The translations under genes and the position numbers were made by a program. This document shows positions 1 to 46,068 of a stretch of 46,068 nt of DNA, piece by piece. The notes under the pieces are model-generated. The model worked only from the letters and a program-made list of their open reading frames with translations. It made no database searches and had not been told where the DNA came from. Positions within the stretch are counted from its first letter, which is position 1; every line of letters begins with the position of its first letter. The stretch lies in assembly GCA_029977605.1 (NCBI GenBank), contig JAPOKN010000004.1:1-46068 (forward strand), written 5' to 3'. The DNA comes from Methanobacteriota archaeon. GTDB taxonomy: Archaea > Thermoplasmatota > Poseidoniia > MGIII > CG-Epi1.

Positions 1-64
1 TGATCATCTAAATATCCCAATTCCTGACAAAACAATAAATGCAACCTCTTCTCAAACGTAATTA

Positions 65-141
65 GGGCCTGTAGCCTAGCCTGGAAGGGCGTCTGGCTTC
101 TAACCAGAAGATCCAGGGTTCGAATCCCTGCAGGCCCGCCA
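65..141 (+). tRNA. tRNA-Arg (anticodon UCU), intronless, CCA encoded
   Basis: GGGCCTG/CAGGCCC acceptor stem, anticodon arm TCTGG-CTTCTAA-CCAGA, GTTCGAATC T-loop, 3' GCCA. Confidence 0.95.
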
Positions 142-147
142 CTTATT

Positions 148-1104
148 TTAGAAAGGTAATTTTGTCAAATCTACGTTTCCACCAGTCAATATAATTCCAA
201 CAGTTTCAATGTTATCTAGTTTTCTAAATTCGGGAGTTAAAATTGCTGCAAGAGGTGTTGCACAGCTCGGCTCAATTATAATTTTCATTCTTTCCCATAT
301 TAATTTCATTGCAGTAATTACTTCATCATCATCTACAGTGATTATGGCTTCTAAGTGATCTTTCAAAATTTTCCAAGTATTTTCCCCCATGCTGGTTAGA
401 AGTCCGTCACAAATAGTATCAGGATTCTCTTGAGGCAAAAGTTTTCCTTGTTTTAAAGATCTATATGCGTCATCAGCCCCTTTTGGTTCAGCTCCAAATA
501 ACCTAACATTAGGTAGCATATGTTTAGCAGTAATACATGTTCCAGACATTAGTCCACCACCTCCAATTGGAGCACAAATGGCATCTAATTCTTCAATATC
601 TTCTATCAATTCTAATGCAGCAGTACCTTGTCCTGCGATTACCTTCGGCTCATTAAATGGATGAACGACATATGCGCCAGTTTTTTCAGCAATTTTTTCT
701 AATGTTTCTCTTCTTGCTTTCAGAGTAGGTTCACACAAAGTAATCTTAGCATTGTATCCTTCTACGGCTTGAATTTTAACTTTTGGAGCATTTTTAGGCA
801 TAACTATGTATGCCGGAATATTCCGTTTCATTGCAGCATATGCTACAGCTTGTGCATGGTTTCCACTACTGTGCGTGCAAACTCCCTTTTTGGCTTCTTC
901 CTCAGATAAAGATGATATAGCATTCCACCCTCCTCGAAATTTGAATGCGCCTATCTTCTGGAAATTTTCGCACTTAAAGAATACTTTTTTACCAGTTAAA
1001 TGATCTATTGTTTTATTGGTAAAGATAGGGGTTCGATGACCGTGCCCTTCAATTATTTTTGATGCAGCAATTACATCTTCCATTGATGCCGCATATTTTG
1101 CCAT
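148..1104 (-). CDS. PLP-dependent serine racemase / serine-threonine dehydratase
   Basis: FKCENFQKIGAFKFRGG PLP-lysine motif, SSGNHAQ, PIGGGGL, EPS and TGGNVD; no ACT domain. Start moved from 1149 to ATG 1104 (MAKYAAS). Confidence 0.9.
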   Translation of the reverse strand: MAKYAASMEDVIAASKIIEGHGHRTPIFTNKTIDHLTGKKVFFKCENFQKIGAFKFRGGWNAISSLSEEEAKKGVCTHSSGNHAQAVAYAAMKRNIPAYIVMPKNAPKVKIQAVEGYNAKITLCEPTLKARRETLEKIAEKTGAYVVHPFNEPKVIAGQGTAALELIEDIEELDAICAPIGGGGLMSGTCITAKHMLPNVRLFGAEPKGADDAYRSLKQGKLLPQENPDTICDGLLTSMGENTWKILKDHLEAIITVDDDEVITAMKLIWERMKIIIEPSCATPLAAILTPEFRKLDNIETVGIILTGGNVDLTKLPF

Positions 1105-1224
1105 TGTGTTATTTACATTAGATGGCTTGTAAAAAAGGTTGATACGCATATTTTTCGTCGTATTTAAGTTTAATATTTGTATTTCTTTCTTTTAAAAAGG
1201 GTATTTAAACCTTTAAATAGGCCC

Positions 1225-1232
1225 TTTATATA
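1225..1232 (+). promoter_or_regulatory. Putative TATA box for tbp
   Basis: TTTATATA about 23 nt upstream of ATG 1255, with a GGAGG Shine-Dalgarno just before the ATG. Confidence 0.5.
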
Positions 1233-1254
1233 CACAGTTCTCCGAGGAGGAACT

Positions 1255-1806
1255 ATGGCAGAAATTATAGTAGTAAACGTGGTAGCCAGTGCATCAATTG
1301 GTAAAGAATTGATGCTTCAAGATATTGCTTTTCAGTTAGAAGGAGCAGAGTATGATCAGGATAGATTCCCAGGTTTGATTTACAAACTAGCTGAACCTAA
1401 AACTGCAGTATTGATATTCAGAAGCGGTAAAGTTGTCTGTACAGGTGCAAGATCAATTCCAGATGTTCATGTTGCAATAAACAAGGTTGTTGATGAATTA
1501 AGAGTCTTAGATATGCCTGTTAAAGATGAACCAGATATTGTTATTCAAAATATTGTAGCAACAACTAATTTGGAATCTACACTTAATTTGATTCAGATTG
1601 CAATGTCATTAGGTTTTGAGAATGTAGAATACGAGCCTGAAGCATTTCCTGGTCTAGTTTACCGTATGGACGATCCAAAAGTTGTTCTTTTATTGTTCGG
1701 TAGCGGTAAAATGGTGTGCGTTGGAGCTAGAGAAGTTAATAACATCAAAGACGCTGTTCGAAACATCAAAGAAGAGTTATCAACAGCAGGTTTAATGAGG
1801 ACATAA
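1255..1806 (+). CDS. tbp: TATA-box binding protein
   Basis: Two TBP repeats (NVVAS..FPGLIYK..IFRSGKVVCTGA and NIVAT..YEPEAFPGLVYR..LFGSGKMVCVGA). Start set at ATG 1255 after GGAGG. Confidence 0.97.
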   Translation: MAEIIVVNVVASASIGKELMLQDIAFQLEGAEYDQDRFPGLIYKLAEPKTAVLIFRSGKVVCTGARSIPDVHVAINKVVDELRVLDMPVKDEPDIVIQNIVATTNLESTLNLIQIAMSLGFENVEYEPEAFPGLVYRMDDPKVVLLLFGSGKMVCVGAREVNNIKDAVRNIKEELSTAGLMRT

Positions 1807-1810
1807 GTCC

Positions 1811-1984
1811 ATGATTAGTATAGAGCAATTGATTCAACGATTAGAGGCTTTACACGAAGAGAATAATGATCAAGCATTAGAAGTATCAATAGATATCTTC
1901 AATCGTTTAAGGCGCAATATTTCTGGACGCAATACTCTTTATGGGTATCTCTCAGATGACATGTGGCGCGATTTAGAGTGGTGA
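1811..1984 (+). CDS. Small hypothetical protein, 57 aa (MISIEQLIQRLEALHEENNDQALEVSIDIFNRLRRNISGRNTLYGYLSDDMWRDLEW)
   Basis: Hand-translated and absent from the ORF track. Fills the tbp-aIF5A gap with 4-nt spacers on each side; GAGG lies upstream. Confidence 0.65.
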   Translation: MISIEQLIQRLEALHEENNDQALEVSIDIFNRLRRNISGRNTLYGYLSDDMWRDLEW

Positions 1985-1988
1985 ATAA

Positions 1989-2384
1989 ATGAGTCAAACA
2001 TCAATTCAAGAAATTAGGACTTTGAAAGTAGGCAGATACATTGTCATAGACGATGAACCATGTAAATTAGTTGAATACGTTACATCTAAACCAGGAAAAC
2101 ACGGTGAAGCAAAAGCCCGTATGGTCGCTATTGGTCTTTTCGATGGTCAGAAAAGGTCTTTGGTACACCCTGTAAAACATAAGGTTCACGTACCTCAAGT
2201 AGATCGCCGTAAAGCTCAAGTTTTAGCCAATTTAGGATCTGAAATTCAGATGATGGATTTAGAAGATTACAATACATTCAATGTGCCTTTATCCGTCATT
2301 CCAGAAAAATTTCATGGAAATATGGAACCTGGAAATGAAATAGTATATCTATCTGCTATGGGTAGAGTCCTGGTAACAGACTAA
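1989..2384 (+). CDS. eif5a: Translation factor aIF5A
   Basis: Hypusine loop SKPGKHGEAK, C-terminal OB fold (QMMDLEDY), GGTGA SD. Confidence 0.96.
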   Translation: MSQTSIQEIRTLKVGRYIVIDDEPCKLVEYVTSKPGKHGEAKARMVAIGLFDGQKRSLVHPVKHKVHVPQVDRRKAQVLANLGSEIQMMDLEDYNTFNVPLSVIPEKFHGNMEPGNEIVYLSAMGRVLVTD

Positions 2385-2385
2385 A

Positions 2386-3246
2386 GTGACAGAATTCTTC
2401 GCAGACGCAGAGTCATCATTTGACAATTCTAAATTTGTATATTATGGATATCCTTATGATGGAACGGCTTGTTTCAGAAAGGGAGCTTCTTTAGCTCCAG
2501 ATGAGATACGTAAACACAGCTATAATTTTGAAACTTACTTACTAGAGTTAGGAGTAGATATTACAGATGTTTCTATGAATGATTGGGGAAATATTGATGT
2601 TTCCTCAGATCAAGAAAAAAATGAAACTGCAGTTGAAGAGTTAGTCTCTAAAATTGTTAACGCAAATAAATTCCCCATAGGTTTAGGGGGCGAGCATTCG
2701 TTGACTCCTCCTGCAGTCAAAGCTTTACATTCAAAATATCCTACTTTATCTGTTGTAATTTTAGATGCTCATTTAGACTTTAGAAAAGAATACGAGGGCA
2801 ATCCTCTCTCTCATGCCACCGTAACTAGGAGAGTTAGCGAAATAGTTGGTATAGAAAAAGTACGTCCAGTGGGTATTCGCTCGGTGTCTCAATCTGAAAT
2901 TTCAGAGGCTAGGTCAGTTGGATTGAACTTTTTGGAATCTGGTTGGACTGAGCTTAGAGAATATTTATCAGACGTTATTGAAGATTTAGAAGGGCCGATT
3001 TATTTGAGTTTAGATATGGATGCCGTAGATCCAGCATTTGCACCGGGAGTAGGAACTCCTGAACCTTTGGGTATGACACCTTATGAAGTAATACAGACAG
3101 TCAACTTCTTTGCAGATAGAATAGTAGGTTTTGACTGTGTTGAAGTTTGTCCACCTCATGACAACGGCAATACTTCTGCGCTTGCTGCAAGGTTAATTCG
3201 TCATTTAGTAGGTGCCGTATGGCAATCTCAGCAAAGATTCAAATAA
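2386..3246 (+). CDS. speB: Agmatinase (ureohydrolase family)
   Basis: GGEHS, DAHLD, SLDMDAVDPAFAPGVGTPEPLG motifs; GTG start adjacent to aIF5A. Confidence 0.92.
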   Translation: MTEFFADAESSFDNSKFVYYGYPYDGTACFRKGASLAPDEIRKHSYNFETYLLELGVDITDVSMNDWGNIDVSSDQEKNETAVEELVSKIVNANKFPIGLGGEHSLTPPAVKALHSKYPTLSVVILDAHLDFRKEYEGNPLSHATVTRRVSEIVGIEKVRPVGIRSVSQSEISEARSVGLNFLESGWTELREYLSDVIEDLEGPIYLSLDMDAVDPAFAPGVGTPEPLGMTPYEVIQTVNFFADRIVGFDCVEVCPPHDNGNTSALAARLIRHLVGAVWQSQQRFK

Positions 3247-3248
3247 AT

Positions 3249-3860
3249 TCAGTATTCAACGGGTACAGGATCTAAACTTCTCCACATATACCAAGTCGCT
3301 ATAGAGCACCATGGGCTCCACTTTTCCTTAAATTTCATTAATTTTTCTTTGCTAAGTTTTTCCTTGTTATTATAATGTAGGTTAATTGCATTAACTAATC
3401 CAATGTCTCCGAGTGGTAAAATATTAGTTCTACCCAATCTAAAAATGAGAAACATATCTGCAGTCCAAGGGCCAATCCCTTTAATTTTACACAATTCATT
3501 ACTTACTTCCTCATCGTTCATATCTTCCCAATCTAATTCAGATAGGTTAGCATTTACAATATTCATTATATAATTCGATTTAGTGTTGGAAAGCCCGGTT
3601 TTTCGCATATCCTCAATACTTAACCGCAGTAGATTTTTCTCAGTTATTGAATTGTCACACGCATCATCTAGCCTGTTCCAAATTGCATCTGCAGCTCTTA
3701 CTGAAATTTGTTGGCCTACTACAGATCTTACTAGCGTGTGCAAGGTGTCATTTTTCATTTCCATTCTTTCTTTGGGATAATTGGCTATAATTTTTGCAAT
3801 AACGTTATCATTTTTACTTAAATCTGTCACTGCTTTATCCCACTCAGCAAGCATATTCAT
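3249..3860 (-). CDS. alkA: DNA-3-methyladenine glycosylase II (HhH-GPD family)
   Basis: VGQQIS, HhH IKGIGPWTA, LPLGD, W.PW.S.A..Y.W. Confidence 0.9.
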   Translation of the reverse strand: MNMLAEWDKAVTDLSKNDNVIAKIIANYPKERMEMKNDTLHTLVRSVVGQQISVRAADAIWNRLDDACDNSITEKNLLRLSIEDMRKTGLSNTKSNYIMNIVNANLSELDWEDMNDEEVSNELCKIKGIGPWTADMFLIFRLGRTNILPLGDIGLVNAINLHYNNKEKLSKEKLMKFKEKWSPWCSIATWYMWRSLDPVPVEY

Positions 3861-3912
3861 TTAGTTTGAATACCGCGTACCTAAAATAGAGCTACGTTGG
3901 TGGAAAATATGT

Positions 3913-3999
3913 GCGGGGGTCGCATAGTCTGGCCAATTGCGTCGGGCTCAAAATCCGATCCTTAGTGGTACGTGGGTTCGAATCCCTCCCCCCGCACCA
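3913..3999 (+). tRNA. tRNA-Leu (anticodon CAA), long variable arm, CCA encoded
   Basis: GCGGGGG/CCCCCGC acceptor stem, TCGGG-CTCAAAA-TCCGA anticodon arm, GTTCGAATC, 3' ACCA. Confidence 0.93.
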
Positions 4000-4338
4000 T
4001 TACAGTTCAATTAAACATCTTTTAACAACATTTCCATCGATTAAATGTTCTTTTACTATTTCAGGGATGTCTTTCTCCGGATTCACAACAGAATACCACA
4101 CACCTTCAGGATAAATTACGATAGTTGGCCCTTGTTCACAAAAATCTAAACATCCAGCAGAATTGATTCTAATGTTCTTTTTTGCATAATTATCTAATTC
4201 CTTTTTGAATAATGCTTTTATGTCACCTTTACTTTTTTTGGAACAGCATTCTCTTGGATGTCCATTTTCTCTTTTATTTTCACAAACAAACACGTGTCTA
4301 TCAAATCCAACAACTTTTCTACCTTTTGGATCCTTCAT
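4000..4338 (-). CDS. Thioredoxin-like [2Fe-2S] ferredoxin
   Basis: HVFVC...CC...SAGCLDFCEQGPTIVIYPEGVWY. ATG 4338 overlaps the pdxT stop (ATGA). Confidence 0.88.
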   Translation of the reverse strand: MKDPKGRKVVGFDRHVFVCENKRENGHPRECCSKKSKGDIKALFKKELDNYAKKNIRINSAGCLDFCEQGPTIVIYPEGVWYSVVNPEKDIPEIVKEHLIDGNVVKRCLIEL

Positions 4339-4871
4339 TGCAATCCTCTTAACCACATTTCGTGAAAATAGGTGTCATTAGTTAGTTCAGGATGAAATGT
4401 TAATGCCATATTTTTTCTATCAGTACATGCTACTATCTCACCTTTGCAAAATGCAATTGGTTTCGAATTTCCTACTTTCGTTATTGCTGGAGCTCTAATG
4501 AAAACGCCTCTAAAATTTGGATAATCTTCAATTTCCAATTTTTCCTCAAATGAATCTATCTGTCTTCCGTAAAAATTTCGATCAATAACATAATCCATTT
4601 TTTCAAATGTAATATCATCGCTTTTACCTAATAGTATGGCTCCAGCACAAGTTCCCATAATTGGCATATCACTTTTCATTATGAAATCCCAAAGATTAGC
4701 ATTAACAAGTAACTTACGCAGTGTAGTAGATTCGCCGCCAGGCATAATCAAGCCATCAATGTCTCTTATGTCTTCTGTATTTCTTATTTCCTTGTTACTG
4801 ATATTTAGCGAATCCAAAGCTGCACAATGCTCCGAAACTGCACCCTGAAGAGCTAATACACCGATAAGCAT
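4335..4871 (-). CDS. pdxT: PLP synthase glutaminase subunit
   Basis: GVLALQGA, PGGESTT, GTCAG, FIRAP, FHPEL. Confidence 0.95.
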   Translation of the reverse strand: MLIGVLALQGAVSEHCAALDSLNISNKEIRNTEDIRDIDGLIMPGGESTTLRKLLVNANLWDFIMKSDMPIMGTCAGAILLGKSDDITFEKMDYVIDRNFYGRQIDSFEEKLEIEDYPNFRGVFIRAPAITKVGNSKPIAFCKGEIVACTDRKNMALTFHPELTNDTYFHEMWLRGLQ

Positions 4872-4938
4872 AAATTGAATAGAATTTTACCCTTAAAATA
4901 GCTTCTCATTTTTTCTTTCAAAAAAATAAATGCCAACC

Positions 4939-5014
4939 TTTATAATATATTGGCGTCATGTATGTAATCCTTCAACGGGCTAAAACCTGTTGATTTAAGG
5001 ACTCAACCAAGGTG
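4939..5014 (+). promoter_or_regulatory. TATA box, structured 5' leader and SD of the 2374-aa surface protein gene
   Basis: TTTATAAT 4939-4946; hairpin TCCT/TCAACGGG-CTAAAA-CCTGTTGA/AGGA 4968-5001; AAGGTG 5009-5014. Confidence 0.5.
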
Positions 5015-5021
5015 TGTACAT

Positions 5022-8000
5022 ATGCAAGAAACCTATAAAATAGAAAAGAGAGATTGGGCTGCAACCCTAATGGCTGTTGTAGTCGTCGTGACTATGGTCA
5101 CCAGTACATTCGTACTGTTTGCACCAGAGGCATCGGCAAGAACCGGTAGCGATAGCTACGGTTATAGTTTTAAAGATTCAGCAGAAACTGATGGTCCAAC
5201 TTATGATTGGACAGATATTGTAAGTAGTGGAACAAAATTACTTGGCAGTACAACTGATGGAGCGCAAGGTCCATTTAACATCGGATTCGATTTTGAATTT
5301 TATGAAACCTCGTACGACAAGTTTTACAATGGAGGAGACAACGGTTACATTACATTCGGCGGAGCAGTTTCGAATGCTTGGACGCCTTATGCACTTCCAG
5401 CAACTCAACTTGGCCAAAATGCAATAGTTGCAGGATGGTTTGACGGTGGTTTCTGTACATCTAGAAATCCTAACTCTGGAGTTTATTATGAAACCGTAGG
5501 AGACGAAGGATCTAGACAATTAATTATACAAATGCAAGACCAAGTATACTGGAGTGCTAGAGATGGCAGTTCATATTGTAACAGTGGAAGTGCCTGGGCA
5601 ACTAACACAATTACTTGGCAAATTCTTTTGAACGAAGGTTCCAACAGTATTGTATTACAATATAAAGATGCAACCGGCGGTTCATTTTACGATAACGAAT
5701 ATCTGACATCAGGTATTCAAGGTGTTGTAGATGGTACTCAATATGGTCTACAATACAAATACAGGTCTACACCATCTTCGACTATAGCAGATGAAACTGC
5801 AGTCAAGTTTGTAGCACCACCTCCAAAGAGAAATGACTTGAAATTGTCAGCAACTACTATCCCACAGCCAATTTCATTGGCAGAAGATAACATTCTAGGT
5901 GCAACTGTAACCAACAACGGAGTTAACTGTGATACTGCAGGAGATTGTACTCCAGTACCAGAAACTGACGTTGATGTTACAGCTAGTATATTTTCAGTTA
6001 AAGAAACAGTCACAGAGTTTGACTTTGATGATAGATCAAATGCTGAAGGATGGACTCATTCCGGTATAGGCGGAGCTTCAAGTAAGTGGACTCAAGCACT
6101 GAATGATGGTGTTGGAAATTACAACTACGGTGAAGAAGGAACTGACGATGGTTCATGGTCTTCAGGACGTAAATCAACAACTTTCAGTGGATTGTTCAGC
6201 GATAATCAAAGAATTCACTACGATGGAACAGATATACTCGTAGCAGATGATGGATCTAACTCAGTTAAGAAAATTGATACTACAGATAATTCTGTAACAA
6301 CTATACTCGGACCTGACCTAACAAATTTACGAAATGTTCTTGATGTAACTTCTGATGAAGATTATTATTATACATTGGCAAGAGCATCCAGTACTTATTC
6401 CTCAACAACACGCATATGTAAATGGGATAGAGATGATGGTGCAATGGTAGGTTCTTGTTCAACTGCAGGAAAATATGGTACAGCATTAACTATCTATGAA
6501 GATGCAGACGAATTATTCCTTCTTCAAACATCATCAAGTAGTACATACCGTAAGATTGTAGGTTTCTCTACATCTAACTTAGCAACTAACGGAAAATCAA
6601 TTAGTTATGGTAGTGGAGTATCATCATACTACTATTCACAAGATATTGATGCAGATGAAAATACAGGAGATGTTTACATTTCATACAGAGAATATAATGG
6701 CCGAATGAGAGCTTACGAAAGAGCTACAGACGGTAGTTACTGTGCAAGTACCTCTTGTTACACTCAAGTTTACACTGGAGCCAGGTATCCAATCAGTATG
6801 GAAGTTCATGATAACTACGCATACATAATGGGATACTATTACTCATCATGGTATGGAGGTATCAAGAAAATGCCTACCAACTCTTTGAGTAGTATAACAA
6901 CAGTTATTTCTTCGTTCACACAAGGAACTTACAAAGGTTCTCTTGCAATAACTGATTCGGAAGATATCTACGTGTCTAGTAATTATGCATACAGTTACTA
7001 TAATTTCTTGAATTATCAAGATGCAGTATATTACTTTGAATCTGGAAGTACTTCAGGTACAGCTACTACTACAATTGGTCCAGCACCAACATATCTTGCA
7101 GCATTGAGCTCTCCAGCAATGGATCTTAGTGACGCAGTAGGATTAGAGATGTCTTTCAAAATCTCGTATAATTTCTACTTCAGATACGAAGGAGCTTACT
7201 TAGAAGTTTCAACAGATGGTGGAAATAACTGGGAATACATCAGTAATGATAAATTATCAGGTAAGAAATATTATGGAACTACCTACACAACATGGGGTAA
7301 CCCATTGGTAACTTCAAGAGATGCATGGACTTACTATGATACAGATGGTCGATATTCCTCTTATTCTAACACAGAAAATTGGAAAGAGACTACTGCAACA
7401 TTGGATGAATACACAGGATATGATGACGTACGTCTTCGTTTCGTTGTCGGATATAATACATATTCAATGTCATACTATAATGCATTCTTCAGAGTAGATG
7501 ATGTGTCTTTTACAGCACTAGAAGCAGATGAAACTTTTGCAACAGAAACCCAAACTATAGATTCTCTTGATTTCAAAGCATCAGAATCAGTAAGTTTCTT
7601 TGCAACAAATAAATTCAAGCCTAGCGCAGAAGGATTGCAGGTTGGCGATACAGTAGGAATATCTATTAATGTTCCAGGAAACGCTAATGATGAAGACAAA
7701 ACAAATCAACGTGTAGTTGTCTTTAGAGAAGTAAAATATGTTATATTTTCAGATGACTTCGAAGGTGGAGATAAAGGTTGGACTGATGGAAAAGTTCAAT
7801 ACGGAACTAGTGATTGGGCAGTCCGCTCAATTTCCGCATCAAGTGGTGCAAATTCGATGGACAGTGGTTACAGAAACAGTAATCCAGTTCCTTCTGATAC
7901 TTATGTTTCCACACCAGCATTAGATCTAGGTTTACCTGTTGAAGCTGAACTTCAAATGAAAATAGCATATTATGGATATTATACATATGATGGATACCAA

Positions 8001-11000
8001 GCACAAATATCAGATGATGGTGGAAGTACTTGGTCTATGATAACACCTATCGGCGGTTATCCAAATAATATCTACAATTACGCATACTACGGAAACCCAT
8101 TGCGCGGTCAACCAGCATACACATACTATGGATCTAGTACAGGTTTCACCAGTTCACCAGATTCAAATAAGTATATTGATGTAAAATTCAACCTTGATGC
8201 ATACACCGGTCAAGATGACATTATGTTTAGATGGGTTGCAGGATGGTCATCTATACCAACAGGATATGGATTCTATAATTCATTCTTGAGATTTGATGAC
8301 TTTGCAGTAACTGGTCTTGTGTACAACGATAACGTAGGAGTAAGTGCTTTAGAGCTTCCAGATCCAATTGGAATTGATGAGACTATTGCATTATCTACTA
8401 CAGTCATTAATGCAGGAATCAATAACCAAACAGCTGGAGCAGCTAAAGTAAGATTGCAATTAGGACCTATGGGTCTTGCAACTTACGATACTAGTGATGA
8501 CATAGAGTATACCTCTGTTTCAGAAGCTGCAGCAGCCGGTTGGAGTATGACAGATAAAGTATGTAATACTACATACGGAACATGTACTTCATGGGGAAGT
8601 CCAGCAGGTTTCACAATTGTCGCTGATGATGATACAACCGCATTAGGTCCAGAGGATGGAGAATTCGAGATGTACTACAGCGGTGGAAGTACAGAAACTA
8701 CTACACCTACCTTGAACTTCGCAGATGCTGAAAGTGATCTGAAATTAACCTTGAAACACAGATATAATTTCGATTATTATTCTGGCATGAGTACTGCATA
8801 CAATGGTGGACAAGTCTTGATTTCTACAGATGATGGAGACAATTGGGAATTATTCACACCTGAAGGCGGATATCCAGGAACAATGTACAATTATGCATAT
8901 TATGCAAATCCATTGTACAACCAAGCTGGATTCGTTCACTGTGGTGACTGTTCAGGAGTAAGTGGAACTGCTTCAGATAATGAAGACAAGTACATTGAAA
9001 CAGTATTCGACATGGCAGACTACGTTGGTGAAACAGAAGTCAAACTTAAGTTCCAAGTAGGAATGTATCGATATCAGTATCCAGGTGATGGAGAACACTG
9101 GTACATTGATTCATTAGCATTTACTGGAACTGGTATGGAGTCTGTAGCCTTTGAAGAAATTGTAGCAATTTCCGGAGCTGCAGGACCATTTGTTAGCGGT
9201 GAAAAATTCGAATATTCAAAAGATTACCACTTCCAAGTTCCAGGTGAATACAAAATCGAGTTCACTACTTGGATTGGATCAGATCCTTCAGCAGGAGATG
9301 ATTTTACAGGAGATAATACTGCAGCTGCAACACGTGAGACTATGTTTACCATAGCTGGAACAACAGCAGATGCAGATGCAACCTCTAACAAGAATGATGA
9401 ATTGAATAGAATGTATTACGAAGACGATTGGACATCAGCCAAGGATGGAGGTCCTCAGGACGGACATCAATGGAGAACAGATTCAACATCAAGTTCACCT
9501 GATTCACCAGTATGGTGGGTCGGACCTGATGCATATGGTTCTTCATACAATGGAGATGATGTAAGTCTAATGTCACCAGTAATTGATCTTTCACAAGCTA
9601 CCTCAGCAAAATTAGTGTTTGATCACGTTTTCTCATTCTACGCAAGTATTGGAAACTACAACTATTATTATGATGGTGGTAGAGTAGAAATTAGTACTAA
9701 TGGTGGAAGCACTTGGTCAGCCTTACCTGTCACATCAGGTCAAGGATATGGTGGATCTGTTTACAACTACGCATACTACGGTAACCCTCTAAGAGGTCAG
9801 CAAGCTTTCGTTGCATCTTCTTCAGCAGGTAATAGCATGGTAGAGACACAATGTAGTTTGAATGATTACACTGGCGAAGGTTTCGACAATGTAAGACTCA
9901 GATTCAGATACGGTGGAGCTTTCCCTAACTGGGGAAGTACTTGGAGCATTGACAATGTTGGTATCTACGGACTTGGTTTCGATTTGAAACAAACTAGTTC
10001 ATCTGTACCTTACACATTAGAAGTCGGTGAATCCAGTACAATAACTACCTCGTTTATTAACCAAGGTAAAGGAGACCTAGGTGCCGGTGGCGCAATGTCT
10101 GAAGCTTATGCATACGCATATGTTAACGACATGAGCGGTAACGAGCTATGGTCTTCATCCAGCTCATTGGGTAACTTAGACATGGCATATTATGATGAAA
10201 ACGGAAACACATTTGCTGGAGAATCTACTCCAACAATTAGTTTCGATTTCCCAGGTATGTCCAATGCAGGTATGTACACAGCAGGTGTAATGGTTGCAGA
10301 CTCTAATGGAGACATGTTGTCAGATTTATTCTCAGCAAACAATGATGCAAATCATATGTTGTTAGTAGGTCTTGGAGCTGACATGGGTTCACCAATGCTA
10401 GCAGGCGGATCTAACTGGGGCGCAGCTTCAGATGTTCCATCAGATGTTGGTGCAGGTGCTCTTGGAGTCGCTTGGGATGAAACAGGCGTTGCAACAGGAA
10501 CATTAGACATAGATATTGCAAGTCAAGGAACAGGATTTGTCCCTGAATCACCTACAGTTCAAATTGGAACAACTGTGAAATGGACTAATTCAGATACCAT
10601 GACTCATACTGTAACTGATAAAGCATCAGAGTTTGATTCATTCGATATCGCACCAGGTAGTTCCTTTGAATTAACGTTCAATGAAATAGGAGTGTTCACT
10701 TACTACTGTAAATACCATCCAATGATGGAAGGTACAATTACAGTAACATCTGACAATAGTGCAGATGAGCAAGCAAGAACAAACTACATCAATGTCTGGT
10801 CTGCAGAATCATACTTGTTCTTCTGGGCTAAGTATGACCTTTCTGATGATAGTGCAATATCTGTATATGCACAAAAGAAAGGCTCAGACATAGATGATGC
10901 AGGAACACTAGCTCTTTGGGGAGCTAATGGATTCAAGATAATGGATGGTTCAGATCATTCAGAAGTCGGAGATTCTTTAACTGGAGATAGCGGCTGGAAC

Positions 11001-12146
11001 CCATATTATATCTATTTAGATTCTAATAAATTGGGTTACAACAGTTTAGCATATGATCCAGAAGAAGATAATTCCTATGCATTTGTCTTCAGAGCACGTG
11101 GTGTAGAAGGTACAGCTGAGATTGGAAACGTACAAGTTGTGAGAACACAAGATACAGGTTTCTTCTTCGCTAAAGATAATCCAAATAAGCTAACTTATGA
11201 AATATTCCCAAGTTTAGCTGTAGAAATGGATTATTTCGCTAAGAACATAGGTACAGAAGACAATGAGTTCCAATTCACTCCTCACTTGGTTGCACAAGGT
11301 AAGGATTACATGGGAGCTGCATTCACAATAACAGTACAAGTGTTAGTTAATGGAGTAGAAGATAATGATGTATCTTCAACATCAGACGGTAATGGAACTT
11401 ACACATATGGAGTAGAAATGGCTCCAGATGATGAAGCATTAATTACTGTAAGATTCTTAGCTCCAGACTTTGACTCTGAGAAAGGTGAACCTGCAGGAAA
11501 CCGCAAATTCGATGTGAAAATGGATCCTACTGACACAGGTAGTGATGAAGAAATGAGAGAGCCAACTTCGGCAACCTTGTTCATTAAGCCATCACAATTT
11601 GTTCTAGGCGATATGTCATACGACAGAGCAGGAGTTCTTGAAGGCGATTCATTAGCAATCACTGTAAAAGCATGGAACGAAGGAAACTACGCTTCAGATG
11701 TCTTAATGGTGGTCTATGTAATTGATTCAACTGGAGATGCATACAACACACCAGACGGTGTAAAACGTATGACTAGAGTAGCTTCAACTACAGAACCAGT
11801 AATGGCACCAAAACCAGTTCTTGAGTCACAAGGAATCTATCAGACATGGTACCCAATAACAGCAGTTTGGGAAGAAGCATTCATACCAGGTGAAACAACT
11901 CAGGATTTCACAAATGTTGAGTTATACGCAATGATTAATCCAGATCCAGAGCAACAAGACGTTGACAATGGTTACAAGAAACAAGACGAATACTTGAACC
12001 AAAAAGACGACAATGATGCGTTCGGACAGATTGCAGTTGTTAAAGACAAATCATCTACTCCATCTTTCGCACTTGGAATAGTAGGTATGTCAGTAGCAGC
12101 ATTAATTGCAGCAGCTGGTGCTTCTCTAAGAAGAGAAGAAGAATAA
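5022..12146 (+). CDS. Giant secreted cell-surface protein (2374 aa): putative propeller region, four Asp-box-containing jelly-roll repeats, Ig/CARDB-like linkers, cupredoxin domain, C-terminal sorting signal
   Basis: Signal peptide ending ASA; four S-x-[DN]-[GD]-G-x-[NT]-W motifs each followed by [GA]NPL; HTVT...YYCKYHPMM; tail TPSF-TM-RREEE. Confidence 0.85.
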   Translation: MQETYKIEKRDWAATLMAVVVVVTMVTSTFVLFAPEASARTGSDSYGYSFKDSAETDGPTYDWTDIVSSGTKLLGSTTDGAQGPFNIGFDFEFYETSYDKFYNGGDNGYITFGGAVSNAWTPYALPATQLGQNAIVAGWFDGGFCTSRNPNSGVYYETVGDEGSRQLIIQMQDQVYWSARDGSSYCNSGSAWATNTITWQILLNEGSNSIVLQYKDATGGSFYDNEYLTSGIQGVVDGTQYGLQYKYRSTPSSTIADETAVKFVAPPPKRNDLKLSATTIPQPISLAEDNILGATVTNNGVNCDTAGDCTPVPETDVDVTASIFSVKETVTEFDFDDRSNAEGWTHSGIGGASSKWTQALNDGVGNYNYGEEGTDDGSWSSGRKSTTFSGLFSDNQRIHYDGTDILVADDGSNSVKKIDTTDNSVTTILGPDLTNLRNVLDVTSDEDYYYTLARASSTYSSTTRICKWDRDDGAMVGSCSTAGKYGTALTIYEDADELFLLQTSSSSTYRKIVGFSTSNLATNGKSISYGSGVSSYYYSQDIDADENTGDVYISYREYNGRMRAYERATDGSYCASTSCYTQVYTGARYPISMEVHDNYAYIMGYYYSSWYGGIKKMPTNSLSSITTVISSFTQGTYKGSLAITDSEDIYVSSNYAYSYYNFLNYQDAVYYFESGSTSGTATTTIGPAPTYLAALSSPAMDLSDAVGLEMSFKISYNFYFRYEGAYLEVSTDGGNNWEYISNDKLSGKKYYGTTYTTWGNPLVTSRDAWTYYDTDGRYSSYSNTENWKETTATLDEYTGYDDVRLRFVVGYNTYSMSYYNAFFRVDDVSFTALEADETFATETQTIDSLDFKASESVSFFATNKFKPSAEGLQVGDTVGISINVPGNANDEDKTNQRVVVFREVKYVIFSDDFEGGDKGWTDGKVQYGTSDWAVRSISASSGANSMDSGYRNSNPVPSDTYVSTPALDLGLPVEAELQMKIAYYGYYTYDGYQAQISDDGGSTWSMITPIGGYPNNIYNYAYYGNPLRGQPAYTYYGSSTGFTSSPDSNKYIDVKFNLDAYTGQDDIMFRWVAGWSSIPTGYGFYNSFLRFDDFAVTGLVYNDNVGVSALELPDPIGIDETIALSTTVINAGINNQTAGAAKVRLQLGPMGLATYDTSDDIEYTSVSEAAAAGWSMTDKVCNTTYGTCTSWGSPAGFTIVADDDTTALGPEDGEFEMYYSGGSTETTTPTLNFADAESDLKLTLKHRYNFDYYSGMSTAYNGGQVLISTDDGDNWELFTPEGGYPGTMYNYAYYANPLYNQAGFVHCGDCSGVSGTASDNEDKYIETVFDMADYVGETEVKLKFQVGMYRYQYPGDGEHWYIDSLAFTGTGMESVAFEEIVAISGAAGPFVSGEKFEYSKDYHFQVPGEYKIEFTTWIGSDPSAGDDFTGDNTAAATRETMFTIAGTTADADATSNKNDELNRMYYEDDWTSAKDGGPQDGHQWRTDSTSSSPDSPVWWVGPDAYGSSYNGDDVSLMSPVIDLSQATSAKLVFDHVFSFYASIGNYNYYYDGGRVEISTNGGSTWSALPVTSGQGYGGSVYNYAYYGNPLRGQQAFVASSSAGNSMVETQCSLNDYTGEGFDNVRLRFRYGGAFPNWGSTWSIDNVGIYGLGFDLKQTSSSVPYTLEVGESSTITTSFINQGKGDLGAGGAMSEAYAYAYVNDMSGNELWSSSSSLGNLDMAYYDENGNTFAGESTPTISFDFPGMSNAGMYTAGVMVADSNGDMLSDLFSANNDANHMLLVGLGADMGSPMLAGGSNWGAASDVPSDVGAGALGVAWDETGVATGTLDIDIASQGTGFVPESPTVQIGTTVKWTNSDTMTHTVTDKASEFDSFDIAPGSSFELTFNEIGVFTYYCKYHPMMEGTITVTSDNSADEQARTNYINVWSAESYLFFWAKYDLSDDSAISVYAQKKGSDIDDAGTLALWGANGFKIMDGSDHSEVGDSLTGDSGWNPYYIYLDSNKLGYNSLAYDPEEDNSYAFVFRARGVEGTAEIGNVQVVRTQDTGFFFAKDNPNKLTYEIFPSLAVEMDYFAKNIGTEDNEFQFTPHLVAQGKDYMGAAFTITVQVLVNGVEDNDVSSTSDGNGTYTYGVEMAPDDEALITVRFLAPDFDSEKGEPAGNRKFDVKMDPTDTGSDEEMREPTSATLFIKPSQFVLGDMSYDRAGVLEGDSLAITVKAWNEGNYASDVLMVVYVIDSTGDAYNTPDGVKRMTRVASTTEPVMAPKPVLESQGIYQTWYPITAVWEEAFIPGETTQDFTNVELYAMINPDPEQQDVDNGYKKQDEYLNQKDDNDAFGQIAVVKDKSSTPSFALGIVGMSVAALIAAAGASLRREEE

Positions 12147-12158
12147 GTAAGTCAATGA

Positions 12159-12192
12159 GGAAAAGGGGAAGTTTTACTTCCCCCTATTTTCC
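12159..12192 (+). terminator. Stem-loop after the giant surface protein gene
   Basis: GGGGAAGT-TTT-ACTTCCCC perfect 8-bp stem, flanked by GGAAAA and TTTTCC. Confidence 0.6.
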
Positions 12193-12243
12193 GCTTTAAA
12201 TATTAGCGTCAGCTTTAATGAGGCCTAGTTTTAAATCGGGAAT

Positions 12244-13152
12244 ATGGCGGAGCCAATATCATCAATGGGAACATTGATTCTGATTACAATAGGATTATTA
12301 GTTTCATACTATTGTTTACGAAACCAGTTCATGGTTTCCCAGTCATTGGTTTTCATAAATTTTTCAATATTCGCAAGTTGGTGGATGATTTATCTACTAT
12401 CTCCAAAATTAGGAATTGAAGCTCTAATTGATCTAGGTTTCAAATCGCAATACATTGCCGAGCCACAATTTAGATTAGTTTCGATCATAACAGCTATGTT
12501 CATGCACGGTGGTTCGATGCATATTCTGATGAATATGCTAGTTCTAATTTTGTTAGGAGTTCCATTTGAAGAGAGAATAGGTTCTAGGTCCTTTTTTCTG
12601 ATTTACTTTATTTCAGGAATTTTAGGTTCTTTGATCACAGGGTCAGTATCAGTTTTCAATGCAGAAGGCCTTAACACATTGAATATAGGAGCCTCGGGCG
12701 CCGTTTTTGGAATAATGGGTGGTTTTGCCTTATTGTATCCTCGAGATGAGATACCAATGTTACTAGGTCCAATTTTTCTCCAAAGAGTCCCTGTGATTCT
12801 TGCAACAATAGTCTTTGTGGCGATGGAAACACTATATGTTGGAATGAATACACAAGACGGTATTGGCCATGGAACACACATGGCTTCATTTATAGCAGGG
12901 GTTTTTCTTTCACCATTGTTTCCTAAGAGGGGAATTGTTGAAAAACAATCAATTAGTTTTGATATAAATTATCTTACTAAATTATATGATAAAAGTAGTA
13001 AAGGTGAATACGAGTTATCAATGTTGAAACAGGCAGATGAACCAGAGTTACAATCAGCCTGGTTAGAAACATTCTTAGAGAAACAAACATGCTTAGAATG
13101 CACTGGCAAGCTAGATTCAAAGGGCGTTTGTTCAGATTGCGATACTAGTTAG
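12244..13152 (+). CDS. Rhomboid intramembrane serine protease with C-terminal CxxC..CxxC zinc ribbon
   Basis: FMHGGSMHILMNM, catalytic GASG, HMASFIAG; tail CLEC...CSDC. Confidence 0.9.
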   Translation: MAEPISSMGTLILITIGLLVSYYCLRNQFMVSQSLVFINFSIFASWWMIYLLSPKLGIEALIDLGFKSQYIAEPQFRLVSIITAMFMHGGSMHILMNMLVLILLGVPFEERIGSRSFFLIYFISGILGSLITGSVSVFNAEGLNTLNIGASGAVFGIMGGFALLYPRDEIPMLLGPIFLQRVPVILATIVFVAMETLYVGMNTQDGIGHGTHMASFIAGVFLSPLFPKRGIVEKQSISFDINYLTKLYDKSSKGEYELSMLKQADEPELQSAWLETFLEKQTCLECTGKLDSKGVCSDCDTS

Positions 13153-14619
13153 CTAAGCAGTCAGGAAATGGTCGTAGAATAGGGCAACAACTATTGAGCC
13201 TATAGTACAAGTTATAATCATAACAGGAACTCCTACACCAAGCCATTCTTTGGTTGAAATTTTGTGCCCGCCTCTTTCGCTAATTGCAATGGTCATAACG
13301 TTTGCACTAGAACCAATAGGGGTAGCATTTCCTCCAAATCCACAGCCAATAGCTAAAGCCCAATACAGAGGGATAATATCTACTTCAGCTACACCAGTAA
13401 TTGGATCTTTACTTAATTCTCCTATTTCTAGTATTACAGGTAGCATAGCTGCACAAAAAGGAATGTTATCAACTATGGCAGATGCAATAGCGGAAACCCA
13501 AATGAGAACAATAACCAATACCACGGGACTGTTATGTATTGATCCATCAGGTCCAAAATTATCAAATATCATATTAGCTATAGCCTCTAGATATCCCATA
13601 GCTTCCAGCCCTCCAACCATAACAAATAACCCTGCGAAGAATAAAAGTGCACCCCATTCGACTTTATGCACAACTTCATGGATATCCATACGTTTTTCCT
13701 CGGGAACGCCTAGCATACTAATTGACATAGCAATACCTGCACCACCGAGAGATACTGCGGAAATTTCTAAATCTAAATGCAAAAGTTCCACAGCAGCAAA
13801 CATTACAACAGTTACTGCCAAAGCTCCTAAAGTTCTGTACATCAAAGTATCATTTTTTACAGCTTCCCATTCATCTTCACTAGTTACTTCTTCCACATTC
13901 TGAGGTTTAACTTCTCTCCAGTTTTTGAAGTGGCGATGCATAAACCAGAGAGTAGCACCCCAAGCAATTATGGCCAAAGGAGTTAAGTGGTAGATAAAAC
14001 TCATAAAACCGAATCCTAAGCCTCGAGCGCTTGCATATGACGCGATTAAAACGTTAGGAGGATCTCCTACTAATGTTGCAACACCTCCTGTGTTTGAAAA
14101 GATTGCTAGGGCAATTAGTGGTGGGATAGGATTAATTTCAATCTTAGAGCAAATTTTTAGGGTTACAGGTGCAATTAGAATCAAAGCTGTAACATTATCA
14201 ATAAAGACGGAGATTACAGTGGTGAAAGTTCCTAGATAGAATACCAATTTCCAAGGATCTCCGCCTGATAATTTTGTAGCTTTTATTGCCACAAATTCAA
14301 AGAAACCACTTATTTCTAGCATTCCAGCAAAGATCATCATTCCCAATAGTAATCCTATGACGTTGAAATCTATAGCCTCAAACAGATTATTTTCACATAC
14401 AGCACCGGCTTCACCGTGACCACCTCCTGTACACCAAGTTAGAGAATTGTAGTAAGTTCCAACCAGGAGCATTCCAACGGCACCTCCCCAAGCTGCTAAA
14501 ACACGATCTACAATTTCCCCTAAAATTAAAGCGAAAGCAATCAAAAATACCAGCAAAATTAAAATGGCCTCAATAGACCCAGTATCAGCTACATAACTAC
14601 TAGTTGCATCTGTCGACAT
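13153..14619 (-). CDS. ArsB/NhaD (IT superfamily, P-protein-like) permease
   Basis: Multiple TM helices; IDNVT, SNTGGVATLVGDPPN, VDNIP, GGNATPIGSSAN. Confidence 0.88.
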   Translation of the reverse strand: MSTDATSSYVADTGSIEAILILLVFLIAFALILGEIVDRVLAAWGGAVGMLLVGTYYNSLTWCTGGGHGEAGAVCENNLFEAIDFNVIGLLLGMMIFAGMLEISGFFEFVAIKATKLSGGDPWKLVFYLGTFTTVISVFIDNVTALILIAPVTLKICSKIEINPIPPLIALAIFSNTGGVATLVGDPPNVLIASYASARGLGFGFMSFIYHLTPLAIIAWGATLWFMHRHFKNWREVKPQNVEEVTSEDEWEAVKNDTLMYRTLGALAVTVVMFAAVELLHLDLEISAVSLGGAGIAMSISMLGVPEEKRMDIHEVVHKVEWGALLFFAGLFVMVGGLEAMGYLEAIANMIFDNFGPDGSIHNSPVVLVIVLIWVSAIASAIVDNIPFCAAMLPVILEIGELSKDPITGVAEVDIIPLYWALAIGCGFGGNATPIGSSANVMTIAISERGGHKISTKEWLGVGVPVMIITCTIGSIVVALFYDHFLTA

Positions 14620-14650
14620 AAGTTAAATATTCAAAGGTAGGATTAAAAGC

Positions 14651-16945
14651 TTAAGCCATCCTATTCCATAGAGGTTCGGTCCATTTTTTTCTCAATTCTT
14701 CAATTGAAAACATGATACTTTCTTTTTCATTTAATACAAAGTTCACGTTCTTATTTACAGTTCCAATTTTTTTAGCAAAATCAAATCTTTTAGAAAATTC
14801 TCCTTCGAGGCCAGGTTTAACTTGAACGATCCATCTTCCATTTGATTCATTAAATAATTCTAAATCAGCCCTCATGTCTCCAGATAAATTTATTTCAGCT
14901 CCAACTCCACTCATGCACATTTCAATTATTGCAAGTGCCATACCTCCTGTAGAAATGTCATGGCATGCGACAACTTCTCCGCATTCGATAGCATCAATTA
15001 GTTGTTCCATTCTAGGAATAAATGAATCAAAGTCAGTGGTAGGTACATTAGGGCAATTAATGCCTAAGGTTCTATAATACAAACTAGCGCCCAGCTGTTG
15101 TTTATTGTCTCCTACTAGCCATATATCACCTTCATTCTTCAAATCACTAGTAACACATTTTCTGATATCATCAACAAGTCCGATTCCCATTAGAACAGGT
15201 GTAGGAGGTATTGCACCTTCAGCAGTCTCGTTGTATAAGCTAACATTACCTGAAACATAAGGGACGTCAACAGAAGTTGCGGCATCTCTGAGTGCATCAC
15301 AACTTGACTTAAATTGTCCCATAATCTCAGGCCTTTGAGGATTTCCAAAACATAAACAATCAGCTAATGAATCAATCCTAGCACCTACAGAAGCCAAATT
15401 ACGACAAATCTCCTCGACAGCGCTCATTGTGCCATGGTATGGATTGGCTTCCATCAAGTGAGGATTGATGTCTGTAGTCAAAGCAAGCCCTTTCCAAGAA
15501 TCCTCTACAGGCTTTAATACCGATGAATCTCCATGAACTTCTTTACCGATTTTACCCTGAATTGGTTTAATTGCTGTAGCGCCCCTGACCTCATGATCAT
15601 ATTGCCTAATTACCCAGTCTTTCGAAGCAACCTCAGGATTACTGATAATTTCCTCTATTGTTTTAGATAAATTCAAAGGAAGTTCAGGTAATTCTACCGC
15701 TTCTAAATTGTTAACTTCAGGTAAAGTATATGGCCGATTGTATACTGGCCCTCCGGTTGTAAACTCTAAGTCCAAATTCAAAATTTCAGTATTGTGAAAT
15801 CTTACAATATTTCGTTTTTCTTTGATTACTTCTCCAATTGCAACAGCTTCGACGTCCCATGCATTACACCGATCTAGAACGGTTTGTACATCATTAGGCT
15901 TAACAGTAAACATCATTCTTTCTTGAGATTCAGAAACCCAAATTTCCCAGGGTGCCATATTTTTTAATTTTAAATGAACTTTTTCTAAGTCAACTTTTGC
16001 ACCAAAACCAGCATCTAAGGCAAGTTCACCTACAACACAGGAGAGTCCGCCACCTCCTAAATCTTTCATTCCAGTTAATAATCCTAATTCATTCAATTCT
16101 AAGCATAAATGCATCAAAGGTTCTTTTGTAATGGGATCGCCTAATTGAACTGCTCCAATATCATCTTCAGATCCGGCATCTAAATCTCTAGAAGCAAAAG
16201 TAACGCCATGTATTCCGTCTCTTCCTGTTTTTCCACCGGCTAATATGTAAATATCACCTATATCTCCAGCATGACTATGAATCATCAAATCTTTTTTTAC
16301 TATACCAATGCACCCTACATTTACTAAAGGATTTCCAGTGTATCTTGGATGGAAAGCAACTTGTCCAGCAACAGTTGGAATTCCTACTCTGTTTCCGTAG
16401 TCTCGAATTCCGGCTACGACGCCACCCATTAGGTATTGTGGATGTTTAATCCCATCAGGAAGCTCATCGCGAGGCAAGTCTAAATTTCCAAAAAAGATAG
16501 GATCTACAAGCGCAATAGGTTGTGCGCCCATGCACACGACATCCCTTAGTATTCCTCCAATTCCGGTTGCAGACCCTCCGTAAGGATCCAATGCAGAAGG
16601 ATGATTATGGGATTCTAATCCGACAGCATAATAATGCTCATCATCAAATTCCATAATGCCTGCATCTTCCCGTGCGACAACTTTTTTTGATGATTTCAAC
16701 CCAAAAACAGTTTCTTCTAAAACAGGTTTTGATGATTTATAGCAACAATGTTCAGACCATGCTTGATCTATAGCCTGTAGTTCAACATCAGTGGGTTTTC
16801 TTCCTTCTTTAGAAAAGTATTTTTTTACATTTTCCATTTCATCACTTAGTAAACCAAGCCCTAAAGATTTTACAACTTCATCCAAATCAGAATTCTCTAA
16901 ATCAACGTAAAAAACATTTTCCAAATTTTTAACCGGTTCAAGCAT
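14651..16945 (-). CDS. purL: Phosphoribosylformylglycinamidine synthase subunit PurL (small type)
   Basis: WSEHCCYKSS, ESHNHPS, DLGGGGL, SESQERM, SGNVSLYN. Confidence 0.97.
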   Translation of the reverse strand: MLEPVKNLENVFYVDLENSDLDEVVKSLGLGLLSDEMENVKKYFSKEGRKPTDVELQAIDQAWSEHCCYKSSKPVLEETVFGLKSSKKVVAREDAGIMEFDDEHYYAVGLESHNHPSALDPYGGSATGIGGILRDVVCMGAQPIALVDPIFFGNLDLPRDELPDGIKHPQYLMGGVVAGIRDYGNRVGIPTVAGQVAFHPRYTGNPLVNVGCIGIVKKDLMIHSHAGDIGDIYILAGGKTGRDGIHGVTFASRDLDAGSEDDIGAVQLGDPITKEPLMHLCLELNELGLLTGMKDLGGGGLSCVVGELALDAGFGAKVDLEKVHLKLKNMAPWEIWVSESQERMMFTVKPNDVQTVLDRCNAWDVEAVAIGEVIKEKRNIVRFHNTEILNLDLEFTTGGPVYNRPYTLPEVNNLEAVELPELPLNLSKTIEEIISNPEVASKDWVIRQYDHEVRGATAIKPIQGKIGKEVHGDSSVLKPVEDSWKGLALTTDINPHLMEANPYHGTMSAVEEICRNLASVGARIDSLADCLCFGNPQRPEIMGQFKSSCDALRDAATSVDVPYVSGNVSLYNETAEGAIPPTPVLMGIGLVDDIRKCVTSDLKNEGDIWLVGDNKQQLGASLYYRTLGINCPNVPTTDFDSFIPRMEQLIDAIECGEVVACHDISTGGMALAIIEMCMSGVGAEINLSGDMRADLELFNESNGRWIVQVKPGLEGEFSKRFDFAKKIGTVNKNVNFVLNEKESIMFSIEELRKKWTEPLWNRMA

Positions 16946-17191
16946 TTATTTTGCCACCGAAATAGAATATTCATGAACTACTGGATTTGCTAATAATTTT
17001 TTGCAAATTTCCTCAGATTCCTTAATTGCTTCAGTTTCGTTCTTATCAATAGTAATTCTGTAGCATTTAACAGAGTCCACTTTTTTAACGCTATCAAAGC
17101 CTAATAAATCTAGGGCTTTTTTCACATTAACGCCTTCTGGATCAGCCATTCCTGATTTTAGTCCAACCTGTATTTCGATTTCAGTAGTCAT
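16946..17191 (-). CDS. purS: FGAM synthase subunit PurS
   Basis: DPEG and LLANPV motifs; directly upstream of purL. Confidence 0.95.
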   Translation of the reverse strand: MTTEIEIQVGLKSGMADPEGVNVKKALDLLGFDSVKKVDSVKCYRITIDKNETEAIKESEEICKKLLANPVVHEYSISVAK

Positions 17192-17261
17192 AAAAGTCTA
17201 ATGTTACAGATTAAGGCCAGAATAAAAATTAATCGGCATAATTTTAGAGTTAATATAGGAA

Positions 17262-17744
17262 TCAGATAAGATTAAAATAGTCGAAAAGAAGTATGGCAAG
17301 CAAGGTTTGAAACCCTGCAGCAATGTCATCCAATAAAATTCCATGGCCTCCATGGAGTTTTTCTAAATTTCTTGCAGGCCATAATTTTGCTACATCAAAA
17401 ATACGGAATAAGATAAATGATAAAAACCAAATATGATTTTCCATTGAAAATTGAATAAGACTCAATGAAGCAATTATAATAAGATATCCAATAACTTCAT
17501 CTAGGACATATATTCCAGGATCGCCTCCATACTTTTTTTCAGCCCAAGGTGCTAATATTAAGCCAAAGTAGTACATTATAGGAATTAATGTTAGTAAAGC
17601 ATATCCTGCATTGCTTTCAAGATAATTAGTTAGTAAGAATCCTAGTACAACACCGCCTAAAGTTCCAAATGTCCCAGGAGCAATAGGAGCCCTTCCTAAA
17701 AAGAAGAAAGACAGATAAATTTCTTTGAATAACTCTTTATTCAT
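17262..17744 (-). CDS. pgpA: Phosphatidylglycerophosphatase A
   Basis: APGTFGT, DPG..VLDE, FRIFD..K.WP, GILLDD. ATG 17744 overlaps the upstream stop. Confidence 0.9.
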   Translation of the reverse strand: MNKELFKEIYLSFFFLGRAPIAPGTFGTLGGVVLGFLLTNYLESNAGYALLTLIPIMYYFGLILAPWAEKKYGGDPGIYVLDEVIGYLIIIASLSLIQFSMENHIWFLSFILFRIFDVAKLWPARNLEKLHGGHGILLDDIAAGFQTLLAILLFDYFNLI

Positions 17745-18366
17745 TTTTAGCCTCAACCCAAAAATGGTTCATTCTTTGTATGGCAGTTAGATTTCCTAAT
17801 ATTGCCAGCACGGCAACTACGATGGTAACGATAGTCTCGACATCTCCCATTAATTCACCAATCAACAATCCCATTCCTAAAATAAACCACCTTTCGGGCC
17901 TTTCAATTAATCCAATACCTTCTTGTGAAACACCTAGTCTTTCGGCAGCTGCGCGACAGTATGATGTTTGAAATGCTCCAATCATTGCAGCCATTGCCCA
18001 CATTTGTCCAGAAATAAACTCAAGGCTTTCAATAGGCAAAGGATTTACCCAATCGCAAAGAATTAGGGCACTAAAAGCGATACAATCAGCATATCTATCT
18101 AAAGTCGCATCTAAGTATCCGCCTCTTACAGAACTGGTTTTTGTCGCTCTTGCAACTAATCCATCTGCACCGTCGAAAAGAGATGCAATCATCCCTACCA
18201 AAAAAGCGTAATAAATATTTTGATCGTATAATAGCAATGCAGCATACATAGTCAAAGCAACTCCAGAAATTGTAATATGATTCGGTTTGATGCCGAATTT
18301 ACCAAGTCCTTTGGCCAGCGGATCAAACAGCTTTCCAGCAGCAGTTTTCAGAGTTTTACTAAGCAT
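17737..18366 (-). CDS. CDP-alcohol phosphatidyltransferase (PgsA / archaetidyl-glycerophosphate or -inositol-phosphate synthase type)
   Basis: PNHIT, DGADGLVAR-x8-G-x3-D-x3-D, SYCRA, GLIERPER. Start moved to ATG 18366. Confidence 0.88.
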   Translation of the reverse strand: MLSKTLKTAAGKLFDPLAKGLGKFGIKPNHITISGVALTMYAALLLYDQNIYYAFLVGMIASLFDGADGLVARATKTSSVRGGYLDATLDRYADCIAFSALILCDWVNPLPIESLEFISGQMWAMAAMIGAFQTSYCRAAAERLGVSQEGIGLIERPERWFILGMGLLIGELMGDVETIVTIVVAVLAILGNLTAIQRMNHFWVEAKNE

Positions 18367-18425
18367 GGAAGTAAAATGACATGGGAGAGGCTCTTTTAGT
18401 CCCTTGTCCAATGAGCAAATAGCTT

Positions 18426-19388
18426 ATGGACCGAGACCTGATAAAACAACAATTAGAATATGCGCTAGAAGGAACAAACTTTGATGACCAAGGGGAATTA
18501 TACAAAGGTAAAGTTCGAGATAATTACATTAACGAAGAGACGATAACTATGGTTACCACTGATCGAATTTCTGCATTTGACAGAGTTCTAGGTACTGTAC
18601 CATTCAAAGGTCAAGCTCTAACGGAATTAGCAGATTGGTGGTTTGGTGAAACTGCAGACATTGTAGCAAATCACATAATTAAGCGTCCACATCCTAATGT
18701 TTGGAAAGTTAAAAAATGTGAACCAATTCAAGTTGAGATGGTAGTTAGGGGCTATCTAACTGGCGTAACCTCAACATCAGCATGGACGGCTTACCAAAAA
18801 GGAGATAGAAATTTTTGTGGAAATGAGTTGCCAGATGGCATGCGTAAGAATGAAGCCTTTCCAGAACCTATAATCACACCGTCAACAAAGGCAGCACAAG
18901 GTGAACATGATGAATCTGTTGCCCCATCGGAATTGTACAAAAGAGGTGCTGTTGATCCTGGCCTTTACAAGGAATTAGCACGTATTTCAATGAGATTATA
19001 TGAAAGAGGAGTTTCTAGAGCAGCTGACCATGGAATGATATTTGTTGATACAAAATATGAGTTCGGAATATCTAATGGTAAAATAATGCTGATGGATGAA
19101 GTCAACACTCCAGATTCAAGTAGATATTGGATGAAAGATGATTATGAAGATAGATTTGAAAAAGGTGAAGAACCACGTAAGCTTGACAAAGAATACGTCA
19201 GAACCTGGCTTTCTGAGCAAGGTTTCACTGGAGAGGGTAAGCCACCTAAGCTTACAGATGAAATTCGAGTTGAAGCATCAGCAAGATATATGGAAGTAGT
19301 TGAAAAATTCACGGGAGAACCTATGCAATTGGATGTAGGGCCTGTAGATAAATCAATATACTCGATACTCAATCCATTTGCATATTAG
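18426..19388 (+). CDS. purC: SAICAR synthetase
   Basis: GKVRDNY, TDRISAFD, VVRGYLTG, TPSTK, DTKYEFG, DEVNTPDSSRYW. Confidence 0.97.
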   Translation: MDRDLIKQQLEYALEGTNFDDQGELYKGKVRDNYINEETITMVTTDRISAFDRVLGTVPFKGQALTELADWWFGETADIVANHIIKRPHPNVWKVKKCEPIQVEMVVRGYLTGVTSTSAWTAYQKGDRNFCGNELPDGMRKNEAFPEPIITPSTKAAQGEHDESVAPSELYKRGAVDPGLYKELARISMRLYERGVSRAADHGMIFVDTKYEFGISNGKIMLMDEVNTPDSSRYWMKDDYEDRFEKGEEPRKLDKEYVRTWLSEQGFTGEGKPPKLTDEIRVEASARYMEVVEKFTGEPMQLDVGPVDKSIYSILNPFAY

Positions 19389-19450
19389 CTGAATAGTCAG
19401 CTTTATATCATATGCTCGAGGTTTACAAATTCCTAGAGGCGTATTTAGTT

Positions 19451-20341
19451 ATGAGTCAAAAGAAATCTAGACAACAAAAAAAGCCAAAATCAGAAATTAA
19501 ATTGGCTGAAGAACGTTTTCAAAGTTGTGTAGTGAAAAGAAATAATTTCAATGACGAAGCCCGCTCCCTCCGGGATGAGCGAAATGCTTTACATGATCAA
19601 AGAGGAAAGATTATGGAAGAAATTATGAAGCATAGGGAAGAAATGAAATCAAATACTTCCGCTAAAGCTAAACATCAGAAGGTAAGAAATACTGCACAGG
19701 AAAAAGCTAAACAACTAATTTCAATAAAGCAACAGAAGCGAGGAAACAAAAAAGGTGGAAAGTCTCTTACCGATACAGTTCAGGCATTACATTCAGAAAT
19801 TCTTAATTTAGAAAGAAGAAGAGAAACTACGGAAATGCCAATTTCTAAAGAGAGAGAAGTAATGGAAAAGTTAGGAATATTGAGGAGAAGTTTGGGAGAG
19901 CAAGAGAGCGAACTTGCAACTCAAGAGCATTTAAATTTAGAAGTATCTGAATTAGATGCAGAAATAGATTCAGAATTTTCTAAGGCTAATGATGAGCATA
20001 GTGAAGTTATAGTTCTGGCCAAGCTCAATAAAAAAATATACAAAAAGGTTAGTAACCTTATGAAAGAAGCTTCCCATTTATCTACAGAAGCAGATAAAAA
20101 GCATAAAGAATTTGTAAATGTTCGTAAGAAAGCTGACAACCAACATTCTAAGGCTATGGAAATGCTAGAAGCATTAAAATTGCACAGAAAAACGGCTAAT
20201 GAAGAAAGACAAGCCAGATGGAAAGTAGTTAAAGACCATAGAAAGAACATAAAGGATGAGTTGTATAATCCTAAAAAATTAGAATCTGCAGCAGATGATG
20301 CCTTACAGCAATTAATGTCTGGCGGTAAAATAAACCTTTAA
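19451..20341 (+). CDS. Archaeal coiled-coil protein (COG1340-like)
   Basis: K/E-rich heptads along the whole length, with a GGKINL-type C-terminus. Start likely ATG 19451. Confidence 0.7.
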   Translation: MSQKKSRQQKKPKSEIKLAEERFQSCVVKRNNFNDEARSLRDERNALHDQRGKIMEEIMKHREEMKSNTSAKAKHQKVRNTAQEKAKQLISIKQQKRGNKKGGKSLTDTVQALHSEILNLERRRETTEMPISKEREVMEKLGILRRSLGEQESELATQEHLNLEVSELDAEIDSEFSKANDEHSEVIVLAKLNKKIYKKVSNLMKEASHLSTEADKKHKEFVNVRKKADNQHSKAMEMLEALKLHRKTANEERQARWKVVKDHRKNIKDELYNPKKLESAADDALQQLMSGGKINL

Positions 20342-21075
20342 TGGACGCTATAATCCTCGCAGGTGGTTTTGCTAAGAGAATGTGGCCATTAACCAAGAAT
20401 AAACCTAAGCAACTTCTTAATCTTGCGGGGAAACCAATGCTTGATTATGTTTTTGATTCTTTAGATAATCTTGATTTTGAAAGAATTATTGTTTCAGTAA
20501 ATAGTTTTTTTGCACCTCAATTTCAAGAGTATTTATTGTCTAATTCTAAAGATAAGAAAATTGAATTATTTATTGAAGAAAGCACTAATGAAAACGAAAA
20601 ATTAGGCGCTTTAGGCGCTTTAAATCTTTTATTCAAAAAGAAAAAATTGGTAGGTCCAGTTTTCATAGCTGGAGGCGATAATTTGTCAGATTTTGATTTA
20701 ATAAAAATGATAGACCTGTACGAAAAATCGAATTCGGATGTTATTGGTTTATTTGATGTTGAAAATATAGAATTAGCAAAATTATATGGTATAGCTAACC
20801 TAGAGGGGAACAGGATCATTGATTTTGTTGAAAAACCTTCCTCTCCTCCATCGACGTTGGCAGCAACTGCTTATTGGCTACTTTCAGAATCAGGGATAAA
20901 TAATTTTTTTACGTACATAGAAGGCGGAGGAGATAGAGATGCAATGGGTAATTTTTTAACTTGGAACGTTAAACGCAATCCAGTATTGTCAGTATCATTT
21001 AAGGGAAGTTGGTATGATATTGGTGGTTTAGAATCTTATTCAGAGGCGCAGAATTGGTTAGAAAAAAGACCTTAG
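20341..21075 (+). CDS. Sugar-phosphate nucleotidyltransferase (single NTP_transferase domain)
   Basis: AIILAGG.A.R.WPLT...PK.L, GDN, FVEKP, WYDIG. Confidence 0.9.
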   Translation: MDAIILAGGFAKRMWPLTKNKPKQLLNLAGKPMLDYVFDSLDNLDFERIIVSVNSFFAPQFQEYLLSNSKDKKIELFIEESTNENEKLGALGALNLLFKKKKLVGPVFIAGGDNLSDFDLIKMIDLYEKSNSDVIGLFDVENIELAKLYGIANLEGNRIIDFVEKPSSPPSTLAATAYWLLSESGINNFFTYIEGGGDRDAMGNFLTWNVKRNPVLSVSFKGSWYDIGGLESYSEAQNWLEKRP

Positions 21076-21103
21076 GTTTTTTTTAGAACGGCTCTAGTGT
21101 TAA

Positions 21104-22762
21104 GTGATGACTAGTGATTTATCTATACTTGCAGAAGTTCTTGTCATCAGTTCCTTAATTATTTTATCATTAGGATATTTTTTTTCAAGCAAGAACCATA
21201 TTATTTTTGGTAAGAAGTTTCCTGTAAAAATAGGTCACAATCTGAATATTATAGGTTGGTTACTTCTAGGTTTTTTTTGGTGGATACAAGTAGAGCATTA
21301 CATTTTAATAAATGATCCAGCAAATGGTTTTTTCTGTGCATTAGCGATGCCGTTTTTCGGTTACCTGGCAATACATGAATATCTAAGTATACGTTGGAAT
21401 GCTAACTATGAACCACTCAGATGGCTAGCTGCGATGACAGTTGTTGCTGGAGGAATTTATTTTTTCGTTGAGCGAGTCCCTATTCTCTCAGGTTGGTTAA
21501 TTCAAATAGTTGCTGAACAATCAATATGGATATTAAATTCATTTGATATTCCAACATCTTTAGGTAATTTAGATTACGGTGATGGATCAAAATATTACAG
21601 GCCAGCTTCCAATCATGAAGAAGTTCAAATCGCCATTGAAGGTGATGAATGGCGTAATCCTGATTCAGTATCACTTACTATTGTATTAGCATGTACGGCT
21701 TTACAAAGTATGATAATATTTGTGGGCGGAGTTGTTTGTACTAAGGCTCCTGCAGATAGAAGATTTTATGCATTTCTTGCTACAGTCCCTGCAATTTATC
21801 TTTTAAATTTAATAAGAAATGCAGTTGTTATTTGGTTAACATATGAGCACATATGGGGGGATGAAACTTTTTTCTATGCTCACAGCGTTTTAGGGAAAGT
21901 TGGGAGTTTAATTGCCCTGGTATTTCTAGCAATAGCAGTATTTCACTTTTTGCCAGAAATGCAGGATTCCATATTAGGTGTAATTGATTTACCTCTTAGA
22001 AAGGCTCCGGATGGCTTACGAGGACTTCCTTTTGCTAAAGGTATGCCTTCCCAAGTAGCATATCTCTTAGTTACTGGCCTAGTATTATTTCCATTTGGTT
22101 TCTTTTCAAAATCAGTTGAAGAGCAAGGTTTTGATTCAAATCTTCCTCTTGAAAGCATGTATACCTTATCAATAATCTTGTTATTAGTTTCTTTCTTTTT
22201 GTTGTATTTTTACCGAGACCCTGAAAGAAAAATTGAAGCTGGAATTGTTAGTCCTGCTGATGGTCTTGTACAAAGAGCAGAAATAAAGAGTGGAATGGTC
22301 CGCCTATCTATCTTTATGAATGTACATAATGTTCATGTAAACAGGTCTCCTTTTGATGGGAAAATTTTGTCTATTAAACATAAATCTGGAGGTTACCTTC
22401 CAGCTTTTCACAAGGATTCAGATAGGAACGAACGTCTGATGACTAAGATAGAAACCTCAATTGGTGTAATGAAGGTAATTCAGATAGCTGGAGTTTTAGT
22501 TAGACGAATTGTTAGTTACGTTAAACCAGATACAGAAGTTACTAAGGGGGAAAGAATAGGCTTAATCCATTTCGGTTCTAGAGTTGATCTATCATTTGAA
22601 TCTGCAGGAATAGATATTTTAGTTAAAAAGGGAGACAGAGTATTGGCCGGACAACAATTAGCAGAATATACACCAATGTCTTCATTATCAGTTACTGAAA
22701 AGTTATTTGAGGCACCTAAGCGTATTCTGTCAAAATTACAGGCTTCCCAAAGTGATGAGTGA
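21104..22762 (+). CDS. artA-psd: Fusion of archaeosortase A (aa ~1-300) and phosphatidyl/archaetidylserine decarboxylase proenzyme (aa ~308-525)
   Basis: N half is multi-TM with IVLAC197TALQS, NLIR238N and FFYAH260..GK. C half has FYRDPER, SPADG, IFMNVHNVHVNRSP, NER, QIAG..VRRI and the FG/S492RVD self-cleavage site. One uninterrupted frame. Confidence 0.9.
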   Translation: MMTSDLSILAEVLVISSLIILSLGYFFSSKNHIIFGKKFPVKIGHNLNIIGWLLLGFFWWIQVEHYILINDPANGFFCALAMPFFGYLAIHEYLSIRWNANYEPLRWLAAMTVVAGGIYFFVERVPILSGWLIQIVAEQSIWILNSFDIPTSLGNLDYGDGSKYYRPASNHEEVQIAIEGDEWRNPDSVSLTIVLACTALQSMIIFVGGVVCTKAPADRRFYAFLATVPAIYLLNLIRNAVVIWLTYEHIWGDETFFYAHSVLGKVGSLIALVFLAIAVFHFLPEMQDSILGVIDLPLRKAPDGLRGLPFAKGMPSQVAYLLVTGLVLFPFGFFSKSVEEQGFDSNLPLESMYTLSIILLLVSFFLLYFYRDPERKIEAGIVSPADGLVQRAEIKSGMVRLSIFMNVHNVHVNRSPFDGKILSIKHKSGGYLPAFHKDSDRNERLMTKIETSIGVMKVIQIAGVLVRRIVSYVKPDTEVTKGERIGLIHFGSRVDLSFESAGIDILVKKGDRVLAGQQLAEYTPMSSLSVTEKLFEAPKRILSKLQASQSDE

Positions 22763-22765
22763 ATT

Positions 22766-23557
22766 ATGATTAATTTAAAAAAAGTATTTAGGCCATTAAC
22801 TTTGATTTCTTACGCAGATATGGCAACTTTACTAAGTGCTACTTTGGGTTTTTTAGCAATAACATACATGATTGATGGCAACGAGAAAAGTTACATTGTA
22901 GCTATGTTAATATTGCCATTTTGTGCGATTATTGACGGAATGGATGGTGCATTGGCTAGAAAATTTGGTACTAAACATCATTATGGAAAATACCTTGATT
23001 CAATTTCAGATTCAATATGTTTTGGAATCGCTCCGTCCATTTTGGTTTATTCCTTGTATTATAATTTAGATAAAGGCCCAGCAATAGATATTTTTGATGA
23101 TAACTTTGAGGTAAACTTAAGGTATAATATAGATAATATAATTGCAATTTCTTCAGCCTTATTAATCGCAATTTTAAGTATAATCAGATTAGCTAATTTT
23201 ACTATAGGTGATCAGGGTAGTAACGAATATTTTTCAGGTCTACCTTCCCCTGGGTTAACTATGTTTATAGTTGTAATTTCAATAAAGTATTCACAGATTA
23301 ATGATTATAATAATATACTAATTCCCTTATCAATTGGTTTGGTTTCACTACTAACTGCATCAACTATACCCTATGCTAAAGCTAGAAAACAATTTAAGTT
23401 TCCTATACTTTTTGGATTAATTGTACTGATAATAACAATAGTTCTTAGATATTTAGAACAAGCGTTTTGGCTCACAATATGGCCTTTAGCCTTACTTTTG
23501 TACTTAGTCTATTTTTTGCTTTTGCCGTTACTAATTTTAAACAGATATTTTGATTAG
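22766..23557 (+). CDS. pssA: CDP-diacylglycerol/CDP-archaeol--serine O-phosphatidyltransferase
   Basis: DGMDGALAR..G..LDSISDSICFGIAP, RLANF and FSGLPSP (PssA subclass II); 3 nt downstream of the psd fusion. Confidence 0.85.
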   Translation: MINLKKVFRPLTLISYADMATLLSATLGFLAITYMIDGNEKSYIVAMLILPFCAIIDGMDGALARKFGTKHHYGKYLDSISDSICFGIAPSILVYSLYYNLDKGPAIDIFDDNFEVNLRYNIDNIIAISSALLIAILSIIRLANFTIGDQGSNEYFSGLPSPGLTMFIVVISIKYSQINDYNNILIPLSIGLVSLLTASTIPYAKARKQFKFPILFGLIVLIITIVLRYLEQAFWLTIWPLALLLYLVYFLLLPLLILNRYFD

Positions 23558-26500
23558 TGTTTTCTTCTGTAAACAATTAGTGCTAGGAGCCCTACAACAG
23601 ATAAGAATGAAGGTCCAGGAAGTAAAGAGTCCTCGCCTTCAGATGCAGTTTCTTCAGATATAATATCTCCTTCGACTGTAACTGTTAGAGTAACTTGATC
23701 TAATATCTCGAAGACATACCCTCCACTTGAAGATTCACTTGCAGATAAAATATTCAGTGTGTATGTATAAGTTCCAGGCAAAACTTCCCTTGCAATAACT
23801 GCTAAAGCCCCCCAATCTAGCGTTTCACCGGCCTGAACTTTTAATGGATATAATTTAGTATCGGATGGAGAAATAGCTAATCTCCATTCTTTACTATTTT
23901 CATCAAAATAGAGATCAGTATCTTTAGTTCCATCTGGCATAATCAATTCAAGCGCCACATCTACATCCACAGTTCCTTTATTATCAATAATGAAGCCAGT
24001 AGATGCAGTTTGTATTTTAGAAGCTTCAATAGTGATTTCAAAATTTGCTGAATCTAGACATAGATTACTCAAATCAGCGAAGCAAAGAGAAACATCTTGA
24101 ATTTCTTCAATCGGAGTTTGTACGACTATGTTTGATATAGATTTTGCTAATTCATTACCATTATCATCAAAAATTAATATTTCTAATCGATATGTTGCAT
24201 CAGAAGTTCCTAATGGAACATTAATGGTTGCGCTTACAACTTTAGCTTCATCAACATCTAAATCAAATGTTGCAGGTTCTAACATAACCCAACTTCCAGC
24301 TTGACTTTCAGCAACTACTTCTATGGCCTGTTTTCCATTTCCGTCACTTAAAATATTGAATACGATGGTATCAGATTCACCGGGTGCGATTGTTCTTAAG
24401 CCAGATCCTTCTCTTCTTAGAGTTACACCGGTTTCTAATTCTTCTACTGAAACTCTGATTGTTTTATCATCTTTTGCAGTTTCGTCACCTCTTGATGTGG
24501 CTTCAACTTCAATATACACATTTCCATCATCTTGGTCATCAGGAATTGAAATTATTCCATTGACAGTAGCTTCACCATCTGCTCCAATAGTAATTCCGTT
24601 TTCTTCAAATTGGACCCATTCATTTTCATCACCTAAAACTTCAAGATCAAATGTATCGGTTTCATCTCCGTTATTGTATATTGTTACACTAAATTCTACA
24701 TCCTGTCCAGCTACAGATTCAGTGTTTGTTGGACTTACAGCTATTTCGACTTCATAGTTTGTAGGATTATCTGTCACATCTATAGTTAAATCTAAAGTTT
24801 CAGTAACGTCTCCGGCAGTCAGAATAATAGTTAGATCATACAAGTCATATTCAGCATCATCTGGTATTGTTATTTGTAGTTCTATATCTTTACTTTCATT
24901 ACTTTTCATTTCCATTTGATTTGTCATAGATCCCCAATCTTCAGCAGATCCAACCATATCAAGATAGAAGGTATCAGTTCCAGAAGCTCCGTTTTTGATA
25001 ACAATATTAAATTCTAATTTTGCACCAGGTTCACCTTCTTTATCTTGATTAAAAGTAGATATCTCAGGTAGATGAACCATTTCAACATCTAAATCAATTT
25101 CTTTATCATCATTTCTATGATTCTCGTCCTCTTTTGTAGTCTCTACAATAATTATGTATTCACCGGGATTATTACTTTCCCATTCCCATTCTAATGTTTC
25201 TTCTTCACCAGATTCTAATGGTCCTGTTATCTGTTGATTGCTAGTCCAGACTTCGTTCTCTTCAGAATCCAGAATAGTTGCTTTAACATCAATAGCGGCC
25301 TGAGTATCAGATCCATAATTTTTTATTATACTTGAAAACGAAATAGTTGAATTTTCTTTTGCGTCGCTCTCCAATTTGAGTACTTTAACTCCGACATCAT
25401 CTGCAGCTGCAGAGGCCCGTAACCAGTCGAGAGCCCTTCCTACCATGTCCTCACGATCGTTTGAAGTGTTAACCTTACCAAATGTAAAAGGAGAAACAAT
25501 TAATCTGTAATCACCATCATAATGTAAAGACATATTGAAAACCTGTGCAGCATCATCCCAGTTTTCCATTCCATCTTCCATATCGTCAGATAGATGACTT
25601 GTAGTTCCTCCGTTAGAAGTTAATTCAACATCATCAAAATACCAACCCTCATAGGCATCAATAACCCCATCTGCTCCAAATCTCCATTTTAATTTTACAT
25701 CTTCGCCTGAGAAATTTGTTAGATCAAATGTAGCTTGTACCCACCCTCCAGATTGTCCGTAGTAACCAGGTTCTCCATCTAAACCGCTAACTGACTGAGC
25801 AGGATATCCTCCATTAGGCTGTATAACTTCCCACGTTTCTCCTCCATCAGTTGTAATTTGTACGTTTCCTCCATCATAAGCATAGCTTTCACTCTCAGTA
25901 TCATAGTAGTGTTGGAATGATAGCTGGGGGCTGTTTCCAAGTGTGAATTCATCTGAAGTATAAACAGAGTAATCCCATCCATTACCATACTCTCCATCGC
26001 CTTTAGATTCATCCCCTATCCACATTGAATGAGTAGGGCTATTTGCTTTTCGATTTGGATCGCTAACAGTATCTACAATATGCCACCAATTACTTCTATC
26101 AGTATAAAATGCACCAATGGCTTCATCGTTAGGCCTTATCCAATCAGCATAGTCAGAGAAATATATGCTTGTATCTCCCATATTATATTCAGCGTCGCCA
26201 AATATCTCATCTCCGTCTACTCCAATTAGCGGATCGGGCGTTCCAACATTGTTTCTAATGTAATCAATTTTAAAATAATCATATTCAAAATCGCCGGCTT
26301 CTCTTGGCCCGTCACTTTCGTTTAATGCAGTTAAAAATTGTTGTCCCATAATCCAAAGGCTTCCGCCTTGATCCAAATATTCACTAATACATTCTTGCCA
26401 GTTAGTAGTATTTCTTTGATTATGATCGCCTTGAGTCCATATAACAACATCATAGTTACTCATCAAATCTAAAGTAGGATATGGCCCTAATTCACCGAAT

Positions 26501-29500
26501 GATCCCAGTTCACTGTCATAAGGCATGGTGTAAACATCGTAGCCTCTGCTTTCACCATCAGTAAAGTATTCCTGTAAAGCGAACTTTAGTCTATTATCTA
26601 TCTTATCTACATCGTAGTAGTTGTTATATCCATTATTTTTACCGAAGTTTGCATCAACTAATAGAACTTTATCTCCACCTTCTTGTGAATAATAGAATGG
26701 AGTTGCGGAGATGTCACTACTGTCTTCAGTTTCAGGATCATCTCTACTTGTTACAGTTACTGTAAAGGAATGTTCATTTCCAGTAGGTTCCAATGTAGGA
26801 GCAATTACAACTACAGTAAAGTTTTGACTTGAGCCTGAACTTAGATAAATAGAGCTTACATGAGAAATAATTTCCCAATCATCCTCTTGTTCAGAATCTA
26901 AACTTATGTCGTAATATCCACTATTTTCTCCAGTATTTGTGGCAGTAAAGTTGAATGCTACAGATTCACCAGATAGTACATCTTTTGCTTGTTCTTGTAC
27001 CGCTAAAGCAACATTATAGCCACTTTCGGCTATATCTATATTTTCTTCTTTTGGATTATTACCAGCTCTTTCATCTCCAGTTAATAATGTTTCGACTCTT
27101 ATTGTGTAGGTACCTTCAGGTCCACCTTCCCAGGTCCACTCTAATGTAGAATTATCTTTTGATTCAAGTGAATCAATAGTTTGAGTTTCGTTGTAAACTT
27201 CAGTACCATCGTCTCTCGTTACTGTGCCTCTTATATCAAAATCATCTTGATCATTTGTTCCAAAATTGTAGATTTCAGAAGTAAAAGTTACAGCTCTTCC
27301 TGGTTTAGCTGTGCTAGGCGAATCTAATTCTTTAGTTCCAACATCGTTAGGTATCGGTGGAAGACTATAAACTGCAAAATTATCAACATACAATCCTTCA
27401 AGTTGAGTGAAGGTATTAGATTCAAATCTAAGTCTGAATGAAACATCGTCCTCATACTCACTTACATCACTTTCAAAATAGAGCCACCCATTCTCGTCAG
27501 CTCCATCGTATTCGCTAGAGTAATCTCCATCATCGCCGGGTAAAGTTTCTAAAAGTTCCCACTCGCCGGATTGATTTATTTCTAAGTTGACAAAATCATT
27601 TGGACCGTCAATTGCAAACCATACCATTGCAGAAACATATTTTTCAGCACCATCTCCTATGTCAAACGTAGGTGATTCTAAAGAATCATTTAGTGAAGCA
27701 CTGTAAGTTTCAGTACTTGGATTTCCTAAATACCATGAATAATCTCCAGAATAGGATTTGTTGCTATAGTAATTCCACTCACTTTCAACAATGTCGGCCA
27801 TCCAATCTCCGTCGCCATCTTCAAAATCATCTTCAAAATGAGTTTCAGTTCCACTGTTAACTTCAATATTATCAATATACCATCCTTCATAGGCTTCTAC
27901 ACTTGCATCTGTTCCGAACCTAAATTTGAATCTTACATCTTGATTAGTATAGTTTGCAAGACTAAAGGATGCAGTTTCCCAATCAGCAGTATCTCCTTCC
28001 CCAGAAGTTCCAGTGTATCCTGGTTCATTATCCAATCCAACTACGGCATCATCAGGGTATCCGCCGTCAGGATTGATGACTTCCCAAGTTTCTCCGTCGT
28101 CAGTTGTAATTTGAACATTACCTCCATCCCAACTAAATTCAGTACTATACCAAATATCAACAGACATCTGTGGGTTAGTTTGACCAAGTGAAATCTCTTC
28201 ACTTGTATAAACAGAAAAATCCCAATTATTGTCATATTCACCATCTCCCTTAGATTCATCTCCAACCCACATCGCATGAGTTGGACTAGATGCTTCTCTG
28301 TTACTATCTTCGTCAGTATCGATTAAATGCCATGGATTGCTTAATGATTTGTAATTAGTCCACCCATTAACTCCGCTTTCCATGTCATCACTAAATTCAA
28401 CATCGACACTTCTCATCATTGAATCAATTATATCATTTTCTGGAACTTCATCATCATCATCTATGACTTTAGCTTCAAACCAAAAAGTTCCGTAATCATC
28501 AGTTTCCCATTCCCATGTAAGTGTTAAATCTTCACCTGGAGCTAAATCTTCAACATCTTTATTTCCTAAATTTTCAACAACGTTTCCTGCTCCATCATAG
28601 ATTTTACCACTAATTTCAGAATTCATAGTAACATCTCCACTATTTGTAACAATTACACTCATTTCTCTTTCTTCATCTTTCTCAGCGATCATTGGAGTAA
28701 CACGAGCATCTTTTACTTCTAAATCATACGTAACATAGGTATTAACTTTGATAATCTTTTCATTATTTTCCTCTTTTTCATCATTTGAAATTGTGGCCTT
28801 ACTTTTTATCTGATAAACATAGTCTTCATCATCTGGAGTATCCCATTCAAATTCAACAAAAGCACCAGTGCCTGAATCTAGTGAAATAGTTTCAGATTCA
28901 GTAAACGTGTACGAGCTATTCAAACATGTAATTTCTAACGAAACTTGAATACTATCTTGGTCTTCAGTACCTCTGTTTCTTACTGTAACATTTACAATGT
29001 TTTCAACGTTAGGTTCAACAGTCTCTTCATCTTTAGGCGTATTAAATCTGCTTAAACTTACATCATTTTCTAGTTGTTCAACAAGGTATTCAACAACGTT
29101 TTCCATAAATTCGTCCCTATCATCACTACTTGTAATAGAACTAAAATCAATAGTCATGAATACCAATTTGAATTCATCTTCAGTTCTTATGGTTGAAATA
29201 TTATAGTCTCCATTTGAACTTAAGACTTTTTCAAATCCGCTTCTAGGATTAATATCGTCTGCAAAATCTGAGCTTATCGCATCAGCATCGTATTCTATAC
29301 CATCAGAAATAGGATCATCGTCTTCACCATATACTACAGCAGGTGTTGCCCTGTCATTATCGGCATAACTAACGCCAAGATAATCGTGTTCAAAGTCACC
29401 AGCGCTACGATCACCGTCTGATGTATCAAAATCATACAAAATATCCATTCCTATAACCCACATAGCTCCTCCATCCTCTAGATATTCTGCGACATTTGAT

Positions 29501-30156
29501 TTGTCATTATCAGTAAAAGTTACATCAGTGTCTCCACTTTGGTAGTCAGTTCCACATACCCAAATAATCATTTGATACTCTGATAAAACATCTATTCCAG
29601 GAGCATCAGCACTACTATTGACTCTTACTATATCATATGCAATAGGATTAGTAAGGTTGTCAAGGGCATTGGCATAGTATGAGTCAGTTTCAGTCCTCGA
29701 ACCACCATTATTTCCGCTGTTATCATCGTCTAAAAGCAATATGGGCGGATATGAAACGGCAATATCTTCGGTTTCCTCATTATTATCCTCGTCAGATTCA
29801 GTAATTTGTTCTTCTTCATCAACAATTACTTTAATTTTGTGAGATCCTCCCACTGCAGTCCATTCAGTTTCAGCGTCTGCAGTATTTCCACCGGGAATAG
29901 TTATTGTTTCTTTAGCAATAAAGTTTCCATCATAGTAAAAGCTAACATTTGTAGTTACAGTAATTAGTCCACTAGTCCCCCCATCATTTGCGACCTCTGC
30001 GGTAATAGTTATCTCATCACCTCCTGTAGGTGAATCATCACTAAAACTTATCTCATTTATTGATAAGTCAGGATCATTTTCATCAGCTAATGTGTTCATA
30101 GCTGAAAGTGGTAGCATCAGCATGGCTAGCAAGAAAGCAGTTATTTTACGAGACAT
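23554..30156 (-). CDS. Giant acidic secreted surface protein (2200 aa): CARDB/Ig-like domains, two alpha/beta domains, Asp-box jelly-roll repeats, NEW3-like repeats, C-terminal sorting signal
   Basis: Signal peptide; CARDB pattern (PDL.I..I.FS...ESDEDNN); two copies of L..Y..[IV]IW..G...EYL..GG..W..G; repeated GGNVQITTD.GETW; N.G...DTF.L repeats; tail LLPGPSF-TM-RRKH. Confidence 0.85.
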   Translation of the reverse strand: MSRKITAFLLAMLMLPLSAMNTLADENDPDLSINEISFSDDSPTGGDEITITAEVANDGGTSGLITVTTNVSFYYDGNFIAKETITIPGGNTADAETEWTAVGGSHKIKVIVDEEEQITESDEDNNEETEDIAVSYPPILLLDDDNSGNNGGSRTETDSYYANALDNLTNPIAYDIVRVNSSADAPGIDVLSEYQMIIWVCGTDYQSGDTDVTFTDNDKSNVAEYLEDGGAMWVIGMDILYDFDTSDGDRSAGDFEHDYLGVSYADNDRATPAVVYGEDDDPISDGIEYDADAISSDFADDINPRSGFEKVLSSNGDYNISTIRTEDEFKLVFMTIDFSSITSSDDRDEFMENVVEYLVEQLENDVSLSRFNTPKDEETVEPNVENIVNVTVRNRGTEDQDSIQVSLEITCLNSSYTFTESETISLDSGTGAFVEFEWDTPDDEDYVYQIKSKATISNDEKEENNEKIIKVNTYVTYDLEVKDARVTPMIAEKDEEREMSVIVTNSGDVTMNSEISGKIYDGAGNVVENLGNKDVEDLAPGEDLTLTWEWETDDYGTFWFEAKVIDDDDEVPENDIIDSMMRSVDVEFSDDMESGVNGWTNYKSLSNPWHLIDTDEDSNREASSPTHAMWVGDESKGDGEYDNNWDFSVYTSEEISLGQTNPQMSVDIWYSTEFSWDGGNVQITTDDGETWEVINPDGGYPDDAVVGLDNEPGYTGTSGEGDTADWETASFSLANYTNQDVRFKFRFGTDASVEAYEGWYIDNIEVNSGTETHFEDDFEDGDGDWMADIVESEWNYYSNKSYSGDYSWYLGNPSTETYSASLNDSLESPTFDIGDGAEKYVSAMVWFAIDGPNDFVNLEINQSGEWELLETLPGDDGDYSSEYDGADENGWLYFESDVSEYEDDVSFRLRFESNTFTQLEGLYVDNFAVYSLPPIPNDVGTKELDSPSTAKPGRAVTFTSEIYNFGTNDQDDFDIRGTVTRDDGTEVYNETQTIDSLESKDNSTLEWTWEGGPEGTYTIRVETLLTGDERAGNNPKEENIDIAESGYNVALAVQEQAKDVLSGESVAFNFTATNTGENSGYYDISLDSEQEDDWEIISHVSSIYLSSGSSQNFTVVVIAPTLEPTGNEHSFTVTVTSRDDPETEDSSDISATPFYYSQEGGDKVLLVDANFGKNNGYNNYYDVDKIDNRLKFALQEYFTDGESRGYDVYTMPYDSELGSFGELGPYPTLDLMSNYDVVIWTQGDHNQRNTTNWQECISEYLDQGGSLWIMGQQFLTALNESDGPREAGDFEYDYFKIDYIRNNVGTPDPLIGVDGDEIFGDAEYNMGDTSIYFSDYADWIRPNDEAIGAFYTDRSNWWHIVDTVSDPNRKANSPTHSMWIGDESKGDGEYGNGWDYSVYTSDEFTLGNSPQLSFQHYYDTESESYAYDGGNVQITTDGGETWEVIQPNGGYPAQSVSGLDGEPGYYGQSGGWVQATFDLTNFSGEDVKLKWRFGADGVIDAYEGWYFDDVELTSNGGTTSHLSDDMEDGMENWDDAAQVFNMSLHYDGDYRLIVSPFTFGKVNTSNDREDMVGRALDWLRASAAADDVGVKVLKLESDAKENSTISFSSIIKNYGSDTQAAIDVKATILDSEENEVWTSNQQITGPLESGEEETLEWEWESNNPGEYIIIVETTKEDENHRNDDKEIDLDVEMVHLPEISTFNQDKEGEPGAKLEFNIVIKNGASGTDTFYLDMVGSAEDWGSMTNQMEMKSNESKDIELQITIPDDAEYDLYDLTIILTAGDVTETLDLTIDVTDNPTNYEVEIAVSPTNTESVAGQDVEFSVTIYNNGDETDTFDLEVLGDENEWVQFEENGITIGADGEATVNGIISIPDDQDDGNVYIEVEATSRGDETAKDDKTIRVSVEELETGVTLRREGSGLRTIAPGESDTIVFNILSDGNGKQAIEVVAESQAGSWVMLEPATFDLDVDEAKVVSATINVPLGTSDATYRLEILIFDDNGNELAKSISNIVVQTPIEEIQDVSLCFADLSNLCLDSANFEITIEASKIQTASTGFIIDNKGTVDVDVALELIMPDGTKDTDLYFDENSKEWRLAISPSDTKLYPLKVQAGETLDWGALAVIAREVLPGTYTYTLNILSASESSSGGYVFEILDQVTLTVTVEGDIISEETASEGEDSLLPGPSFLSVVGLLALIVYRRKH

Positions 30157-30184
30157 ATTTCTCCGTAGTTGCCTAGGCCCTATA

Positions 30185-30192
30185 GATATAAA
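30185..30192 (-). promoter_or_regulatory. Putative TATA box for the 2200-aa gene
   Basis: TTTATATC on the minus strand about 29 nt upstream of ATG 30156; GGAG SD. Confidence 0.45.
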
Positions 30193-30198
30193 GGTGTG

Positions 30199-30663
30199 TT
30201 ACACCCTTCGGGTGTAAATTCGATGAAATAATTTAGAACCACTTTCTAGAGGTTTTTTTTCGCTTCCTTTCCATTCATTTCCTATCTTTGGGAAGTAAAT
30301 ACAATTCTTTCCGGTTACGCTATCAGGTACAAGAGTCATATCTATACAATCAGCTAAATTCATAGCCTCTTTGTAAATTCCAGCACCTCCTATAAACCAA
30401 ATATCTCCTTCGCAAGTATCTATAGCCTCATCTATACTTCTGAAGCATTCTACTTCATCAAGTGAACTTCTTGTTATTACAATATTTCTTCTTTCTGGTA
30501 GGGGTTTTATTGGTAAAGATTCCCAAGTATTTCTGCCCATAATAACAGTTTTTCCAATAGTCAGTCTCCTAAATCTCTTTAAATCTTCAGAATAATACCA
30601 AGGAATTGTATTATCTTTTCCAATAACTCCCTCAGGTGACGTTGCTACTAGTATTCCTCTCAT
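30199..30663 (-). CDS. folA: Dihydrofolate reductase
   Basis: VIG....IPW...EDL..F, IMGRNTWES, PLPER.NIV, IGGAGIY. Confidence 0.95.
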   Translation of the reverse strand: MRGILVATSPEGVIGKDNTIPWYYSEDLKRFRRLTIGKTVIMGRNTWESLPIKPLPERRNIVITRSSLDEVECFRSIDEAIDTCEGDIWFIGGAGIYKEAMNLADCIDMTLVPDSVTGKNCIYFPKIGNEWKGSEKKPLESGSKLFHRIYTRRV

Positions 30664-31532
30664 ACGGCAACTTTGAAAGGTATAAACGGTTCAGGGTTGT
30701 AATTTTTCAATTCAAATTTTGACATTATAGTTTCAGTGTCTTTGTCTAACAAATCCATTACATCATCTAATGTTTTTATATTAGAATCAATTTTAAGTTC
30801 AGGTAAAGGTTTAATCTTTCGCTTTGTTTGTTCCATCAAGCCAGGTATGTGGTCGTATTCTTCCATGCTTCCGTCGGCCTTCTTTGTGTATATGTGCGCA
30901 TCAACTAAAGTATGTCCAAAAGTTCCAACTTTCATGCCAGATAAATGGGCAAAAAGATGTAATAAGAATGAATATCCTGCAATATTATAAGGAACACCTA
31001 GGGCGACATCACAACTTCTTTGAGTCAAGTGTACGCATAATCTAGGTTCTCCATTTTTATCATACTGAACATTAAAAATGAATAGTAAATGACATGGAGG
31101 TAAACCACTAGTTTGAGCATTTCCTGGAGCCCAAGCAGTTATTACCATTCTTCTGCTATTTGGATTTTTTTTTAAGGTTTCTAAAACATACTTAACTTGA
31201 TCATTATACTCATCTTTTCCGTGAACTGGAAATTTTCTCCAAAAATTACCGTAAGCGCTAGGCACAAACCCATCTTCATCTGCCCAGTGATCCCAAAACT
31301 TACAACCGTGCTTTTTTAATAGTCCAATATGCAAATCTCCGGACAAAAACCATAGATTTTCGATAACAATATTTTTCCAGGAAATTTCTTTTGTTGTCAG
31401 CAATGGAAATCCTTCATTTAGGTTGATTGAATAGTTAATATTAAATGCTGAAATTGTATCGACACCAGTTCGATTTTCCTTTCTAGTTCCACGTTTTAAG
31501 ACTTCGTTAACTAAGTCAAGGTATTGTTTCAC
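30660..31532 (-). CDS. thyA: Thymidylate synthase ThyA
   Basis: NRTGV, FPLLTTK, SRR, LPPCH, QRSCDVALGVPYN, HIY; GTG start; ATGA overlap with folA. Confidence 0.97.
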   Translation of the reverse strand: MKQYLDLVNEVLKRGTRKENRTGVDTISAFNINYSINLNEGFPLLTTKEISWKNIVIENLWFLSGDLHIGLLKKHGCKFWDHWADEDGFVPSAYGNFWRKFPVHGKDEYNDQVKYVLETLKKNPNSRRMVITAWAPGNAQTSGLPPCHLLFIFNVQYDKNGEPRLCVHLTQRSCDVALGVPYNIAGYSFLLHLFAHLSGMKVGTFGHTLVDAHIYTKKADGSMEEYDHIPGLMEQTKRKIKPLPELKIDSNIKTLDDVMDLLDKDTETIMSKFELKNYNPEPFIPFKVAV

Positions 31533-31609
31533 ATTATCCCATTAAAGTGGCCCAATAAAGGCTTATTTCTTTTAGAAAATTATATATAATTTAGTGTAGT
31601 GTGTATTGA

Positions 31610-31738
31610 ATGCCATTTCGAATTATAGACCATGAGTCAAATGAAATTTTGCTAGAATCTCCACACGTCTCAGATTTAATTGAATATATTGATAAACATT
31701 CGGATGAGTATCTTGTAAAAGAATTAACAATATCCTAA
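31610..31738 (+). CDS. Small acidic hypothetical protein, 42 aa (MPFRIIDHESNEILLESPHVSDLIEYIDKHSDEYLVKELTIS)
   Basis: Hand-translated and absent from the ORF track. GAAAA-TTATATAT promoter-like element at 31575-31587; T7 tract right after the stop. Confidence 0.55.
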   Translation: MPFRIIDHESNEILLESPHVSDLIEYIDKHSDEYLVKELTIS

Positions 31739-31745
31739 TTTTTTT
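31739..31745 (+). terminator. Oligo-T archaeal terminator candidate
   Basis: Seven T residues immediately after the TAA ending at 31738. Confidence 0.4.
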
Positions 31746-31759
31746 AACAAGAAATAACA

Positions 31760-32053
31760 CTAACTAACTAATATTTCTACGCTTTCAATAAGTCCTATAT
31801 CGTTTTCTGTGACTCCACCTTCATCAGAAGTAGTTGCAGTGATTCTGACTGCACCTTTTTTGTAAATTAAAATTTCTGGATAATGTCCAACTTCGCTAGC
31901 TAACTTAGCGACATGTTGAACGAATGTTGCGGCAGATTCAAAACTATCGAAAGCAAATTCTTTGCGCAGGCACCTGTAGACATCATCATATTCCCATCCA
32001 TCCATACCTTTTATGGCGCTAGCAACATCATTGTCTTTCAATACTGCACTCAT
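31760..32053 (-). CDS. Pterin-4a-carbinolamine dehydratase family protein
   Basis: GW....L.KEF.F.SF..A..FV..VA.LA...GHYPEI...GGVTENDI. Confidence 0.85.
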   Translation of the reverse strand: MSAVLKDNDVASAIKGMDGWEYDDVYRCLRKEFAFDSFESAATFVQHVAKLASEVGHYPEILIYKKGAVRITATTSDEGGVTENDIGLIESVEILVS

Positions 32054-32127
32054 TTAATATCTAATAATACGATGCTATATACGGTTTCACCTAATTGATT
32101 TATAAACATATTTTTAAGTGTATATTT

Positions 32128-33885
32128 GTGAGTACTACTTCACCAAAGGCATTTGGACTTCGTCAAGACTTTCCATTTGTTAGAATGTTTGGATTCTTTT
32201 TGTCGATATTTACAATGACAGTAATGCGAACTACAATCGATAAAATAGTTCCAAGTCCTTACTATTCTATAACAAATAGAAATACAGGAGAAGACTATAT
32301 CATCTTCACAGATGATGCAATTTGGATGTTAATTTTAATGTCATTTGTTATTTTTCTTACACTCACATTCATTATTCCCATAGTACTTTATTTTCGTGGT
32401 TTAAGTAAATGGGAATGGGATCCCACAACAGTAGTATTCTGGTTAATAATTACGTGGAGTTTATCATTTTTCTTCACGGAAATAGCCGCAACAAACTCTA
32501 CGATTGAGCCTTTGTTTTTAGTTTTAACAAAGATATCAGATGGTTCTTTTGTAGTATTTATGACTGTCTTTGTTTTACGAGCTTACAGCAATTACCTAGT
32601 TCCATTGATTTCAGATTGGATAAATGTAGGTAAATCAGATACGCAATACGGACCATTGTTAGATATTCTTGGTTCAATTATGATAATAGTTTTTGGCATT
32701 ACAAATTTCCTATCAACATTCAATGTTGAATTTGGAGTTTTAGTTGCAGGAGTGGGTGTTGTTGGTTTAGTTATTGCGTTAGCTGCTCAAGATACCCTTA
32801 GTAATTTCTTCTCAGGAATTCTTCTTTTACTTGATCAAGGTTTCAAGACAGGAGATATGATTTATTTCAATGATACCTATTGTCTAATTAGGGAAATAGG
32901 CCTTCGTTCGACAAAAATTTATGACATTGTAAACCACGTAATAATTATAATTCCAAATAATGCTCTAGCAAATCAGAACATATTAAATCTTACAAAGCCA
33001 GACAGATATTACAGACTGAGAATTGAAGTTGGAGTCTCTTATGATTCTAATCCAGATGAAGTAGAAGCTGCATTGTTAGAAGTTGCTAAAGAAAATTCAA
33101 GCATTGAGCATGATGATCCTACTAGAAAGCCTTTAGTTAGGTTCCAAAATTTTGGCGATTCAACATTGAACTTTGCATTAGTCGCATGGATTAAAAATGT
33201 TATTAAAATGAGGCAAATAAATTCGGACCTCCATCACCAAGTATTCGCAAAGCTTAGGGCTAAAAATATAGTAATTGCCTTCCCACAGAGAGATGTTCAT
33301 TTATTTCATGAAGGAGATTCCCAGTCTAATTCTCAAGAAAAAAAAATAAATACAACTATTGAAGAGCGTCAGGAAGTGATTGCTGACGATTCAACACCAG
33401 ATGAGCCTAATGAAGTGTCTGAATTAGTTGAAGATTTACCCGATATTTTAGATGAAAATGTTGATCTAGATACAGATAAGGATGAAGAAAATGTGGCTAT
33501 GATTGCACTTATGGACGAGCTTAATATTCTTAGACAGGAAATGAAAACAATAAATAATCAAAATCTGGAATCAGAGAATAAAGAAATTAAGTCTCTTAAA
33601 AGTCAATTATCGCTAATGGAAAAGAATTTTAAAGATAGTGAGAACGAAGAAATTAAGTCTCTCAAAAGTCAATTATCGCAAATGGAAAAGAATTTTAAAG
33701 ATAGTGATAACGAGGAGATAAATTTACTAAGGGATGAAATCAATACCCTAAAAGCAGACCTAAAGGATAGTGAAGATACCAAGCCAGATGAAAAGGTCAT
33801 AAATATTAAGTCGAAAAAAGATGAAGAAGACTTGGCTGAAGCACAAAGATTAATTGAAGAAATTGAGTCTCGTAAATTAGATTAG
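32128..33885 (+). CDS. mscS: MscS small-conductance mechanosensitive channel with long acidic and coiled-coil C-terminal extension
   Basis: GLVIALAAQDTLSNFFSG, GD.I, IGLRST, IPN, VGVSYDS, IAFPQRDVH. Start uncertain (GTG 32128 after TTTATAAA; ORF track gives 32095). Confidence 0.9.
   Translation: MSTTSPKAFGLRQDFPFVRMFGFFLSIFTMTVMRTTIDKIVPSPYYSITNRNTGEDYIIFTDDAIWMLILMSFVIFLTLTFIIPIVLYFRGLSKWEWDPTTVVFWLIITWSLSFFFTEIAATNSTIEPLFLVLTKISDGSFVVFMTVFVLRAYSNYLVPLISDWINVGKSDTQYGPLLDILGSIMIIVFGITNFLSTFNVEFGVLVAGVGVVGLVIALAAQDTLSNFFSGILLLLDQGFKTGDMIYFNDTYCLIREIGLRSTKIYDIVNHVIIIIPNNALANQNILNLTKPDRYYRLRIEVGVSYDSNPDEVEAALLEVAKENSSIEHDDPTRKPLVRFQNFGDSTLNFALVAWIKNVIKMRQINSDLHHQVFAKLRAKNIVIAFPQRDVHLFHEGDSQSNSQEKKINTTIEERQEVIADDSTPDEPNEVSELVEDLPDILDENVDLDTDKDEENVAMIALMDELNILRQEMKTINNQNLESENKEIKSLKSQLSLMEKNFKDSENEEIKSLKSQLSQMEKNFKDSDNEEINLLRDEINTLKADLKDSEDTKPDEKVINIKSKKDEEDLAEAQRLIEEIESRKLD
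33574..33720 (+). repeat. 66-bp in-frame tandem repeat (two near-identical copies plus a partial third)
   Basis: Units start at 33574, 33640 and 33706: ENKEIKSLKSQLSLMEKNFKDS / ENEEIKSLKSQLSQMEKNFKDS / DNEEI. Confidence 0.9.
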
Positions 33886-33886
33886 T

Positions 33887-35665
33887 TCATTCATTATTTT
33901 CATACCAGATAGGAGGCGTAAACAAATCATCTGCCCCTCTATCAATTATAGGTAAAGATAAAACACTATTTTGATTAGTTCCTATAGTAACATAGCCACT
34001 ACTTACAGGCGAGGGAATGTAGTCATCATTTGTTTGTGTAATGACTAGTTCTAGCGCGTTTCCAGCAGGAACTACTACATCTAATGCAAACATTTGCATT
34101 TTAGCATTTACAGTTCCAGTAACCGTACAAGGCTGTCCACATTCTCTTCCACCTTCATGATATCTTAGATCCATTACTCCGTGTCCCAAATGGATTCCTC
34201 CGGCAATTGCTAATTCAATGTATAAATGTCCTGAAGTTTGTCCAGGAGGTATTGTTACATCTACATGGAAAGTGGGCATTCCAGAAATCCGAGTTTCATT
34301 TTCAAAAATTTCAGTTTCAAGTGTTAAAGTGTTTGTAGGTCCAACTAATCCGCTTCCCGAAACTACATTCAATCCTTCACCTATAGGTAATTGTAGGAAT
34401 TCTCTGTCATTTGCTGGCCATGTTTGTTCAACTCTCCACCCGCCCAAGTTATCTTGCATTTCTACATGAAGTGCAGGTTTCATGCTGCCTTCATACAAAT
34501 AATAATTGAACCACTCTAACAAGTCTTGAGCCCAGTCATATCTCACAGACATAGGATATGCTTCAGCTCCCCTGCCGGCTGACATTCCATTATGATCTCC
34601 AGGTCTATCGGGGTAGTGATGCCCCCATTGACCAAAAAGCCCTTTAATTTCAAACCCAGCTTGTTGTAATTGCTTATAGGCTGGGAATGCCATATGTGGA
34701 TCCACATTCCAATCTTGCATTCCATGAATAAAATAAATTGAACCGTTGTAATTTTGAATTGTTCGTTCTAGAAAGTGTCTATCTGTCCAGTAAGTATTGC
34801 CTGCGTAGTTTACCTCATCGCCAGCTAAGTATGCAGCAGGACCATTTGCGTAGCCTTCTGCATATCCTCTGCATACAGTTTGCCAATCCTCACTGTCTCC
34901 ATCCCACCCAAATGAGCCATACACTCCATTGTGCATGGCCAGACCTCTGGCTTCCATGGATCCATTTCTCCACATTAAATCGTGAACTCCAATTAATCCA
35001 GATATAGGGATTATAGTTTTTAGATGCGGATTGCCAAACATGGCAGCTTGCCAAGGCGTTGTTCCATCGTATGATTTTCCAACAATTCCTACATTACCAT
35101 TGCTCCATTCTTGTGTCCCTAGCCAAGTTACGGCAGCATCAATCCCCATCTGTTCGCTTAGCCCCATAAAGTCCATACAATGGTTTGACATTCCAGTTCC
35201 AAAAACTGAAACTTGGGCAACAGCATATCCATGAGGAACCATATTTTCAATTAAAAATTTGCCAAGACGGTTTGCAGGTGTTAACGCATCTACATCTCCA
35301 TCATCATAGTAAGGACCGACGTCAGCAATTACAGGAATCTTAGTTCCGTTGGGGACCTCTGGTAGCCAAAGCCCAAGATGAACTTGACAGTCATCAGTTA
35401 TTGTACACCCTAATTCACTACTTGGTAAATCAACATCAATGAATACACTTTCAGGCCCTAATGTACTATATTGACCAGACTCTAATGTGTAGCTATAGGA
35501 TCCAGTTGTATTGAAATTTTGATTTACTCTTTCCCAAACGGGAACAAGTCCATTATCATATATTGATGAATCTTGTTCTAGGGTTTCATTACTGTTCATG
35601 TATAATAAAATTGGCGATATGATCAAAATTGCCACAGTAATTATTGTAAAACTTCGTTCATCCAT
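33887..35665 (-). CDS. Membrane-anchored CocE/NonD (X-Pro dipeptidyl-peptidase-like, S15) hydrolase
   Basis: N-terminal TM, nucleophile elbow GKSYDG, HGMQDWNV, QWGH, C-terminal beta-sandwich. Confidence 0.88.
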   Translation of the reverse strand: MDERSFTIITVAILIISPILLYMNSNETLEQDSSIYDNGLVPVWERVNQNFNTTGSYSYTLESGQYSTLGPESVFIDVDLPSSELGCTITDDCQVHLGLWLPEVPNGTKIPVIADVGPYYDDGDVDALTPANRLGKFLIENMVPHGYAVAQVSVFGTGMSNHCMDFMGLSEQMGIDAAVTWLGTQEWSNGNVGIVGKSYDGTTPWQAAMFGNPHLKTIIPISGLIGVHDLMWRNGSMEARGLAMHNGVYGSFGWDGDSEDWQTVCRGYAEGYANGPAAYLAGDEVNYAGNTYWTDRHFLERTIQNYNGSIYFIHGMQDWNVDPHMAFPAYKQLQQAGFEIKGLFGQWGHHYPDRPGDHNGMSAGRGAEAYPMSVRYDWAQDLLEWFNYYLYEGSMKPALHVEMQDNLGGWRVEQTWPANDREFLQLPIGEGLNVVSGSGLVGPTNTLTLETEIFENETRISGMPTFHVDVTIPPGQTSGHLYIELAIAGGIHLGHGVMDLRYHEGGRECGQPCTVTGTVNAKMQMFALDVVVPAGNALELVITQTNDDYIPSPVSSGYVTIGTNQNSVLSLPIIDRGADDLFTPPIWYENNE

Positions 35666-35683
35666 TGATTACACAAAATAAAC

Positions 35684-36397
35684 CTAGGTTTTTACCGATT
35701 TCTTTTTTGTTTGAGCCATGGGAGGCAGTCTCAATTTAGCTTGATGGAAAACGGCAAAAGAAACAACTAAGAATCCCAAAAGTGAAATGAGTGGAACAAT
35801 TATTGTTTCATATATATCATAATGTATTTCTTCTAGGGCAAGAGTATTTAAGAAGGACAAAATCAGGTATAGAATAGCGAATCTACTTGCAATTCTAGCA
35901 CCTTGTCTTTTCTTTATTCCGTATGAAATCCACATTGCAGCGCCTCCAAGAAATAGAACAGTTGAGAATCCAAACGATGCAAGAATGAAGAAATCAAATA
36001 CAGACAAATCATGTACTTCTTCAGTTACTAGTAATTTCCAAAATTCAATAGCCCCTCCATAAAAAAGTCCAAATCCTGCAGAATAGTATGGAGCTCCTCT
36101 CTCATCTTTGAAAGTTTTTCTATTAACTCCGATAAATAGGAAAATTAGAATAATAATGGGAGATACTAATACTTTTGATGCATATCCAATGTCTTCATTG
36201 TAAGTATTAATTCCTCCAAGAATCATGATAATGTCAGCTCCTGTGCCGAGAACGACACCTAATCCACAAGCAATGTATAATTTTCTCTCTACTAAATTTT
36301 CTTCAACTTCCTTAATAACCCAAGAAAAAAAAAGCATGGCAGGTACTATGTATGCCAGCATTCCGATTACATTTCCTTGAAATATTATTGAATCCAT
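35684..36397 (-). CDS. Hypothetical multi-pass membrane protein
   Basis: About 7 hydrophobic segments; packed in frame-adjacent order with the cyclophilin gene. Confidence 0.75.
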   Translation of the reverse strand: MDSIIFQGNVIGMLAYIVPAMLFFSWVIKEVEENLVERKLYIACGLGVVLGTGADIIMILGGINTYNEDIGYASKVLVSPIIILIFLFIGVNRKTFKDERGAPYYSAGFGLFYGGAIEFWKLLVTEEVHDLSVFDFFILASFGFSTVLFLGGAAMWISYGIKKRQGARIASRFAILYLILSFLNTLALEEIHYDIYETIIVPLISLLGFLVVSFAVFHQAKLRLPPMAQTKKKSVKT

Positions 36398-36399
36398 AA

Positions 36400-37158
36400 T
36401 TAATTTCTACGCAGTAGTGTTAATAATCCTATTGATAAGATGGAAAGGCTAAAACTAATACTTGGTGTTTTTTCATTTTCTCTTTCATTTGTAGGGGAAC
36501 TAACAAAGCCTTGTAAAGTTATAGATTTCACGTGAACTTCATAGAGAGGTCTATTCAGAGGGTCATTGGATGTAGGAACTTGGGCTACGGCTTTCACTAG
36601 TTCCATGCCTTCTCTTACAACTCCAAATACAGCATATCCGGGGTCGTCATCCTGTGAACGATTTCCATTGTCTAATCCATGCTGTGGTCCGTCACAAATG
36701 TAAAATTGACTTGAGGCCGAGTCAGGATCTACACTTCTAGCCATACCCACAGCTCCATTTATGTGAGTAAGATTTGCATTAGCTTCGAATGGAATATTCT
36801 CATCAGATCCATTACTCCCGCATGAGGGGTCGCTTGCAGGATAAGCCCCAACTGCAGTACAAGTTGGGTCGCCTGTTTGAATGACAAAATCATCAATTAC
36901 ACGGTGAAAGAAAATTCCATCATAGAATGATTGATTTACTAAACTAACAAAATTGTTAACTGTCACGGGAGCCCAATTATGAAATAATTCGATTACAATA
37001 TCTCCCTGAATGTCGTTACCACCACCAATTCCTGCATCATATGTTAGATTAATAACAACTACAGGATTTCCTTTGTAAGATTGTTCCATAGGGCTTGCCT
37101 CAGAGCTTCCATTTGGAATAAAAAGCATCAATATCAAAAGAAAGACGGCAATTCTCAC
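36400..37158 (-). CDS. Secreted cyclophilin-type peptidyl-prolyl isomerase with C-terminal sorting signal
   Basis: Signal peptide; APVTVNNF, FYDGIFFHRVI..FVIQTGD, VGMAR..DPDSASSQFYI, YAVFG; tail TPSIS-TM-RRN. Confidence 0.92.
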   Translation of the reverse strand: MRIAVFLLILMLFIPNGSSEASPMEQSYKGNPVVVINLTYDAGIGGGNDIQGDIVIELFHNWAPVTVNNFVSLVNQSFYDGIFFHRVIDDFVIQTGDPTCTAVGAYPASDPSCGSNGSDENIPFEANANLTHINGAVGMARSVDPDSASSQFYICDGPQHGLDNGNRSQDDDPGYAVFGVVREGMELVKAVAQVPTSNDPLNRPLYEVHVKSITLQGFVSSPTNERENEKTPSISFSLSILSIGLLTLLRRN

Positions 37159-37234
37159 AATATACGTATTTTTGGCTAGTTTATAGCGGTTTAGTATACA
37201 GTAACTATTAAATCTCCTTGAAAACTAGATTTGT

Positions 37235-37594
37235 ATGGACATTAAGGTTACAGAGAATGCTAAATCGAAACTTTACGAGATGGGCGTATCAGAAGAAACG
37301 TTTCTACGAATCGGAGTAAAGTCTGGTGGTTGCTCAGGAAATACCTACGACGCAATACTCGATGATAATATGAGCGAAGTTGATGAAGTTTATTTTTCAG
37401 ATGGCAATCTTAGGATAGTTTCTGATAAAGTAAGTTCAGTTTTTCTAGACGGACTGACTGTTGATTTTTCAAATGATTTAATAGAGCCTGGTTTCAGACT
37501 TACAAATTCCAATGCTAAAGGATCTTGCGGTTGTGGCTCCAGCTTTAGTACAGGTGATCCCGCACCTAATGTTGATGTAAGCTTTACGGTTTAA
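37235..37594 (+). CDS. A-type Fe-S carrier (HesB/IscA/SufA family)
   Basis: LRIGVKSGGCSG, GLTVDF, SCGCGSSF. Confidence 0.93.
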   Translation: MDIKVTENAKSKLYEMGVSEETFLRIGVKSGGCSGNTYDAILDDNMSEVDEVYFSDGNLRIVSDKVSSVFLDGLTVDFSNDLIEPGFRLTNSNAKGSCGCGSSFSTGDPAPNVDVSFTV

Positions 37595-37596
37595 AA

Positions 37597-37815
37597 ATGG
37601 TTTTGAGTCCAGTATCAATACTCGGCGGAGATTCTGTTTATTGTATCAATGAAGCACAAATGAATCAAGCTAAGCAGTTAGCTGAAGAAGATCCAGAGTC
37701 ATCAATTAAAATTAAATCAATGATTAAAAGTTTAGAATCAGATTTTTCTAGAAATGAAAGGGCTGCACTTGCCTTTACAATAATTGATAATTTAAGAGAA
37801 AATAGAGATAAATAG
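37597..37815 (+). CDS. Small hypothetical helical protein
   Basis: Fits between the IscA-type and DUF2237 genes with 2-nt and 1-nt gaps. Confidence 0.6.
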   Translation: MVLSPVSILGGDSVYCINEAQMNQAKQLAEEDPESSIKIKSMIKSLESDFSRNERAALAFTIIDNLRENRDK

Positions 37816-37816
37816 A

Positions 37817-38182
37817 ATGGAAGAATCAATAAATGTCTTAGGAAGTAAGTTAGAGTCTTGCTCAACAGATCCTATGACGGGTTGGTTTAGAGATGGTTGT
37901 TGTAATACAGATAAACGAGATTATGGTAGGCATGTTGTATGTGCAGTTATGACCGATGTTTTCTTGGCATTTTCTAAAGGAGCAGGAAATGACCTCAGCT
38001 CTCCAGCACCAGGATTTTCAGGATTAAAGGAAGGAGACAGATGGTGCCTTTGCCTTTCAAGGTGGGTAGAAGCTTATGATTCAGGAATGGCACCTTACGT
38101 AGTTCTCGAAGCTACTCACGAATCTGCTTTAGAGATGGTAGCTTTAGAAAAGTTACAGGAATATGCTTACAAAGAAGTGTAA
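37817..38182 (+). CDS. DUF2237 family protein
   Basis: NVLG..L..CS.DPMTGWFRDGCC, H.VCA, GNDLS.P, GLK.GDRWCLC, ATHE.AL. Confidence 0.9.
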   Translation: MEESINVLGSKLESCSTDPMTGWFRDGCCNTDKRDYGRHVVCAVMTDVFLAFSKGAGNDLSSPAPGFSGLKEGDRWCLCLSRWVEAYDSGMAPYVVLEATHESALEMVALEKLQEYAYKEV

Positions 38183-38183
38183 T

Positions 38184-39119
38184 CTATTGATGTAAATCTT
38201 TTCTTGGGTCGTTATCAGTTCCCCAGTTCGTTACAAATTCTTTTGTTTTTTCGTATAACTCTTCAAATGAATCCCAAACATACAGTATTGGTTGATATTT
38301 CGTAACATCATATGCAAGAGTTTCCATTTCTTCAAAATTAGGTTTTCTATATTCAACCTCACCAGATGCACATGCATGTTCCATTTCACCAAAAGAAGAT
38401 AATAATCCAGGCCCTACTGATTTCACGTTTCCTTCTTCACGACAAGTTCCAAATTCAAGAACATACCAATAAACAGATCCAAGGCGATTGATTGCAGCTT
38501 CACTTTCAGTTCTCATATCAGCCTCTCCAAATAGAACATTAAGCTCAGCCCATTCAGGTACACCTAGCATTGCAGTGTGTCCAACAAGTTCGTGCACAAC
38601 ATCAGGTTCAGGCGTGTAAAATGGTCTTGACGAATGTCTAATATATTGTGTTGAAAGGAAAACTCGGTTTGCTAGAGCAGTGTGAAATGTTTTAGGATGA
38701 ACTAAGCCCCCAACAGGTTCTTGTCTGAAGCCAGTCATTTCTTCTAATGTCTCACTGACTTCTTGTAATTGTGGTATTCTATCGTTGGGTAATCCTAATT
38801 TTTTTGCATTTTCAAGATACTGTTTACATGCGTATTTTTCATGAACAGGAGTAATTCTTTCCATAATCGCAGCCCAAACCGCATCCTCATCTTCAGAGTA
38901 CGGAGCATGTGGAATCTTTTTTGTTCTTCTTTCGTCCATAGACATTTCATTCCATTCAAGTGCAATCTTAGCAATCTCATTTCTTCTTGATCTATAGCCT
39001 TCATCCTTGAATCCTGGATGGTCAGGGTCTAGTTCTACGAAAACGTTTCCACCAACTATTTTTACGGCAGAATTCGCTTCATCTGTTTCTTCACTTACTC
39101 CTTCAGATGGTCCGTGCAT
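38184..39119 (-). CDS. phhA: Phenylalanine 4-hydroxylase (pterin-dependent aromatic amino acid hydroxylase)
   Basis: DHPGF.D..YR.RR, STQYIRH, YTPEPDVVHELVGH (two Fe-binding His), YW..LEFG (Fe-binding Glu), GLLSSFGE, YQP. Confidence 0.93.
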   Translation of the reverse strand: MHGPSEGVSEETDEANSAVKIVGGNVFVELDPDHPGFKDEGYRSRRNEIAKIALEWNEMSMDERRTKKIPHAPYSEDEDAVWAAIMERITPVHEKYACKQYLENAKKLGLPNDRIPQLQEVSETLEEMTGFRQEPVGGLVHPKTFHTALANRVFLSTQYIRHSSRPFYTPEPDVVHELVGHTAMLGVPEWAELNVLFGEADMRTESEAAINRLGSVYWYVLEFGTCREEGNVKSVGPGLLSSFGEMEHACASGEVEYRKPNFEEMETLAYDVTKYQPILYVWDSFEELYEKTKEFVTNWGTDNDPRKDLHQ

Positions 39120-39231
39120 AATATATCACTAATACCCATATGAAGCCTCTAATAAATGTCTTTGTTTATTTTAGTTGAATTTAGCGATGTTTAATGTTAC
39201 TTATTTATATGTTAATGATAATGTTTACTTA

Positions 39232-39726
39232 ATGAGTATGGAATCGGAAGACAGGTCATTGAAAATTATAATGTTCATTTCTTTCATTGGCCTAATCGAT
39301 GCGATATATTTGTCTTATTTACATCATTTGATTTCCCAAGGGGCTGGCTGTCCAACAGAAAATCTTCCAGGTTTAGATTGTGGCGTAGTTCTGGCAAGCG
39401 ATCAGGCAAAATTATTCGGTATTCCAGTCGCTTGGTTGGGAGTTGTTGGATTTTTGATGCTAATTGGATTGTCTTTAGATAGATATCTAAATATGGACTT
39501 AGAACGTACTTACTACAATAAAATTCTTTTACCAATCACTGGAGTTATTGGTGTTATTTTCGGTTCATATCTAACTTATGCAGAGGCATTCATAATTCAT
39601 GAATGGTGTCCTTTTTGCGTAGTCGCTTTTGTTTTGACAATCGCAGCAACTTTTTTCTGCATAACTGAATATGGTAGTGAAATAAAGGAGTTAATTAACA
39701 AAAATGGCATCGAAGAGGAAGCGTAA
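39232..39726 (+). CDS. Vitamin K epoxide reductase (VKOR) family disulfide-bond protein
   Basis: Loop Cys pair (GCPT...DCG.VLAS), FGIPVA..G, active-site WCPFC, four TM helices. Start likely ATG 39232 or 39238. Confidence 0.9.
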   Translation: MSMESEDRSLKIIMFISFIGLIDAIYLSYLHHLISQGAGCPTENLPGLDCGVVLASDQAKLFGIPVAWLGVVGFLMLIGLSLDRYLNMDLERTYYNKILLPITGVIGVIFGSYLTYAEAFIIHEWCPFCVVAFVLTIAATFFCITEYGSEIKELINKNGIEEEA

Positions 39727-40306
39727 ACTAGAAAAAAAATCATCTAAAGATTTTAAAGATAAAATGCAAGCTAGGAGAGCTTCAGCTAATGATGCATTAT
39801 GGACCTACGGCCTTCCTTTAGCAGTTATTTTAGTGGTAGGATTAGGAGTATATTTTGCTTTTTTCTATGAGATGGGCGACCCTCGTGCAGAAGAATGGGA
39901 GCTTGAAGATCCTCAGTCAGGCGAAGTTTATGCATCAGAAGATTATTACAATAACCGCTTAACAATTGTTGAATTTTTTAACACTAAATGCGGAGCTTGC
40001 CAGACTCAAGCGCCAATTTTGAACGATGTCCATGCAAATTATTCCTCACAAGTAGATATGTTTGCAATAGGTGGCTACAAGTTAGGGAGTGGGCAAGATT
40101 CAGCTTCAAGTATTGCAAACTTCAAAATAGAGTATAATATGCAATTTCCTCATTTATATGACCCCTCTGGAGATTTGATGCGAGATTATGGTTTTTCATC
40201 TTATCCTTCTTTAGCTTTTATCAAAAATGGAGAAATTGTTTACAGCCACTCAGGCATATTATCAGAAAGTCGATTGGCTGCAGAAATTGAAAAACACCTC
40301 GAGTGA
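39704..40306 (+). CDS. Membrane-anchored TlpA/ResA-like thioredoxin
   Basis: Basic N-terminus plus TM; VEFFNTKCGAC; cis-Pro loop SYPS. Confidence 0.88.
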   Translation: MASKRKRKLEKKSSKDFKDKMQARRASANDALWTYGLPLAVILVVGLGVYFAFFYEMGDPRAEEWELEDPQSGEVYASEDYYNNRLTIVEFFNTKCGACQTQAPILNDVHANYSSQVDMFAIGGYKLGSGQDSASSIANFKIEYNMQFPHLYDPSGDLMRDYGFSSYPSLAFIKNGEIVYSHSGILSESRLAAEIEKHLE

Positions 40307-40340
40307 AAATTTTATATAAGTTTTAATCTGGAGTGAAAAT

Positions 40341-41816
40341 ATGAATCGAAGTATTCCAACAATTTTTATTGTTTTTATGTTCTTAGCATCAACAGGCTGT
40401 TTAGATGCACTAACTAATTCTGGAGATTCAGGTAAATTTTGGGGTGAGGACTGTGAAGACGTTTCTGAGGAAATTTGTCCATCAGGTGAAGCACCAGATT
40501 TTTCATTAGTTGATCAAAACGGAGATACAGTTAATTTGACATTATACGAGGATAAAATAGTGGTAGTTTCGTTTGTTTACACTTACTGTCCCGATATATG
40601 CCCAGCATTAACTTATCAGCTAAGAAAATTATCGGAAGAATTGGGCGACGATTATGGGGAATCTGTAGAATTTATCACAATAACTGTAGACCCTGAACGA
40701 GACACTCCTGAAAGATTAGCCTCTTTTGCAGCTAATAATAATGCAGACTGGAGATTTTTAACATCAGTTTCTAACGACTCGTTTGGAGACATGGTTTCTA
40801 TTTGGGCAGATTACAGAGTTTACGTTGACATTGATGAAGAAGCTTGCTCAGGCAATGGACATTACATGGAAGGATACGATGGATGCCATTGTAATCCAGG
40901 ATTTATGCAAGATTCAAATGATACATATTTCGGTAAAGACGTTTGTATTGAAGATCCTAATTACAGTAATCTAAATGTCTCATTTGAGCAAGGAAGTATA
41001 GAATACGATATTATTTTAGCATTGGAAGAATTTAATGAAGCTGCAGGAATAATAAGTGAAGATTTTGCGCTTCAAGCTATAGATGCTTACGTATCTCAAA
41101 CTTTCCCTTCAAGTTGGACAATGCCTGGCGTAGATAATACAACATACAAATCTAGAGATTATTACAATAACAACCTAACATTAATTGAGTTTTTTCATAC
41201 AGACTGTTCAGTTTGTAATGCACAAATTCCTGAACTTAAAGAATTCCATGCAAATTTTTCGAATCAAGTTGACGTAATATCAATTGGCGGATATTCACTA
41301 GGTGGCAATGTAGATGATATTTCTACCATTGAAGACTTCGCATCTGAGCACAATGTTTCTTGGCCTTATGTTCTTGATGAAGAGGGTACAATGATGACTA
41401 AGTTCGGACTAGAAAGTAGATATCCTAGTTGGGTACTATTAGAAGGCAATTTGTCATCGGGAATTCCACAAGTTGTTGATACTTTTGTAGGCAGAGAATC
41501 ATACGATGACTTAGTTTATAGAATAGATAATCGTTCATCTCCAATTAATGTCTCTGAACAACTTGTCGATATTATAGATTATTTTGGACACTGGAGTCAA
41601 GACCATATATCTGATACAGAAATGATATCTATCATCTCAGATTTACTAGGATATGAGTTTGAAAATGAAGTAGTTGAAGAGGTAGCTAATTATGGAGTTA
41701 GTCATTCTAATAAGTTATATCTGATAGATAAGGAAGGAAATGTTAGAGTAGTTTGGAGAGGAATAGAATGGACTTATGCCTCAGTTTACCATGATATTCA
41801 ACTTCTTATGTTGTAA
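40341..41816 (+). CDS. SCO1/SenC copper chaperone lipoprotein interrupted by EGF-like and thioredoxin inserts
   Basis: Lipobox STGC20; YTYC83PDIC87P and TVDPERDTPE; SCO C-terminal YGVSH455SNKLYLIDKEG; insert containing CSGNG..GCHCNPGF..C and C289SVC292. Confidence 0.88.
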   Translation: MNRSIPTIFIVFMFLASTGCLDALTNSGDSGKFWGEDCEDVSEEICPSGEAPDFSLVDQNGDTVNLTLYEDKIVVVSFVYTYCPDICPALTYQLRKLSEELGDDYGESVEFITITVDPERDTPERLASFAANNNADWRFLTSVSNDSFGDMVSIWADYRVYVDIDEEACSGNGHYMEGYDGCHCNPGFMQDSNDTYFGKDVCIEDPNYSNLNVSFEQGSIEYDIILALEEFNEAAGIISEDFALQAIDAYVSQTFPSSWTMPGVDNTTYKSRDYYNNNLTLIEFFHTDCSVCNAQIPELKEFHANFSNQVDVISIGGYSLGGNVDDISTIEDFASEHNVSWPYVLDEEGTMMTKFGLESRYPSWVLLEGNLSSGIPQVVDTFVGRESYDDLVYRIDNRSSPINVSEQLVDIIDYFGHWSQDHISDTEMISIISDLLGYEFENEVVEEVANYGVSHSNKLYLIDKEGNVRVVWRGIEWTYASVYHDIQLLML

Positions 41817-41838
41817 TACAAGTTAAGCCCATATACCC

Positions 41839-42303
41839 TTGTTCAGATTATATTTTATGACACTATTAGGATTCGGTGACGACAATTTAGTATTTTTTGA
41901 CTTTGAATTTAGTTATGTTAGTATAATCGGCGCGAGTATTTCGGTTTTTCTTGGTATTGTGATGACACAATCTGGTTTTGACAAGATATTTAATTGGGAA
42001 GGCGAATTAGATTTCATTACAGGTAAGTTTGCTAACACTCCCCTAGCTAATTTTTCTACATTTGGTTTAATTCAAGTTACAATATTTGAAATATTATCAG
42101 GCCTTTTGTCATTATTTGGGTCGCTTATGGCCTTATTTTACAATGATTATTCCTATGCAATAATGGGTTTAATTTTAGCAGCAAGTTCTTTAGCTATTCT
42201 AATGTTAGGTCAAAGAATCTCAAAAGACTATGAAGGAGCAGCAGTGTTAGTTCCTTACTATATTTTAACAATGTTTGGTCTATTTATCTACACTCAGTTT
42301 TAG
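41839..42303 (+). CDS. DoxX family membrane protein
   Basis: QSGFDKIFNW, E..SG, GQRISKDYEGAA; four TM helices; start uncertain. Confidence 0.8.
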   Translation: MFRLYFMTLLGFGDDNLVFFDFEFSYVSIIGASISVFLGIVMTQSGFDKIFNWEGELDFITGKFANTPLANFSTFGLIQVTIFEILSGLLSLFGSLMALFYNDYSYAIMGLILAASSLAILMLGQRISKDYEGAAVLVPYYILTMFGLFIYTQF

Positions 42304-42683
42304 AAACCACAAATAGTAGCCAAATCATCTACAGCACCAGGAGTTGTTAGCCCTACAGCTAAGAATAATACGGCTAAGAAAAACAGAGGTACAGATGCAG
42401 TCTGATAAACTAATGGAGGATCCCATGTCATGTGCATAAAGAATGAGCAAATATACCAGCATTTGATAAGTGCTATACCGAATAGAATTAGCATATTCAA
42501 TGCAAACGAATCAAATTCTTGAACAATTGCCAATACTTCTAGAATTGTCCAAAAAACTAGCCACGCAAATATTTTGATGAATCCATCTACAGGATCATCA
42601 GTATGCCCAAAAGTCACCCAGTCTGGGAAAGAATGGTCATGGTGTTCATCGTGGCTGTTTTCAGTTTTTGTTTCTTCACTCAT
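42300..42683 (-). CDS. Cytochrome c oxidase subunit IV (prokaryotic)
   Basis: L..WT.LEV, ALIK...I..FFMH; three TM helices; last gene of the cox run. Confidence 0.85.
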   Translation of the reverse strand: MSEETKTENSHDEHHDHSFPDWVTFGHTDDPVDGFIKIFAWLVFWTILEVLAIVQEFDSFALNMLILFGIALIKCWYICSFFMHMTWDPPLVYQTASVPLFFLAVLFLAVGLTTPGAVDDLATICGF

Positions 42684-42691
42684 TTTTTACC

Positions 42692-43636
42692 TCAATATAA
42701 ATAGAAAAATGGAAATACAAATACCCAAACCAAATCAACGTAGTGCCAGTATAGTCCAAATAGCTCAATAGTTTCATGGTTTTCTTCATTATATCCATCT
42801 TTGTTTGATTTTGCAATCAAGTATCCTAATGCAATTAGCCCAATGAAGACGTGAGCACCATGCATGCCTGTAGTAATGTAAAAAGTACTGCCTTCAATAC
42901 TAGTATCAAGCCAAAAACCATTTGCGTATTTTGGAGCAATACAATGGTCTGCGATGCTTTGTCCTGCTAAAACGTCACAACCGTTATGAGATTCGTCCCA
43001 GAAATTATAATGTCTCATTTCATTCCATTCCCACAACTTTAGAGCTAAGAACATAGCTCCTAGGACAAAGGTAACAGCCAAATATCTAGTAACTGCTTTT
43101 GGGTTATTGTTCTTAGCAGCATACAATGCTAACACAACAGTCAAACTGCTTAAAAGAAGTGCAAATGTATTAATCACTCCAAATATTAAGTGACTTCTGA
43201 TAACATCAGCAGCAGGTACCCAGCAATCTTCAAAGTATAATCCACAATCAATGTCTGGAGAATAGTCTGGCATTGACGCTCTGTATCTCAAATATGCACT
43301 TAATAATGTACTGAAAACCATGACTTCAGTTAATAGGAAAATCCACATTCCAAATTTTCGAGTTGAAATTGTATCCCAGAATTTATGATAAGTTTCTATG
43401 TGTTCATCTTCTTCACCTTCTAGATCCCAATAATCTTGAACCCACATGAAGAATGCTGTAAAAATTCCAATAAGTCCTATGATGAATACAAACCAGTAAC
43501 CCGTATCTCCTGTTTTATCTTCACCGCCAGCAGTGGCCATGACTAACCCAATAAACATAATTGCAGTTGCAACACAGAATAAGAAAGGCGCAGGAGTTTC
43601 TATGTGAGCATGATGCTCATCATGTTCATCACTCAT
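42692..43636 (-). CDS. coxC: Cytochrome c oxidase subunit III
   Basis: GMWIFLLTEVMVF, NT..LLLSS, FY.TTGMHGAHV, GLYWHYVDLVW. Start likely ATG 43636. Confidence 0.93.
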   Translation of the reverse strand: MSDEHDEHHAHIETPAPFLFCVATAIMFIGLVMATAGGEDKTGDTGYWFVFIIGLIGIFTAFFMWVQDYWDLEGEEDEHIETYHKFWDTISTRKFGMWIFLLTEVMVFSTLLSAYLRYRASMPDYSPDIDCGLYFEDCWVPAADVIRSHLIFGVINTFALLLSSLTVVLALYAAKNNNPKAVTRYLAVTFVLGAMFLALKLWEWNEMRHYNFWDESHNGCDVLAGQSIADHCIAPKYANGFWLDTSIEGSTFYITTGMHGAHVFIGLIALGYLIAKSNKDGYNEENHETIELFGLYWHYVDLVWVFVFPFFYLY

Positions 43637-45950
43637 TTTTTTTAGCCTCCTCTTCGGCATCTAGCAATGTAGGAATTTCGATGAAACTATTTTCTGGCGG
43701 TGGAGATGATGTAGCCCATTCTAATGACCATCCATTCCACGGATTGTCTCCAGCTTCTTTACCATTCCTGTAAGAGTAAAATACGTTATAAACAAAAATT
43801 AGTTGTACTAAGCCGAATAGTATTGCGAAAATACTAATGAATTGGTTTAATTCTGTTAACGATGCGTCATAGGTAGCATATCTTCTTGGCATTCCAGAAA
43901 TTCCTACATTGTGCATCGGATAAAATGCAGCGTTAAAAGTGATGAATGTTGTTGCAAAATGTATAATTCCTAATCTTTCATCCATCATCTTTCCAGTCAT
44001 TTTAGGATACCAATAGTAAACTCCAGCTATGAAAGAAAACATAGTTCCCCCAATCAAGACATAATGGAAGTGTGCTACAACGAAATAAGTGTCGTGGAAA
44101 GCAATATCTAATGGAATAGAAGCCAAAATAATGCCAGTAATTCCTCCAATTGTGAAAGTAATAATAGTACCTAATGAAAACATCATTGGTGTGTTTAGAA
44201 CTACAGATCCACCAGTCATAGTAGCAAGCCAATTGAATATTTTAATTCCAGTAGGTACTGCAACTAACATTGTTGTTAGCATTACAATGAAACGGAATAA
44301 TGGATCAGCACCTGTAGTAAACATGTGGTGACCGTATACTACGAACGAAATTATTCCTATTGTAGCCATTGCATATACCATAGAAGTGTATCCAAAAATT
44401 GGTCTTCTTGAAAATGTAGATATTATTTCAGATAAAACGCCAAAGGCAGGTAAAATAACAATGTAAACTTCCGGATGTCCAAAGTACCAGAATAAGTGCT
44501 GCCACAATATAGGGTCAGAATCTGGACCTGAAAAGTATAAACTTCCAAAAGTACGATCTGCCATCAGTAAAATTAAAGCAACAGTGAATACAGGAATAGA
44601 TAGCAGAAGTAAGAATACAGTTACAAGGATAGACCAAGCGAATAGGGGCATTTTCATTAGAGAAACTCCTGGAGCACGCATTCTCAGCATAGTTACTAGG
44701 AAATTAACTGCTGTAAGTGTTGAAGAAGCTCCCAACATTAGTTGCCCAGCAACCCAGAAATCCGTTCCAGGCCTTGTAGCGGATGCGCCAGAAGAATAAG
44801 GTGCATATCCAGTCCAGCCAACGTCTCCAGCACCTCCAGTGAAATATCCCATGTACAATACAATACCGCCAGTAGGAAGGAGCCAATAACCAAATGAATT
44901 TAGTCTTGGGAATGCTAAATCTCTTGCACCAATTTGAAGAGGAATTAAGTAATTTGCAAAGCCAAAAATGATAGGCATGGCAGCCATGAAAATCATGGTT
45001 GTTCCATGCATTGTAAAGGTAGAGTTATACTCTTGGTATGTTAAGAAATCACCATCCACTCGAGGTTCATATAATTGCCATCTAATCAATAAACCTAAAA
45101 TTCCCCCAATGAAGAACCAGGCAAATCCAGTGACAATGTAAAGCGTTCCAATATATTTGTGATCAGTAGTCGTGAGCCATGGATAAATCCATTTCCAGTA
45201 GCTCTTCATTACCTCTTCGAATGATTCGTCTTGATCGACCATTCTATATCCAACTACTACAACAGCTAAAGTAATGAAAACAATTCCAAATCCGTATACT
45301 ACTTTCTTAGGTCCAGATAATTCGCCATGAGCTCCACCATCTGTAATTTGAGCATTTTTACCAGCAAGAAGGAAGGTTCCTGAATTCCAATAGTCTCCAC
45401 TATTTCCCATACCTCCACTATCTTCGTAAGCATTTCCGTTAACAGAATTTCCGTAAACCATGAATTCTGCAACTACAGAATCGCTATCTGGAGCTGTCCA
45501 ATTGAAACTCCATTCTCTTAAGTTATTTCCATCTCCACTCTGCCCCTCTTCTCCCCCAGTGTGAGTTAGGTAACTACTATCTTCAGGTTTCCATACGTTA
45601 TCATCAATAGGAGTTAAAGTTCCAGTGGAAACTTTCAGCATAAAACCTCCCATATTGGGTCCATTTTCCATTGGTGCAATATCATTTGGTCCGCCGGAAA
45701 TGTTGAGAATTAATGTGTAAGTTTCACCTGCTGTAAAATTAGAAGGTATTGTTAAATTTAGAATAACAGCCGAATTTGGATTATTCATATTTCCGTCGCC
45801 TATATTGTGACAGCTACAGCCATTTGCTTCGACTAATGTGCTTATACTTGGATCAATTCCTCCTGGATTTGTTTCTCCAGTTGGAACTGCAGTTACAGCA
45901 AAAATGATGCTTAATAGTATTCCTAGCCCTATTGCTTTACTTCTAAGCAT
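43629..45950 (-). CDS. coxA: A1-type haem-copper oxidase subunit I with an extra N-terminal secreted domain
   Basis: TTDHK.IG, TMHG, GWTGY.P, WYFGHPEVY (A1), GHHMF, TGIK, AHFHYV, GMPRRY. The first ~250 aa are not COX1. Confidence 0.95.
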   Translation of the reverse strand: MLRSKAIGLGILLSIIFAVTAVPTGETNPGGIDPSISTLVEANGCSCHNIGDGNMNNPNSAVILNLTIPSNFTAGETYTLILNISGGPNDIAPMENGPNMGGFMLKVSTGTLTPIDDNVWKPEDSSYLTHTGGEEGQSGDGNNLREWSFNWTAPDSDSVVAEFMVYGNSVNGNAYEDSGGMGNSGDYWNSGTFLLAGKNAQITDGGAHGELSGPKKVVYGFGIVFITLAVVVVGYRMVDQDESFEEVMKSYWKWIYPWLTTTDHKYIGTLYIVTGFAWFFIGGILGLLIRWQLYEPRVDGDFLTYQEYNSTFTMHGTTMIFMAAMPIIFGFANYLIPLQIGARDLAFPRLNSFGYWLLPTGGIVLYMGYFTGGAGDVGWTGYAPYSSGASATRPGTDFWVAGQLMLGASSTLTAVNFLVTMLRMRAPGVSLMKMPLFAWSILVTVFLLLLSIPVFTVALILLMADRTFGSLYFSGPDSDPILWQHLFWYFGHPEVYIVILPAFGVLSEIISTFSRRPIFGYTSMVYAMATIGIISFVVYGHHMFTTGADPLFRFIVMLTTMLVAVPTGIKIFNWLATMTGGSVVLNTPMMFSLGTIITFTIGGITGIILASIPLDIAFHDTYFVVAHFHYVLIGGTMFSFIAGVYYWYPKMTGKMMDERLGIIHFATTFITFNAAFYPMHNVGISGMPRRYATYDASLTELNQFISIFAILFGLVQLIFVYNVFYSYRNGKEAGDNPWNGWSLEWATSSPPPENSFIEIPTLLDAEEEAKKNE

Positions 45951-46068
45951 TGTTTACCTCAGTTACATATATTTCAGCTAACATTTGAGAGTGGCTATTT
46001 CCACAGTATTCAGTACAGTAAATCCTGTAAGGTTCATCTCTTGCCGATACCATACTGGTGTCAACCCA
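45943..46068 (-). CDS. coxB: Cytochrome c oxidase subunit II, C-terminal fragment (truncated by the window edge)
   Basis: Hand translation WVDTSMVSARDEPYRIYCTEYCGNSHSQMLAEIYVTEVNNA* carries the CuA motif CxExCGxxHxxM; overlaps the coxA start by 8 nt. Confidence 0.92.
   Translation of the reverse strand, partial: WVDTSMVSARDEPYRIYCTEYCGNSHSQMLAEIYVTEVNNA

Follow-up and report, generated by a model that had tools for sequence, protein, structure and literature searches.

Archaeosortase A (ArtA), PssA and PssD are known as a set from gene synteny in Methanosarcina and from the genetics of Haloferax volcanii (HVO_0915, HVO_1143 and HVO_0146) (PMC7157517). In the published model, archaetidylethanolamine is the amine nucleophile in ArtA-dependent anchoring, and the active-site residue of the Haloferax enzyme is Cys-173 (PMC7157517). 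The route by which archaeosortase links proteins to lipids is still a speculative model, and the 2020 Haloferax paper did not settle whether ArtA depends on the lipid product or on contact with PssA or PssD (PMC7157517). The bacterial rhombosortase/GlyGly-CTERM system is similar in that it cuts off a C-terminal tail and involves a moiety containing glycerophosphoethanolamine (PMC7157517), but the enzyme is non-homologous (rhomboid fold), recognizes a different signal and has no sequence relation to ArtA. Sortase A, which acts on LPXTG proteins of Gram-positive bacteria, is likewise a cysteine transpeptidase whose thioester is resolved by an amine (PMC7157517), but its fold is unrelated and it transfers proteins to a lipid II peptide instead of to the head group of a phospholipid.

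We analysed a window of 46,068 nucleotides (the whole stretch of DNA considered here) from a probable Marine Group III (MG-III) archaeon. Positions 21107-23557 probably form an artA-pssD-pssA lipid-anchoring operon with ArtA and the decarboxylase fused, the two genes upstream being a separate unit and the giant neighbour downstream a plausible client. The same three enzyme families are present as in Methanosarcina and Haloferax, with ArtA above the TIGR04125 cut-off, and the genes lie side by side, which is also their arrangement in Methanosarcina. By contrast, ArtA and PssD are one polypeptide here, the genes run artA-psd-pssA, the scores of PssA and PssD lie under the cut-offs of NF038086 and NF038088, and the candidate tails are mostly not of the canonical PGF kind. 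The three-enzyme anchoring system itself is already known and the fusion is the new detail; the portion of PMC7157517 consulted mentions neither a natural ArtA-PssD fusion nor Thermoplasmatota.

The fusion protein and its partner synthase

The features of the locus are as follows.

19451..20341, plus strand: coiled-coil DUF7121 gene (PF23435, 31.3 bits)
20341..21075, plus strand: sugar-1-phosphate nucleotidylyltransferase, NTase (PF00483, 122.9 bits)
21075..21089, plus strand: GG-T8-AGAAC element in the NTase/artA spacer
21107..22762, plus strand: artA-pssD fusion gene, one ORF (TIGR04125 and PF02666)
21233..21985, plus strand: archaeosortase A domain, aa 44-294 (TIGR04125)
21692-21694, 21815-21817 and 21881-21883, plus strand: codons of the conserved ArtA-domain residues Cys197, Arg238 and His260
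21986..22156, plus strand: linker and first part of the two-helix membrane anchor that belongs to the decarboxylase itself, aligning with the N-terminal end of the sister family's stand-alone psd
22157..22663, plus strand: phosphatidyl/archaetidylserine decarboxylase domain, aa 352-520 (PF02666, NF003685)
22334-22336, plus strand: codon of decarboxylase His411
22577-22579, plus strand: Ser codon of the predicted self-cleavage site Gly491-Ser492
22766..23557, plus strand: pssA-type CDP-alcohol (archaetidyl)serine synthase, 263 aa (PF01066, serine-type NCBIfam matches)
23554..30156, minus strand: 2200-aa secreted CARDB / InhA-like-MAM / choice-of-anchor-T surface protein, candidate sortase client (Pfam and NCBIfam)
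23557..23625, minus strand: sorting-type tail LLPGPSF-LSVVGLLALIVY-RRKH, with the LPGPSF motif at 23605-23622

The fusion ORF is open from GTG 21104 (552 aa) and from ATG 21107 (551 aa); the ATG, which gives the length of the database homologues, is probably the start. The ArtA domain scores 141.4 bits against TIGR04125 (cut-off 75; 142.9 bits in the whole-genome search), and the protein matches the exosortase/archaeosortase signature TIGR04178 with 66.1 bits. The decarboxylase domain exceeds the cut-offs of PF02666 (134 bits, cut-off 22) and NF003685 (193.6 bits, cut-off 183) and misses that of the 'protein sorting system' model NF038088 (176.7 bits versus 240); like the synthase, it also falls short of the archaetidylserine equivalog models. 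It is the sole PF02666 match in the genome, which is 87.6% complete.

Residue conservation was recomputed on separate domain alignments because the full-length alignment is poor in the ArtA half. Cys197 is found in 49/49 aligned ArtA representatives and Arg238 and His260 in 48/48 each; among aligned decarboxylase (PSD) representatives, His411 is found in 98/98, Gly491 in 91/97 and Ser492 in 97/97. The AF2 model, built on the alignment that is poor in the ArtA half, is confident all the same (mean pLDDT 88.2, pTM 0.86). Its C-terminal domain (aa ~350-520) has the fold of the E. coli PSD crystal structures (PDB 7cny, 7cnw and 6l06; Foldseek probability 1.00, TM-score 0.42-0.46 on target) and retains the Gly-Ser pair for self-cleavage as well as the His. 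Unlike the E. coli enzyme, to which it is 14-15% identical, it represents the short archaeal/Gram-positive type, which has two membrane helices at its N-terminus, and lies behind an eight-helix archaeosortase. The model places helices at 317-333 and 349-369 in the linker and anchor region, and the product is predicted to be a 10-helix membrane protein.

The fusion's TGA ends at 22762 and the ATG of the next gene lies at 22766, 3 nt on, as the original prediction had read. Its assignment of that gene to the PssA type also stands up: PF01066 matches with 49.4 bits (cut-off 22), and the four top NCBIfam matches are all serine synthases (93.9, 88.0, 75.6 and 68.6 bits, the top non-serine model reaching 37.2), the scores lying under the curated cut-offs (NF038087, 93.9 of 240; TIGR00473, 88.0 of 107; NF038086, 75.6 of 200). 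The top PDB relative is M. jannaschii PssA (7b1k, E 1.1e-8, versus 0.04 for PI-phosphate synthase), and the Asp-rich motif DGxDGxxAR-x8-G-x3-D-x3-D is readable in the translation as DGMDGALAR-x8-G-x3-D-x3-D. The genome's two remaining CDP-alcohol transferases score highest against AIP synthase models. Searches of the genome, at 87.6% completeness, found one serine-type synthase and one decarboxylase. CarS is present (143.7 bits); there is no separate CdsA in the genome, the only PF01148 match (22.7 bits, below cut-off) lying inside the CarS ORF.

Distribution of the operon and of the fusion

In a draw of 201 genomes of the phylum, psd directly follows artA on the same strand in 24 of the 28 best ArtA loci outside the family, and pssA follows psd in 13 of the 28. 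This order is far beyond chance and recurs across many families, and artA-psd-pssA is a widespread operon in the phylum. In the sister family the three are separate genes with 4-nt overlaps. Clustering of artA is not universal, since it stands alone in 5/5 loci of Marine Group II relatives. The gene-order conservation implied by the original prediction extends beyond the family for the three enzymes; in the loci compared, the coiled-coil gene, the NTase gene and the giant lie beside artA only within it.

The fusion is fixed in its own MG-III family and split in the sister family. It is full-length in a single frame in 21/24 genomes of the same genus and is also found in genus g13 of the same family. 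Further fusions were found in family f20 (G089, G099 and G107) and family f13 (G080); fusion recurs in two families at the least and probably in three. A domain scan of 13 long sequences (at least 364 aa) from the top 150 among 1.84 billion 50%-identity representatives showed both domains in 2 of the 13. Long stop-to-stop frames (574-784 aa) around psd resembled fusions in some families, and in all four loci fetched (G077, G155, G200 and G075) artA and psd proved separate; pssA was likewise separate in three of these.

The natural fusion is comparative evidence that ArtA and PssD act jointly, to which the retention of the operon across much of Thermoplasmatota adds. It also offers a compact single gene for complementation work.

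Neighbouring genes, the giant protein and sorting tails

The two upstream genes are co-oriented and tightly packed, as originally described: the coiled-coil gene and the NTase gene share base 20341 (TAATG, a 1-nt overlap), and 28 nt separate the NTase stop from the artA ORF. The predicted coiled-coil start at 19451 is also preferable, since alignments with orthologues begin at residue 12-14 of the longer ORF. The closest solved relatives of the NTase are mannose-1-phosphate guanylyltransferases and glucose-1-phosphate thymidylyl/uridylyltransferases; the coiled-coil protein gave only chance-level matches against the PDB, and no mention of DUF7121 was found in the literature. The GG-T8-AGAAC element is present in 10/10 family loci amid an otherwise variable spacer, with about 20-31 nt between the end of its T-run and the artA ATG, and may be a TATA-like promoter and/or an oligo-T terminator. 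The assembled RNA-library contigs over the stretch are short, and none reaches 31 nt beyond the NTase/artA spacer in both directions; one of 269 nt spans the convergent stops of pssA and the giant. A promoter/terminator scan with a bacterial model gave 20 sites versus 21.2 expected, and such a model says little about an archaeon.

From their distribution we judge the coiled-coil and NTase genes to be a separate purC-coiled-coil-NTase module, probably not part of the anchoring system. In the sister family this module and artA-psd-pssA lie on different contigs, the NTase gene travelling with the coiled-coil gene; neither gene occurs beside artA in 13 loci from other families; and the coiled-coil protein is present in 56/61 genomes of the class regardless of where artA lies. 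The order coiled-coil-NTase-ArtA is retained in 12/12 further family loci, but purC, DHFR and thyA are held in place equally well, which makes synteny at the family level uninformative on function. The self-contained 10.7-kb locus of the original prediction, with both upstream genes as members, is not borne out.

On the other side of the operon, the synthase TAG (23555-23557) overlaps the giant's minus-strand TAA (23554-23556) by 2 nt, which agrees with the predicted overlap of stops between convergent genes. The giant has a signal-like N-terminus and ends in ...DSLLPGPSFLSVVGLLALIVYRRKH, a short motif followed by a hydrophobic stretch and a basic end (LPGPSF / LSVVGLLALIVY / RRKH). Its proposed sortase-type tail is upheld by this tripartite layout and by LLPGPS[FL] in 6/6 readable orthologues of the genus, but not by the PGF-CTERM model: the last 63 residues gave no match to TIGR04126 at E<=10, the motif is PGPSF without the PGF tripeptide, and the protein is absent from the five matches to TIGR04126 in the genome. 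The giant is adjacent and convergent in 8/8 loci of genus g1 and also in genus g13, and no tail-bearing surface gene occurs within the fetched 6.5-13 kb of artA in 13 loci from other families; its place beside the operon is a feature of its own family only. Serine-lipid synthesis, decarboxylation and archaeosortase transpeptidation are indeed encoded side by side, as had been proposed, and the client is the part that does not carry over beyond the family.

The genome encodes about 19 tail-bearing proteins, the giant included. Twelve tails, the giant's among them, fall in the group [LT]P[SGA][ILP][SG][FL], and seven have the PGF tripeptide by eye and alignment; no tail in the genome attains the TIGR04126 cut-off (best 21.7 of 24.5). 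Because standard models miss such tails, the anchored surface proteome of MG-III is probably under-counted in current annotation. The genome also encodes a further member of the enzyme family:

G000 contig 10, 93935-94774: second, unclassified archaeosortase-family protein

This second sortase is found in MG-III families f1 (23/28) and f2 (2/2); in Marine Group II, f3 has 0/10 and f4 3/20, weak matches only. In four Marine Group II genomes, short models built for either tail flavour matched only weakly. The PGF positive control was likewise weak there (best E 5.6e-4), so that tail counts in Marine Group II cannot separate the two sortases.

Proposed mechanism and alternative readings

Following the published model (PMC7157517), PssA would condense serine with CDP-archaeol, and the decarboxylase domain, after self-cleavage at Gly491-Ser492, would yield archaetidylethanolamine on the cytoplasmic face. 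Once this lipid had been flipped, Cys197 of ArtA on the outer face would cut the C-terminal tail of a secreted protein to give a thioester, and the ethanolamine amine would resolve it, leaving the protein amide-linked to the lipid. The fusion would hold the source of the lipid donor beside the transpeptidase. By this route MG-III, abundant uncultured marine archaea, appear to anchor large surface proteins. The modelled helices seem to put the ArtA and decarboxylase active sites on opposite sides of the membrane, so direct channelling of substrate by the fusion is not expected. A stronger version, in which the fusion is a single 'anchor synthase' whose decarboxylase feeds archaetidylethanolamine into the ArtA helix bundle and on to the outer-face cysteine, bypassing bulk lipid, and which recognizes a sorting signal widened to LPxxx[FL] (LPGFGF to LPSLSF/LPGPSF) that current PGF-CTERM models miss, is offered tentatively and seems rather unlikely; if true, the recurrent fusion would point to a physical complex of ArtA with PssD that is also formed by the unfused proteins of Haloferax and Methanosarcina.

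The main doubt concerns the client. That the second archaeosortase handles the LPGPSF-type tail and the 11 similar ones, leaving ArtA only the seven PGF tails, is a serious possibility that we hold somewhat less probable than its opposite: two sortase-family genes and two tail flavours coexist in one genome, the second sortase occurs throughout MG-III and is rare or weak in Marine Group II, and the giant's tail lacks both the PGF tripeptide and a PGF-CTERM match. Yet the flavours form one hexapeptide series (LPGFGF, LPGPSF, LPSLSF, TPSIGF), three PGF tails also reach about 25 bits with a model derived from tails of the second flavour, a PGF tail as well as an LPAPGL tail could be read by eye in a Marine Group II genome (G225) that has a single sortase-family gene, and a PGF-type tail is found two places upstream of the second sortase itself, across a Nudix gene. 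With adjacency confined to the family, a non-canonical tail and a second archaeosortase in the genome, the giant is only a plausible client of ArtA.

Doubt about the lipid enzymes weighs less. As the only ones found in the genome, the serine-type synthase and the decarboxylase could supply bulk membrane lipid no less than anchoring, and PssA and the decarboxylase might be the cell's only ethanolamine-lipid route, with adjacency and fusion to ArtA reflecting co-regulation of envelope biogenesis and not direct anchor supply. Scores under the 'protein sorting system' cut-offs (NF038086 and NF038088) and the inferred placement of the catalytic sites on opposite faces fit this, but the artA-psd order kept in 24/28 loci (with pssA in 13/28) and fusion in three families, one with an unfused sister, speak for the anchoring operon; the two roles are mutually compatible, and we find the co-regulation account decidedly unlikely. 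Least probable of all is that 19451-30156 is one unit, with a coiled-coil scaffold, an NTase whose sugar nucleotides serve to glycosylate the client, the anchoring enzymes, and the giant as that dedicated client. The packing (1-nt overlap, 28-nt spacer), the full block in 8/8 same-genus loci and in genus g13, the 12/12 further family loci and the sugar-1-phosphate type of the NTase would suit it; against it stand the equal retention of purC, DHFR and thyA in the block, the different contigs in the sister family, the near-universal coiled-coil protein, the 13 other-family loci with neither upstream gene nor tail-bearing gene nearby, the conserved T-rich element that splits NTase from artA, and the giant's opposite strand.

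The ArtA–PssD fusion and its surroundings

The window corresponds to contig 36 in a genome of 1.09 Mb (87.6% complete, ∼36% G+C). The gene junctions of the original prediction were re-read in the sequence, and all of them proved correct.

Genes around the fusion (window coordinates, strand, product)
17262–17756, −, PgpA-like phosphatase
17737–18411, −, AIP-synthase-like CDP-alcohol transferase
18426–19388, +, purC
19451–20341, +, DUF7121 coiled-coil protein
20341–21075, +, sugar-1-phosphate nucleotidyltransferase (NTase)
21104/21107–22762, +, ArtA–decarboxylase fusion
22766–23557, +, PssA-type synthase
23554–30156, −, 2200-aa CARDB/InhA-MAM surface protein (the giant)
30199–30663, −, DHFR
30660–31532, −, thyA

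The fusion carries an archaeosortase (ArtA) and a PssD-type decarboxylase in one frame. Its ArtA part scored 141.4 bits with TIGR04125 (cut-off 75), and its decarboxylase part scored 134 bits with PF02666 and 193.6 with NF003685, above the cut-off of 183. The two domains were aligned separately, with 50%-identity representatives as rows: ArtA Cys197, Arg238 and His260 were conserved in 48–49 of 48–49 rows, and decarboxylase His411 and the Gly491–Ser492 self-cleavage site in 91–98 of 97–98. An AlphaFold2 model of the fusion was confident (mean pLDDT 88.2, pTM 0.86); its C-terminal domain resembled E. coli PSD crystal structures (probability 1.00), and its ArtA half had no solved counterpart in the structure comparison. 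The fusion gene is real, and the predicted enzyme looks active. The decarboxylase within it is the only one found in the genome.

In the sister family, where psd is a gene of its own, the N-terminal part of its product aligns with the linker and two membrane helices of the fusion; judged by sequence, the join is a plain end-to-start fusion. Helix positions and charges suggest a topology of 8 + 2 membrane helices, in which the ArtA cysteine would face outward and the decarboxylase domain would be cytoplasmic. Public entries 96–98% identical to the fusion come from sources such as 'Marine Group III euryarchaeote CG-Epi4' and 'Candidatus Poseidoniales archaeon', which makes an epipelagic MG-III archaeon the very probable source of the window. 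Such entries carry one of two labels, 'archaeosortase A' or 'phosphatidylserine decarboxylase'; none has both. One 98%-identical fused copy (P0008) has the source label 'Candidatus Marinimicrobia bacterium'; its contig is probably archaeal and was misbinned or mislabelled.

PMC7157517 describes Haft's observation that artA adjoins pssA, the artA-pssA-pssD synteny of Methanosarcina, the requirement of HvPssA and HvPssD for ArtA processing, and a thioester/ethanolamine model of anchoring that had already been proposed. NCBIfam, too, already has models for a synthase and a decarboxylase of the 'protein sorting system'. No natural ArtA–PssD fusion was found by literature searches on archaeosortase with decarboxylase or PssD (Fig. 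S1 of PMC7157517 may cover more taxa), or in passages of PMC6098224 and PMC9385802, and a literature search for archaeosortase in 'Marine Group' archaea found no paper. Rather than a surprise, the fusion is a handy test object and a useful piece of comparative support for a mechanism that is still speculative.

Conservation of the core and of its neighbours

The full-length fused frame is present in 21 of 24 other genomes of the genus, the remaining three giving two partial matches and, in a genome 70% complete, no match. The block from purS and the PgpA-like/AIP-synthase-like pair through thyA is collinear in all eight genus loci and also in genus g13 of the same family, and the segment from the AIP-synthase-like gene or purC to ArtA is collinear in 12 out of 12 further family loci. 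In the sister family (two genomes, G025 and G026) the trio is unfused: artA, psd and pssA are distinct genes that overlap by 4 nt, and their flanks hold folP and the gene of an FG-GAP/PKD protein whose tail is a zinc ribbon. The unfused ArtA proteins of these genomes (fetched loci L023:221–1669 in G025 and L022:7360–8811 in G026) have a long N-terminal extension. Their C-terminus is a low-complexity acidic, Asn/Gly-rich tail where the window protein has its decarboxylase.

A 201-genome draw of the phylum supplied ArtA loci from beyond the family; of the best 28, psd directly follows artA on the same strand in 24 (one of the four others has too little flank to judge), and pssA comes after psd in 13. 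All five Marine Group II loci have a solitary artA. Fused genes recur in two other families, f20 (444–447 aa; G089, G099 and G107) and f13 (418 aa; G080), and at least two fusion events are needed, given the unfused genes in the sister to the window's family. From a search of 1.84 billion representatives, the 13 proteins of at least 364 aa among the best 150 were scanned, and two of them, P0122 and P0126, have both domains. The core thus belongs to a phylum-wide operon and is a fused form of a known system.

The order artA-psd-pssA is kept across much of the phylum; linkage of this trio to the coiled-coil, NTase and giant genes was seen in the family only. Of 61 class genomes, 56 were found to have the coiled-coil protein, and the NTase gene adjoins it in the sister family and in one of three Marine Group II loci. 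The proposal of a self-contained locus is not supported: purC, coiled-coil and NTase genes lie on other contigs than artA-psd-pssA in the sister family, and at 13 loci from other families, picked for matches to both fusion halves and not a random sample, artA had neither the coiled-coil nor the NTase gene nearby.

In the spacer that separates NTase from artA, a GG-T(6–8)-AG(AAC) element is kept in 10 out of 10 family loci (GG-T8-AGAAC at 21075–21089 in the window). Its T-run ends ∼20–31 nt before the artA ATG, and the rest of the spacer is variable. Archaeal elements of this kind can provide the TATA box of a leaderless mRNA, end transcription as an oligo-T terminator, or do both; we read this one as a putative border at which one transcription unit ends and another begins. 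Upstream of the coiled-coil ATG at 19451, positions 19404–19411 hold a TATA-like TTTATATC.

The synthase and its lipid substrate

The assignment of the 22766 gene to the serine type was borne out. The top four NCBIfam matches of its product are serine synthases (93.9 to 68.6 bits, all under the curated cut-offs) versus 37.2 bits for the best non-serine model, and among solved structures it is closest to M. jannaschii PssA (E 1.1e-8), followed by a PI-phosphate synthase (0.04). The two other CDP-alcohol transferases of the genome score best as AIP synthases. CarS was found and no separate CdsA was found in the 87.6%-complete genome, which makes CDP-archaeol the likely substrate of the predicted PssA-type synthase. 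The overlapping PgpA-like and AIP-synthase-like genes (17262–18411, −) form a second polar-head-group module, 3 kb from artA-pssD-pssA, and their position is kept across the family.

Sorting tails, candidate clients and a second sortase

The giant ends in LLPGPS[FL], a hydrophobic stretch and a basic end, conserved in all six readable orthologues; in genus g13 the motif is LPAPSL. Across its own genome we counted 7 PGF tails versus 12, the giant included, of the form [LT]P[SGA][ILP][SG][FL], again followed by a hydrophobic stretch and a basic end (examples: window 23557–23652, 36403–36498 and 12048–12143; fetched loci L081–L089). The PGF-CTERM model misses the latter: it does not match the giant, and its best score in the genome is 21.7 bits (cut-off 24.5). 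The two flavours form a single hexapeptide series, and Marine Group II offers one genome with an exact LPSLSF tail. PGF and LPAPGL tails occur together in a Marine Group II genome that has just one sortase gene; these single examples lean towards ArtA, over the second sortase described below, as the candidate processing enzyme of the giant.

No tail-bearing surface gene was detected within the fetched 6.5–13 kb at the 13 other-family loci; a candidate client next to the anchoring genes is therefore a family trait. With ∼19 tail-bearing genes among an estimated 1,200 (a rough figure), a single adjacency of this kind, taken alone, does not count as strong evidence.

The genome encodes a second archaeosortase-family protein of 279 aa (contig 10, 93935–94774; L029:5936–6775), which no model but TIGR04178, the general signature, recognises (29.8 bits). 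Ahead of it come first the gene of a choice-of-anchor-T protein that has an LPGFDP tail, then a Nudix gene (L029:4546–5433, L029:5485–5898). This sortase was found in 23 of 28 and two of two genomes of the MG-III families f1 and f2; in Marine Group II it is found in none of 10 (f3), with only three weak matches in 20 (f4). By its sequence, it may represent an undescribed archaeosortase subfamily.

A second giant gene (5022–12146, +) encodes 2374 aa with cupredoxin and BNR matches and the end TPSFALGIV...LRREEE. It is followed after 98 nt by a rhomboid-family intramembrane protease gene (12244–13152, +). Bacterial rhomboid relatives process C-terminal sorting tails, and by analogy the two genes could be a protease–substrate pair.

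Follow-up and report, generated by a model that had tools for sequence, protein, structure and literature searches.

We identified, in the window (the whole stretch of DNA analyzed here, 46,068 bp), a single gene encoding an archaeosortase A (ArtA) and a phosphatidylserine decarboxylase (Psd, or PssD) as one polypeptide, with a pssA-like gene just downstream; the same fusion is found in most genomes of its genus and of a second genus. A sequence-only reading of the window had proposed this single polypeptide, and the scores of curated models, the catalytic residues and the relatives bear it out as genuine and conserved. The ORF list and the translation confirm one stop-free frame of 552 aa at 21104-22762; and C197, R238, H260, SPADG, HVNRSP, S492, M314 (22043) and the 61-aa alpha segment are, on direct reading, where that reading had placed them. 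We consider it likely that the fused ArtA-PssD, with the neighboring PssA, serves both lipid synthesis and surface-protein anchoring, the enzymes being kept co-localized at a 1:1 ratio. The locus contains the following features:

19412-20341, forward strand: gene for a DUF7121 protein, a conserved upstream neighbor
20341-21075, forward strand: sugar-phosphate nucleotidyltransferase gene, a conserved upstream neighbor
21104-22762, forward strand: artA-pssD fusion gene, a single 552-aa frame with the stop codon TGA at 22760-22762 (ORF list)
aa 3-27 of the fusion: first transmembrane helix (TM1) of the archaeosortase half, upstream of the HMM-matched region (from the model helices)
21233-21985, forward strand: archaeosortase A domain, aa 44-294 by HMM, with C197 (21692-21694), R238 and H260
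21986-22048, forward strand: junction linker, aa 295-315, DLPLRKAPDGLRGLPFAKGMP; its "AKGMP" lines up with the N-terminus of the sister family's unfused PssD
22049-22210, forward strand: pair of transmembrane helices (aa 316-333; aa 349-369) assigned to the Psd half and also present in the sister family's unfused PssD
22157-22660, forward strand: catalytic domain of the phosphatidyl/archaetidylserine decarboxylase, aa 352-519, with D386, H411 and the predicted self-cleavage site G491/S492
22577-22759, forward strand: predicted pyruvoyl alpha chain, aa 492-552 (61 aa), with an amphipathic helix (aa 530-550) at its end
22766-23557, forward strand: pssA-like gene for a CDP-alcohol phosphatidyltransferase of 263 aa, beginning 4 nt past the fusion stop
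23554-30156, reverse strand: convergent gene for a surface protein of 2200 aa, with 4 CARDB and 2 InhA-like MAM stretches and the tail ...LLPGPSFLSVVGLLALIVYRRKH

The fusion frame opens with GTG at 21104, and its second codon is an ATG (21107), which gives 551 aa; since ATG is codon 2 and database homologues are 551-552 aa long, ATG 21107 is probably the true start. The N-terminal half scores as an archaeosortase, as had been proposed: TIGR04125 (archaeosortase A, exosort_PGF_TRM) matches aa 44-294, covering 22-260 of its 271 positions, with 141.4 bits (cut-off 75; 142.9 bits in the whole-genome search), and the exosortase/archaeosortase signature TIGR04178 matches aa 192-285 with 66.1 bits (cut-off 23). 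Rival sortase subfamily models are far weaker on the fusion (heimdallarchaeosortase, 41; ArtH, 26.9; ArtB, 24.3). The C-terminal half is matched above cut-off by NF003685 (phosphatidylserine decarboxylase; 193.6 bits against 183, aa 352-519) and by PF02666 (134 bits against 22, aa 365-520). TIGR04125 and PF02666 were thus found on one protein, as the sequence-only reading had predicted, but its third model, PF09721, was unmatched in the Pfam scan of the fusion at E<=0.01; in the precomputed Pfam annotation, PF09721 is assigned to 115 of 120 homologues among the matches listed. Several sibling Psd models stay under their cut-offs (NF003683, 206.4 against 244; TIGR00164, archaetidylserine decarboxylase, 156.8 against 230). 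The Psd half is not filed under the narrow model NF038088 ("protein sorting system archaetidylserine decarboxylase", anchor_synt_D) because its 176.7 bits fall below the cut-off of 240; the fusion itself argues that it works like an enzyme of that type despite the score. The fusion ORF holds the sole ArtA match and the sole Psd match in the genome, which is 87.6% complete.

As judged from the alignments, the catalytic residues are intact in both halves. All 48 aligned ArtA rows have C197 (in IVLACTALQS, codon tgt), R238 (in NLIRN) and H260; in the Psd half, which contains SPADG at aa 383-387, HVNRSP at aa 411-416 and F490-G491|S492-RVD at the cleavage site (S492 codon, 22577-22579), D386 is found in 55 of 56 rows, H411 in 56, G491 in 54 and S492 in all 56. 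We take D386, H411 and S492 to be equivalent to D90, H147 and S254 of Escherichia coli PSD. The conserved GS motif and the structure model both suggest that the alpha chain would be formed by self-cleavage. For ArtA of Haloferax volcanii, Cys-173 is given as the active-site residue in PMC7157517 (cited here and below from the parts of its text available).

The structure model of the fusion (pLDDT 92.0, pTM 0.89) has eight long helices within aa 3-282, and the fusion is predicted to be one membrane protein with nine membrane spans; ArtA of H. volcanii presumably has seven predicted spans. In a Foldseek search with the model, E. coli PSD chains occupied ranks 1-8 (E 2.8e-4 to 3.3e-3, probability 1.00, TM-score on the target 0.39-0.41), the best match of the C-terminal half being 7cny_C (E 2.8e-4, TM-score 0.41 on the target). 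The ArtA half had no credible Foldseek match, rows below rank 9 being chance; a PDB sequence search (phmmer) with the fusion gave 0 matches at E<=0.01, and no solved structure of ArtA's enzyme family was found. We assessed the topology by applying the positive-inside rule to the modeled helix boundaries, with loop charges taken over 18 fused proteins; aa 95-146 are ambiguous. In 18 of 18 rows the loop at aa 28-42 is net positive, that at aa 147-192 net negative, that at aa 212-220 positive and that at aa 247-255 negative. From these charges and the model, we infer that C197, R238 and H260 would lie at the outer membrane face, and that the Psd domain, after two further spans, would be cytoplasmic. 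A complex prediction for the separate ArtA and PssD of a sister-family genome (G002) gave two scores of 0.00 where the mark is 0.32, which speaks neither for nor against binding.

The junction is, on comparative evidence, real and translated, since it is bridged by independent contigs and the linker's amino acids are conserved although synonymous changes have accumulated as usual. Translation confirms the linker LPLRKAPDGLRGLP as it had been cited in the sequence-only reading; across 12 genomes the linker has amino-acid identity of 0.78-0.97, ordinary synonymous divergence and zero indels. Gap-free DNA contigs from two other studies, from runs not flagged as possible sources, cross it (X15 record 2, 21936-23557; X16 record 4, 21881-23377), and neither a stop nor a frameshift was found at the junction in these independent contigs. 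Two metatranscriptome runs gave short RNA contigs only: one run (X18), in which DNA may be present, yielded 11 pieces, 90-99% alike, on stretches of the nucleotidyltransferase and pssA genes and of both fusion halves (90-95% identical there; of the Psd half, its end), the other (X19) 3 pieces, all outside the fusion, and none covers 21961-22500, which includes the junction. The assembly behind the window is of the metagenome type (64 contigs), and a frameshift, chimera or lost stop peculiar to it, or a binning error, was considered as a rival account; no supporting sign of this was found, and the same frame recurs in the contigs of other studies, in the genomes of both genera counted below, and in 120 database clusters from several sources among the matches listed. 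We therefore give an artefact practically no credence, and regard it as already refuted as far as sequence data allow. It is also very improbable that the Psd half is made chiefly as a separate protein, as the second of two overlapping cistrons, from an internal start at M314 (ATG 22043). M314 is present in 12 of 12 genus genomes and 15 of 15 genus-type alignment rows, it aligns near the start of the sister family's separate PssD, and "AAAGG" stands just 5′ of the ATG; but AAAGG is a Lys-Gly codon pair merely 1-2 nt from the ATG, and the position is Thr in both second-genus rows and Gly in the second fused lineage (see below), with one of the non-Met sequences (P0121) lacking any Met in the linker. 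Moreover, synonymous sites 5′ of M314 show the usual variation (0.48-0.52; mean, 0.43), so no nucleotide signal is visible there, and the linker residues before M314 are conserved at the protein level, which would require read-through translation. The sequence-only reading had named such a start as a way in which the fusion could fail, and nothing in favor of Psd being made from it alone was found.

The complete single frame is found in 27 of the 32 genomes of the genus (31 relatives and the window's own); in the remaining five, it is broken by a run of N (one genome), a fragment at a contig edge (one), or without a match (three, at 70-76% completeness). In a second genus, at 52-57% identity, 7 of 9 genomes have the frame complete, at 524-526 aa, and the other two are truncated by contig ends, so the relatives do not always have separate genes. 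Both Pfam domains occur in 115 of 120 database clusters among the matches listed. Two apparent additional fissions were rejected: in G041 a contig end cuts the gene, and in G014 a run of N interrupts it. G003 and G015 carry additional partial Psd pieces on other contigs; these may be fragments of co-binned strains.

Outside these genera, the usual arrangement in Thermoplasmatota is one of separate but tightly packed artA and pssD genes, in most cases with pssA next. In the sister family, artA, pssD and pssA are separate genes with overlapping stops and starts; in five other families, artA is followed by a separate, adjacent pssD at 8 of 8 inspected loci, with pssA also at 6 of the 8; and at least 19 more genomes have adjacent ArtA and Psd matches among the matches listed. 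In all, adjacency of the separate genes spans at least eight families. From this comparison, the fusion was born by loss of the artA stop codon in one Marine-Group-III-like family, the acidic tail of ArtA being lost along with it, in a parent operon artA-pssD-pssA that was already overlapping. The same partners, in the same order, have apparently been fused a second time in another family (f21), where 3 of 3 genomes contain frames of 444-447 aa; the ArtA of this second lineage is a long branch in a quick tree, and a contig search for its origin (49 patterns matched) gave no confirmed relatives of P0125. Conversely, in one genus lying within the fused clade the two halves are separate genes again, a secondary fission. 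Further fusions had been suspected from Psd matches in frames of 520-780 aa, but at all six loci inspected the long frame is an artefact of high GC, free of stops and running across distinct artA, pssD and pssA genes. The fusion is thus dispensable, being re-split in one genus while most Thermoplasmatota keep separate adjacent genes; and since one genus has reversed it and most of the phylum lacks it, any advantage would be modest.

The context of the fusion is shared as well. In the second fused genus as well as the split one, the DUF7121 and nucleotidyltransferase pair also lies 5′ of artA; and in both fused genera pssA lies downstream of the fusion, and a giant protein bearing a PGF-like tail is encoded nearby. 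The pssA-like gene is matched by PF01066 (49.4 bits, cut-off 22); its best NCBIfam match, the archaetidylserine synthase model NF038087, gives 93.9 against a cut-off of 240, and other models are also under cut-off (NF038086, 75.6 against 200; TIGR00473, 88 against 107), the top-scoring models being serine-type synthases. Two more PF01066 genes are found elsewhere in the genome. The convergent 2200-aa surface protein is a candidate ArtA substrate by its PGF-CTERM-like tail, and a second-genus relative with the same giant neighbor has the tail ...LPAPSLLAVLLLLGGVALRRRR. By curated standards the substrate evidence is weak: TIGR04126 (PGF-CTERM) does not match the PGPSF tail of the 2200-aa protein, and its three matches genome-wide (21.7, 19.3 and 13.8 bits) are all below the cut-off of 24.5. 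An ad hoc tail pattern gave 7 hits among 1073 frames of at least 120 aa, four of them with a literal PGF.

The mechanism we propose runs as follows. PssA, from the adjoining gene, would convert CDP-archaeol and serine to archaetidylserine. The Psd half would cut itself at G491/S492, leaving an ArtA-beta chain with the 61-aa alpha chain bound, and the active enzyme would then convert archaetidylserine to archaetidylethanolamine in the inner leaflet, from which this lipid would have to reach the outer leaflet. There, ArtA would remove the C-terminal PGF-type signal of secreted proteins through a thioester at C197, and the amine of the ethanolamine would resolve the thioester, so that the protein ends up joined to the lipid by an amide bond. 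The effect of the fusion would be to keep both enzymes in the same place at a 1:1 ratio, with no hand-to-hand transfer of lipid.

Enforced co-localization with 1:1 stoichiometry is a better reading than strict substrate channelling, in which archaetidylethanolamine would pass straight from the Psd half to the ArtA site. The halves do share one polypeptide, the high pTM (0.89) would fit domains that are arranged in a defined way, and an enzyme complex that uses most of the lipid at once has been speculated upon (PMC7157517, available text); but the loops beside C197, R238 and H260 are outside by charge in 18 of 18 fused proteins, and the Psd domain follows two further spans and is predicted to be cytoplasmic. 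CDP-archaeol and serine are cytoplasmic substrates, which also counts against channelling. With the two sites on opposite faces, the head group must cross the bilayer, and no flippase-like feature was identified. Strict channelling is therefore unlikely, the ArtA site being predicted outside and the decarboxylase domain cytoplasmic. Here the sequence-only reading was overstated: a real, conserved fusion beside pssA and a candidate substrate stands, while its suggestion of channelling runs against the loop charges and the model, which put the sites on opposite faces. A bolder version, to which we assign only a small chance, is a trans-bilayer relay, in which ArtA and the decarboxylase would form a physical unit in every PGF-anchoring archaeon and the nine-helix body would guide the head group outward to the cysteine site; if so, synthesis, flipping and protein transamidation would take place in one machine, and the two independent fusions and near-universal gene adjacency would be the genomic trace of an obligate complex.

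A near-neutral origin of the fusion is possible, although we think it the less probable account. It holds that a stop was lost between overlapping co-translated genes, that the enzymes act independently without kinetic or spatial benefit, and that Psd is a general archaetidylethanolamine synthase. In its favor, artA and pssD overlapped ancestrally at stop and start, and the genomes are small and streamlined (about 0.8-1.6 Mb in the genus); the fusion has been re-split in one genus, most of the phylum has separate genes, and the two active sites are predicted on opposite membrane faces. In addition, this Psd is the only one found in the genome (87.6% complete), and so may simply be a housekeeping enzyme. 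Against this, the fusion persists in two genera about 45% apart in sequence and strongly different in GC, with the linker conserved as protein; the same partners have apparently been fused again in the same order in another family; and at least eight families keep artA and pssD side by side even when unfused, a sign of selection for co-expression. We thus prefer co-localization of the two enzymes, with a probably modest benefit.

A functional link between ArtA and PssA/PssD was already known, inferred from synteny in Methanosarcina and shown genetically; the wider distribution (a common separate state, a fusion, a second fusion and a secondary split) is new. To our knowledge, the anchor chemistry has never been shown directly, and the link so far comes from genetics and co-localization in one haloarchaeon and synteny in Methanosarcina. 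That a natural fusion persists in two genera, and was apparently invented twice, lends independent, comparative support to the cooperation of ArtA and PssD; the near-universal adjacency of artA and pssD in Thermoplasmatota adds to it, and the two findings together extend the system to abundant uncultured archaea of the marine plankton. The predicted opposite-face topology also sharpens the question of the route by which the lipid nucleophile reaches an outer-face site. The locus offers possible reagents. One gene would be expected to rescue two H. volcanii deletions; the split genus supplies a natural unfused pair as a control; self-cleavage, with S492A, could serve as a read-out much like a tag; and there is a confident structure model. 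The sequence-only reading knew of no description of such a fusion, and our full-text literature search, with most subscription journals outside its reach, found none; the available parts of PMC7157517, PMC8305020 and PMC9385802 contain no mention of it. The databases already carry fusion proteins under the name "archaeosortase A".

The closest known system is that of H. volcanii, with the same three enzyme families as the window. There, according to the available text of PMC7157517, PGF-CTERM proteins are cleaved and lipidated by an ArtA-dependent process that requires PssA as well as PssD; ArtA, PssA and PssD, separate proteins as the sequence-only reading had stated, co-localize at midcell, and the bond proposed is an amide with the ethanolamine of archaetidylethanolamine. 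In the window, by contrast, ArtA and PssD are one polypeptide with pssA 4 nt downstream, and the Psd half and PssA score below the haloarchaeon-centered models NF038088 and NF038086. It was the artA-pssA-pssD cluster of Methanosarcina that first suggested the functional link, and in M. acetivorans the three genes are separate (834, 627 and 744 bp; PMC7157517, available text). The order in Thermoplasmatota is instead artA, pssD, pssA, often overlapping, and a true artA-pssD fusion is found in two families of this phylum, whereas the Methanosarcina genes are separate. E. coli PSD (PDB 7CNY, 7CNW, 6L06) shares the C-domain fold, the Asp-His-Ser set and the Gly-Ser site with the fusion; however, the Psd half belongs to the short archaeal type, has a pair of membrane helices at its N-terminus, is only 14-15% identical in the structural alignment, and would act on the ether lipid archaetidylserine, unlike E. 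coli PSD.

Two analogues of the proposed ArtA chemistry come from unrelated proteins. In the rhombosortase/GlyGly-CTERM system of Vibrio cholerae, a tripartite C-terminal signal is removed and a moiety containing glycerophosphoethanolamine is attached (PMC7157517, available text). Rhombosortase, a bacterial rhomboid serine protease, is a non-homologous analogue of ArtA in this respect. We know of no fusion of it to a lipid-synthesis enzyme. The eukaryotic GPI transamidase likewise swaps a C-terminal signal for an amide to a lipid-linked ethanolamine, through the acyl intermediate of a Cys protease; it is unrelated to ArtA, and it differs in that the ethanolamine of GPI is carried on a glycan instead of on the phospholipid itself, the reaction is luminal and the anchor is preassembled.

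We found the archaeosortase A (ArtA) and phosphatidylserine decarboxylase (Psd) domains in one open frame, each scoring above the cut-off of its profile:

21104..22762 (+ strand): ArtA-Psd fusion, single open frame, 552 aa from GTG
Residues 44-294: archaeosortase A domain (TIGR04125, 141.4 bits; cut-off 75)
Residues 192-285: exosortase/archaeosortase signature (TIGR04178, 66.1 bits; cut-off 23)
Residues 352-519: phosphatidylserine decarboxylase domain (NF003685, 193.6 bits; cut-off 183)

Codon 2 is an ATG and database homologues are 551 aa long, so the ATG at 21107 is a likelier start than the GTG. TIGR04125 and PF02666 (134 bits) both match this one protein, as the sequence-only reading had anticipated, and every motif it named is found at its residues in the 552-aa translation. 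The PF09721 match that it also expected is absent from our Pfam scan at E<=0.01, though precomputed Pfam annotation assigns it to 115/120 homologues shown; a narrower NCBI model (NF038088, haloarchaeal "protein sorting system") reaches 176.7 bits, short of its cut-off of 240.

The ArtA-Psd fusion is real by five lines of evidence, and the sequence data, as far as they reach, exclude an assembly artefact. The junction is bridged by contigs of two DNA runs that belong to other studies and carry no flag as a possible source, and no stop or frameshift was found there:

21936-23557: junction-crossing contig, DNA run X15, record 2, no gap
21881-23377: junction-crossing contig, DNA run X16, record 4, no gap

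A word-indexed protein search returned 185 relatives, the best 120 of which are all 455-581 aa long, with identity down to 68% and from several sources. Public databases already contain the fused architecture, generically named: some relatives are entered as "archaeosortase A" or "phosphatidylserine decarboxylase", and are assigned to Marine Group III, Poseidoniales or Thermoplasmatota. A whole-genome survey of the order (45 genomes) bears out the one-polypeptide claim, with a complete single frame of 552-587 aa in 27/32 genomes of the window's genus (the other five comprise one frame broken by a run of N, a fragment at a contig edge, and three genomes of 70-76% completeness in which nothing matches), and complete frames of 524-526 aa in 7/9 genomes of a second, high-GC genus (52-57% identity), the remaining two being cut by contig ends. 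When 12 genomes of the window's genus are aligned by codon, the gene shows zero indels; amino-acid identity in the linker windows is 0.78-0.97 and synonymous differences there are 0.38-0.52, the mean over the whole gene being 0.43 (sd 0.08). Since the linker protein is conserved while its synonymous sites are ordinary, the linker is read as protein in the fusion frame. Extra partial matches to the Psd half occur on other contigs of two genomes (G003:C2:49642-50091, 87% identity; G015:C112:11-649, 66%), each of which also has its fused gene complete; the extra pieces probably come from co-binned strains.

The expected catalytic residues are conserved in both halves (86-row alignment A1): C197, T198, N235, R238 and H260 each in 48/48 ArtA rows, and D386 in 55/56, H411 in 56/56, G491 in 54/56 and S492 in 56/56 Psd rows. 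An AlphaFold2 model from the same alignment is confident throughout (mean pLDDT 92.0, pTM 0.89), and Foldseek retrieved crystal structures of E. coli PSD as matches for the C-terminal half (7cny_C, E 2.8e-4, probability 1.00, target TM-score 0.41). Foldseek gave no credible match for the ArtA half, and phmmer at E<=0.01 matched no PDB sequence to the fusion protein; thus no solved archaeosortase or exosortase structure was found in the PDB copy searched.

In an unfused sister family of the same order, artA, pssD and pssA are separate genes with overlapping stops and starts, and ArtA carries a long acidic tail. The N-terminus of this family's PssD (..ARGTP..) aligns to ..AKGMP.. of the fusion, which therefore comes down to artA having lost its stop and tail. 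In the ArtAs of G002 (G002:C69, 2161-3612, reverse strand) and G001 (G001:C48, 221-1669, forward strand) the tail is low-complexity and about 110 aa long, and the ArtA of G001 has an extra insert of about 70 aa, with an additional hydrophobic segment, between its Cys and Arg helices. For the Marine-Group-II-type families, the remainder of the class, the matches listed are stand-alone ArtAs with 30-37% identity and lengths of about 280-470 aa (307-370 aa in most). In five further families of the phylum, artA is followed by a separate, tightly packed pssD in 8/8 loci inspected; pssA comes next in six, with none in the stored stretch of the other two. Among the 150 of 308 matches listed, a Psd match comes right after an ArtA match, both on one strand, in at least 19 further genomes of three families, and the two are on different contigs in one genome. 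A search of 1.84 billion cluster representatives gave 4697 matches; within the best 150, the only full-length proteins spanning both domains are P0121, from the second fused genus, and P0125, from another family of Thermoplasmatota, and three fragments also span both. Relatives thus do not always keep the genes separate, fused frames being complete in two genera and in the P0125 family. Three other archaeosortase A homologues (P0149, P0183 and P0226; 578-604 aa) have about 300 additional N-terminal residues, with two membrane helices plus a domain of pentapeptide repeats in which N-x-S/T sequons abound, an ArtA fusion architecture of another kind.

P0125 (444 aa, 42% identity) represents a family with single frames of 444-447 aa in 3/3 sampled genomes (G328:C37, G318:C69, G336:C98), lying between EF-1-alpha and a GTPase-like gene, with no adjacent pssA, a context unrelated to the window's. 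The large outer loop of ArtA is missing from these compact fusions. A quick maximum-likelihood tree built on the ArtA part makes the window's family a clade (SH-aLRT 100) adjoined by the unfused sister family (99), and P0125 falls outside it, among stand-alone ArtAs; because its branch is long (2.07), an independent origin of this second fusion is likely but unproven.

The same tree nests an unfused genus within the fused clade, as sister to P0121 (support 91). Its ArtA (302 aa) still follows the ancestral upstream genes and terminates right at the junction, in ...DLTKRKKPDNIK (G034:C18, 2003-2911, reverse strand; compare G035:C41, 3375-3602, forward strand); across its core it shares 60-65% identity with every fused ArtA of the family. 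A Psd match is present in one genome only of this genus, away from artA and with pssA next; the second genome (79% complete) has ArtA alone, with no Psd match:

G035:C38, 1889-2722 (+ strand): Psd ORF, 277 aa

The first ~30 residues of this ORF match the N-terminal helix (TM1) of the fused proteins and lead directly into NLPFAKGMP... Against P0087, a fusion of the window's genus, its Psd half is 79.8% identical (194/243) and its N-terminus 73% (22/30), versus only 33% against the ArtA N-terminus of its own genus. The ORF therefore derives from a fused gene by in-frame deletion. Lateral acquisition or a mis-binned contig may account for its presence here; under either origin a natural Psd-only version with the fusion's first helix exists.

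We predicted the topology from model helix boundaries and loop charges in 18 fused sequences, using the positive-inside rule:

Mean net charge of loops (number of sequences sharing the sign) and predicted side
aa 28-42: +3.0 (18/18), inside
aa 62-73: -1.6 (17/18), outside
aa 147-192: -4.9 (18/18), outside
aa 212-220: +2.4 (18/18), inside
aa 247-255: -2.8 (18/18), outside
aa 334-350: -2.1 (16/18), outside

This pattern would place the N-terminus outside and the linker inside, with the Psd domain, two spans after the linker, in the cytoplasm. At the outer leaflet it would put C197, where helix 195-211 begins, R238, in the outer part of helix 217-248, and H260, where helix 252-282 begins. For the pattern to close, one of helices 103-124 and 126-146 must be non-spanning; helix 126-146 is the least hydrophobic (0.94). 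The predicted arrangement fits the general knowledge that Sec substrates are processed outside and that CDP-archaeol and serine are cytoplasmic.

On the most economical reading, the fusion would hard-wire co-localisation of ArtA and Psd at a 1:1 ratio. Self-cleavage between G491 and S492 would yield ArtA plus beta chain (aa 1-491) and, as pyruvoyl alpha chain, the last 61 aa, and the chemistry would follow the model proposed in PMC7157517, in which a thioester on the catalytic Cys is resolved by the archaetidylethanolamine amine; the separate ArtA, PssA and PssD co-localise in H. volcanii according to the same source. Strict channelling of substrate from Psd to ArtA, raised by the sequence-only reading, is improbable: with the predicted sites on opposite membrane faces, no direct lipid hand-over would occur unless the membrane body aids bilayer crossing. 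Initiation of a separate Psd half at M314 is less probable still. The second fused genus has Thr at this position and the second lineage has Gly, one of these proteins has a linker without any Met, and in the 12-genome alignment synonymous sites are unconstrained and no conserved nucleotide signal is embedded before M314; the RNA contigs do not cover the junction. Near-neutral joining of overlapping genes in small genomes is doubtful but has the best claim among these alternatives, and is partly compatible with co-localisation.

The genes around the fusion are as follows:

19412-21075 (+ strand): DUF7121 protein and sugar-phosphate nucleotidyltransferase, upstream of the fusion
Starting 4 nt past the fusion stop: CDP-alcohol phosphatidyltransferase, 263 aa (best NCBIfam models archaetidylserine synthases, all below cut-off)
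Convergent on the operon: giant 2200-aa protein with four CARDB and two InhA-like MAM stretches, C-terminus ...LLPGPSFLSVVGLLALIVYRRKH

The second fused genus keeps the whole arrangement, including the giant convergent protein (C-terminus ...LPAPSLLAVLLLLGGVALRRRR). In all three genera of the family artA is preceded by the DUF7121 protein and the nucleotidyltransferase (weak AglF-like score), and these genes may make up a neighbourhood for surface biogenesis. The window's genome (1.09 Mb, 87.6% complete) has one ArtA and one Psd match, both within the fusion ORF, and three PF01066 genes; one of these, a second CDP-alcohol phosphatidyltransferase (17737-18411, reverse strand, 52 bits), lies 3 kb upstream of the operon, and the third is on contig C31. 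An ad hoc search found seven PGF-type tails among 1073 frames of the genome, with literal PGF in four and one more in the window, at the end of ORF 5022-12146. This second giant ORF (forward strand, 2374 aa from ATG) has cupredoxin-like and BNR/Reelin-like stretches, and it closes in ...STPSFALGIVGMSVAALIAAAGASLRREEE, similar to a variant C-terminal sorting signal except for the acidic end. The curated PGF-CTERM model gave only three matches in the genome, all sub-threshold, and none on the convergent giant neighbour; PGF-tailed surface proteins are therefore plausible ArtA substrates, not certified ones.

The sequence-only reading knew of no description of the fusion, and a full-text search of openly available articles found none. 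The operon origin, spread and fission go beyond that reading, and the evolutionary story is clear: an operon, fusion twice and fission once, the second fusion being likely, not proven, to be independent. The mechanistic question is sharpened to the route by which lipid reaches the outer-face site. The ArtA, PssA and PssD system is itself known from H. volcanii genetics and Methanosarcina synteny, as PMC7157517 describes; the fusion is not a new kind of system but useful, moderately surprising comparative evidence.
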